NCBI RefSeq assembly: GCF_002696735.1 | Contig: NZ_NZSL01000019.1 | Strand: one strand, 5' to 3' | DNA: 24,000 bases | Source: Methylophaga sp. | Lineage (GTDB): Bacteria; Pseudomonadota; Gammaproteobacteria; Nitrosococcales; Methylophagaceae | Shown here: positions 1-24,000 of the stretch, one piece after another | Position numbering within the stretch: the first letter of the stretch is position 1 | Layout: each line of letters starts with the position of its first letter | The notes under the pieces: generated by a model | The model's database searches: none | Told to the model about the DNA's origin: nothing | The model's input: only the letters and a program-made list of their open reading frames with translations | Position numbers and translations under genes: made by a program

Positions 1-513
1 GAATTACAGGACTTGGTGTCTTCATTCAACCACATGATAGGTCGACTTGAGGATAGCTTTAATCAGCTATCACATTTTTCAGCTGATATTGCACATGAGC
101 TACGAACACCTCTGACTAATCTCATCACCCAGACACAGACAGGTTGGCTTAGGCAAATCCAGAACACTCGAAGAATACCGTGAATTGTTGTACTCAAATT
201 TGGAAGAACAAGAACGTTTGGCAAAAATGGTTAATGATATGTTGTGGTTAGCAAAAAGCGAACACGGTTTAGTCAAGCTGGAACAAACACCGCTGGATTT
301 ATCCGATGAAGTCAAAGCGTTGTTTGGTTTTTTTGAAGCGCTAGCAGAAGACCACAAAGTCGCACTAACCATAGCTGGTCAAGCATGACCAATTCATGGC
401 GATAAAGCCATATTGCGCAGAGCAATATCTAACCTAGTTTCCAACGCCATTCGCTTTACTAAATCTGGGAAAAGAGTACTGGTACGACTGGATAATCCTT
501 CAATCGAAACATT
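1..513 (+). pseudogene. Heavy-metal (CusS/CzcS-like) sensor histidine kinase fragment. It is 5'-cut by the window, frameshifted, has an in-frame stop and is 3'-truncated.
   Basis: Frame 1 reads ELQDLVSSFNHMIGRLEDSFNQLSHFSADIAHELRTPLTNLITQTQ (end of HAMP plus the HisKA H-box). Homology continues in frame 2 (VGLGKSRTLEEYRELLYSNLEEQERLAKMVNDMLWLAK...) after a +1 shift near 136-142. There is an in-frame TGA at 386-388. An N-box-like AISNLVSNAIRFT follows, and similarity ends near 513, before any G1/G2 ATP-lid motifs. Confidence 0.8.
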
Positions 514-632
514 GACTAGGTTTCTCCGCTCATTTTCTTTCAGAAAGTATCATCGGCTAATATCCTTCTTATGAAAGTTTTAGAAACTTACTGTAATAGC
601 TCCATTTTAAAACGGACACTGGGTTGACATGG

Positions 633-1928
633 CTATTTAGGATGCAGATTGTCTATTACATAATGATGAATATGCTGTCGCCCAGATAATGCTATGTGCG
701 GGTGGTTATCAGCTAGATCATCATGTCTATGTATGAACTTTTTAGAGTCATTTAATGGCCATAACCTGATTGCTGAAATGAGCGCAATCAATGCAAGGCT
801 GGCAAGCACAACCAAAGTTATCTTCAAACCGGCAATCGATCCAAGCCAGCCAGCCAGCGGATAGGCAACGAGCCAACCGGCATGGGATAAGGAGAACTGG
901 GCAGCAAAAAGTGCGGGTCGGTCCACCCCAATGGATGATTTTATTAACAATCTGCCGACGGGTGTCTGTACAGCCGAAGAGCCAATGCCAAGCAAAGCCC
1001 AGACCGGGATCAGCCATTCAAAGCTGTCTATAGCGATGGCCAAAAGCATTCCTGAAATGAGGATACCCGCTCCCGTTAACATGACCCGACGATCCTGCCA
1101 TCGCTTGAGCAAAGCAGGTAAAGTCAACGCCGCCAACATTGAACCTCCACCAAATGCCGCAAAGGCCATTGCCGTATGCTGATCTGTCAGGCCGAAGTGG
1201 CCCTTCACCAGTACCACAGTGTTAACGATCACCATGGCACCGGCCAAGCTGACAACAAAGTTTAACGCCATTAGTCCCTTTAACCGGGGCGTTGCAGCAA
1301 AGATTTTGAATCCGCGCCGGGCACGCTCATAAACGCTGCGATGCTTCTCCGGTTTGACACCTGATGGAATAGCTACAGAGACTACAAGCAACGCTGAGGC
1401 GATGAAGCCAATAACGGTTCCCGAGAATAGCCCATGCCAACTTGTAACCAGCAAGAAAACTGCTGCCAGAACCGGGCTAATGAGGTTTTCCAAATCATAT
1501 GCAAGGCGGGACAGCGATAGAGCCTTGGTGTAATCATCTTCATCCGGAAGCGTATCCGGGATAATCGACTGAAAGGTTGGGGTAAATGCTGCAGAAGCAG
1601 ATTGAAGTACTGCGATCAGCACATACACCTCCCAGACTTCGGTAACAAAAGGCAATGCAAGCGCTGTTACAGCACGAACAATATCCAACGACACCAGCAT
1701 CGCCCGGCGTGGGACGCTTTCCGCTAACGCCGAAGCAAGCGGTGCGATCAATACATAAGCGATCATCTTGATGGCCATTGCCGTGCCCAGCACCTGGCCG
1801 GCATCATTACCGGCCAGATCAAACGCCATAAGAGTAAGTGCAACAGTTGCCAAGCCGGTTCCCAACAAGGCAACAACCTGTGCGAAAAACAGGTGCCGAT
1901 ATGTGCGATGCATCAATATGTTAAACAT
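633..1928 (-). CDS. MFS transporter (EntS/MFS_3-like, 431 aa)
   Basis: Long ORF with about 12 hydrophobic segments. The N-terminus MFNILMHRTYRHLFFAQVVALLGTGLATVAL and the PRRAMLVSLDIVRA loop are typical of this MFS subfamily. AAGGTG precedes the ATG. Confidence 0.85.
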   Translation of the reverse strand: MFNILMHRTYRHLFFAQVVALLGTGLATVALTLMAFDLAGNDAGQVLGTAMAIKMIAYVLIAPLASALAESVPRRAMLVSLDIVRAVTALALPFVTEVWEVYVLIAVLQSASAAFTPTFQSIIPDTLPDEDDYTKALSLSRLAYDLENLISPVLAAVFLLVTSWHGLFSGTVIGFIASALLVVSVAIPSGVKPEKHRSVYERARRGFKIFAATPRLKGLMALNFVVSLAGAMVIVNTVVLVKGHFGLTDQHTAMAFAAFGGGSMLAALTLPALLKRWQDRRVMLTGAGILISGMLLAIAIDSFEWLIPVWALLGIGSSAVQTPVGRLLIKSSIGVDRPALFAAQFSLSHAGWLVAYPLAGWLGSIAGLKITLVVLASLALIALISAIRLWPLNDSKKFIHRHDDLADNHPHIALSGRQHIHHYVIDNLHPK

Positions 1929-2034
1929 GGTTCACCTTAATTTTATGAATATTGGCAATAGCTTTAATTGTTCATAGTGGTCAGTGTTTAAGCACAAATG
2001 CGTCCCCAAGACATTGCAGTATGTAATTCGGGTT

Positions 2035-2847
2035 CTACCTCGTTTCCACGGACGGTTTAAAAACGGTTGATAACTTCATATCGTACTTAGCAACTCTTCG
2101 TCTCATCCGAGGATTATGAAAACGCTCAATATAGTCAAATAAATCAGCTTTGGCAGAATCCAAGGTTGGGTAACGCATTCGGTTTGTCCGTTCTCTTTTG
2201 AGTACACCAAAAAAGCCTTCACAGGCAGCATTATCGCCACAATGACCGACCGCACTCATCAATGTATTTTTACTAAGCAATCGCTGGTAATCGCCGCTTC
2301 TGAATAGACTGCCTCTATCAGAATGTAAAATAACAGGCCCACTTCCCTGGCGTTGCCAAACAGCCATTTCAACGGCGCGTAATACCATCTGTCGATCTTG
2401 CCGGTGATGCATTGACCAGCCAATCACCAGCTTGCTGAACAGATCGAGTACAACACACAAATATAGCTTGCCTTCGCCTGTTTTGATTTCAGTGATGTCG
2501 GTGACCCACTTAGTCTCTGGTTCCAGAGCCATGAAGTCTCGCTCCAACAAATTATTAACACCAGGCGGTGTTAATAATGGCGGTTTCTTCTGTCCACGTT
2601 TCTTTTTTCTCGGCCATCCCTGAAGTCCGGCAACCGTCATTAAACGTGCAACCCGATTTTTGCTGGCTGTTTCACCTTCAATTGTCAGATCTTCATGCAT
2701 TCGCGGTGCACCCAAAATACCGCCACTATATGTATGAAGTTCACGAATGCGCGTCAGCAATCGATTGTTATCATTCTGTCGGTCACTCGGTAAACGTGCT
2801 TCCCAGCCGTAATAACCGCTAGCGGAAACCTCCAGACAACGACACAT
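2035..2847 (-). CDS. IS3-family transposase OrfB (DDE/rve integrase-core domain)
   Basis: The 270-aa ORF has an ...[33 protein letters not shown]...[12 protein letters not shown]...[20 protein letters not shown] pattern. The same frame is open upstream to the slippery site ([38 protein letters not shown]). Confidence 0.9.
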
Positions 2848-2894
2848 TAAGCGTACGGGAAACTCGACGCGACACCGTTGGATCGCCTGATACT

Positions 2895-3181
2895 TCAGGA
2901 CGACTCCCTGGCAAAGAACGTCGCCGCTTCGCGTAAAAAATACCGTTCCTTCTTCACTCGCGCCAGTTCACGTTTAAGAAGGGCAACTTCTTCATCTCTG
3001 GGACTACCTGTACCATTAAAGGCCTGCTGGCCATTCTGATCTGCTTCACGTCGCCATCTCGTTAGCAGATTTGGAGCAAGCCTCAGTTTTTGAGCAATCT
3101 GGGCACAGCTAAACCTGGCTGCCGGGTTTATTCAACAGCACCACGTTTGAACTCTGGACTGTATTTTCTTCTCTTCGACAT
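2895..3181 (-). pseudogene. IS3-family OrfA (HTH) interrupted by a frameshift
   Basis: ATG at 3181 gives MSKRRKYSPEFKRGAVE followed by TAA. The next frame continues [78 protein letters not shown]. This is consistent with loss of one A in GAAATA (now GAATA), near 3126-3132. Confidence 0.7.
2934..2940 (-). promoter_or_regulatory. Programmed -1 ribosomal frameshift heptamer U UUU UUA (orfA to orfAB)
   Basis: The minus strand reads gaa cgg taT TTT TTA cgc in the orfA frame. The -1 frame from this point is open into OrfB. This is the standard IS3-family arrangement. Confidence 0.6.
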
Positions 3182-3494
3182 AAACATTCCTTTTGCCCAT
3201 TATCAGGCTTCTTTGAAGTGTCCGCAAAATCGGGGTAGAGCCCCTAGGGATTGTATTTGTTCTAGGTTGGTATCCTAGAGGGGCTAAACAATTATCCTTA
3301 GCTCTTTTGCCAATTATTTTGGGCTGTATTGGGCTTAACTACTTACATCAACAGCTTTTAAATCAAGTATCAAACAAATTCCAGTGGACGATCCAGATAG
3401 TTTCGTCAAACTAATGATTCACCAGATTAATTATTTTAATGTGTCCAGCAACGACGATCAGGGAATGCTATGTAGCTCTATGTCATCTAAATAT

Positions 3495-3537
3495 TTCACC
3501 ATTTGCCATATGGCGCTATAATATAGGCCAGATGGCA
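3495..3537 (+). promoter_or_regulatory. Putative promoter and palindromic operator of the xre-res operon
   Basis: TTCACC (3495-3500), 16 nt, TATAAT (3517-3522). The inverted repeat TGCCATATGGC (3504-3514) / GCCAGATGGCA (3527-3537) brackets the -10 element. Confidence 0.45.
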
Positions 3538-3557
3538 TACAGCCAAAGGGGAAATTT

Positions 3558-4061
3558 ATGTCAGAAAAATATATTGAAATTGAAATGAAGCCTAAAGCTG
3601 GGAGAAGAGTTAAGCCTGCTCATGTTACAAAATACTCAACGCCACTGCCAACTCCCGAAGAAATAATGATAAGTGTTGGATTTTCTACCAATAATAAACT
3701 GCAACTTATTCAGCAAATAAGACGAGGTGTAGCAGTTTCTTCGCTATATGCACTGGCCGATAGACTAAGCATTGGCGTGAATGAAATGAATGAGATAGTC
3801 AATATTTCAGCAAGAACATTTACCAGAAGAAAGCGTGAAGGTGTGCTTCACGCCGATGAAACGGAACGCGTTTACCGACTTGCTGATCTCATGGCTAGAG
3901 CAACCGAAGTGCTGCATAGTAATGAAGATGCACAGCATTGGCTCAAAACTCCCAAAAAAGCATTGGGAGGTGAAACGCCTCTGAAACTGGCTGATACAGA
4001 ATTAGGAGCGAAAGAGGTTAAAGACTTACTGGGTAGAATTGAGCATGGTGTCTTTTCATGA
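3558..4061 (+). CDS. Xre/ParS/MbcA-type antitoxin (DUF2384 toxin-binding domain)
   Basis: The C-terminal half (TFTRRKREGVLHADETERVYRLADLMARATEVLHSNEDAQHWLKTPKKALGGETPLKLADTELGAKEVKDLLGRIEHGVF) matches the DUF2384 pattern. GGGG precedes the ATG. The stop overlaps the toxin start (ATGA). Confidence 0.85.
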   Translation: MSEKYIEIEMKPKAGRRVKPAHVTKYSTPLPTPEEIMISVGFSTNNKLQLIQQIRRGVAVSSLYALADRLSIGVNEMNEIVNISARTFTRRKREGVLHADETERVYRLADLMARATEVLHSNEDAQHWLKTPKKALGGETPLKLADTELGAKEVKDLLGRIEHGVFS

Positions 4062-4567
4062 CAGACATTACTGCTGTCCGAATTATTCAAAATCAATTAG
4101 CTTCAAAAACAGAGGTGATCAACGGTATTAAAGTTCCTGCAGCATTTACTGGAGAAGGTTCTAGAAAGTTTGGAGGAAGATGGAATTCTATTGGGACTCC
4201 AATAGTTTACACAGCTGGTACTCAGTCTTTGGCAATCTTAGAAGTTGTTGTTCATGTTGAATCTGAAAGACTGTTAGAGCACTATTCATTGTTTGAGGTA
4301 AGCTTCGATCAAAGTCTTGTATTAGAGCTTTCGCTCGATAGTTTGCCTGAAGATTGGCAGAGTGACCCAGCAGCGGAATCGACTAAAGTAATCGGTGATC
4401 AGTGGGTAAAACAAGCAGATTCTCTTATTCTACAGGTGCCAAGCACTATCGTTAGCGATACACCAAACTACATCATCAATCCTTATCATCCAAATTTAAA
4501 CAAGCTCAATATTATTGGGCCTATACCTTATCCCATTGATCCTAGAATTAAGCAGACCCGTTCTTAA
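4058..4567 (+). CDS. RES-domain toxin (NAD+-targeting, Res/MbcT/ParT family)
   Basis: GGRWNSIGTPIVYTAGTQSLAILEVVVH and LQVPS supply the R-E-S signature. The gene has a 4-nt overlap with the upstream DUF2384 antitoxin. Confidence 0.85.
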   Translation: MTDITAVRIIQNQLASKTEVINGIKVPAAFTGEGSRKFGGRWNSIGTPIVYTAGTQSLAILEVVVHVESERLLEHYSLFEVSFDQSLVLELSLDSLPEDWQSDPAAESTKVIGDQWVKQADSLILQVPSTIVSDTPNYIINPYHPNLNKLNIIGPIPYPIDPRIKQTRS

Positions 4568-4569
4568 AA

Positions 4570-5694
4570 TCAGATTATCCCTTTATTCCTTAAATAGAAT
4601 TCTAATTTCTTACGAAGTATAAGATTTATTCTAAGTGCATTACGAATAGCTTTAACCAGTCTCACTGGCTCAATGGATAAGGCACCCTCTACGTTTTTAA
4701 GATAGTTTGCAAAGAATTCTGCTTCTTCCAATGTACATCTCTTCACATCCAGTGGATCTGCTGTGATTCCCATATAGGTTTTACGGTCAACAGTCGGGAT
4801 ATCACAGTAAACAGGCGGGTCTATATAAACCGATTTATCTCTGCACACAACATATTCGTTATTATCTTGTTCCGTTCTTAGAAACAACTCTGCTTTGTCA
4901 ATAAAGATCAGTATGTTTGCATAGGCAACTTCAGCTGATTCGCCTATCCTCTCAAAGTATTCTGCCTCTCTTGATCGTTTCGTCATTTCATATTGTTTTT
5001 TAAACTTTTTGGCATCTTCATAATGCTCACTCATTGATGCTTCATCGAGAGTATCTGGGCTTTTATCAGGTTCCATGAGGCTCTTGAGAAAGTTAACTGA
5101 GCGAGATATCGCCTTAACCTTAATCATTAGCAGCACTAATGAGAGTAGAGCAAACAAGGTTCCGATCCTTACAGCAAATATATCTGCTGACATGGCTCCA
5201 TCAAATGCTACCCGCTTATCTTCATAATAATAGCCAGTGCCTTGTAGAATCGTTTCCAGGTAGAACCTGGCATAGTTACTAGAGCTGTGTGGAGATACCA
5301 GTTTGACATCATCTGATGCGAGTTTAGGTATCACAATTTCTTTTTGCTCAACATAGATCATGGGTGTGCCTTTACCCTCAAAAGTGACAACCTCTTCACT
5401 CAAAGCGGGTCTACCCTGTTCATTTAGAATCGGGAATTTAGCGGTCACCGGGACTGTACGATTTAAAGAACCCAGATCAGAGATGCTTTCAAGCCTTGTT
5501 GGCTCTGGAATATAACCAATAACTCTTTCTTCATAAGCTACTGTCTGTGTGGTCACTTCTACTGTCGTAATAGGTGTACTAAGCCAATAAAGTCCAAACA
5601 GGACATAGCCAGTGACCAGACCAATTCCAGCAGAGACTTCATTAACAAAGCTCAGATTCCTTTCAATCCCACCAAACCATTTTCTTTTAATCAT
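4570..5694 (-). CDS. Hypothetical two-TM protein (374 aa) with an extracytoplasmic middle domain and a cytoplasmic C-terminal domain
   Basis: Long ORF with hydrophobic segments at GIGLVTGYVLFGLYWL and IGTLFALLSLVLLMI. It lies 48 nt downstream of the DUF2971 gene on the same strand. No family recognised. Confidence 0.7.
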   Translation of the reverse strand: MIKRKWFGGIERNLSFVNEVSAGIGLVTGYVLFGLYWLSTPITTVEVTTQTVAYEERVIGYIPEPTRLESISDLGSLNRTVPVTAKFPILNEQGRPALSEEVVTFEGKGTPMIYVEQKEIVIPKLASDDVKLVSPHSSSNYARFYLETILQGTGYYYEDKRVAFDGAMSADIFAVRIGTLFALLSLVLLMIKVKAISRSVNFLKSLMEPDKSPDTLDEASMSEHYEDAKKFKKQYEMTKRSREAEYFERIGESAEVAYANILIFIDKAELFLRTEQDNNEYVVCRDKSVYIDPPVYCDIPTVDRKTYMGITADPLDVKRCTLEEAEFFANYLKNVEGALSIEPVRLVKAIRNALRINLILRKKLEFYLRNKGII

Positions 5695-5742
5695 TTTCTA
5701 GTCTTTATTTGCCTGGCATATACTGGCCGTAATTGAGACTAA

Positions 5743-6672
5743 TTAATCATCACAAGGTCCGAATATTTCAATTCCTGAACGAGCTGTTAAAGGTAATTGG
5801 CCGCAGTCTTCTATATCCGAGCGTCTTAGTTCAAAGCTATCCCCTATTAAGCTCATTTGATAAAACGAAATGTCACGGGGTTTAAGTGCATTCATAACAG
5901 CATGAATGACAGATAACGAGCATCGTAGACCAAAGATAATTTCCACTAAACATAGAGGAGAATCTTGTATGCCTACTTCTCCTATTAATCGCCACTCTTG
6001 TTCATATTGCCAAGGTTCAGCTTTACGTAAGAGTGTGTTTTGATCTAAGGCTTTCTGAGCTTGTATATCATGATGTAAAACTGCTTTAGCAATTAGACTG
6101 GTCTTGATTGTTCTTGCACCTCCATAAAGCACTTTATGAAGTGATGGTTCAGGGTTTCTATTTAATGAATAACCCACACAAAACCCTTTATGCTGGTCAC
6201 CATAATGACTCCAGAGTATGGGGTTAGAGTACTCAGCTGAAAAGCAGCATATACCACGGTTATTTTGCTTTAAAAGTTCGCTATGTATTCCATGGTGAAA
6301 CATCCCACATTCCGCCTCTTCAACCGAGCAAGTGTAGTCCGGATTAGTAGCGTAATGCTCAATCCTTCTTAGTTCATTTTCGGATGACTGCTGTGCTTGT
6401 TCTTTAGCACGTGAGTTACTAATTTTATCGGTGAGATTGGTTGCTTGAAGAGAGTTTGTTACTTCTTTTTCGACTCTTTTCTGTATTAATGAGCTTAGTA
6501 TTTGTCTTAATGTTTCTCTATCTGAGTCTCGCTCTACAGCTGGATTACAGTCCAGTGGGTCATTAAAATTTGTAGGATCGGAAAAATATAGCTGGTCATG
6601 GCATAAGGCATCAAGGGAAAGGGCATTGAATGCTTGATATCGATAAATGATTTCAGGGTTGCTTTCTCTCAT
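5743..6672 (-). CDS. DUF2971-family protein (309 aa)
   Basis: IYRYQAFNALSLDALCHDQLYFSDPTNFNDPLD ... PILWSHYGDQHKGFCVGY ... KVLY ... PWQYEQEWRL matches my memory of the DUF2971 motif series. Confidence 0.75.
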   Translation of the reverse strand: MRESNPEIIYRYQAFNALSLDALCHDQLYFSDPTNFNDPLDCNPAVERDSDRETLRQILSSLIQKRVEKEVTNSLQATNLTDKISNSRAKEQAQQSSENELRRIEHYATNPDYTCSVEEAECGMFHHGIHSELLKQNNRGICCFSAEYSNPILWSHYGDQHKGFCVGYSLNRNPEPSLHKVLYGGARTIKTSLIAKAVLHHDIQAQKALDQNTLLRKAEPWQYEQEWRLIGEVGIQDSPLCLVEIIFGLRCSLSVIHAVMNALKPRDISFYQMSLIGDSFELRRSDIEDCGQLPLTARSGIEIFGPCDD

Positions 6673-6761
6673 TCTAAATCCTTTAATCCAAGATATTCCT
6701 TAAAAGCCTTGATATGCCTTGAGTACAGCATTTTATGATAGCTGGAGCTATTACTTGCTAA

Positions 6762-6796
6762 TAAAAAAGCCCCTACCCGAAGAAGGTAGAGGCTTT
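6762..6796 (-). terminator. Rho-independent terminator of leader module A
   Basis: Minus-sense AGCCUCUACC-UUCUUCG-GGUAGGGGCU followed by UUUUUUAUU. It is paralogous to the terminator at 16858-16899. Confidence 0.75.
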
Positions 6797-6821
6797 ACTA
6801 AATCCCAGTAGGAATTAGCTC

Positions 6822-6968
6822 TTATGCGGTTCTGTCACTATGTTTGTCTTTGTGCTTACGCTTCTCATCTACTCTGGTTGCATAGTTACCAAGGCAAATG
6901 AAAAACGCTAAAATTAGAACAGCACCTATTACTAATTCCGGCTTTATGTATTCTAAAATAGTCATCAT
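6822..6968 (-). CDS. Small membrane protein A2 (48 aa; one TM plus a basic tail). Not in the supplied ORF track.
   Basis: MMTILEYIKPELVIGAVLILAFFICLGNYATRVDEKRKHKDKHSDRTA. The start AUGAUGA overlaps the A1 stop and lies behind GGAGGAAAUGA. The architecture matches B2 at 16933-17031. Confidence 0.6.
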   Translation of the reverse strand: MMTILEYIKPELVIGAVLILAFFICLGNYATRVDEKRKHKDKHSDRTA

Positions 6969-7150
6969 TCATTTCCTCCGTCTCTAAACTTAATACCATA
7001 GTAAATCAAAACGCCTCCCAACAATATAGCAATGAAAGCGCTAGCCAGTGATTCACCACTATTAGCAAATGCTAACCCGATGAAACCTGCAGTAATGACA
7101 TTGGTGCCTACCTTAATGGAAGCTTCACCTGCGTCTTTCCTCATAGACAT
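6965..7150 (-). CDS. Small two-TM membrane protein A1 (61 aa)
   Basis: MSMRKDAGEASIKVGTNVITAGFIGLAFANSGESLASAFIAILLGGVLIYYGIKFRDGGNE. GGAGAA lies 6 nt before the ATG, directly after the structured leader. Confidence 0.65.
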   Translation of the reverse strand: MSMRKDAGEASIKVGTNVITAGFIGLAFANSGESLASAFIAILLGGVLIYYGIKFRDGGNE

Positions 7151-7335
7151 TCTCCGAAAATAAAAAAGGGAGAATGCCCCCTGAAGGGAATTCTCCCTTC
7201 AGGGTTGAGGTTAACTGCGTCCGTAGAAGCAGCAACATTATGTAAGATACCAACCGTAGTCAGTATCCGTTGAGCACAGCGTTAAAGCAGCTGTGGCACT
7301 TCAGGTACTTGAGTAATCAAGTACGCAGAATCAAT
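7151..7335 (-). promoter_or_regulatory. Structured 5' leader, copy A (five hairpins plus a terminator/antiterminator-like 3' end)
   Basis: See findings. Hairpins: GUACUUGA/UCAAGUAC, CACAGC/GCUGUG, AUACUGAC-UACG-GUUGGUAU and CCCUGAAGGGA-GAAU-UCCCUUCAGGG. The alternative pairing is GGGAGAAU...AUUCUCCC followed by U6. Copy A is paralogous to 17235-17430 and 19255-19460. Confidence 0.7.
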
Positions 7336-7341
7336 GACTTA

Positions 7342-7350
7342 ATAATAACA
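7342..7350 (-). promoter_or_regulatory. Extended -10 promoter element of leader A (TGtTATTAT)
   Basis: It aligns column-for-column with the -10 hexamers of copies B (TAATAT) and C (TATTAT), at the same distance from hairpin P1. The -35 element is weak. Confidence 0.45.
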
Positions 7351-7510
7351 TAATCCGCTTTTTACAGCATCTCTTGGCCTCCTGTTCATACTTGCGTGAT
7401 CACAAAGCTGGGATAACCTTAAATCTGGTATTCAGCCATAGTGAGTTAGTGGAGAATTAATAAAAGAACTTGAAGAACAATTTAGCTTTACACCCGCCAG
7501 CACGTCCCCC

Positions 7511-7957
7511 TTGGACACAGGTAAATATGTGTTGATCAGCAATCCATCTATCTCGATACACGACTCCACCCAATACGGTGGTGGTTACGCCCCAGGTGTC
7601 GATAATGGCGATGGAACGTTCACTGCCCATATAGCACGTGACAACCTCATTGATGCTATGCAGAAGTGTATTGAAATTGCAGCTGCAGGTGAGCCAGGAA
7701 AAGACAGTAAACCAGTTAAGAAGAATGTGCCGATTACCATTATCAAGCGAGTGATTACCTTCTCCCCTGCCGGTGAGCATCCCAAAGCCAGTGTTGTTAT
7801 GAAGGTGCCAGGGAAGCCAAAAATCACTAAACGCAGCAGCAGCTGTATTCACTTCGCTATCGGTGAGCGTTCGTTCATTGCAGATAAAGCGTCTTGGATG
7901 TCTCGCAAGGAAAATGGCTTTATCTATGCCTTGGAATCAGGCGTTACAGGGATTTAA
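7511..7957 (+). CDS. Hypothetical protein (~148 aa; start codon uncertain)
   Basis: The frame is open from 7445, but the N-terminal region has no ATG. Candidate starts are TTG 7511, GTG 7529 or TTG 7532, none with a clear SD. The sequence looks protein-like (GGGYAPGVDNGDGTFTAHIARDNLIDAMQKCIEIAAAGEPG...). The stop overlaps the start region of the next gene. Confidence 0.5.
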   Translation: MDTGKYVLISNPSISIHDSTQYGGGYAPGVDNGDGTFTAHIARDNLIDAMQKCIEIAAAGEPGKDSKPVKKNVPITIIKRVITFSPAGEHPKASVVMKVPGKPKITKRSSSCIHFAIGERSFIADKASWMSRKENGFIYALESGVTGI

Positions 7958-7959
7958 CT

Positions 7960-8178
7960 ATGTCGAGAAAAACGTTAATAGAACATTTAAATAATGAGTG
8001 TCTTACAGAGACATTCACTTTTTTTGGTGTGATGGTTTGGGCTAAGCCAGATGAACTGGAAGAATGGAAAGAAGTGTTTCATGTGCTGGTGGATGAAGGA
8101 GTGGTTGTTCCAGTGGAGCAAAAGATGCTGGGTATAGTTTATCGGTATGTAGGTGAATTTGACGCGGAGTTAATCTAA
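7960..8178 (+). CDS. Hypothetical protein (72 aa)
   Basis: ATG at 7960, 2 nt after the upstream stop: MSRKTLIEHLNNECLTETFTFFGVMVWAKPDELEEWKEVFHVLVDEGVVVPVEQKMLGIVYRYVGEFDAELI. The 94-aa track ORF starts too early, inside the upstream gene. Confidence 0.55.
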   Translation: MSRKTLIEHLNNECLTETFTFFGVMVWAKPDELEEWKEVFHVLVDEGVVVPVEQKMLGIVYRYVGEFDAELI

Positions 8179-8414
8179 ACATAACTAAAAAAGCCCCACC
8201 CTGTATAGGGCATAAAATGTTCTTTTATAGGGATAGTGGTTATGAATATTACCAATACATAAAGCATCTTTATATGGTCATTTAAGTGTGCTATATTGAA
8301 CTAAGAGAGGGTAGCTGGTTTGGTCAAGGAAGCCTGATCAGTTAAGGAGCAAAAAACCATGATGGACTGACTAGGCTGGTGTGATAAGCGTAGTCAGGAA
8401 GAGGAGTAGCGGAG

Positions 8415-8669
8415 ATGAGAAAGGTAAGTGCCGTCTTGTCTTCAGTGACTATTGGTATTACAGAGCTTAAGCGTAATCCGATGGTTGTTGTCGACGAATC
8501 AGATGGGGAAACTGTTGCTGTTTTAAACAGGAACAAAGCGGTGTTTTATGCGGTTCCCGCGGAAGCGTATGAGGCAATGATTGAGCGGCTGGAAGATGCA
8601 GAACTTGCTGCCCTTGTGCGTGCGAGGGAGCAACAGCCTCGTATAGAAGTGGATTGGGATGACCTATAG
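8415..8669 (+). CDS. stbD: Phd/YefM/StbD-family antitoxin
   Basis: ITELKRNPMVVVDESDGETVAVLNRNKAVFYAVPAEAYEAMIERLEDAELAALVRAREQQP is the classic StbD/YefM fold pattern. The gene overlaps the relE start by 11 nt. Confidence 0.85.
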   Translation: MRKVSAVLSSVTIGITELKRNPMVVVDESDGETVAVLNRNKAVFYAVPAEAYEAMIERLEDAELAALVRAREQQPRIEVDWDDL

Positions 8670-8946
8670 TTTAAGATTTACTGAAGACTCCAAGAAGGAA
8701 TGGGACAAGCTTGATGCGGGGATCAGAAAGAAGCTCGCAAAAAAGTTGAAAGATCGGCGTGAAAACCCTCGGGTACCGTCGGCGAAGCTTGTTGGAATGA
8801 AAGATTCATACAAGATAAAGCTTAGAGATGATGGTTATCGACTGGTCTATACGGTTGTTGATGAAACCATCACCATCGATGTAATTACTGTTGGTAAGCG
8901 TAATAAAAACTTAGTTTATAAGAAAGCATTAAAGCGAATAGGATAA
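8659..8946 (+). CDS. relE: RelE/StbE-family mRNA-interferase toxin
   Basis: MTYSLRFTEDSKKEWDKLDAGIRKKLAKKLKDRRENPRVPSAKLVGMKDSYKIKLRDDGYRLVYTVVDETITIDVITVGKRNKNLVYKKALKRIG aligns along its whole length with E. coli RelE as I remember it (LDFDERALKEWRKL...YKIKLRSSGYRLVYQV...VGKRERSEVY). Confidence 0.9.
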   Translation: MTYSLRFTEDSKKEWDKLDAGIRKKLAKKLKDRRENPRVPSAKLVGMKDSYKIKLRDDGYRLVYTVVDETITIDVITVGKRNKNLVYKKALKRIG

Positions 8947-8965
8947 ATTAAGGTTATTATCAATA

Positions 8966-9457
8966 TCACAAATCCTTTAGGTAGCGCTGTGACTCTCTGT
9001 TTTTCCAAGATTCTAATAGTCTGAGTTGAGCTGCTGTAAGATTATTGGACAGTTTGTCTAAAAGTAGATTGAGTTGGAGCAGGTCTTGGCTATCGTTGAG
9101 CCAATCATCCAGAACGATAAAGCTTGCCTGTTTGTCTCTAAGCAAACTATCAGCTATTAAATCAGCAATTGCTCTCGGATGAGTAGCTGCATATGCTTTA
9201 TCCCCATCAAAGACAATACCTAGGTTCTTTAAAACCTGGCCGCATTCCTCAATGCCATTACTTTCATATAAGCTAATGGTATTTACTTCAGCACCAATAC
9301 CAGCATAGAAACCACGCGTATATCCATTTTCTGAAAAAACGCTTTGAAAATGCCAATCACCAGAACCTGATGGGGATGGGATGTTAAGGGATGCTAGTCC
9401 ACTTAAATAGAACTTTGGTGAGGTTTGTTTTAGGTGAATCAAGGGATATACCTGCAC
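8966..9457 (-). CDS. Hypothetical protein (163 aa, GTG start)
   Basis: Clean ORF, no recognised family and no obvious SD. Its upstream region is only 67 bp from the left inverted repeat of the ISL3 element. Confidence 0.55.
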   Translation of the reverse strand: MQVYPLIHLKQTSPKFYLSGLASLNIPSPSGSGDWHFQSVFSENGYTRGFYAGIGAEVNTISLYESNGIEECGQVLKNLGIVFDGDKAYAATHPRAIADLIADSLLRDKQASFIVLDDWLNDSQDLLQLNLLLDKLSNNLTAAQLRLLESWKNRESQRYLKDL

Positions 9458-9524
9458 TATCGAAAAGCTTCTACATAAATAATCATCTCTTTAAAGGAGC
9501 TTTTTTTGAAATTAAAATAATTAT

Positions 9525-9551
9525 GGCTATCCGGATTTTTTGGTTGATTGG
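9525..9551 (+). repeat. Left inverted repeat of the ISL3-family element
   Basis: Sequence match to the right inverted repeat (see the mobile_element entry). Confidence 0.8.
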
Positions 9552-9694
9552 CTCGACCCATAAGGTCGCAGCCAATCGCTTAACACAGCGGATTACTTGG
9601 TTGATGACACGCCTATAGGGAGGATTAGCCTCACTGGCCTCGCAATTTTCACTTGAGTAGATGAATAGCATAGAGCTAACTCTTGGGATCCCAC

Positions 9695-9747
9695 TTGACC
9701 AAGTATTCTTCCAGCAGGTAGATTTCATTATCTCAATATGTGTTGAG
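9695..9747 (+). promoter_or_regulatory. Putative promoter and ArsR operator
   Basis: TTGACC (9695-9700), 18 nt, TAGATT (9719-9724). The inverted repeat CTCAA-N6-TTGAG (9732-9747) lies between the -10 element and the arsR-like ATG. Confidence 0.3.
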
Positions 9748-9755
9748 TTATTGAA

Positions 9756-10130
9756 ATGAAAGAAGTCCAAGCGATTAATGCCTTTGCGGCAATTTCTCAA
9801 GAGACAAGACTTCGTATTATCCGGTTACTGGTGGTAACAGGAGCCAATGGATTGGCGGCGGGTGAGATAGGAAGCTCGCTCGGCGGTGTGCCATCGTCTC
9901 GGCTCTCTTTTCACCTCAGCCAGCTTGAACATGCTGGCCTCGTCGAAAAGCGACGAGAGGGACGCTCAATCATTTACAGCGCTATTTTCCCAGCACTGTC
10001 TGATCTCGTTGCGTTTCTAATGCACGACTGCTGTCAGGGTCACTGTGCCTACTGTGATAAAGCCATTGAGCTGTTTTCCAAGTGCGAAGGACGACCTACA
10101 TCAACTGAAAATGTGAACTTAAAAAAATGA
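9756..10130 (+). CDS. ArsR/SmtB-family metalloregulator with a C-terminal Cys cluster
   Basis: The winged HTH reads AISQETRLRIIRLLVVTGANGLAAGEIGSSLGGVPSSRLSFHLSQLEHAGLVEKRREGRSIIY. The C-terminal DCCQGHCAYC resembles the C-terminal As(III) site type of Acidithiobacillus ArsR rather than the helix-3 CVC site. Confidence 0.85.
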   Translation: MKEVQAINAFAAISQETRLRIIRLLVVTGANGLAAGEIGSSLGGVPSSRLSFHLSQLEHAGLVEKRREGRSIIYSAIFPALSDLVAFLMHDCCQGHCAYCDKAIELFSKCEGRPTSTENVNLKK

Positions 10131-11047
10131 TCCGATTAATTTCTTTCGTTGAATCCCATCTTGTGTGGTTCGTCATTGTTGTCGCTGGAATGGGATTAAT
10201 AATCCCTGAAACAGGAATATTCCTTGAGCCCTCTATTGGGTTATTACTGGCGTTGCTGATGCTCGTTATCAGCTTGACCTTCGATGCGCACGATGTACGG
10301 CTAGTACTTCGTAAGCCATCAAGACAGTTTTTGGCACTGGGTCTGGTCTATGGACCAATGTCGATCGCCGGATGGCTGACTGGCCGCCTATTTTTTGGGA
10401 GCGGCCCGCTGGCTGCTGGCCAAACCTTGCTTGGCACCCTGCCAACGGATGTTTCCTCTCCTCTTCTAGTGTTGATGGCGAGAGGCAATGTAGCGCTAGC
10501 TGCCGTTTTTAATGCAGTCAACACGGCGTTATCTCCGTTTATAGTTCCTTTCTTGTTTTTATCGCTGACAGGCATACAACTGGAGGTTCCTCTTGGCTCG
10601 ATTATCCTCGAATTGGTGCTGATTGTCCTCATTCCTACCGTCTTGGGTGTGAGCTTGCGTACAGGATTTCCGAAATTTTTTGCAAGGCATGATTCAGCTT
10701 ATGCGGGGCTTGGTTCAATTATATATCTCCTGATACTTCTCGCTGTGGTAGGTCCGAACGCAGAAACAATCATTGGTTATGGTTGGTACGCTTTTGTAAT
10801 TGCTGGAGCGGCCCTATGTCTAAACCTGATTGGCTACTTAGTAGGAATGGCTGCACGATTGCTAACCACTGATCGCAAAGAGGTAATCACATATCTATTT
10901 ACCGTGAGCAAAAAGGAATTCAGCATTGCTGCTGCCTTTGTAGCCGCATCCGGCCTGCCATCAGAAATAGCGATTCCAGCCACGTTTTTTGCAGTGATTC
11001 AAATGATTACCTCACCTATTGCGGCCAAGATTCTCGCAAGGGGCTGA
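10127..11047 (+). CDS. BASS/SBF (bile acid:Na+ symporter superfamily) permease, possibly a metalloid transporter
   Basis: 306-aa polytopic ORF. GTLPTDVSSPLLVLMARGNVALAAVFNAVNTALSPFIVPF fits the SBF signature region. It is translationally coupled to the ArsR gene (ATGA overlap). Confidence 0.7.
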   Translation: MIRLISFVESHLVWFVIVVAGMGLIIPETGIFLEPSIGLLLALLMLVISLTFDAHDVRLVLRKPSRQFLALGLVYGPMSIAGWLTGRLFFGSGPLAAGQTLLGTLPTDVSSPLLVLMARGNVALAAVFNAVNTALSPFIVPFLFLSLTGIQLEVPLGSIILELVLIVLIPTVLGVSLRTGFPKFFARHDSAYAGLGSIIYLLILLAVVGPNAETIIGYGWYAFVIAGAALCLNLIGYLVGMAARLLTTDRKEVITYLFTVSKKEFSIAAAFVAASGLPSEIAIPATFFAVIQMITSPIAAKILARG

Positions 11048-11079
11048 GAGCCTCTGGAGAAACGACTTAAGAAATTTTT

Positions 11080-12456
11080 ATGACTAGTCTACCTGTCAAT
11101 GTGTTGCAACTTAACAAGTATGACGTTTGGAATATTAAAGAGAGTGAGCATGACTATCATTTCCAAGTGGAAGCTAAAACTCCTATTGCTTGCGAGGAAT
11201 GCGGCGTAGAAGGTGAGTTCGTCAGGTTTGGAAAGCGTGATGTCGCCTATCGGGACCTCCACATTCATGGCAAACGGGTTACCCTCTGGGTAGTACGTCG
11301 CCGTTACACGTGCCGGGCCTGCGGCAAGACGTTTCGGCCCGCGCTCCCGGACATGGCGGATGACCATCGCATGACTCGCCGGCTATACAGCTACGTTGAA
11401 AAAAAGGCTTTCAATCACCCCTACGCCTATGTAGCCGATACCACGGGCCTCGATGAGAAGACCATACGCGACATCTTCAAGAAGAAGGCTGAGTTCCTGG
11501 CGATTTGGCACCGCTTCGAGACACCCCGCTGCCTGGGTATCGACGAGCTGTACCTGAACCGCCGCTACCGCTGCATCCTGACCAACTTGGAGGAGCGCAC
11601 CCTGTTGGACCTGTTGCCCGGTCGTCAGCAGGACGCGGTGACGAAGCGGCTCATGAGCATGACCGAGCGTGACAAGGTCGAGATCGTCAGTATGGATATG
11701 TGGAAGCCCTACCGCCGTGCCGTCCAGGCGGTGCTGCCACAGGCCCGCATCGTGGTCGATAAGTTCCATGTTGTGCGTATGGCCAACGAAGCCCTGGAAA
11801 AGATCCGCAAGGGGCTCAGGAAGGAGCTGACGGCCAACCAGCGACGAACCCTCAAGGGTGACCGGAAGATCCTGCTGAAGCGGGCTCACGACGTTTCAGA
11901 CCGCGAGCATCTCATCATGGAAACATGGACAGGGACCTTCCCCCAGCTCCTGGCAGCCTACGAGCACAAGGAGCGGTTCTACCACATCTGGGACTGTGCC
12001 ACCCGGCGTGATGCCGAGAAGGCACTGGCTGCCTGGATTGACGACATCCCGCAGGGACAGAAGAAAGTCTGGAAGGATCTTGTCAGCGCCGTCAGCGAAT
12101 GGCGTGAGGAGATGCTCACCTACTTCGAGACCGACATCCCGATCACCAACGCCTTCACGGAGTCGATCAATCGGCTGGCCAAGGACAAGAACCGCGATGG
12201 CCGGGGCTACTCATTCGAAGTGATGCGGGCCCGGATGCTATATACCACCAAGCACAAGAAGAAGGCGCCGCAGACCAAGCAATACCCCTTCCTGGGCAGG
12301 GCTACCATGACCTACAACATGGGCCTGCCCGATCCCGAGCAGAACTTCGGCGTCGATCTATCAACCTTCTGGCAGGACTATGCATTTGGATGGGTTTCAG
12401 TGCCCCTTCAACCAGTTAATCCGGATACCCATAGTTATTTGAGTGTTTTAATCTAG
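11080..12456 (+). CDS. tnpA: ISL3-family transposase
   Basis: N-terminal zinc ribbon (CEECG...YTCRACGKTF) and a DDE_Tnp_ISL3 core (LGIDELYL..., VSMDMWKPYRRAV, VVDKFHVVRMANEAL, TNAFTESINRLAKDKNRDGRGY). The ORF reads through the right inverted repeat and stops 26 nt outside the element. Confidence 0.92.
   Translation: MTSLPVNVLQLNKYDVWNIKESEHDYHFQVEAKTPIACEECGVEGEFVRFGKRDVAYRDLHIHGKRVTLWVVRRRYTCRACGKTFRPALPDMADDHRMTRRLYSYVEKKAFNHPYAYVADTTGLDEKTIRDIFKKKAEFLAIWHRFETPRCLGIDELYLNRRYRCILTNLEERTLLDLLPGRQQDAVTKRLMSMTERDKVEIVSMDMWKPYRRAVQAVLPQARIVVDKFHVVRMANEALEKIRKGLRKELTANQRRTLKGDRKILLKRAHDVSDREHLIMETWTGTFPQLLAAYEHKERFYHIWDCATRRDAEKALAAWIDDIPQGQKKVWKDLVSAVSEWREEMLTYFETDIPITNAFTESINRLAKDKNRDGRGYSFEVMRARMLYTTKHKKKAPQTKQYPFLGRATMTYNMGLPDPEQNFGVDLSTFWQDYAFGWVSVPLQPVNPDTHSYLSVLI
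12404..12430 (-). repeat. Right inverted repeat of the ISL3-family element
   Basis: The reverse complement GGGTATCCGGATTAACTGGTTGAAGGG matches the left inverted repeat. From memory, it resembles the GGGTATCCGGA-type ends of ISPpu12-like elements. Confidence 0.8.
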
Positions 12457-12544
12457 TCTGCATCTTAATTAATTTTCTATTGTCGTTCAATTTAAAATCA
12501 TATTACGTCTTAGGCAAACAAGCTTTTAGTCTTCAGATTAACGC

Positions 12545-12856
12545 TTATTTGATGCCCAGGAGTTGCCATACACCTATTGGTTGGCCAGATGTCTGAAATG
12601 AGCTATCAGTTAGAATCAGCTCCACTGGTTTATTGCAGAGTCTCGCCGCCTTTTGATACCGCTTGGAAATTGTAATGGCCTCAGCAACAGAATCAGCCGT
12701 TTCCATCAAAAAGCTGCCTGAAATGAGATATACAGACCCACTAAAACTCGGTTCAAAATGAATTAACGTGTTCTCTTGTCTGATATCAAGCTTGAACAAT
12801 GGCTCATTAAAGCTCGCATCAATGATGCCGGTTTTGGTTTTTAACATACTGCTCAT
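12545..12856 (-). CDS. Hypothetical protein (103 aa)
   Basis: Clean ORF. Its ATG overlaps the stop of the upstream reading frame (TTATGA). No family recognised. Confidence 0.6.
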   Translation of the reverse strand: MSSMLKTKTGIIDASFNEPLFKLDIRQENTLIHFEPSFSGSVYLISGSFLMETADSVAEAITISKRYQKAARLCNKPVELILTDSSFQTSGQPIGVWQLLGIK

Positions 12857-13158
12857 AATCTATGCTCGACTTGCTCGGTAAATCTTTCATGTAATGTGAT
12901 GATGGCTTGTTCAAGTGACTGCTGCTTTTGAATGACCTTTTTGTTGATAAGCTCTAAAAGGTCTTGCTTGATCAATGCAACATCACGTTTAGCTTCAAGC
13001 GCTAATAAATCAAGTTCTACGGCACATACACCGGTGTCCGGACTGCCTTAGTCGCTAAGTCTATTCAAAACATCAATGCTGGTGGTACTGTGGTTGTCAG
13101 CATCACCAGAGAATAAAATTAACTGAAGTACATTATCCAAAGAGTTGTAGTCCAGCAA
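12853..13158 (-). pseudogene. 102-codon reading frame with an internal in-frame TAA (codon 37), upstream partner of the 103-aa gene
   Basis: AAGGAGG, 5 nt, then TTG at 13158: LLDYNSLDNVLQLILFSGDADNHSTTSIDVLNRLSD, then TAA (13048-13050). The same frame continues GSPDTGVCAVELDLLALEAKRDVALIKQDLLELINKKVIQKQQSLEQAIITLHERFTEQVEHRL to a TGA that overlaps the next ATG. Confidence 0.5.
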
Positions 13159-13238
13159 GTTTGCCTCCTTGTAGCTGGGTGAAGGCTACCAACTTAAAAT
13201 TAACCGGCAATAATCAACCGAATATTAGTGGTAGCGGG

Positions 13239-14306
13239 TTAATCATCACTTCCGATATAAGCACTTGAAATGGATTCACGACTGTGGCCAAGGTTTTCAG
13301 AAACCATGAGCCTGGCGATCCTTTCTTCTATCTTGTCGATTTCCTGTGCCAGCTTTGGCACATCTTTCACTGCTGCAGGGTGGCCGGTGGTTCGTTCATA
13401 CAGTCTCTGTGCGTAACCGTGTCTCAGGCCGTGCGGTGTAATACCCGTTTCCCGCGAAATTCCATTTCTATTCATGATCCGGTAATAGTGTTTGATCCAA
13501 CGCTTTGGGTCTGAACGTCTGGGAATCATTGATTCGTTAGTGTCGTAGCAGTAACTTTGCAGCTCTTCCAGGTATTGACGTTGTTCTGCTGATTCAACAG
13601 GTAATGTTCTAGGCCGACCACCTTTGGTGCCACGTCGAACATGGATGAACTGACCTTCACGGTCATAATCCAGGTTTGGCCTGAACAGCATGGATTCTTT
13701 GGCTCGTAGTCCAAACAGATGCGCTAGCTTCAGTTGTCTACCGCAATATTTGCAGTCTTCTTCAACTTTTTGGATTACGTCGTTAATGTCGAACTTGTCA
13801 TCCCAGCTTTTATCTTCTGTAGCTACATATTGACGTTTCATTAATTCTGGCTTGGTAAATAGCTCTTCATCAGATAAGCCTTTAATCACAGCCTCTTTGC
13901 CCATCCACCCCAAAAAGACTCTCAAAATAGAAACTTTTTGGACTACAGAGGCGGGCTTCAGGTCTTCCCTGGCTTCCCAGAAATGTGTCAGGGCTTTTAC
14001 GTGCTTCTGACGAATATGGGTTGGCAATGTAATCCGATACCCCAGGTCATGCAGTGTCTGCGCCATAGAACGGATTTCATTAAATCTATTTGCCTTTGTT
14101 TTTTCTGCTACAGGCTTTTGACGTTTGGAATGCGTTGCATTGTGTCGATAAAGAACGTGCTGTACGTTGTAAACAAAGATGGTTCTCACCGTCCAAGGTT
14201 TACCGTGCCTGTTCAGGCGACCTCGCATTTCAGGTGCAGCAAATACATAGTCCCCCTCCGTCACAGTCAACGGCGGTTGAAATGGTTTATCTAATGGTTT
14301 TCCCAT
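13239..14306 (-). CDS. Tyrosine recombinase (phage-integrase family, 355 aa)
   Basis: The catalytic series is present: FGLRAKES (R), TKGGRPRT, HGLRHGYAQ (H-x-x-R), LGHSRESISSAYIG (H...Y). GGAGA precedes the ATG. Confidence 0.85.
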   Translation of the reverse strand: MGKPLDKPFQPPLTVTEGDYVFAAPEMRGRLNRHGKPWTVRTIFVYNVQHVLYRHNATHSKRQKPVAEKTKANRFNEIRSMAQTLHDLGYRITLPTHIRQKHVKALTHFWEAREDLKPASVVQKVSILRVFLGWMGKEAVIKGLSDEELFTKPELMKRQYVATEDKSWDDKFDINDVIQKVEEDCKYCGRQLKLAHLFGLRAKESMLFRPNLDYDREGQFIHVRRGTKGGRPRTLPVESAEQRQYLEELQSYCYDTNESMIPRRSDPKRWIKHYYRIMNRNGISRETGITPHGLRHGYAQRLYERTTGHPAAVKDVPKLAQEIDKIEERIARLMVSENLGHSRESISSAYIGSDD

Positions 14307-15269
14307 TTTTTTAATCTCCAGTTTTAATCAATTTTTCATAAGCAGTTTTTCCTCTCTAGTCACTCGTTAAAATCATCAGTAGTTATCAATCAATACCCAT
14401 ACGATAGGGAACTCTCATCAGGTGCAGCTCTTAACTGCGGCTAATTCTTAAACGTGAGTTATATCTTTCATGGAAGGTTTTGTTCAGACCCGACATGACG
14501 CTGCTATCACTGCAAAGCACTAGTAGATGGTCGACCTACTCCTTTACAGAATCTTTGATGATAGCCAGCCACCTAGTTCATCTCTGTCACAGATTTACAT
14601 GGTGTTCGGTTGGTTTTTGATACACACAAAAATACGATCGTGATTGAATTTGTTCCCAATAATCCCCGCCAGCAGGATGCTCGATCACGTTATGTCCGCC
14701 CTAGTAAAACGCTGCTCCGACAACAGACTTTGTTTACATCAGGTTTATGGCCAATCTTTTTGTGGTTTCGTATGGTTTACAGTCAAACCGTAGTTCGCTG
14801 TACTTCGATTGATGCGTGTCTCCATAGAGACAGCCCTACTTGTTGGACAGTGACCGCCGTAGCAATCCGATTAATACCGTGTCCGTAATGATTTTTAGAC
14901 ATAGAAATCCGTCAACATGCGTTTTCAGCATATTTACAGCTCTTTTTGTCTTTTTTTGAGTGAGCAACGTTCGGTGAACGTAGCTTAGAGAGAGCCATTT
15001 TTAATGCAGTTGGCTTGCTGCTCTCTTCAGACCCGGAGGGCCCTATTGAAGATTGGGCATATTTTCAGATCAACACCCCCTTGTCTGTCAAGGATTTTGT
15101 AGATCGGTTTTTTCTCAAAGTCTGGAATAAAGTTCTTATCTGAGCTGCATCGTCTTGTTTCGACTGTGGTTTCTGCTCTGGTTTTGCCCCTCAGTCTCCA
15201 CGGCAATTTTTTCCAATGCAACTTAGGTGCGTTTTTGAGAAAACTGACAATTATTTTATTTTCTAATAC

Positions 15270-15305
15270 TTCAGGTGTCCTGTAGGTGTCCTGCAGGACT
15301 TCTGG
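15270..15305. repeat. Iteron R1 (contains GTGTCCTGTAG-GTGTCCTGCAG-GAC and the 12-bp palindrome GTCCTGCAGGAC)
   Basis: TTCAGGTGTCCTGTAGGTGTCCTGCAGGACTT is repeated, with one mismatch, 83 bp downstream. Confidence 0.8.
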
Positions 15306-15352
15306 TGTTGTAAATCTCTGAATTTAATTTGGAGATTGTGGGAAATGAGATG

Positions 15353-15388
15353 TTCAGGTGTCCTGTAGGCGTCCTGCAGGACTTGTAG
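15353..15388. repeat. Iteron R2
   Basis: TTCAGGTGTCCTGTAGGCGTCCTGCAGGACTT. It sits immediately upstream of a possible promoter (TTGATT, 18 nt, TAATCT) for the parM-like operon. Confidence 0.8.
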
Positions 15389-15588
15389 GGGTTGATTTTA
15401 TAGGTGCGCCCGAGGTAATCTATATTTGTCCGTCAAATCTGACGCTCCTGCGCATAACTTCCACGGAAGTGTGCATCAAAAAAGGCCTACTTCAGGCCAT
15501 ATTTCAAACTCAATCTATCGCGTGCTTGCTTAAAGGCTCCAGATGCCTTTGTGTGCGCGTTTTTCTGTATTTCCGTGGAGGAACGCTG

Positions 15589-16590
15589 GTGAACAATATT
15601 AATCCTGTAATTCGTGCTGTAGACGTAGGCTATGGCAATACTAAATTCATTCGTAACATTGTTAATGGTCGTGCTGAGGCAGATCACTTTCCATCAATTG
15701 TTAACCGCCCCAGTGTTAACAAGAATAGCTTTCAAGAAAGTCCTGATATCTACCAAGTCGTTGTGAATGGTAATCGCTATGAAGTGGGGCCAGGCATTGA
15801 TGCCGCACTTGAAGGCGGTGTTCGCATCATGCATGAAAATTATATTGAGACCGAAGACTACATGGCATTGATGTATGGTGCTCTTACACAAATGGACGTG
15901 GATGTTATTGATTTATTGGTTGTGGGTTTACCAGTTGATCTCATGAGTAGTAAAAGGTCGCTTTTAGAAAAACGGCTTGTTGGTTCTCATCGCGTTGGAA
16001 ATCGTGACGTTCAAATCAAAAAGGTTAACGCGGTAGCTCAACCATTAGGTGGGTTTTTGCACTACGCATCACAAGCAAAATTGCTAGAGGAATTGAGCAG
16101 CACTAGAAATTTATTGATTGATCCAGGCTTTTTCACAGTCGATTTTCTTGTATCAACTGGCTTGAGAGAAATTAGTGGTAAAAGTGGCAGTCACCCAACC
16201 GGAATGAGTGCTTATTTGAAAGCTGTGGCCAAAGGTATCAGCGAAGACCTCTCTATCAATTACGACAACATTTCTCATATTGATGAAGGGATTCGTAAAG
16301 GCCGGTTCCGTCTGTATGGCCAGGATGTAGATTTAGCAAAATATCATCAGGCAGCACTGACTGAAATAATGCCAGCAGTGGACGCTATTTCAAATAAGGT
16401 CGGTGACGGTCGGAGCATCGATCAGATTATTTTGGTAGGCGGTGGTGCCAGAATCTTTTTAGATCCCATTAAGAAACTGCTACCTAAACATCACGTTCAT
16501 TGTGATGAGCATTCAGTATTGGCAAACGTGCTTGGCTTTCAAAAGATTGGTGAAGCTTGGTATGCACGGAATCACCGTGAGGTAGCGTAA
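15589..16590 (+). CDS. ParM/StbA-family actin-like segregation ATPase (333 aa from GTG)
   Basis: GGAGGA, 6 nt, then GTG at 15589. The N-terminus NNINPVIRAVDVGYGNTKF is the phosphate-1 motif of StbA/ParM-like proteins. DPGFFTVDF and LVGGGA fit the later actin-fold motifs. The 410-aa track ORF adds an implausible 77-codon extension that covers iteron R2. Confidence 0.8.
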   Translation: MNNINPVIRAVDVGYGNTKFIRNIVNGRAEADHFPSIVNRPSVNKNSFQESPDIYQVVVNGNRYEVGPGIDAALEGGVRIMHENYIETEDYMALMYGALTQMDVDVIDLLVVGLPVDLMSSKRSLLEKRLVGSHRVGNRDVQIKKVNAVAQPLGGFLHYASQAKLLEELSSTRNLLIDPGFFTVDFLVSTGLREISGKSGSHPTGMSAYLKAVAKGISEDLSINYDNISHIDEGIRKGRFRLYGQDVDLAKYHQAALTEIMPAVDAISNKVGDGRSIDQIILVGGGARIFLDPIKKLLPKHHVHCDEHSVLANVLGFQKIGEAWYARNHREVA

Positions 16591-16847
16591 TGGTTGAGCT
16601 AATTCGGATGAATCAGAAAATTCCAAGAGTCGAAGATCCTGAGCTTTATGAATATCTGTCTAAATTCAATGACAGAGGAAGAGCATATCAAGCACGAAAG
16701 CTTATGCTTTTAGGTTTGGTGCAACTAGGAAAGTTAAATGGTGGTGAGTTAGATGTGATGCCCCATCCTTCTGGCCAGAAAGATATCAGTATCGAAAAGG
16801 ATGAGTTTGATCTCATCGCGGATGCCGGCGTGGGTGAATTGTTTTGA
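16590..16847 (+). CDS. Small acidic protein (85 aa), candidate ParR-like adaptor
   Basis: TAATG overlap with the parM-like gene. The position is equivalent to parR in parMRC loci. There is no sequence-level recognition. Confidence 0.5.
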   Translation: MVELIRMNQKIPRVEDPELYEYLSKFNDRGRAYQARKLMLLGLVQLGKLNGGELDVMPHPSGQKDISIEKDEFDLIADAGVGELF

Positions 16848-16857
16848 CAGTCCCAAA

Positions 16858-16899
16858 CAAAAAAGCCCCAACCTTATTGCAAAGGTAGGGGCTTTCTAT
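16858..16899. terminator. Bidirectional rho-independent terminator (parM operon / leader module B)
   Basis: AAAAAAGCCCCAACCTT-ATTGCA-AAGGTAGGGGCTTTCTATT. There are U-rich runs on both strands. Confidence 0.75.
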
Positions 16900-16932
16900 T
16901 ATCTCCGTGGAAATAATCTCTTAATAGGGTTT

Positions 16933-17031
16933 TTAGTCTTTACGGTGCTTTTTGTGTTCCTGATAATAAGCAATCGAGAACACTATAGCGCACACAAGAA
17001 AAATGATGCCAGAAGCTATTGTGAGGTTCAT
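16933..17031 (-). CDS. Small membrane peptide B2 (32 aa; TM plus basic tail). Not in the ORF track.
   Basis: AAGGAGGAGG, 5 nt, then ATG: MNLTIASGIIFLVCAIVFSIAYYQEHKKHRKD. The start overlaps the stop of the upstream frame (AAUGA). It resembles the A2 tail EKRKHKDKH. Confidence 0.6.
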   Translation of the reverse strand: MNLTIASGIIFLVCAIVFSIAYYQEHKKHRKD

Positions 17032-17234
17032 TTTTCCTCCTCCTTCGTTTTAGGTTTTTCAGAACATGGTGCCTCAATTATACCAAGGAGCCAGGTACAT
17101 ACTGAAAACATTATTGGCCAAATAAAATCGCTAAATCATTTGTCATTGACCAGCACACTAATCAAAGCAGCAAGAAATACAGCAATAGCTATTTTCCTGA
17201 TGTCATCTTGTACCGATTTAAAGTTAAGCCTCAT
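17028..17234 (-). pseudogene. B1: a 68-codon small-membrane-protein frame with an in-frame TGA at codon 33
   Basis: MRLNFKSVQDDIRKIAIAVFLAALISVLVNDK, then TGA (17136-17138), then FSDFIWPIMFSVCTWLLGIIEAPCSEKPKTKEEEK. Its position and its coupling to B2 are the same as for A1/A2. Confidence 0.5.
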
Positions 17235-17430
17235 AGGCACTCTCCAAATAAAAAAGGGAGAACGCCGCCCCTGAAAGGAGAAACATTCTCCCTTCAGGGT
17301 TGAGGTAATCTGCCACCTTAGTAACAGTTACATTTTGCAGGATACTAACCGAAGTTAGCATCTATTGAGCACAGCATTTAAGCAGCTGTGGCACTTCAGG
17401 TACTTGAATACTCAAGTACGCAGAATCTGT
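17235..17430 (-). promoter_or_regulatory. Structured 5' leader, copy B
   Basis: It aligns with copy A along its whole length, with long identical blocks (e.g. the 44-nt run GATTCTGCGTACTTGA-to-CTGCTT, interrupted only by three changes in the P1 loop). P3 becomes GAUGCUAAC-UUCG-GUUAGUAUC. The terminator-like pairing is GGGAGAA...UUCUCCC plus U6. Confidence 0.7.
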
Positions 17431-17436
17431 AATTCA

Positions 17437-17465
17437 ATATTACGCTTAACCGGAAATGATGGCAA
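17437..17465 (-). promoter_or_regulatory. Sigma70-type promoter of leader B
   Basis: TTGCCA (17465-17460), 17 nt, TAATAT (17442-17437). Confidence 0.6.
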
Positions 17466-17466
17466 T

Positions 17467-18693
17467 TTACCCCTTGAGTACAATTACTCTATCAGTAGAT
17501 ATGCCTTTAATCGGTCCCTCATCTTGTATGGCACCTATTAGACGCAGCTCGTTTAGAAGGTCTGAAGGACTGTCCGTGTAGCTTCTGAATGTAGTGGGGT
17601 ATTTCACTTTTATGGTATTGCCTTCCTGCTTGGCATATTCGGACGTGATACGTTTCTTTTGAATATCCACCTTGAGTCTGGCCACAAAGTTTTTCGCAGT
17701 GATTTCGTCATCATGCTCTGGCGGATAATCATCAATATTCTGTGGTGGTTCTTCCATCTCAGGTGGCATGGAGTCTATTTGATTTGACGGTATAGGCTCT
17801 ACTGGAGCGTGACTGCTTTGTTTCGGAGCTGGTTCTTTTGCTGCTTGTTGTGGTTTAACAGGCGTGGTTTTAATGAATTCACCAGTCTCTTTGTCAATCT
17901 GCTCACTTGATGGGGCCGGATTGTCTCTAGGTTTGTTGGCCTTTTCGGCTTGGATCAGTGCTGCTTCAAAAGAGATTTCATCACGCAAAGTAGATGTGGC
18001 TCTGACAATGATCGAGTACAACGGATTGTCTTGGATTTTATGGCCACCCGCTAGAATATCTAACATGCAGTCCATAAGCTCATGGTCACCATATATCCAC
18101 TCAATGCCTTCTGTGGGGACAATATCCCTGATATGAAGTACGGTGCTTGTATAGGACAGTGAGCGTGTAATCCCTGGTACTTTTCTCATGCGATAATGAT
18201 TGAATTCATCGATACGGTGTTTCCAGCACTGCCACTCACCGGCAGGTTTATCATTTTTGGCAAAGCCAATGATCTTCACACCCAGCATTTGCCCACCAAA
18301 GTCTCGAAGGAGTGCGGCAACAAATAAGCCATATGTCCAACACTCACCTCGATGTGATATTTCCTCTGGCTTACATTTTAGTGGCAGCAGTGTTCCCAGT
18401 CGAAGCTTTAAGGTCAATGCTACACGCTTAATAGCAACTTCAATTGCGCCACCCTTTTTTGCGTACTCCCCTTCATGACCAAACGGACGAAGCTGAAGCA
18501 TTTCTGCCAGACGCTCTATTGCCGGCAAGTAATAGCTATCAAAATATGCTCGTGTACAACCGGCATCATTGCGGATCTTTTTAATCAGCAATGAATGAGG
18601 GGCAAGTAGGTCTTTAGCAGTAAGAAATGGGATTCCATCAGCAGGAATAGATGTTGATGGTGCTAGTAAAGTGGTTTTTCGACGGCCAAACAT
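17467..18693 (-). CDS. TraI_2/MOBH-relaxase-like protein (408 aa), with apparent substitutions in the catalytic motifs
   Basis: GGAGAA precedes the ATG at 18693, and the longer track ORF would run through a terminator. The N-terminal ~250 aa align, from memory, with the ICE relaxase family PFL_4751/TraI_2 (LLAPHSLLIKKI...YLPAIERLAEMLQLRPF...GGAIEVAIKRVALTLKLR...ECWTYGLFVAALLRDFGG). A P/Q/E-rich linker and a small C-terminal domain follow. Confidence 0.55.
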   Translation of the reverse strand: MFGRRKTTLLAPSTSIPADGIPFLTAKDLLAPHSLLIKKIRNDAGCTRAYFDSYYLPAIERLAEMLQLRPFGHEGEYAKKGGAIEVAIKRVALTLKLRLGTLLPLKCKPEEISHRGECWTYGLFVAALLRDFGGQMLGVKIIGFAKNDKPAGEWQCWKHRIDEFNHYRMRKVPGITRSLSYTSTVLHIRDIVPTEGIEWIYGDHELMDCMLDILAGGHKIQDNPLYSIIVRATSTLRDEISFEAALIQAEKANKPRDNPAPSSEQIDKETGEFIKTTPVKPQQAAKEPAPKQSSHAPVEPIPSNQIDSMPPEMEEPPQNIDDYPPEHDDEITAKNFVARLKVDIQKKRITSEYAKQEGNTIKVKYPTTFRSYTDSPSDLLNELRLIGAIQDEGPIKGISTDRVIVLKG

Positions 18694-18793
18694 GGATTTC
18701 TCCGTAGAGTAGTTCGGCAAATTTAGATGGTTGTGCGAGAAATGTGTAGGTTTAACCGGATATTGATCGATGCCGGTTATGTTTCCGTGAGGC

Positions 18794-18824
18794 AAAAAAA
18801 GCCTCACTTCAATGAAGTGAGGCT
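18794..18824 (-). terminator. Rho-independent terminator after the 140-aa gene
   Basis: Minus-sense AGCCUCACUUCA-U-UGAAGUGAGGCU followed by UUUUUUU. Confidence 0.75.
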
Positions 18825-18831
18825 GGCTTGT

Positions 18832-19254
18832 CTACAGGTATTGTAGCTTTTTAACATCGAACGTTACCGATGCAGGTTCAAATCTTGGAGATTCAACCGG
18901 AATACCACTTCCATTAATTTTCTCGATTTTGTACCAGGCATGCTGGCTGTCATCGAAAAAGTGCGAAAGACGTACTTTTTTCCCTAGCTTATTCATACAT
19001 ACGGTCGTGTTGTAACTAAACTCACTCAAATCGCCTTCAGGCTTCCAAGTAGTTATGTTCCGTGACGGTTGCAACAAGGCAGGGAGATTACGACTTAACA
19101 ACAACTTAAATGGCACAAAAAACATTCTCGACATTACCGTTTGGTGTGTGTCGGGATCATATTTACCTTGTCGTTGAAGTGAGGCGATTACTTTTTGGTC
19201 GTAGCAAAAAACAAAAAAGGCAATCGCCAGTAACGTAGGAATAATATCTTGCAT
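18832..19254 (-). CDS. Hypothetical N-terminally anchored membrane protein (140 aa)
   Basis: The N-terminal TM segment is IIPTLLAIAFFVFCY. GAGGAGAAAGAAAG precedes the ATG. It lies directly downstream of leader copy C. Confidence 0.65.
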   Translation of the reverse strand: MQDIIPTLLAIAFFVFCYDQKVIASLQRQGKYDPDTHQTVMSRMFFVPFKLLLSRNLPALLQPSRNITTWKPEGDLSEFSYNTTVCMNKLGKKVRLSHFFDDSQHAWYKIEKINGSGIPVESPRFEPASVTFDVKKLQYL

Positions 19255-19460
19255 CTTTCTTTCTCCTCAAAGTGATAAATACAACCCATAGAGAAAGATC
19301 GCCCCCATAAGGAGAGATAAATCCCCTTATGGGTTGATGCTATCCACGCTTCCTTGGAAGCGTGGTTATTAGATTACAACCGGTCATTGAACGGATGTAA
19401 TTGAGCGCAACGTATAGTGGTTGCGACACTTCTCGCAGCTAATGTATTAGCTACAAAGAT
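19255..19460 (-). promoter_or_regulatory. Structured 5' leader, copy C (divergent)
   Basis: Same hairpin order as A and B, with compensatory changes: P1 GUAGCUAA/UUAGCUGC, P2 CGCAAC/GUUGCG, P4 CCACGCUUCC-AA-GGAAGCGUGG, P5 CCCAUAAGGGGA/UCUCCUUAUGGG. The single-stranded GAAGUG, CUCAA and UCAACCC are conserved. Confidence 0.6.
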
Positions 19461-19466
19461 AGGATG

Positions 19467-19495
19467 ATAATATCGGCTAAATCGTCACTAATCAA
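19467..19495 (-). promoter_or_regulatory. Sigma70-type promoter of leader C
   Basis: TTGATT (19495-19490), 17 nt, TATTAT (19472-19467). Confidence 0.55.
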
Positions 19496-19717
19496 GCTGA
19501 TGCCATGCTGCAATGAGTCAAAAGTATGAACCGATAGACACTTGTTTAAGAGCTTTTTACTTATTGTGCGCTCATTACTTGCGCTATTAGAAAAGCGTTA
19601 TAGACTTAATGTAAGTTCATCCTGAGTTAAAACGGACATCTTGGTGCATCTTCCTTGGCATACATGTCTTTTTAGTTGCTCCATGCACGGGTGAGAACAA
19701 CAAAAAAGGACCTAAAA

Positions 19718-20242
19718 ATGCCAATTATAGATATGCTTCTTTTAGCGATAATTTTTACAGCTGGATTTGCCGTTGTATCAGTCTGGTTGTCAATGCTTTA
19801 CTTTAAAGTGACTCGCGGTGCAGATGAGCTAACAATTCCGTTCAAAGCAAGAGGCTTTGTTAAATATTTGCCTATCGTTACCATGTTATTAACCTTTGTC
19901 TGGTCTTTCTTGCTACATACTGAGATTTCTAGAGACCTTTTGAAAGGTATGGCTTGGTTTTCAGTTGGATTATTAATTCTCCAAGTTATGTTGGTATTAA
20001 TGACATTACTGAGTGTAGATTGCCGTCAAAGAGCCAGAGAATCAGTTGAAGGTCGCGTAGTTCATTATTTGCTTATTGCCACCGTCATCTCAGCATCTTT
20101 TGCTTGGAAGGCTTTCGCATGGTTTCTACGTCTTGCTGCGAGCACAAGGTCAGCTCGTTACAATGGTGGCTCACCTTACGGATATCATGGTTATGAATCA
20201 TACGAAGATAAATCACGTCGTATCAATGGAGGCCCTTACTAG
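19718..20242 (+). CDS. Hypothetical polytopic membrane protein (174 aa from ATG 19718)
   Basis: AAAGGA, 7 nt, then ATG: MPIIDMLLLAIIFTAGFAVVSVWL..., with four hydrophobic segments. The 14-codon TTG extension in the track is unlikely. Confidence 0.65.
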   Translation: MPIIDMLLLAIIFTAGFAVVSVWLSMLYFKVTRGADELTIPFKARGFVKYLPIVTMLLTFVWSFLLHTEISRDLLKGMAWFSVGLLILQVMLVLMTLLSVDCRQRARESVEGRVVHYLLIATVISASFAWKAFAWFLRLAASTRSARYNGGSPYGYHGYESYEDKSRRINGGPY

Positions 20243-20256
20243 AGCCTCCATTTTTG
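20228..20256 (+). terminator. Putative rho-independent terminator
   Basis: GGAGGC-CCUUACUAGA-GCCUCC followed by AUUUUUGAUUAUUUU. Confidence 0.5.
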
Positions 20257-20257
20257 A

Positions 20258-21823
20258 TTATTTTGTTACCGCGTTTTTAGCCATCTCTGTACCCTGATTA
20301 CCTGCACCTTTAGCTTCATTGCCTGCTGCAGTTGATGCAGAGCTAGCTGCGCTAGCGCCACGCTCTCCACCCCACCCTAGAATAGATAGAAAGTAGTAAG
20401 GCAGTGCCATGTAGAGCGCTAAAACTAATAGGTCAATGATTGAGTCAAGCATCCAGTTTTGATGACTGAGCATTTCATGAATAAAGTTAGAATCACGCGC
20501 GCCGAGTATAACCTGCTGAAGATTGCTATCTAAAAAGTCTGTAACTGCCCATATAGTAGTCCAGAATTTAATTGCGAATATTGTAATTGTTGCAGTCTTA
20601 ATAGTGCTCCAGGAGTAGTTACCAACCAGTAAAACCCAAGGGAGTAAGAAGTACGTCGCCATAAGCATTGTTGCTTGTATGTAAGGTGCCATCTGTTTCA
20701 CCATAAAAACTGCTGGCTGTATGAGAACTTCAGCAACCTTTGCTCCTGCTGTACCTGCTGTTCCTCCAAATACATCTCCAGCAAGGTCAAGTGCAGACAT
20801 AGATAAAATATCACCTAGACCTATATCAATAGTGGTGCTACCACCAACATTGAGTCCATCATAAATAGATTTACCTTCGTTTCTTAGCATCTCGCGAATG
20901 GCTGCATTCTCTAGTTCATCTGACGAAGAGAATGCCATAGTGCCAAATCTATCCCATATAGAAGCTGGGAATTCTTCTGAAAGCCCCTCCCTTATCCCTA
21001 CTGAACTATCATTCCACCATTCGTGACAGCTAGGATATCCATTTTGAGGTGTAACGTTGTTTTGGTTTGCAGTTGCATGTGCATTATCACTCTGCCGATT
21101 TGTGTCAAACTCAAAACCAGAAACAGGATGCTTTGCATATTCAGTTTGGTAGAAATTATTATTGAAATATTGAGAGCCCGGCCATGCTATGTCTGTAACG
21201 TCAATACTGTCGGGCAATTCTCTATGATTATTATAGAAATCAGCTACCGCAGGTTTAAAGCATTCCGTCACAAAGCGTTGTGTTTGACGTTTAAGATGTG
21301 GATCAGATATGAGAATAGTAGATAGTTCATATTCCACCTGACGCATGTTAATCTCACAAGGCAGTCTAGTTATAACAGCATCGTTAATACCTCCCGACAC
21401 TGACATAACGATATAAAACCATGGTGGTACTTTCGCTTCCTGATTATTTAGTAAGTTAGGTTTAAATATCTCATCAAATCGAGTTCCCGAGTTTCCAGCA
21501 GTCACGGTACTGCCCGGTGTGCCTGATTCAGTTTGGCATGCCTTTGTGTAACTGATTGCACCGTACTGAATAGTCATATACGGTGACACAGCGAGCATCA
21601 TCATGATAATCAAACGGATTATATCTATCTCTACACGTCTGAGTGATGTTACGGCTGCTGCTTTGGCTTCCTGGCTCTCAATCGGTTTAACAACATTGTC
21701 AATGATTACAGCAAAAAATGGTAAATAAGCAAGTCCAGTACTAGATATGACCCCCCATACGATCTCGTATAAATGCCACCCGAAAGTGGTCATAAACATT
21801 TCAATAAAGCTACCTGTTGACAT
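20258..21823 (-). CDS. traG: TraG-N-domain conjugal transfer membrane protein (ICE/MPF_G type, 521 aa)
   Basis: The start MSTGSFIEMFMTTFGWHLYEIVWGVISSTGLAYLPFFAVIIDNV matches the N-terminus typical of ICE TraG-N proteins. There are multiple TM segments and a large periplasmic middle domain. The gene follows the PFL_4711-like gene and a small membrane gene, as in PFGI-1/ICEclc-type clusters (from memory). Confidence 0.75.
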   Translation of the reverse strand: MSTGSFIEMFMTTFGWHLYEIVWGVISSTGLAYLPFFAVIIDNVVKPIESQEAKAAAVTSLRRVEIDIIRLIIMMMLAVSPYMTIQYGAISYTKACQTESGTPGSTVTAGNSGTRFDEIFKPNLLNNQEAKVPPWFYIVMSVSGGINDAVITRLPCEINMRQVEYELSTILISDPHLKRQTQRFVTECFKPAVADFYNNHRELPDSIDVTDIAWPGSQYFNNNFYQTEYAKHPVSGFEFDTNRQSDNAHATANQNNVTPQNGYPSCHEWWNDSSVGIREGLSEEFPASIWDRFGTMAFSSSDELENAAIREMLRNEGKSIYDGLNVGGSTTIDIGLGDILSMSALDLAGDVFGGTAGTAGAKVAEVLIQPAVFMVKQMAPYIQATMLMATYFLLPWVLLVGNYSWSTIKTATITIFAIKFWTTIWAVTDFLDSNLQQVILGARDSNFIHEMLSHQNWMLDSIIDLLVLALYMALPYYFLSILGWGGERGASAASSASTAAGNEAKGAGNQGTEMAKNAVTK

Positions 21824-21828
21824 AGTGT

Positions 21829-22191
21829 TTAACTCATCAATCGTGCTGGTACGGCTTCGACTACGACAAACTCGAAGGCGATTATAAATACGGCTACACG
21901 CCAACGCATTGCTTGGGCTCTTTGTATTTGAACATCATCAAAACCTTTGGCTTTTCCATACAATTCAGCAATCTGATCCCAGAACATAATTACTGCACCA
22001 AGAAATCCCCATCGTATATATCGTGCTACAGATTCAAAGCTACTCATGGTTTGTACAAAGTAGGCCACTTCTTGATGTGTCTGTGCAGCTACATTTAGCA
22101 GTCCAAGAATAACTATTAGAGCGACAGTAATACCTGCTAACCACAGCAATGACTTTTTAAGAAAACGACGTGATCTACTTATTATGGCCAT
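21829..22191 (-). CDS. Small T4SS-associated membrane protein (120 aa)
   Basis: Three hydrophobic segments. TAATG overlap with the upstream gene, and the stop lies 5 nt before the traG start. Confidence 0.7.
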   Translation of the reverse strand: MAIISRSRRFLKKSLLWLAGITVALIVILGLLNVAAQTHQEVAYFVQTMSSFESVARYIRWGFLGAVIMFWDQIAELYGKAKGFDDVQIQRAQAMRWRVAVFIIAFEFVVVEAVPARLMS

Positions 22192-23546
22192 TAGTCATTC
22201 TCTGAACTGATAGTGTCATTCGGTAAATTGGTGCGCGGTGTTGGGTTGCTAGTTGAGTTTCCAACACGTACTTTCATGGCTTCAACATCTTTAATTGTTT
22301 GTGACGTTGCAGCAGCAAGGCGCTTGTTCATCTCATGCTCAAATAATGTGTCATCAATGGATTGCTGCAGGCGTGCTGAGTATTTTTGAGCTGCTTCCTG
22401 AGCCGGCCCGTTTTGTGACACGTTTGGTTCTTGTGCGCCAGAGAACAATAGTCGGAGAAGCATTAATGACATTTCAATGACACGAGCGGTCGCTACTTCC
22501 TGAATTAAACGGCCTTTTAGAATGTTTTGTTCTGCAGGAGACAGCTTTCTTAAAGCCTGAATAGTCCCAGAAGTAATAACAACGCTTGGAGTAGAGATTG
22601 ACAGCAGATTATCACCGGACATTTCTAAATTACCGTTAATGAGATCATCGAAGATTGGCGTTAAACGCTCGACCTCTTTATTGATTTCAAAGGACATGCC
22701 ACGGGCTGGCATCGTTTCTGTTGGTCGATCAGAATATGTACGTACCTTCTCTTCGCCAAGTAGGGAACGGCTAAAGCTCATCAATTCTTCAGGAGACTCC
22801 CAAAGCTCACTGACTCTACTGCCATTTTGAGGTGCAATAGCGTTTGAATTTGCATCACGATTTAAAGATTGGTTATAGCCCGCTTTCACTATGTCAGATG
22901 GTATGTCGATAGGTCGCTGACCTCGACCACCAGCTTTGGTGCCACCTACCCAGGTCACACCATTATCGCCATTGTTTTTTTCTACGTTTTGCTGTGCCTG
23001 GACAACATCTACAGAAGCGGTTCGGTATCCACCGCCTCCCATCTGGCCTTGCCAATCTTGTGTCCGGGAAATATCTATCCAGCCCTCAAACGGGCTTCCA
23101 CCCTGAGAAATGGTTTGTTGCATTTGTTGGCAGCTCTGAGTAGAAACACGAACCCCTTGCTCTGCCCTTGCCATGCTATTCATAAGTAGCTCATACAAGC
23201 CAGGATTCGCACGCTGCAACATCAGTAATGGAAGTGAAGCAATTGCACCAGTGGCAGCATCTGTAACCTGTTGTTGAATGGCGTCAGCACCGCTTTTAAC
23301 TTGGTTTAATGTATTTGCTATGCCAAGCGTAGGGTCGAATGCGCTACAGTTAAAGCCACTACCCCAGTCTAGTGATCCACCGAGAATAATACTGTTAGTT
23401 ATAGGTGATGCAGGGGCTGTCATAGCCCTTTGACCGCCAACACCGTAATACCAAGCTGCATTTGAATCAGGTATCTGCAGGTTATAAGCATACGAATTAC
23501 CAGAGCATATTAAGGCGGTAGTAATAGCTAGATATTTCAGTTTCAC
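22191..23546 (-). CDS. ICE conjugation protein, PFL_4711/TIGR03755-like, secreted (451 aa from GTG)
   Basis: AAGGAA, 6 nt, then GTG at 23546. This gives the signal peptide VKLKYLAITTALICSGNSYA. Size and gene order fit, but the family assignment is from memory of the ICE TIGRFAM set and was not searched. Confidence 0.6.
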   Translation of the reverse strand: MKLKYLAITTALICSGNSYAYNLQIPDSNAAWYYGVGGQRAMTAPASPITNSIILGGSLDWGSGFNCSAFDPTLGIANTLNQVKSGADAIQQQVTDAATGAIASLPLLMLQRANPGLYELLMNSMARAEQGVRVSTQSCQQMQQTISQGGSPFEGWIDISRTQDWQGQMGGGGYRTASVDVVQAQQNVEKNNGDNGVTWVGGTKAGGRGQRPIDIPSDIVKAGYNQSLNRDANSNAIAPQNGSRVSELWESPEELMSFSRSLLGEEKVRTYSDRPTETMPARGMSFEINKEVERLTPIFDDLINGNLEMSGDNLLSISTPSVVITSGTIQALRKLSPAEQNILKGRLIQEVATARVIEMSLMLLRLLFSGAQEPNVSQNGPAQEAAQKYSARLQQSIDDTLFEHEMNKRLAAATSQTIKDVEAMKVRVGNSTSNPTPRTNLPNDTISSEND

Positions 23547-23556
23547 AATGCGTTCC

Positions 23557-24000
23557 TTATGGGTATGACATGAAGTTGATGCTGTACAGGAAAAACTGTC
23601 CCTTTCGTTCGCAGCATTGATAGGGACGCCAAAGGGTCCATGCATAGTTGCCGGTTGAAGCGTTATTGCCATTACCATCCCAACCAGCTAAGGAGGTAGT
23701 GTCGTTCTCACCAAATACAGTGCAGCTTTTAGATGTTTCTGGAACAAGCATTTGCCACTTGCCATTTTTATCTGTGTTTTCTTCTAAGCCACTTGGAGGC
23801 CATATGCGACCGTTGTAACCTGGTGTTCCAGATAACGACTGATATACGTGAGGCTGGCCTGAACGCGTAACAATATCTCCTACCCTCTGAGCTATTACGG
23901 CACCTGCTTTAGCATCTGACGATTGGCTGATGAATCCGCTTCGTGGATATACAGAACCCCATGTGTTGATTGGAAAGCTACCAATCTCTCTTATTCCTGG
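23557..24000 (-). CDS. TraU-like ICE conjugation protein (PFL_4710/TIGR03756-like), C-terminal 147 codons; the 5' end lies outside the window
   Basis: The frame is open from the window edge: PGIREIGSFPINTWGSVYPRSGFISQSSDAKAGAVIAQRVGDIV...KWQMLVPETSKSCTVFGEN...YAWTLWRPYQCCERKGQFFL. The WG..YPR.G, AQR and WRPY.CC motifs are TraU-like. Confidence 0.65.
   Translation of the reverse strand, partial: PGIREIGSFPINTWGSVYPRSGFISQSSDAKAGAVIAQRVGDIVTRSGQPHVYQSLSGTPGYNGRIWPPSGLEENTDKNGKWQMLVPETSKSCTVFGENDTTSLAGWDGNGNNASTGNYAWTLWRPYQCCERKGQFFLYSINFMSYP

Follow-up and report, generated by a model that had tools for sequence, protein, structure and literature searches.

Sequestration of the SD sequence combined with an alternative hairpin is a familiar regulatory principle. 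The hok, tisB, and aapA1 mRNAs keep their ribosome-binding region locked and have a base-paired 5' end; in leaders of the repZ/rpoS type, a pseudoknot or an sRNA opens a helix that otherwise blocks the RBS. What is known of how conjugative elements are regulated concerns mostly transcription and antisense RNAs. In Frpo, the -35 and -10 sequences lie inside a long imperfect single-strand hairpin, in which they are paired with complementary segments (PMC11541004).

We analysed a 24,000-nt stretch of Methylophaga sp. DNA (contig NZ_NZSL01000019.1), referred to below as the window, in which a leader of about 190 nt precedes three small membrane-protein genes. The leader is best read as an uncatalogued, lineage-restricted, bistable cis-regulatory RNA, and the modelled folds and their covariation make this reading probable, if far from certain.

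A leader family of Methylophaga-type conjugative elements

The first-pass annotation had reported three copies of the leader on the minus strand of the window, and all three were confirmed (A, 7332-7139; B, 17427-17232; C, 19462-19251), with covariance-model matches at 7133-7332, 17223-17427, and 19243-19462. A degenerate core pattern of 28-29 nt has three matches in the window against 0.00 expected from 100 shuffles, and copies A and B constitute a direct repeat of 158 nt with 82% identity. The family as a whole comprises 41 copies, 37 of them distinct, from Methylophaga plasmids and marine metagenomes, all placed alike with respect to a conserved promoter and a start codon. In the annotation the fold had not been recognised as a described RNA family, which the Rfam searches bear out: the whole window gave no matches to Rfam 15 at gathering thresholds, and in the E-value mode (E ≤ 10) copies A, B, and C had no match below E = 0.9, with all scores far under the gathering thresholds.

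The distribution of the family is narrow, being confined to marine Methylophaga-type elements. A BLAST search of PLSDB with copy A matched only Methylophaga plasmids, just two of which carry the element; a relaxase-based genome scan found only Methylophaga; scanning of viral contigs gave no matches; and a second covariance model revealed no divergent or intermediate-scoring copies. Complete plasmids with members of the family are carried by two cultivated hosts, Methylophaga thalassica IOM01 (NZ_CP143310.1) and M. pinxianii TMB1265 (NZ_CP095734.1). The element itself is of the Methylophaga-type conjugative kind, with an MPF_G-type T4SS and a TraI_2/MOBH relaxase.

All three copies fold better than shuffled sequence, with z = -7.8 for A, -6.0 for B, and -7.8 for C. 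In the whole fold, 86.9% of cells are paired, versus about 45% with the partners slid, and 32 pairs show changes on both sides, versus 21±2 in shuffles, none of 500 shuffles reaching the observed value; since the family is a single element lineage of about 70-100% identity, much of this covariation comes from a few subtype splits, and a shuffle control inflates significance when the sequences are kin. The coordinates of the features are given in Table 1.

Table 1. Positions of leader, promoter, and cargo features of copies A, B, and C in the window
Feature	Position	Strand	Description
Copy A putative -10	7344-7339	-	TATTAA, recognised by eye; weak -35 CTGTAA 17 nt upstream
Copy A P0/P1	7330-7297	-	5'-terminal extended hairpin UUCUG..GUACUUGA-UUAC-UCAAGUAC..CUGAA; in MFE fold
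Copy A P2	7295-7275	-	CACAGC-UGCUUUAAC-GCUGUG
Copy A P3	7266-7247	-	AUACUGAC-UACG-GUUGGUAU; UNCG-type loop, tandem G·U pairs
Copy A P4	7232-7215	-	hairpin with C(UACG)G tetraloop
Copy A P5	7204-7179	-	CCCUGAAGGGA-GAAU-UCCCUUCAGGG; 5' arm common to both alternative folds
Copy A P6	7177-7147	-	anti-SD GCAUUCUCC (7177-7169) : SD region GGAGAAUGU (7155-7147); in MFE fold
Copy A P7	7210-7139	-	CCUCA (7210-7206) : UGAGG (7143-7139); covers UG of start codon
Copy A ALT	7200-7165	-	GAAGGGAGAAU (7200-7190) : AUUCUCCCUUU (7175-7165), then UUUAUUUU
Copy A ALT-specific residues	7168-7165	-	flank CUUU
Copy A cargo	7144-6766	-	ORF1, overlapping ORF2, intrinsic terminator
Copy A ORF1	7144-6965	-	59 aa, two hydrophobic segments
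Copy A ORF2	6969-6823	-	48 aa, one TM segment and basic tail
Copy A cargo intrinsic terminator	6796-6766	-	
Copy B	17465-17232	-	leader 17427-17235, ATG at 17234; architecture as in A
Copy B promoter	17465-17437	-	TTGCCA-17-TAATAT; sigma-70-like, found by scan
Copy B P5	17299-17269	-	
Copy B anti-SD	17266-17257	-	
Copy B U-tract	17256-17246	-	
Copy B SD	17245-17236	-	
Copy C	19495-19251	-	leader 19462-19255, ATG at 19254; no U-tract
Copy C promoter	19495-19467	-	TTGATT-17-TATTAT; sigma-70-like, found by scan
Copy C P7	19340-19336 : 19255-19251	-	GCAUC : GAUGC
Copy C P5	19333-19304	-	
Copy C anti-SD	19298-19290	-	
Copy C ALT 3' strand	19289-19282	-	AUGGGUUG
Copy C SD	19266-19258	-	
Copy C ALT-specific residues		-	UAUGGGUUG

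Each copy had been credited with its own sigma70-like promoter. This holds for copies B and C; directly upstream of copy A, the consensus scan found no sigma-70-like promoter, and the weak putative one recognised there (CTGTAA-17-TATTAA) is conserved among the A-type orthologues.

Wobble pairs are informative about the strand that carries the structure: the gene-sense strand has 216 G·U versus 49 A·C cells overall, and 109 versus 7 in P0-P4. This excess, together with the location of the SD and AUG within the fold, assigns the structure to the mRNA-sense strand. Therefore, the alternative offered in the first-pass annotation, a single-stranded-DNA promoter or ssi-type element of a conjugative leading region, is rejected as highly improbable; such an element would be an Frpo-type promoter or an ssi priming signal repeated upstream of early genes. 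Dispersed repeats of about 200 nt, lying in one orientation upstream of genes and near the relaxase gene, do resemble the Frpo repeats of F and ColIb-P9 (PMC11541004), and the template strand (7120-7420, plus strand) folded as DNA also surpasses shuffled sequence (z = -4.0), as expected of any hairpin-rich region. However, the template strand would carry mismatches at the G·U positions, and the promoter hexamers, which sit upstream of P0/P1, are part of none of the hairpins and have no pairing partner in the centroid structure of the template-strand DNA. Moreover, the helices P6 and P7 covary with the SD and the start codon, which is sensible only in an mRNA.

A row of conserved hairpins in the 5' half

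The hairpins P1 to P5 were found exactly as first described. P0, formed by the 5' UUCU and GAA of the linker, lengthens P1 to the 5' end of the RNA, and the invariant linker GAAGUG follows P0/P1. This first helix (P0/P1) has 89% of its cells paired, and two-sided changes affect 8 of its 14 pairs. In P2 all cells (100%) are paired and 3 pairs covary; an H-type pseudoknot could form between AGUG of the linker and the 5' portion of the P2 loop, and this pairing is 97% compatible with the sequences and shows one-sided changes only. Changes on both sides were detected in 5 of 8 pairs of P3, the G·U pairs of which are strand-informative. P4, initially called variable, is in fact conserved: the hairpin is capped by a C(YNMG)G tetraloop, has 91% of its cells paired, and shows covariation in 4 of its 6 pairs. 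The linker CCUGAAG had been proposed to compete for the 3' arm of P5; the complementarity is present in A/B-type leaders, while C-type leaders have none. Altogether, the hairpins of the 5' half stand in a row, each independent of the others; a multi-helix junction of the kind typical of aptamers is lacking, and no ligand signature was found.

Leaders regulated by CsrA/RsmA present GGA motifs in hairpin loops and one at the SD. In the present family A(C/A)GGA is a frequent sequence of the P4 apex, although part of the GG belongs to the stem; in several subtypes the motif is GGU, and in the L002b type it is absent. In two relatives (L007 and L097), csrA is found two genes upstream of the A-type cassette; neither the window nor the retrieved portions of the two Methylophaga plasmids contain one. 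CsrA as the effector was set aside, given that csrA is missing from the window and the GGA loops are not conserved; it is kept as a lead because csrA adjoins the cassette in L007 and L097.

Two mutually exclusive folds of the 3' half

Three helices, P0, P6 (anti-SD:SD), and P7 (start codon), had been overlooked in the first description. With them added, the ground state of the full-length RNA is a three-way junction, P7[P5,P6], closed by P7, in which translation is predicted to be locked; its 3' domain has an energy of -36 to -41 kcal/mol. The loop of P6 in copy A is a U-rich tract (7168-7156). In A/B-type leaders, 97.8% of P6 cells are paired and C-G to U-A compensation is observed, and family-wide 7 of 9 pairs have changed on both sides, with compensation outside the SD core (AUUCUCC/GGAGAAU, GUUCUCC/GGAGAGU, GUGUU../..AAUAU, and UCUUUCUC/GAGAAAGA). 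P7 re-registers with the start region of each ORF, from CCUCA:UGAGG to the GCAUC:GAUGC, CCAUC:GAUGG, or CCAUU:AAUGG of C-type leaders. Both helices covary, and both were predicted independently in the MFE structure of every subtype.

The functional start codon of the copy A gene is not the ATG at 7150 but that at 7144-7142, located 7 nt after GGAG; the orthologues start with MRKD. As the first-pass annotation stated, there is no conserved leader peptide. A uORF, with an AUG inside P5 of the B-type and a 20-codon frame across the lock, was considered as a general mechanism and rejected, because it is absent in copy A, in the L002b/L006b variants, and in the C-type copies read.

The alternative hairpin (ALT) joins the 5' arm of P5 to the anti-SD and its flank, a pairing that excludes both P5 and P6 and frees the SD. 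The two mutually exclusive pairings around P5 had been noticed from the start, and they are conserved. In copy A, the pairing GGGAGAAU/AUUCUCCC adjoining the U6 tract is present, and ALT is the MFE structure of a transcript ending before the SD; it resembles an intrinsic terminator because the U-tract lies directly 3' of it. A consensus scan scored terminator-like sites at the ALT hairpins of A and B. ALT is kept in every subtype, the C subtype building it from different sequences, with compensatory changes. It is 99.4% paired in 15 A/B-type sequences, where the support comes from compatibility and not from covariation since both arms are invariant, and 86% paired in the C-type, where 5 pairs have changed on both sides; none of 500 shuffles of the C-type reached the two-sided cell count or the covariation score, and 8 of 500 reached the pair count. 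In L009 and L050 the shared 5' arm is altered, and both its partners are altered along with it.

The two folds are of nearly equal stability until the SD emerges. The P5/ALT energies of transcripts ending before the SD are -21.7/-21.9, -23.8/-26.4, and -26.1/-24.7 kcal/mol, with direct-path barriers of 17-25 kcal/mol between the folds. ALT is the MFE structure only within an interval of 12-27 nt before the SD emerges, and later the locked state is ahead by 1.6-14 kcal/mol; in L097, ALT was never the MFE in simulated transcript growth.

The initial interpretation of the 3' end was that of a terminator and antiterminator. A transcription attenuator or riboswitch of this kind would use P5 as the antiterminator, ALT with the U-tract as the terminator, and P1-P4 as a sensor of a ligand or protein, giving a terminated RNA of about 170 nt versus the full-length mRNA. 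Such a design accords with the position of U6-7 directly after an A/B-type ALT that is the MFE of the nascent RNA, with the scored terminator-like sites, with a near-isoenergetic P5/ALT pair separated by a high barrier as in riboswitch platforms, and with the conserved P2/linker module; a U7 also follows ALT in the C-type leaders L003c, L092c, and L065c. Copies A and B and their relatives do have a terminator-like hairpin with a U-tract directly after it, mutually exclusive with P5. However, copy C, L010c, other C-type relatives, and the most divergent A-type leader, L097, have no U-tract or only a weak one, though they keep ALT. Termination is therefore an add-on rather than the core of the mechanism, the U-tract being limited to the A/B-type and some C-type leaders. 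Nor is the antiterminated P5 state an ON state: in the read-through state the SD and AUG are locked by the covarying P6 and P7, so antitermination alone would give no protein. The 5' half, moreover, lacks an aptamer-like multi-helix junction, and the permissive Rfam search (E ≤ 10) revealed no similarity. On balance, we consider attenuation as the main mechanism unlikely.

Alternatively, the leader might not switch, and the lock would simply damp the translation of membrane proteins constitutively. The 5' stem would then make the mRNA long-lived, translation would be fixed at a very low level, and ALT would be a folding intermediate or a leaky terminator. The locked state is a clear ground state, the promoters look constitutive, and no sensor or partner was found in the 11-mer, Pfam, and antisense-promoter searches; the hypothetical proteins of the element, in particular, gave no Pfam signal of an RNA-binding protein. 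Against this, ALT is kept in all subtypes with compensatory changes that track the shared arm, near-isoenergetic P5 and ALT folds before the SD are hard to explain without selection for two states, and the invariant linker and the P2 loop would be left unexplained. A simple damper thus appears improbable.

The favoured reading, a bistable cis-regulatory RNA, may be formulated as follows. The leader would be a cis-acting structured 5' mRNA leader that travels as a portable "promoter + leader" cassette and stands ahead of three unrelated small membrane-protein genes. Its 5' half would consist of the P0/P1 helix, the P2 module with the linker GAAGUG, and the tetraloop hairpins P3 and P4, and its 3' half would be a bistable expression platform with two states. 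In the locked state ribosomes should be unable to initiate, because P6 pairs the SD and P7 the start codon; in the ALT state, P5 and P6 would be destroyed and the SD and AUG freed. The A/B-type ALT, abutting the U6-7 tract, may also terminate transcription. P5 probably forms first in the course of transcription, so the default product would be a full-length but silent mRNA. Expression would then need some trans-acting input to steer folding towards ALT or to open the lock; this could be a metabolite, a protein, an sRNA, or RNA processing, with the conserved P0-P2 module or P5 as its most plausible reader. The 5'-terminal helix presumably stabilises the mRNA. In A/B-type leaders both states look OFF, being either terminated or locked; this calls for an extra assumption, namely read-through of ALT or later unlocking.

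Cargo genes and comparison with known systems

The A/B cassette is self-contained: a promoter and the leader are followed by two overlapping ORFs for tiny membrane peptides and by a strong terminator. ORF1 of copy B has an in-frame stop in the window and is intact in near-identical metagenomic copies. The C-type cargo is a protein of 133-142 aa encoded beside the relaxase gene. ORF1 and ORF2 of copy A and the other cargo proteins matched no Pfam or NCBIfam family, and the cargo homologues form very small families, with 12 and 3 clusters in a set of 5.8 billion proteins. Type II TA loci are located nearby (RES/Xre, 3558-4567; Phd/RelE, 8415-8946).

One could hypothesise that the cassettes are type I toxin-like modules of the hok/mok kind that serve plasmid maintenance, in which the A/B peptides, small, hydrophobic, and possibly toxic, are encoded by a stable mRNA that the leader keeps inert until it is activated by processing, or that is controlled by an unstable RNA antitoxin. 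Several features point in this direction, such as the self-contained A/B cassettes, an ORF2 product with a single TM segment and a basic tail, the location on plasmids amid type II TA loci, the locked ribosome-binding region and paired 5' end, and the interruption of copy B ORF1 in the window but not in its near-identical metagenomic copies. However, the same leader precedes the 133-142-aa protein, no match to the hok/sok-type families of Rfam was obtained, and scans of the leaders detected no antisense promoter. Antisense RNA from promoter-like sites in ORF2 (6886-6914 and 16939-16967, plus strand) was rejected as a candidate, the sites being found only in the closest relatives of A and B and missing from most orthologous cassettes. 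A trans-encoded partner fared no better, no 11-mer complementary to any leader being present elsewhere in the window. Overall, a toxin module of this type seems quite unlikely. Should the small ORFs be toxic, the cassette would represent a type I-like module that lacks an obvious antisense partner.

Reuse of one leader before three unrelated membrane-protein genes would constitute a compact post-transcriptional regulon under a new orphan cis-regulatory RNA. A bolder version of the bistable RNA, possible but doubtful, is a new switch class specific to conjugative elements, in which the P0-P2 pseudoknot would sense a signal of transfer or establishment (an RNA-binding protein encoded by the element or the host, an sRNA, or a metabolite), flip the platform, and so switch on together an exclusion-like membrane protein beside TraG/TraI and two pairs of tiny membrane peptides. 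If true, such a post-transcriptional regulon would have no known counterpart in ICEs or plasmids. The nature of the signal that would flip the switch is directly testable because the family is small and well defined, with 37 distinct members, two cultivated hosts, and clear mutational predictions.

Among the known systems, Frpo/ssi elements are likewise repeated structured elements of 200-300 nt in the same orientation, upstream of genes near the transfer origin and relaxase, but the leader is optimised for the gene-sense strand, its promoter hexamers are not in a hairpin, and it includes the SD and AUG in the fold. The type I toxin mRNAs (hok/mok/sok, tisB, aapA1/IsoA1, and zorO) share with it a long structured 5' UTR that hides the SD, a paired 5' end, small hydrophobic overlapping ORFs, which are probably translationally coupled, and a plasmid location near addiction modules. 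It differs from them in that no antisense or trans RNA was found, in preceding also a protein of about 140 aa, and in having no similarity to them in sequence or covariance models; unlike in these mRNAs, fold-back of the whole mRNA from 5' to 3' is not needed, since the lock is entirely inside the leader.

The leaders of repZ (IncIα/IncB) and of the rpoS type also have a default RBS-occluding helix in a long leader, and repZ, itself plasmid-borne, resembles the present leader in the possible hairpin-loop pseudoknot, here between the linker and the P2 loop. Nevertheless, neither a repY-like leader peptide nor an Inc-type antisense RNA accompanies the leader, and its pseudoknot is far from the RBS and shows only one-sided changes. 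From the riboswitch and attenuator platforms that combine an intrinsic terminator with SD sequestration, the leader differs in showing neither a recognisable aptamer nor Rfam similarity, and in that its "antiterminated" fold is the translationally locked one and its U-tract is optional. At the same time, the leader has in common with these platforms a shared strand with two exclusive partners, near-isoenergetic nascent folds, one of which abuts a U-tract while the other includes an anti-SD:SD helix, covarying stems, and conserved linkers.

Leader copies, promoters and relatives

The three leader copies, A, B and C, lie on the minus strand where the first-pass annotation had placed them, and align over about 200 nt, with A and B forming a direct repeat of 82% identity. 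A degenerate core pattern of 28–29 nt has three matches in the window versus 0.00 expected by chance, and A, B and C fold far more stably than shuffled controls (z = −7.8, −6.0 and −7.8, respectively). Helices P1–P5 of that annotation are present in the minimum-free-energy (MFE) folds, and its failure to recognise a described RNA family in the fold agrees with an Rfam search, which gave no matching family for any copy. The sigma-70-like promoter proposed for each leader was scored by a scan for B and C; for A the scan found none, and a weaker CTGTAA-17-TATTAA is readable by eye only. The promoters stop 5–12 nt 5' of the first helix. Since the −35/−10 pair is kept across relatives at a fixed spacing from the leader, transcription of the region very probably begins a short way 5' of helices P0/P1.

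Relatives came from four sources: loci fetched from two Methylophaga plasmids and searched with nhmmer and two covariance models; three Methylophaga genome contigs; contigs that carry a homologue of the 140-aa protein encoded behind leader C; and one metagenome-wide pattern scan. Pooled, these yielded 41 copies (37 distinct), true matches in the covariance-model search scoring at least 90 bits with a clean gap to noise. All originate from Methylophaga or metagenome contigs, marine samples of Tara Oceans being the source of several; no copy was detected in the viral contigs scanned or in the plasmids searched other than those of Methylophaga.

Conserved fold and the strand that carries it

Covariation was tested after the 37 distinct sequences had been aligned to the model, with slid partners and 500 shuffles as controls. 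Standard pairs are formed in 86.9% of cells, versus about 45% with slid partners, and 32 pairs are changed on both sides, versus 21 ± 2 in shuffles, none of the 500 reaching the observed number. Several compensatory pairs occur in each of P1, P2, P3 and P4, and C(YNMG)G tetraloops cap P3 and P4. Three further helices were found beyond those described at first. P0 pairs the 5'-terminal UUCU with the GAA of the invariant linker GAAGUG, lengthening P1 to within a few nt of the 5' end; P6 pairs the Shine–Dalgarno (SD) region with its complementary leader strand (anti-SD), with compensatory changes outside the GGAG core; and P7 pairs the pentamer directly 5' of P5 with the start-codon region, closing a three-way junction, P7[P5,P6]. 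The register of P7 differs by cargo gene (CCUCA:UGAGG, GCAUC:GAUGC, CCAUC:GAUGG, CCAUU:AAUGG), which we read as a sign of selection for start-codon occlusion as such. The last four linker bases are 97% compatible with the 5' side of the P2 loop; since the changes there are one-sided only, an H-type pseudoknot is offered as a hypothesis.

Wobble cells in the proposed pairs comprise 216 G·U versus 49 A·C (109 versus 7 in the well-aligned helices P0–P4); the structure is therefore under selection in the same sense as the downstream genes. The annotation had alternatively considered a single-stranded-DNA promoter or ssi element. In Frpo, the ssDNA promoter of plasmid leading regions, the folded strand is the template and the −35 and −10 hexamers lie within the stem (PMC11541004). 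The leader hexamers lie outside the hairpins, and a DNA fold of the template strand leaves them unpaired; given also the G·U orientation and the fact that the SD and AUG take part in the fold, the ssDNA reading was rejected.

Alternative folds and the proposed switch

The alternative pairing noticed earlier around P5 proved real and general to all subtypes. In A/B-type leaders this hairpin (ALT) pairs the P5 5' arm and loop (GAAGGGAGAAU) with the anti-SD and its flank (AUUCUCCCUUU). Across 15 sequences its pairing stands at 99.4%; it is the MFE fold of transcripts ending before the SD and is directly followed by U6–7, so that it looks like a textbook intrinsic terminator. C-type leaders achieve the same logic from other sequences (CAACCCAUA·GGGGA with UCUC·UAUGGGUUG), with 86% pairing and five doubly changed pairs in 13 sequences; among 500 shuffles, none attains the observed tally of doubly changed cells or the covariation score, and 8 attain the count of pairs. 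In the divergent loci L009 and L050 the shared arm is CUAGAGGGGA, and both its partners are altered in step. ALT is mutually exclusive with P5 and overlaps the anti-SD, therefore excluding P6 too.

Before the SD is synthesised, P5 and ALT are nearly isoenergetic by calculation (−21.7/−21.9, −23.8/−26.4 and −26.1/−24.7 kcal/mol for A, B and C), with direct-path barriers of 17–25 kcal/mol as upper bounds. ALT is the MFE fold only within 12–27 nt of transcript growth; afterwards the locked junction, in which the SD and AUG are occluded, leads by 1.6–14 kcal/mol. The terminator/antiterminator 3' end proposed earlier fits A/B-type copies; the U-tract is missing from copy C, some C-type relatives and locus L097, where ALT is retained. 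This argues that termination would be an optional extra on the switch, whose common output would be accessibility of the ribosome-binding region, and we regard a pure attenuator or riboswitch as unlikely.

P5 would already be complete when its competitor emerges from the polymerase, and folding by default would therefore run from P5 to P6 and P7 and yield a full-length, 5'-protected, untranslatable mRNA. For protein to be made, folding would have to be diverted to ALT or the lock opened; ALT would mean ON in C-type copies, and termination, or ON after read-through, in A/B-type copies. The search for an input revealed no conserved antisense promoter, no 11-mer complementary to the leaders elsewhere within the window, no uORF shared by the copies read and no Pfam signal for RNA binding among the element's hypothetical proteins; as for CsrA sites, the P4 apex often carries A(C/A)GGA, partly within the stem, and reads GGU in several subtypes. 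A constitutive damper seems a rather improbable reading. The only lead to a possible input is a csrA paralogue two genes 5' of the A-type cassette (promoter, leader and ORFs) in two divergent elements, L007 and L097, where the CsrA-family gene (PF02599) and then a NERD-domain gene directly precede the cassette; no csrA was found in the window.

Cargo, element and comparison with known systems

Among all copies, only three ORF types occur downstream of the leader: A-type (59–64 aa, starting MRKDxGE), B-type (61–68 aa, MRLNxK) and C-type (133–142 aa, MQDIIPTLL). Pfam and NCBIfam searches found no family for any, and their homologue families are tiny. In the near-identical metagenomic loci L034 and L040, TCA stands where cassette B ORF1 has an in-frame TGA, and 68 aa are encoded, which argues that in this plasmid the small protein of the B-type has probably been inactivated. 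For the 140-aa C-type cargo, prediction gives a TM helix at the N-terminus followed by a small domain of beta-sheet (AF2 pLDDT 77), with no fold match in the PDB. It is encoded between the nearby TraG_N gene and traI; speculatively, this position resembles that of the entry-exclusion genes eex (SXT) and traS (F).

At 98.8% identity, the window matches a 320-kb plasmid of Methylophaga thalassica; it includes the terminal part of a transfer module of MPF_G type (ICEclc/PAPI-1/SPI-7-like). The genes run in the order TraG_N; a divergent membrane ORF; leader C with the 140-aa ORF, which has a terminator to itself; traI; leader B with a pair of tiny, overlapping membrane ORFs closed by a terminator; genes for a ParM-like protein and an integrase; insertions; and leader A, again with a pair of tiny membrane ORFs closed by a terminator. 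Given the terminator ahead of traI, the C cassette is probably monocistronic, with traI in need of its own promoter. Addiction/defence-like genes abound around copy A, and the stretch with the ArsR/SBF-transporter pair and the ISL3 transposase appears to interrupt the synteny that relatives show from the integrase region to the A cassette. Several relatives from metagenomes have an A-type cassette directly 3' of a C-type ORF, a sign that the promoter–leader–ORF cassettes move within the element, and at the mixed locus L043 paralogous leaders seem to have recombined or undergone gene conversion.

Features of the window and of relative loci
Feature	Location	Strand	Remark
TraG_N	20258-21904		MPF_G-type transfer module
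Multi-TM ORF	19676-20242	plus	150-190 aa, no family; conserved and divergent from leader-C promoter in all relatives examined
Leader C	19462-19251	minus	
140-aa C-type ORF	18832-19254	minus	
Intrinsic terminator	18800-18824	minus	strong; 11-bp stem + T7, between 140-aa ORF and traI
TraI_2/MOBH relaxase (traI)	17467-18807		MPF_G-type transfer module
Leader B	17427-17232	minus	
Cassette B ORF1	17136-17234	minus	shortened to 32 aa
ArsR/SBF-transporter pair, ISL3 transposase	9756-12456		
Leader A	7332-7139	minus	
Accessory region	3558-4567, 8415-8946, 5743-6672		Xre/MbcA-type antitoxin + RES toxin, Phd/RelE pair, DUF2971 protein
IS3-family integrase-core ORF	2035-2847		
A-type cassette 3' of C-type ORF	L019 5989-6908; L079 199-1133; L092 105-1041; L114 687-1618		
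A-type ORF behind leader with B-type P5	L043 1914-2118		P5 GAAUGUUUCUCC
CsrA-family gene	L007 6336-6551; L097 4577-4780		

The structure of the leader is solid; its range is narrow and its principle already familiar. Defining tests separate it from Rfam families, from Frpo elements and, because the promoter and complementarity searches found no antisense RNA, from hok/sok-type systems. Its layout resembles that of type I toxin mRNAs; a type I toxin-like inert mRNA is a rather improbable reading. Riboswitch-like systems differ from the leader in that it has no recognisable aptamer. On these grounds we class it as an orphan cis-regulatory leader, bistable and restricted to one lineage, that serves repeatedly as a cassette in a conjugative element and works like known SD-sequestering, terminator-coupled leaders.

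Follow-up and report, generated by a model that had tools for sequence, protein, structure and literature searches.

Why should a conjugative element carry, directly behind the gene for its relaxase-like protein, a long structured RNA in front of genes for very small proteins, and why should it do so more than once? The stretch of Methylophaga sp. DNA analysed here (24,000 nt, hereafter the window) contains three such leaders, A, B and C, which are carried by a PFGI-1/ICEclc-type conjugative element or megaplasmid of Methylophaga. To our knowledge, RNA-level control within integrative conjugative elements of this type is almost unexplored. The preliminary description of the locus recognised two of the three as paralogous structured mRNA leaders, each with its own promoter, two small ORFs and a terminator, and this core reading holds, with double compensatory changes now found among 16 homologues. 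The leader hides the ribosome-binding site and the start codon of small membrane-protein genes and so probably gates their expression. We consider it probable that the leader is a cis-regulatory 5′ element that blocks translation initiation, may in the A and B types also cause premature transcription termination, and responds to an effector. The comparisons that follow demonstrate its conserved structure, the sequestration of Shine-Dalgarno (SD) sequence and AUG, the competing hairpins and the placement of the promoters.

Copy B lies on the minus strand, as had been proposed, and its elements follow one another in the order promoter, leader, GGAGA with the AUG at 17234, two overlapping small ORFs and terminator. 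The sigma-70-like promoter, TTGCCA-17-TAATAT (17465..17437, minus strand; nine of 12 matches in a consensus scan), indeed abuts the relaxase-like gene, beginning two bases past the stop codon (17469..17467) of this TraI_2/MobH-like ORF, and the form TTGCCA-17-TAAnnT is kept in the relatives L017b, L028b, L029b, L001b and L086b. The leader itself, about 195 nt long, runs from a predicted 5′ terminus up to the nucleotide that precedes the AUG (17428..17235, minus strand), as judged from the minimum free energy (MFE) fold, covariance models and covariation counts. It is followed by ORF1-B (17234..17028, minus strand), for a small protein with two transmembrane (TM) segments, and by ORF2-B (17031..16933, minus strand), the ATG of which overlaps the stop codon of ORF1 (ATGA) and which encodes 32 residues with a single TM helix and a basic tail. 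The module closes with a terminator read from the sequence, AAAGCCCCUACCUU...AAGGUUGGGGCUUUUUU (16895..16856, minus strand).

The relaxase-like gene (17467..18693, minus strand) probably starts at MFGRRK, near 18693; the longest ORF runs from 18807 and has 446 codons, and homologues are 401 to 411 residues long. The protein matches Pfam TraI_2 (1.9e-20) and, in both cases under the family cut-offs, NCBIfam MobH and TIGR03760, so that from its sequence it would seem to resemble the relaxases of the MobH / PFGI-1 class of ICEs. The surrounding gene order is conserved. In its first part a TraG_N gene is followed by a gene for 175 to 188 residues on the opposite strand, by the gene for a 140-residue protein and, optionally, by a leader with small ORFs; in its second part TraI_2 is followed by a leader with small ORFs, a gene for 84 to 87 residues and a ParM-like PRTRC-D gene, beyond which, with further genes between, lies an integrase. 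The ancestral position is the one that copy B occupies, immediately behind TraI_2.

Copy A lies 10 kb from the relaxase gene, beside a DUF2971 gene. Its extended -10 element, TGTTATTAT (7350..7342, minus strand), precedes a leader placed at 7332..7145 (minus strand) by alignment, fold and covariance-model matches, and this is followed on the same strand by ORF1-A, with its real start at AUG 7144 and 59 residues, by ORF2-A (6968..6822; 48 residues) and by a terminator (6796..6766). Is this arrangement a duplicate of module B? The preliminary description regarded the whole unit of some 590 bp, from promoter to terminator, as duplicated. The architecture is indeed shared, and the four identical blocks that it quoted are present in a pairwise alignment; the sequence of the module as a whole is not shared. 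Between leader A (7332..7142) and leader B (17428..17233) the identity is 81.4%, against 50.7 ± 1.8% for shuffled controls, whereas the 60 nt upstream, which hold the promoter, are 52% identical (shuffled 50.3 ± 3.4%) and ORF1 plus ORF2 53% (shuffled 51.2 ± 1.3%); the 3′ UTR with the terminator reaches 60.5% (shuffled 47 ± 3%). With promoters and ORFs at the level of shuffled sequence and the leader far from it, the two modules represent a shared architecture with a selectively conserved leader, not a recent copy. By sequence comparison, then, what is conserved between A and B is the leader and, weakly, the 3′ terminator, and nothing else of the 590 bp. The proteins bear this out, since BLASTP finds no alignment between ORF1-A and ORF1-B, which are alike only in length and topology. 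Among relatives, too, the leader is near-identical even where ORF1 has only 60% amino acid identity or is of a different type altogether.

These figures bear on the simplest alternative, that A and B are a recent, functionless duplication whose similarity reflects youth and not selection. The sole point in its favour is the high identity of the two leaders, and the flanks and ORFs, at random-level identity, are not what a young duplicate would leave behind. A third leader in the window, absent from the preliminary description, speaks against it as well. A covariance model built from nine A/B leaders (R1) finds copy C as a full-length match at 19276..19465(-), with 60 bits and E = 2e-14, and a broader model (R2) scores it at 202 bits; copy B scores 212 bits with R1 and 196 bits with R2. 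Copy C (19462..19255, minus strand, from the covariance models) is a diverged paralogue, 58 to 60% identical to A and B, and it keeps the helices by compensatory changes. We therefore regard the young-duplicate reading as exceedingly improbable and, as far as these sequences go, apparently contradicted already. A run of the broader model without filters gave no fourth copy in the window.

Copy C has its own promoter, TTGATT-17-TATTAT (19495..19467, minus strand, from a promoter scan), and leads into the gene for the 140-residue protein (19254..18800 including the terminator, minus strand). This protein has an N-terminal TM helix, and its gene ends in a strong terminator (18824..18800, minus strand), as does each of the modules. 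All three copies thus have one shape in common: a promoter, a leader, one or more membrane-protein genes and a terminator. The promoter-like sites themselves (TTGCCA-17-TAATAT in B, TGnTATTAT in A, TTGATT-17-TATTAT in C) are unrelated in sequence, but in all three types they lie 6 to 10 nt 5′ of a conserved AU(U)CU start, so that the spacing between promoter-like site and conserved 5′ end is constant within a few bases. In every type, therefore, a promoter-like site stands directly upstream and the RNA is conserved from the predicted transcription start, as in leaders of the attenuator type.

How widely is the leader distributed? A BLASTN search against phages gave no match, and among plasmids only two Methylophaga megaplasmids (of M. 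pinxianii and M. thalassica) matched. Of 14 loci that a pattern scan picked out in GTDB genomes, only four, all from Methylophaga, are real, the other ten being chance matches in about the expected number; a pattern scan of metagenomes gave 50 loci, 17 of them confirmed by the covariance model. Further leaders came from contigs that encode the few homologues of ORF1 and of the 140-residue protein. Searches with ORF1-A and ORF1-B found two and five clusters, respectively, among 5.8 billion proteins, which is too few to reach distant contexts. Methylophaga, together with metagenome contigs from marine and other environments, is thus the sole source of the family as collected and, because the public collections were searched with exact patterns, more distant relatives may exist.

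For the fold, 16 distinct leaders from Methylophaga plasmids and marine metagenomes were aligned with MAFFT, with no structure input, and the alignment was submitted to RNAalifold. The consensus has 43 pairs, with standard pairs in 97.5% of the cells; shuffled alignments reach 88.5% (none of 500 attains the observed value) and slid registers 40 to 49%. Individual folds are also far more stable than those of shuffled sequences (z = -7.05 for copy B and -7.9 for copy A). Sixteen pairs have changed on both sides, five in P1, three in P2, four in P3, three in P4 and at least one in P5, where further double changes (UGA/UCA to AUA/UAU) emerge if the C types, which are shifted by one column, are brought into register. 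Covariation expected of a cis-regulatory leader is therefore found in each of the hairpins P1 to P5, and the elements that the data support are these five hairpins, an anti-SD:SD helix and a helix between the J4/5 segment and the start codon. Much of the covariation is accounted for by the split between A/B and C types, together with, as far as the alignment indicates, a handful of changes within types, and the diversity of the leaders is restricted to one element family.

The 5′ domain consists of four hairpins parted by single-stranded segments. In copy B these are P1 (17424..17396), P2 (17394..17367), P3 (17362..17341) and P4 (17331..17305), followed by J4/5, UCAACCC (17303..17297), and the fifth hairpin, P5 (17299..17269), all on the minus strand. 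The single-stranded segments AAGUG (J1/2), GCUCAA (J2/3) and UCAACCC (J4/5) are invariant, as is the apex of P4, UC-NNNG-GA, and J3/4 is A-rich; at the extreme 5′ end, the tail UCU pairs with (A/U)GA in a co-varying extension of P1. The particular changes that the preliminary description singled out between A and B fare less well than the fold does. The P3 sequences differ as reported (GAUACUGAC-UACG-GUUGGUAUC in A, GAUGCUAAC-UUCG-GUUAGUAUC in B), but the proposed compensatory change resolves into three one-sided substitutions (A-U to G.U, U.G to U-A and G.U to A-U), all of which, when the pairwise alignment is mapped on the stem, leave the pairing intact. P5 is longer in B, as claimed, by an insertion of 5 nt. 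Co-variation of the terminator arm is not seen: A and B have the same GGGAGAA/UUCUCCC core, which therefore offers no covariation, and the difference is confined to a flanking extension (AAU/AUU versus AAUGUU/GGCGUU).

The position of copy B against a MobH-type relaxase gene, and the several conserved hairpins in the region, could also suggest a structure formed by single-stranded DNA during conjugation, such as an oriT, a single-strand initiation site or an ssDNA promoter of the leading region. We judge this very unlikely. In oriT, ssi or Frpo elements the structure should be independent of G.U pairs on one strand and of translation signals; here G.U accounts for many of the conserved pairs as read on the transcript strand, the other strand would have A/C mismatches in their place, and the SD and AUG of the downstream ORFs take part in the helices. 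Each copy, moreover, stands behind an ordinary double-stranded sigma-70 promoter, and copy A is remote from the relaxase gene.

What, then, does the 3′ part of the leader do? An anti-SD, GGCGUUCUCC in copy B (17266..17257, minus strand), faces the SD, GGAGAGUGCC (17245..17236, minus strand), across a U6 run (17255..17250, minus strand), and the UCUCC:GGAGA helix between them is present in all 16 leaders, including the C-type copies that have no U-run; its flanks vary between A-U, G.U and G-C, and L086b has U-A in place of C-G. The preliminary description had taken GGGAGAA:UUCUCCC for a terminator. An alternative hairpin of that kind does occur in the A/B types, but the role for which UUCUCC is best supported is that of anti-SD. 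A further helix, P6, involves the start codon and the codon after it (17234..17229 in ORF1-B, with the AUG at 17234..17232, minus strand), as indicated by the MFE of the 3′ domain and by covariation across homologues. In copy B, UGAGG (17233..17229) pairs with CCUCA of J4/5 (17305..17301). Most A/B copies have this CCUCA:UGAGG form; L051 has UCUCA:UGAGG and L032, with a double change, UCUCA:UGAGA, giving the series C-G, U.G, U-A. The C types form P6 in a different register, as GCAUC:GAUGC, CAUCA:UGAUG, CCAUU:AAUGG, ACCAUC:GAUGGU or AGCAUC:GAUGCU.

The 3′ domain is thus a three-way junction of P5, the UUCUCC:GGAGA helix and the helix of J4/5 with the start codon, and, because it pairs both SD and AUG, the predicted fold of the full-length RNA has its translation-initiation region locked. 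No structure with a free SD was found within 3 kcal/mol of the MFE in eight of nine leaders tested, the exception being copy C of the window, for which the best fold of this kind costs 2.7 kcal/mol over the MFE. The mark of an SD-sequestering element, a conserved helix covering the SD, the start codon or both, is present here. The ROSE and fourU RNA thermometers, too, are multi-hairpin 5′ UTRs, with a run of pyrimidines in the final hairpin that pairs with the SD; they differ from this leader in that here the AUG is paired as well and a terminator is present. With about -36 to -44 kcal/mol for the 3′ domain, the lock is, unlike those of ROSE and fourU, much too stable to be opened by physiological temperatures.

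In the A/B types the same region can adopt a second fold. The 5′ strand of P5, GAAGGGAGAAU, can pair with AUUCUCCCUUU, an inner CCCU:GGGG stem adding to the pairing, and the hairpin that results is predicted to have 15 to 17 bp and to be followed by U6 to U8, which makes it a canonical intrinsic terminator. In copy B this hairpin, T-long (17295..17253, minus strand, from constrained folds), joins GAAGGGAGAAUGUU to GGCGUUCUCCCUUU and leads into the U-run; neither P5 nor the anti-SD:SD helix can form together with it. When the RNA is folded under constraint as far as the U-run, the terminator and P5 have energies of -21.9 and -21.7 kcal/mol for copy A, -26.4 and -23.6 kcal/mol for copy B, and -28.6 and -20.3 kcal/mol for L017b, in which a U-to-G change makes the terminator stem perfect. 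The gap is 0 to 3 kcal/mol in most A/B copies, which accordingly have the make-up of a terminator/antiterminator pair, and no A/B variant has lost either hairpin, not even the one with the indel by which copy B is defined. As soon as the transcript includes the SD, locking is favoured by 3 to 13 kcal/mol over the fold with the terminator hairpin. Since the terminator frees the SD while P5 leads to its sequestration, no single, simple ON/OFF logic applies.

Most C-type copies, in contrast, have no U-run, and in L028b it is interrupted, so that a terminator of this kind is missing from most C types and termination is not family-wide. From these predicted folds, translational locking would be the family-wide feature of the leader, with termination as a layer added in the A/B types.

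The terminator raises the possibility that the functional product is not a leader at all but a stand-alone sRNA of about 170 nt, ending at T-long and acting in trans, for example on other leader copies, with the ORFs expressed by read-through only. The canonical terminator of the A/B types (-22 to -29 kcal/mol, then U6 to U8) would suit such an RNA, as would the fact that the RNA is conserved far better than the ORFs. Co-variation of the SD and start codon with leader segments, which makes sense only if leader and ORF share one RNA, argues against it, as do the C-type copies lacking a U-run and the failure to find target complementarity in the window, and we consider a free sRNA distinctly unlikely.

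We thus return to a cis-acting leader, for which the following course of events can be envisaged. Transcription from a sigma-70 promoter would yield one short operon, with the 195-nt leader, ORF1, a translationally coupled ORF2 and a strong terminator. When the U-run has just been transcribed, the terminator and P5 would be about isoenergetic in the A/B copies, and the leader should therefore either terminate early or read through into an mRNA that is translationally closed. A trans-acting factor (a protein, an sRNA or a small ligand) could bind the conserved single-stranded segments and choose among termination, the locked state and an open state, and the three membrane-protein units of the element would in this way be co-regulated. 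The four-hairpin 5′ domain with its invariant single-stranded segments is the likely site of effector action, if the modelled fold is correct.

Some observations speak against this reading: the leaders come from one element family, the terminator and P5 act on the SD in opposite directions, and most C types have no U-run. In addition, neither the neighbouring genes nor a complementarity scan of the window provided an effector candidate: the scan gave no complementary trans-RNA or sRNA elsewhere in the window, and domain and family searches recognised no gene for an RNA-binding protein there. Several internal interactions and signals were considered and rejected. The CCUGAAG of J1/2 might rival the 5′ arm of P5 for CUUCAGG, but this complementarity is lost in the C types; pairing of the 5′ tail with the SD or the coding region is inconsistent among copies, the tail instead extending P1; CsrA-type GGA sites in the P4 loop are excluded because several copies have GGU there; and no conserved ORF that could encode a leader peptide exists within the leader.

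Does the leader belong to any known class? Rfam 15 gave no match at gathering thresholds across the whole window and, with E up to 10, only sub-threshold, chance-level matches in 16840..17480, none of them over P1-P4; the noise matches of terminator type overlap the 3′ terminator of module B. A search of the literature in full text found nothing specific to this leader. The family appears to be undescribed, but the devices by which it appears to work, an anti-SD helix and a terminator/antiterminator pair, are familiar ones. With riboswitch and attenuator leaders it shares a promoter-proximal structured domain, invariant junction nucleotides and co-varying helices, as well as mutually exclusive terminator and antiterminator hairpins with a U-run and the anti-SD:SD helix. 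It differs from them, apart from the missing Rfam match, in its simple, stable tetraloops, in a 5′ domain with no evident enclosing P1 or multi-helix junction, and in a terminator state that frees the SD and so is not a plain dual OFF. A bolder proposal, which we put forward only tentatively and regard as doubtful, is that P1 to P4 with AAGUG/GCUCAA/UCAACCC do the sensing in a new class of RNA, riboswitch-like or responsive to a protein and specific to this conjugative-element family, the three copies constituting a small post-transcriptional regulon that couples a signal to the production of membrane proteins flanking the relaxase gene. Were this so, candidates for the signal would be the competence of the element for transfer, a metabolite, or an RNA-binding protein that the element encodes.

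RNA-level control in the transfer region of a conjugative element has a precedent in FinP of F-like plasmids, a cis-antisense RNA to the traJ leader that forms two stem-loops and is assisted by FinO. The present leader shares with FinP/traJ its setting in a transfer/relaxase region; it differs in that there is no conserved antisense promoter and that the controlled genes encode small membrane proteins.

A closer parallel is offered by the mRNA leaders of type I toxins, such as hok/mok-sok of plasmid R1, tisB, zorO, dinQ and aapA1 of H. pylori, in which a long, very stable 5′ UTR likewise keeps the SD and AUG of a small hydrophobic ORF hidden, and which likewise occur on mobile DNA, in maintenance regions. 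Could the modules be stability systems of the hok/tisB/zorO style, with ORF1 and ORF2 as membrane toxins, an inert primary transcript and an antisense or trans-encoded sRNA as antitoxin? The proteins are of suitable size for type I toxins, which are small, hydrophobic and of fewer than about 60 residues: those of ORF1 type have 59 to 67 residues (about 60) and two predicted TM helices, those of ORF2 type 32 to 48 residues, a single TM helix and a basic tail. Translation of ORF2 is coupled to that of the ORF upstream, as hok is to mok, a very stable fold keeps the SD and AUG paired, the neighbours (the ParM-like PRTRC-D gene, ParE/Phd and RES-Xre) are those of a maintenance region, and promoter-like sites lie antisense to ORF2 in both modules.

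These antisense matches, however, lie only within ORF2, occur at chance frequency and have no antisense terminator, and comparison of the leader sequences shows no conserved antisense promoter within the leader; scans of the window gave no antitoxin RNA. Similarity to known toxin families is also lacking, neither the small ORFs nor the 140-residue protein having a counterpart in Pfam, PHROGs, NCBIfam or PADLOC. Other differences are the presence of two ORFs per module, the intrinsic terminator inside the leader and copy C, a paralogue of the same family that controls a 140-residue protein and not only mini-peptides. ORF1-B, lastly, is broken in this window by an in-frame TGA (17138..17136), where close relatives have TCA and an intact ORF of 67 residues; given this nonsense mutation, the copy is at the least dispensable. 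Taken with the points in its favour, this evidence leaves a type I toxin-antitoxin system improbable, and a translation-blocking leader that responds to an effector is the explanation we prefer.

The impact of these results is limited by the narrow host range of the family and by a mechanism that follows known principles. A leader backed by covariation and present three times per element nevertheless offers a testable handle on the timing of the genes around the relaxase. An AlphaFold model of the 140-residue protein (pLDDT 74) gave no match below E = 0.6 in a Foldseek search against the PDB. Finally, the modules draw attention to two unannotated families of mini-proteins, of about 60 and about 32 to 48 residues, which could be toxins, exclusion factors or accessory proteins of the T4SS.

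The window carries a third, diverged leader, copy C (19255..19495, minus strand), which has its own promoter and was absent from the preliminary description. It lies upstream of a gene for a 140-aa transmembrane protein (18832..19254, minus strand), which is followed by a terminator of its own (18824..18800, minus strand).

Comparison of modules A and B of the window with those of three metagenome contigs (L046, L073 and L032) shows that the promoter type, the leader subtype (short or long hairpin P5) and the type of the first small reading frame, ORF1, are mixed as mosaics. L073, for example, carries an A-type ORF1 behind a B-type promoter and a long P5. Such combinations of sequence suggest that recombination has taken place inside the conserved leader. 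In the related element L017, the relaxase-like gene TraI_2 is flanked on both sides by leader-plus-ORF modules (L017 2812..3323 and 4746..5218), and an extra ORF2-like gene without a leader (MNLTIASGIIFLVCALVFSIAYYQEHKKHHKD; L017 5494..5592) is nearly identical to ORF2 of module B. In M. pinxianii, TraI_2 and the copy-B promoter are separated by an inserted IS200/IS605 element (L001 4218..5897; L031 801..1217), which comprises tnpA as well as a transposase gene and leaves both this promoter and the leader undamaged.

Within ORF1 of module B the window has an in-frame TGA (17136..17138, minus strand); the same codon is TCA (Ser) in the close relatives L041, L044, L045, L056 and L051, where the 67-aa reading frame is intact. 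In the window the TGA is probably a nonsense mutation or the mark of a pseudogene and, if so, it would uncouple ORF2 as well. Promoter-like sites antisense to ORF2 are found at the equivalent place in both modules (plus strand; 6886..6914 in module A and 16939..16967 in module B), in a number that equals the chance level. Such sites would bear on the alternative reading of the modules as type I toxin-antitoxin systems, with ORF1 and ORF2 as membrane toxins and an antisense or trans-acting small RNA as antitoxin.

Module A is adjoined by a DUF2971 protein gene (5743..6672, minus strand), whose product gives a hit at 1.6e-48 to PDC-S31, a candidate defence family of PADLOC, and next to it by a gene for a 374-aa protein without family assignment (4570..5694, minus strand). 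The window also has a RES/Xre toxin-antitoxin pair (3558..4567), a Phd/ParE type II pair (8415..8946) and a 163-aa reading frame (8966..9457) that matches a PADLOC AbiEi model (2.6e-36) and has no Pfam match.

A long stretch without a convincing gene (14307..15615), bordered by an integrase-like gene (13239..14306) and a PRTRC-D/ParM-like gene whose conserved part begins at about 15616, could hold a partition site or oriT. Cargo and insertion sequences occupy 633..2847 and 9756..12456. Putative labels, read off the translations, are an IS3-type transposase fragment (2035..2847), a pair resembling ArsR and an ACR3-like arsenite transporter (9756..11047) and an ISL3-like transposase gene (11080..12456). 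An unannotated gene (633..1928) encodes a putative membrane protein of 431 aa; its counterpart in a related plasmid of M. thalassica carries the annotation MFS transporter.

Follow-up and report, generated by a model that had tools for sequence, protein, structure and literature searches.

A conserved structured leader RNA ahead of a relaxase operon and two small membrane-protein cassettes in a Methylophaga conjugative element

The locus and its three leader copies

The window analysed here, a 24,000-nt stretch of a Methylophaga sp. contig (NCBI RefSeq assembly GCF_002696735.1, contig NZ_NZSL01000019.1), carries on its minus strand three copies of a structured element, named A, B and C, together with the genes that follow them (Table 1). 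The copies occupy fixed positions of one ICE/plasmid backbone, and the same three syntenic sites were found in relatives down to 48% TraI identity. Copy C stands immediately ahead of a gene encoding a 140-aa protein, which is followed by traI, while copies B and A each precede a cassette of two small genes. The two cassettes are paralogous; intact homologues of the B cassette encode products of 61 aa and 36 aa, and in the A cassette the stop codon of A1 overlaps the start codon of A2 (ATGA). Homologues of A1 fall into only 3 clusters and those of the 140-aa protein into only 12. The AlphaFold model of the latter (pLDDT 77) combines a TM helix with a small beta domain, and no fold in the PDB matched it below E = 0.4. 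Pfam and NCBIfam searches of the proteins encoded directly behind the leaders, the 140-aa protein included, returned no match. An earlier note on this DNA held that the element is not restricted to a single gene family; this stands insofar as three different families lie downstream, but the products of all three are small and carry an N-terminal membrane helix. Neither tRNA genes nor tandem repeats were found in the window, and its G-rich stretch at 8001..9000 showed nothing unusual, with no repeats and with ORFs on the plus strand only.

Table 1. Features of the three leader copies and of the genes downstream (positions in the window; SD, Shine-Dalgarno sequence)
Feature	Position	Strand	Description
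Promoter of copy C	19467..19495	−	sigma-70-type, TTGATT-17-TATTAT; −10 ends ~12 nt 5′ of P1
Leader copy C (C-type)	19255..19464	−	5′ tail, P1-P5, anti-SD, distal arm, SD; stops directly 5′ of the start codon
P1 of copy C	19435..19454	−	GUAGCUAA-UACA-UUAGCUGC
J1/2 of copy C	19427..19432	−	GAAGUG, nearly invariant linker
P2 of copy C	19406..19425	−	CGCAAC-CACUAUAC-GUUGCG
CUCAA linker of copy C	19405..19401	−	
P3 of copy C	19374..19400	−	UUACAUCCG-UUCAAUGAC-CGGUUGUAA; one U-U mismatch; present in the MFE fold
P4 of copy C	19344..19365	−	CCACGCUUCC-AA-GGAAGCGUGG; read in the sequence, MFE fold
P5 region of copy C	19304..19337	−	conserved UCAA, then CCCAUAAGGGGA-UUUAUC-UCUCCUUAUGGG
P6 region of copy C	19258..19300	−	anti-SD GAUCUUUCUC (19300..19291); distal arm UAUGGGUUG (19290..19282); SD GAGGAGAAAG (19268..19259)
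140-aa protein gene	18832..19254	−	first gene after leader C; start codon at 19254; N-terminal membrane helix
Terminator-like hairpin + U7	18800..18824	−	strong, 11 pairs (6 G-C); between the 140-aa gene and traI
traI	17467..18693	−	MOBH-family relaxase (TraI_2); NF041494 and TIGR03760 matches; PF07514 in homologues
Promoter of copy B	17437..17465	−	TTGCCA-17-TAATAT; begins 2 nt past the traI stop codon
Leader copy B (B-type)	17235..17429	−	terminator-like hairpin + U6, anti-SD:SD helix; covariance model 174 bits; z = −7.6
B cassette	16933..17234	−	B1 shortened to 32 aa (17136..17234); B2, 32-aa one-helix peptide with basic tail (16933..17031)
Extended −10 element of copy A	7342..7350	−	TGTTATTAT; no good −35; aligns with the −10 of copy B
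Leader copy A (A-type)	7145..7334	−	terminator-like hairpin + U6, anti-SD:SD helix; covariance model 174 bits; z = −8.5
A cassette	6822..7144	−	A1, 59-aa two-helix protein (6965..7144); overlapping A2, 48-aa one-helix peptide with basic tail (6822..6968)

Promoter-like sequences precede the copies. Every C-type copy, and likewise the B-type copies from Methylophaga, had a TTGxxx-17-TAxxAT pattern at a constant distance upstream, and 53% of all copies reached a promoter score of at least 9/12, compared with 0.8% of background windows. In some A-type copies no promoter could be recognised and the leader follows immediately on another gene, which implies that it can also sit within a longer transcript. 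As judged from these sequence patterns, the best reading of the element is a transcribed mRNA 5′ leader, about 200 nt in length and beginning a few bases 5′ of P1.

The leader is a conserved RNA structure

The earlier note had described in copy C the same order of helices P1 to P5 and the same single-stranded motifs as in A and B, in spite of strong sequence divergence, and we located each of them on the minus strand. Every compensatory change that it listed for copy C relative to A and B is likewise present in the sequence. In copy C the covariance model (CM) matched positions 19289..19464 at 145 bits, and the RNA fold had a z-score of −7.0; none of 200 shuffles was as stable, and the same held for copies A and B. 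P5 of copy C (CCCAUAAGG/CCUUAUGGG, 19333..19304) is preceded by UCAACCC and followed by GGC. The sequence of P4 is as the earlier note gave it, but its description as a perfect 10-bp hairpin has to be amended, since a 2-nt loop is impossible: the helix effectively comprises 9 bp closed by the loop CAAG.

A search for further homologues, which the earlier note had recommended, yielded 37 distinct members from Methylophaga plasmids and marine metagenomes; such plasmids are present in Methylophaga pinxianii TMB1265 and M. thalassica IOM01. Across this family, double compensatory changes occurred in 31 of 41 base pairs, distributed over P1 (7/8 pairs), P2 (3/6, with 100% of cells paired), P3 (9/9), P4 (6/7) and P5 (6/11), and 89.6% of pairing cells were paired compared with 37-52% when the 3′ partners were slid, although the large alignment was fitted to the CM and these pair counts therefore lean towards the model. 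The observed value was reached by none of 500 shuffles on each of five measures. In the CM alignment the P5 rows of the C-type members are one column out of register, and their pairing is perfect by eye. RNAalifold applied to plain MAFFT alignments of three and nine sequences recovered P1-P4 in both, with 14 double-change pairs each; P5 was seen in the three-sequence run, whereas the nine-sequence run gave a competing, terminator-type pairing instead. Per-sequence MFE folds, which use no alignment at all, reproduced each of the hairpins P1-P5 in 35-38 of 38 sequences. The linkers GAAGUG, CUCAA and UCAA-CCC were nearly invariant throughout. Thus, the leader is a real conserved RNA structure. 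The earlier note had proposed, from three copies, that the element acts as a folded nucleic acid; the covariation over the wider family shows that its shape is conserved, and the claim can be refined to an RNA of mRNA sense.

An all-against-all analysis of column covariation, aimed at tertiary contacts, was swamped by subfamily structure and gave hints only at a 1-2 bp extension of P1. From its sequence, GAAGUG may form an H-type pseudoknot with CACU in the P2 loop (19419..19416 in copy C): 88.7% of cells pair, compared with 35-57% when slid, and covariation is almost nil.

The family is a new, previously uncatalogued and narrowly distributed leader RNA. Rfam 15 gave no match at the gathering threshold anywhere in the window, and a search at E ≤ 10 over copies C and A returned only noise (best E = 0.4, 18.5 bits against a threshold of 45.6). 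The pattern of three motifs, run against species-representative genomes, matched Methylophaga and only 4 sequences outside it, approximately the chance expectation, and no match was found in viral contigs. The family was seen in only one lineage of marine conjugative elements, and a search of the published literature found no description of it.

Competing pairings around the ribosome-binding site

Sequestration of the Shine-Dalgarno sequence, absent from the earlier note, proved to be a more general conserved feature of the leader. Right after P5, a pyrimidine-rich anti-SD base-pairs with the SD of the gene that follows, giving a sixth helix, P6. The two strands co-evolve, as illustrated by the compensatory anti-SD/SD variants CAUUC/GAAUG, CGUUC/GAACG and GAUCUCUC/GAGAGAUC. 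In the MFE fold of copy C, UCUUUCUC pairs with GAGAAAGA, and the duplex between its own anti-SD and SD amounts to −12.0 kcal/mol; the family mean for such duplexes was −13.7, compared with −10.4 for cross-pairs and −6.3 for shuffled anti-SDs. In full-length leaders P5 formed with a probability of 0.98 and the SD was paired with a probability of 0.84. P6 thus hides the ribosome-binding site in the completed leader, so that the predicted default is translation off.

The second feature concerns the 5′ arm of P5, a purine-rich mimic of the SD, which has two rival partners: the proximal 3′ arm that completes P5, or the distal anti-SD region. When the distal partner is taken in the A and B types, the result is a terminator-like hairpin with U6 behind it; in the C type the distal pairing is CAACCCAUA:UAUGGGUUG, and the distal arm of copy C is followed by UAUUUAU. 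An intrinsic-terminator attenuator would have a G+C-rich hairpin with a U-tract directly behind it, competing with an anti-terminator. A hairpin with a U-tract is found in A, B and some C-type members (such as L010, L015, L032 and L039), whereas copy C of the window and most other C-type members lack it; the earlier note was right that copy C lacks the U6 tract that A and B possess. Its suggestion of an alternative pairing at the 3′ end of copy C was also borne out, and in other members the distal arm changes along with the 5′ arm, UAUGGGUUG going with CAACCCAUA, UCUAGUU with CCCUAGA and CUUCCA with UGGAAG. In pre-SD transcripts the 5′ arm of P5 paired on average proximally with a probability of 0.67 and distally with 0.30, the distal pairing being dominant in 9 of 37 sequences. 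In copy A the two folds are near-equal in energy (−21.9 kcal/mol for the terminator-type fold, −21.7 for P5). The leader therefore contains mutually exclusive pairings of the kind found in riboswitch platforms, P5 against the distal pairing, with P6 over the SD.

A putative switch and its rival readings

Taking these predicted pairings together, we consider it likely that the element is a cis-acting RNA switch, "off" by default on the completed 5′ leader, whose three paralogous copies would gate the 140-aa gene/traI operon and the two small membrane-protein cassettes. The switch would reside in the choice between proximal and distal pairing of the P5 5′ arm. Distal pairing could either free the SD on the completed mRNA or, during synthesis, stop transcription at the U-tract. 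The P1-P4 module, with the possible pseudoknot between GAAGUG and the P2 loop, would receive a signal, which could come as a protein, as a small RNA or as a small ligand, and the three copies would place the relaxase operon and both cassettes under one post-transcriptional control. For the A and B types, each of the two folds looks repressive (termination in one, a hidden SD in the other), and the model gives no account of how these types switch on.

Control of conjugative elements is usually described in terms of transcription factors. The leader would add a conserved RNA fold that keeps a relaxase operon and its companion cassettes translationally silent, and it is a well-supported addition to the few structured RNAs that have been linked to conjugation. 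The closest parallel is the gonococcal genetic island, in which RNA switches that occlude the SD have been reported in the 5′ UTRs of traH and parA (Ramsey et al. 2015, cited in Callaghan et al. 2021, PMC8716806). As described in the latter source, these are also cis-acting 5′ UTR stem-loops, covering the SD and the start codon, from which an alternative fold would release the site, and more than one occurs in an island that encodes a MOBH relaxase and a type IV secretion system (PMC8716806). Compared by that description, the gonococcal switches consist of one or two stem-loops in a single species, whereas the leader has five hairpins plus P6, covariation and conserved linkers; the covariation offers a firmer handle for finding triggers.

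It is possible, if doubtful, that P1-P4 and the pseudoknot constitute the sensor of a new riboswitch-like class, whose effector would be a small molecule, an ion or one of the element's own proteins, and which would co-ordinately license the relaxase operon and the two cassettes through the P5/anti-SD switch. As in riboswitches, the leader shows a multi-helix domain with covarying stems and invariant junction bases, competing folds near in energy, and a variable platform downstream, which is of terminator type in A and B and sequesters the SD in all copies. Unlike riboswitches, it precedes genes (relaxase, small membrane proteins) that suggest no ligand, it has no Rfam match, and both of its folds in A and B look repressive. 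Were the sensor reading true, conjugative transfer in this lineage would be gated post-transcriptionally by one RNA fold used three times.

CsrA-regulated leaders offer a further comparison. These carry at least two conserved GGA motifs that usually lie in hairpin loops, and one of the motifs overlaps the SD. Here, too, the SD and the P5 5′ arm contain purine stretches with GGA, but the conserved GGA of P5 is base-paired and not in a loop, and binding by CsrA would leave P1-P3 unexplained. We considered the apex of P4 as a CsrA site and dropped it, as its GGA lies within the covarying stem and is lost in about one third of members. tblastn found no csrA in the window; the gene is carried by four related elements, and in one of them (L022) it is the upstream gene of a promoterless A-type leader, ending exactly where the leader starts.

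We regard it as unlikely that the leader senses nothing and acts as a constitutive damper and stabiliser, P6 holding the output of potentially harmful membrane proteins and of the relaxase permanently low while the 5′ hairpins shield the mRNA from RNases. The thermodynamic end state is always P5 with a sequestered SD, no effector was found, and low expression makes sense for small membrane proteins and for an enzyme that nicks DNA. However, P6 alone would suffice for such a role, and stability would require neither five ordered hairpins nor nearly invariant linkers, nor a second partner that co-varies with the P5 5′ arm.

An arrangement like type I toxin-antitoxin systems, in which a small hydrophobic toxin ORF is opposed by an antisense or complementary RNA antitoxin, seems improbable. 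Under this reading A2 and B2 would be toxins whose translation is coupled to that of A1 and B1, with a leader that holds the toxin mRNA inactive until processing and an antisense RNA as the remaining component. Its appeal lies in the small hydrophobic peptides of the cassettes (A2 and B2 span 32-48 aa, with one membrane helix and a basic tail) and in the apparently repressive character of both A/B folds. As in the hok/mok, fst and tisB leaders, a long structured 5′ region hides the SD of a small hydrophobic peptide gene, and the small ORFs overlap, which suggests translational coupling. In contrast to those systems, no antisense RNA was found, in that no antisense promoter-terminator pair was seen over the leaders, no toxin family or sequence match was obtained, and the same leader also stands ahead of the 140-aa gene and the traI operon, neither of which looks like a toxin.

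There is a rather slim chance that A and B are mainly small RNA genes, in which a promoter, an RNA of ~165 nt and a U6 terminator would define a molecule acting in trans, read-through into the cassettes being incidental. Both copies do have promoters of their own and end in terminator-like hairpins with U6. Yet most C-type copies have no usable U-tract, P5 beats the terminator fold in most nascent transcripts, and the anti-SD co-evolves with the SD of the adjacent gene, which argues for a role in cis. Sequences complementary to UCAACCC and GAAGUG were also sought elsewhere in the window as possible partners in trans, and nothing specific emerged for these conserved motifs.

That the element works as folded single-stranded DNA in conjugation, be it as a relaxase target resembling oriT, as a priming site or as a single-strand promoter like Frpo, is highly improbable. 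Several copies lie on one strand ahead of different genes, and the element adjoins the MOBH relaxase gene of a conjugative element. The base pairs of the family helices nevertheless include 155 G-U pairs compared with 20 A-C pairs, which identifies the mRNA-sense strand as the folding strand. RNA energy parameters favoured folding of the sense strand over that of the antisense strand in 37 of 38 sequences (−63.8 vs −54.5 kcal/mol), whereas with DNA parameters the strands barely differed (−29.9 vs −28.0 kcal/mol). CM scores were 145-174 bits for the sense strand and at most 17 bits for the antisense strand, a difference that arises partly by construction. Frpo of the F plasmid is a fold of the template strand in which one long imperfect hairpin rebuilds the −35 and −10 boxes; here it is the sense strand that folds, giving five short hairpins downstream of an ordinary duplex promoter. 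In the gonococcal island the MOBH relaxase reads the shape of a hairpin and not its sequence (PMC6736028), which would favour an oriT-like role, but the known oriT of that island is a single inverted repeat of ~32 nt, located 3 nt 3′ of nic and present once per element (PMC6736028), whereas five short hairpins occur here in each of three copies. A helix that pairs and co-evolves with the SD, as the 3′ helix does, has no role in DNA. We thus rejected the readings at the DNA level on the G-U bias, the sense fold and the SD-pairing helix.

The remaining explanation, an overlapping protein-coding frame as the cause of the conservation, which the earlier note had named as a possible refutation, has virtually no chance of being correct: although a 42-45-aa ORF overlaps copies A and B in the window and gene callers have carried B1 over into the leader (87 aa as called in L017), these short ORFs lie in differing frames relative to the downstream gene in A, B and L017, stops interrupt all three sense frames in 36 of 37 distinct sequences (the exception has one frame without a stop), no antisense ORF of at least 60 aa covers C or A, indels between copies are not multiples of three (e.g. 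7 nt at the P5 apex between A and B), and substitutions are compensatory in pairs. Coding was refuted by the pattern of stop codons and indels, and recognising the leader RNA would improve plasmid annotations in which B1 is at present extended into it.

Fold, covariation and strand of the leader element

The three leader copies of the window, A, B and C, all folded far better than shuffled controls (z = −8.5, −7.6 and −7.0, respectively). The helices and single-stranded motifs that the earlier note had listed for the diverged copy C were all found in place, in the same order in A, B and C when aligned with MAFFT. With the hairpins numbered P1 to P5 from 5′ to 3′, the compensatory changes claimed for copy C were also borne out, namely three double changes in P1, which carries in addition one U-A to U-G change, two in P2 and two in P5. 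As for P4, described as a perfect 10-bp hairpin, the two 10-nt arms do match in full, but since 2 nt are too few to close a loop, the helix is effectively one of 9 bp with a 4-nt loop.

Across 37 distinct sequences, in an alignment that was fitted to a covariance model and leans towards structure, 89.6% of the cells paired, compared with 37–52% when the 3′ partners were slid by 1–3 columns. Two-sided changes occurred in 31 of the 41 pairs (226 cells; P1 7/8, P2 3/6, P3 9/9, P4 6/7 and P5 6/11) and 500 column shuffles never attained the values observed. RNAalifold on plain MAFFT alignments, which is independent of the model fit, agreed. It recovered P1–P5 from three sequences and, from nine, P1–P4 together with a competing terminator-type pairing instead of P5, with 14 doubly changed pairs in each case. 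Single-sequence minimum free energy folds, equally independent of the fit, reproduced each hairpin in 35–38 of 38 sequences. The P3 and P4 stems, often capped by UNCG-type tetraloops (UACG, UUCG), covary freely and thus look like scaffolding; in this upstream module the conserved bases are those of the linkers. The linker between P1 and P2, GAAGUG, is complementary to the P2 loop at its 5′ end (CACU, CACUUC or UGCUUU), a pairing that fits 88.7% of the cells versus 35–57% when slid and that would give an H-type pseudoknot. Since its sole double change, U-A to C-G, occurs in two sequences, we keep this pseudoknot as a proposal.

That the element is a folded nucleic acid, as the earlier note had argued, is supported by the covariation, and can be refined to RNA of the sense strand. 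G-U pairs outnumbered A-C pairs (155 versus 20), and RNA energies favoured the sense strand over its complement in 37 of 38 sequences (−63.8 versus −54.5 kcal/mol), while with DNA energies the two strands barely differed. Moreover, all C-type copies and the B-type copies of Methylophaga have a sigma-70-type promoter at a fixed distance, and promoter scores of at least 9/12 were obtained for 53% of the copies versus 0.8% of background windows; copy A has an extended −10 element, TGTTATTAT. Taken together, the G-U excess, the sense-strand energies and the fixed-distance promoter lead us to predict that the element is the 5′ end of a transcript. Conservation through an overlapping protein-coding frame, the alternative raised in the earlier note, was excluded because stop codons interrupt all three sense frames in 36 distinct sequences and two of the three in the 37th, copy-to-copy indels have lengths not divisible by three, and the ORFs overlapping the leaders, which are short, differ in frame from copy to copy. 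The original observation is therefore confirmed, and its interpretation is supported with these refinements.

Shine-Dalgarno sequestration and a competing fold

The earlier note had not described a further complementarity, added by the present analysis, between the Shine-Dalgarno (SD) region of the downstream gene and the 8–12 nt that lie beyond P5 and the GG(C) trailing it. This anti-SD pairs as GGCAUUCUCC with GGAGAAUGUC in copy A, as UCUUUCUC with GAGAAAGA in copy C, and as GAUCUCUC with GAGAGAUC in a group of related loci (L015/L021). The predicted pairing of each anti-SD with its own SD averaged −13.7 kcal/mol, compared with −10.4 across subfamilies and −6.3 for shuffled anti-SDs, and substitutions on the two sides compensate for one another, with A-U, G-U and G-C found at the same position. 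In the full-length leader ensemble P5 formed at 0.98 and the SD was paired at 0.84, from which the ribosome-binding site is predicted to be hidden by default.

With its purine-rich sequence (AAGGGAGA or AAGGGGA), the 5′ arm of P5 mimics an SD, and it has two possible partners, the proximal 3′ arm or the distal anti-SD region. The distal partner claimed for copy C, UAUGGGUUG, was verified; in other members it varies together with the P5 5′ arm. In copies A and B the distal pairing is an 11–14-bp hairpin ending in U6, and in copy A this fold and P5 are nearly equal in energy (−21.9 and −21.7 kcal/mol). Before the SD is transcribed, the 5′ arm averages 0.67 in the proximal and 0.30 in the distal pairing, the latter being dominant in 9 of 37 sequences. 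Judged by these predicted pairings, an arm with two partners gives the leader an RNA-switch layout. Termination and a hidden SD, the alternatives open to A and B, both look repressive, so activation would need something beyond what the sequence reveals. Sequence analysis shows the mechanism as far as a concealed SD and a rival fold; the sensing step and its effector we infer.

No Rfam family matched the element. The nearest functional parallel is found in the gonococcal genetic island, where the 5′ UTRs of traH and parA contain RNA switches whose stem-loops occlude the SD and whose activator is not known (PMC8716806); the switches of both elements hide the SD, and the island, like the Methylophaga element, has a MOBH relaxase. 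The oriT of that island consists of one 32-nt inverted repeat, located between yaf and ltgX (PMC6736028), and five hairpins in three copies argue against an oriT reading of our element. Because yaf lies upstream of the gonococcal traI (PMC6736028), the 140-aa gene behind leader C is its positional analogue. We conclude that these leaders form a new family of a kind already known, that of leaders which sequester the SD in cis and contain a switch; what is unusual is how elaborate the conserved upstream module is, and that a single mobile element uses the leader three times.

Distribution and genetic context

Searches with nhmmer and with a 14-sequence covariance model found exactly three copies in the window. 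The homologue search suggested in the earlier note located further copies on Methylophaga plasmids, on contigs coding for homologues of the 140-aa protein and, by way of TraI homologues as low as 48% in identity, on more distant elements. A metagenome scan with a pattern in which just the P2 core was fixed gave 19 loci, of which the model confirmed 15. In species-representative genomes a three-motif pattern matched only Methylophaga, apart from four hits outside that genus, a number near chance expectation, and the viral contigs searched contained no copies. The family is thus real and, within reach of these searches, restricted to a single lineage of marine conjugative elements.

Positions of the leaders and associated features
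Feature	Sequence	Position	Strand	Remarks
Leader C region	window	19495..19255	−	promoter-like box, short U/C-rich tail, five hairpins, pyrimidine-rich stretch, GAGGAG SD, ATG
Promoter-like TTGATT-17-TATTAT of leader C	window	19495..19467	−	
140-aa ORF behind leader C	window	18832..19254	−	ATG follows SD
Terminator-like hairpin	window	18800-18824	−	strong, 11 bp + U7; between 140-aa gene and traI
Leader B	window	~17429..17235	−	motif search
B2 (small gene behind leader B)	window	16933..17031	−	intact
Leader A	window	~7334..7145	−	motif search
csrA homologue	L013	6336-6551		
csrA homologue	L020	6278-6529		
csrA homologue	L022	13586-13783		
csrA homologue	L024	14478-14684		

Three positions are fixed in this lineage: C-type leaders precede a 133–142-aa gene and traI, B-type leaders stand just after traI, and A-type leaders precede a peptide pair of ~60 and ~45 aa, which agrees with the earlier view that the element is not tied to one gene family. 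On the minus strand of the window the local order is leader C, the 140-aa gene, the terminator-like hairpin, traI, leader B and a small-peptide cassette; leader A is 10 kb away and precedes a second such cassette. Given the intervening hairpin, traI would need read-through from the leader C promoter or a separate promoter. The arms of that hairpin, CACUUC and GAAGUG, repeat by happenstance the hexamer of the conserved P1–P2 linker. On four metagenome contigs (L027, L036, L039 and L044) the C-type leader and 140-aa gene are followed directly by the A-type leader and cassette, without traI between them, and in L010 the 140-aa gene is likewise detached from traI; leader-gene modules thus appear to have been reshuffled as wholes.

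The window, which belongs to a conjugative element or megaplasmid, encodes transfer genes of integrating-conjugative-element type (TIGR03755; TraG_N, TraU and TraC in related loci), a MOBH relaxase, a ParM-like PRTRC-D protein and a tyrosine recombinase, and its nearest DNA matches are two Methylophaga plasmids. Mosaic cargo occupies 2035-2847, 9756-12456, 3558-4567 and 8415-8946. From our own reading of the translations, it includes what we take to be an IS3-like transposase, and presumably ArsR and an ACR3-type arsenite pump followed by another transposase; the plus-strand ORF pair at 8415-8946 looks to us like a Phd/YefM-RelE pair. An Xre-antitoxin/RES-toxin pair beside a DUF2971 gene was named from identical annotated genes of a related locus (L011) and a Pfam match.

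Downstream genes and candidate regulators

The proteins encoded behind the leaders matched no family. The model of the 140-aa protein predicts a membrane helix and a small beta domain, and no structural relative of it was found. Cassettes A and B are paralogues: both encode a two-helix protein of ~60 aa and, overlapping it, a one-helix, basic-tailed peptide of 32–48 aa. By analogy, these small peptides recall type I toxins; no antisense RNA was seen over the leaders. The first gene behind leader B, B1 (17136-17234, minus strand), ends after 32 codons while intact homologues have 61 (L017, L002), and in L034 an almost identical sequence continues in frame beyond this stop; B1 is probably a pseudogene in the window's element. 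In L017 the annotation at 7943-8206 is an artefact, as gene callers begin B1 at an ATG within the leader, giving an 87-aa product. A 157-aa plus-strand ORF running antisense through the B cassette (16801-17274) is probably spurious.

Four related elements have a csrA homologue (PF02599) downstream of the integrase, and in L022 the A-type leader starts at the csrA stop codon. No csrA was found in the window, where the matching stretch is taken up by an insertion sequence and arsenic-resistance genes, and a GGA at the P4 apex was rejected as a CsrA site because it belongs to the covarying stem. For these two reasons CsrA as regulator is a lead, nothing beyond. The heptamer CGCAAGT occurs twice in the window, upstream of leaders A (7390-7396, minus strand) and C (19577-19583, minus strand); its count is in no excess over chance, and the positions alone are suggestive. 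By its placement it could serve as an operator, as an activator site or within an oriT. In four more distant elements (L015, L021, L022 and L024), ACGCAAGTT lies just upstream of the C-type promoter and directly adjoins its −35 box.
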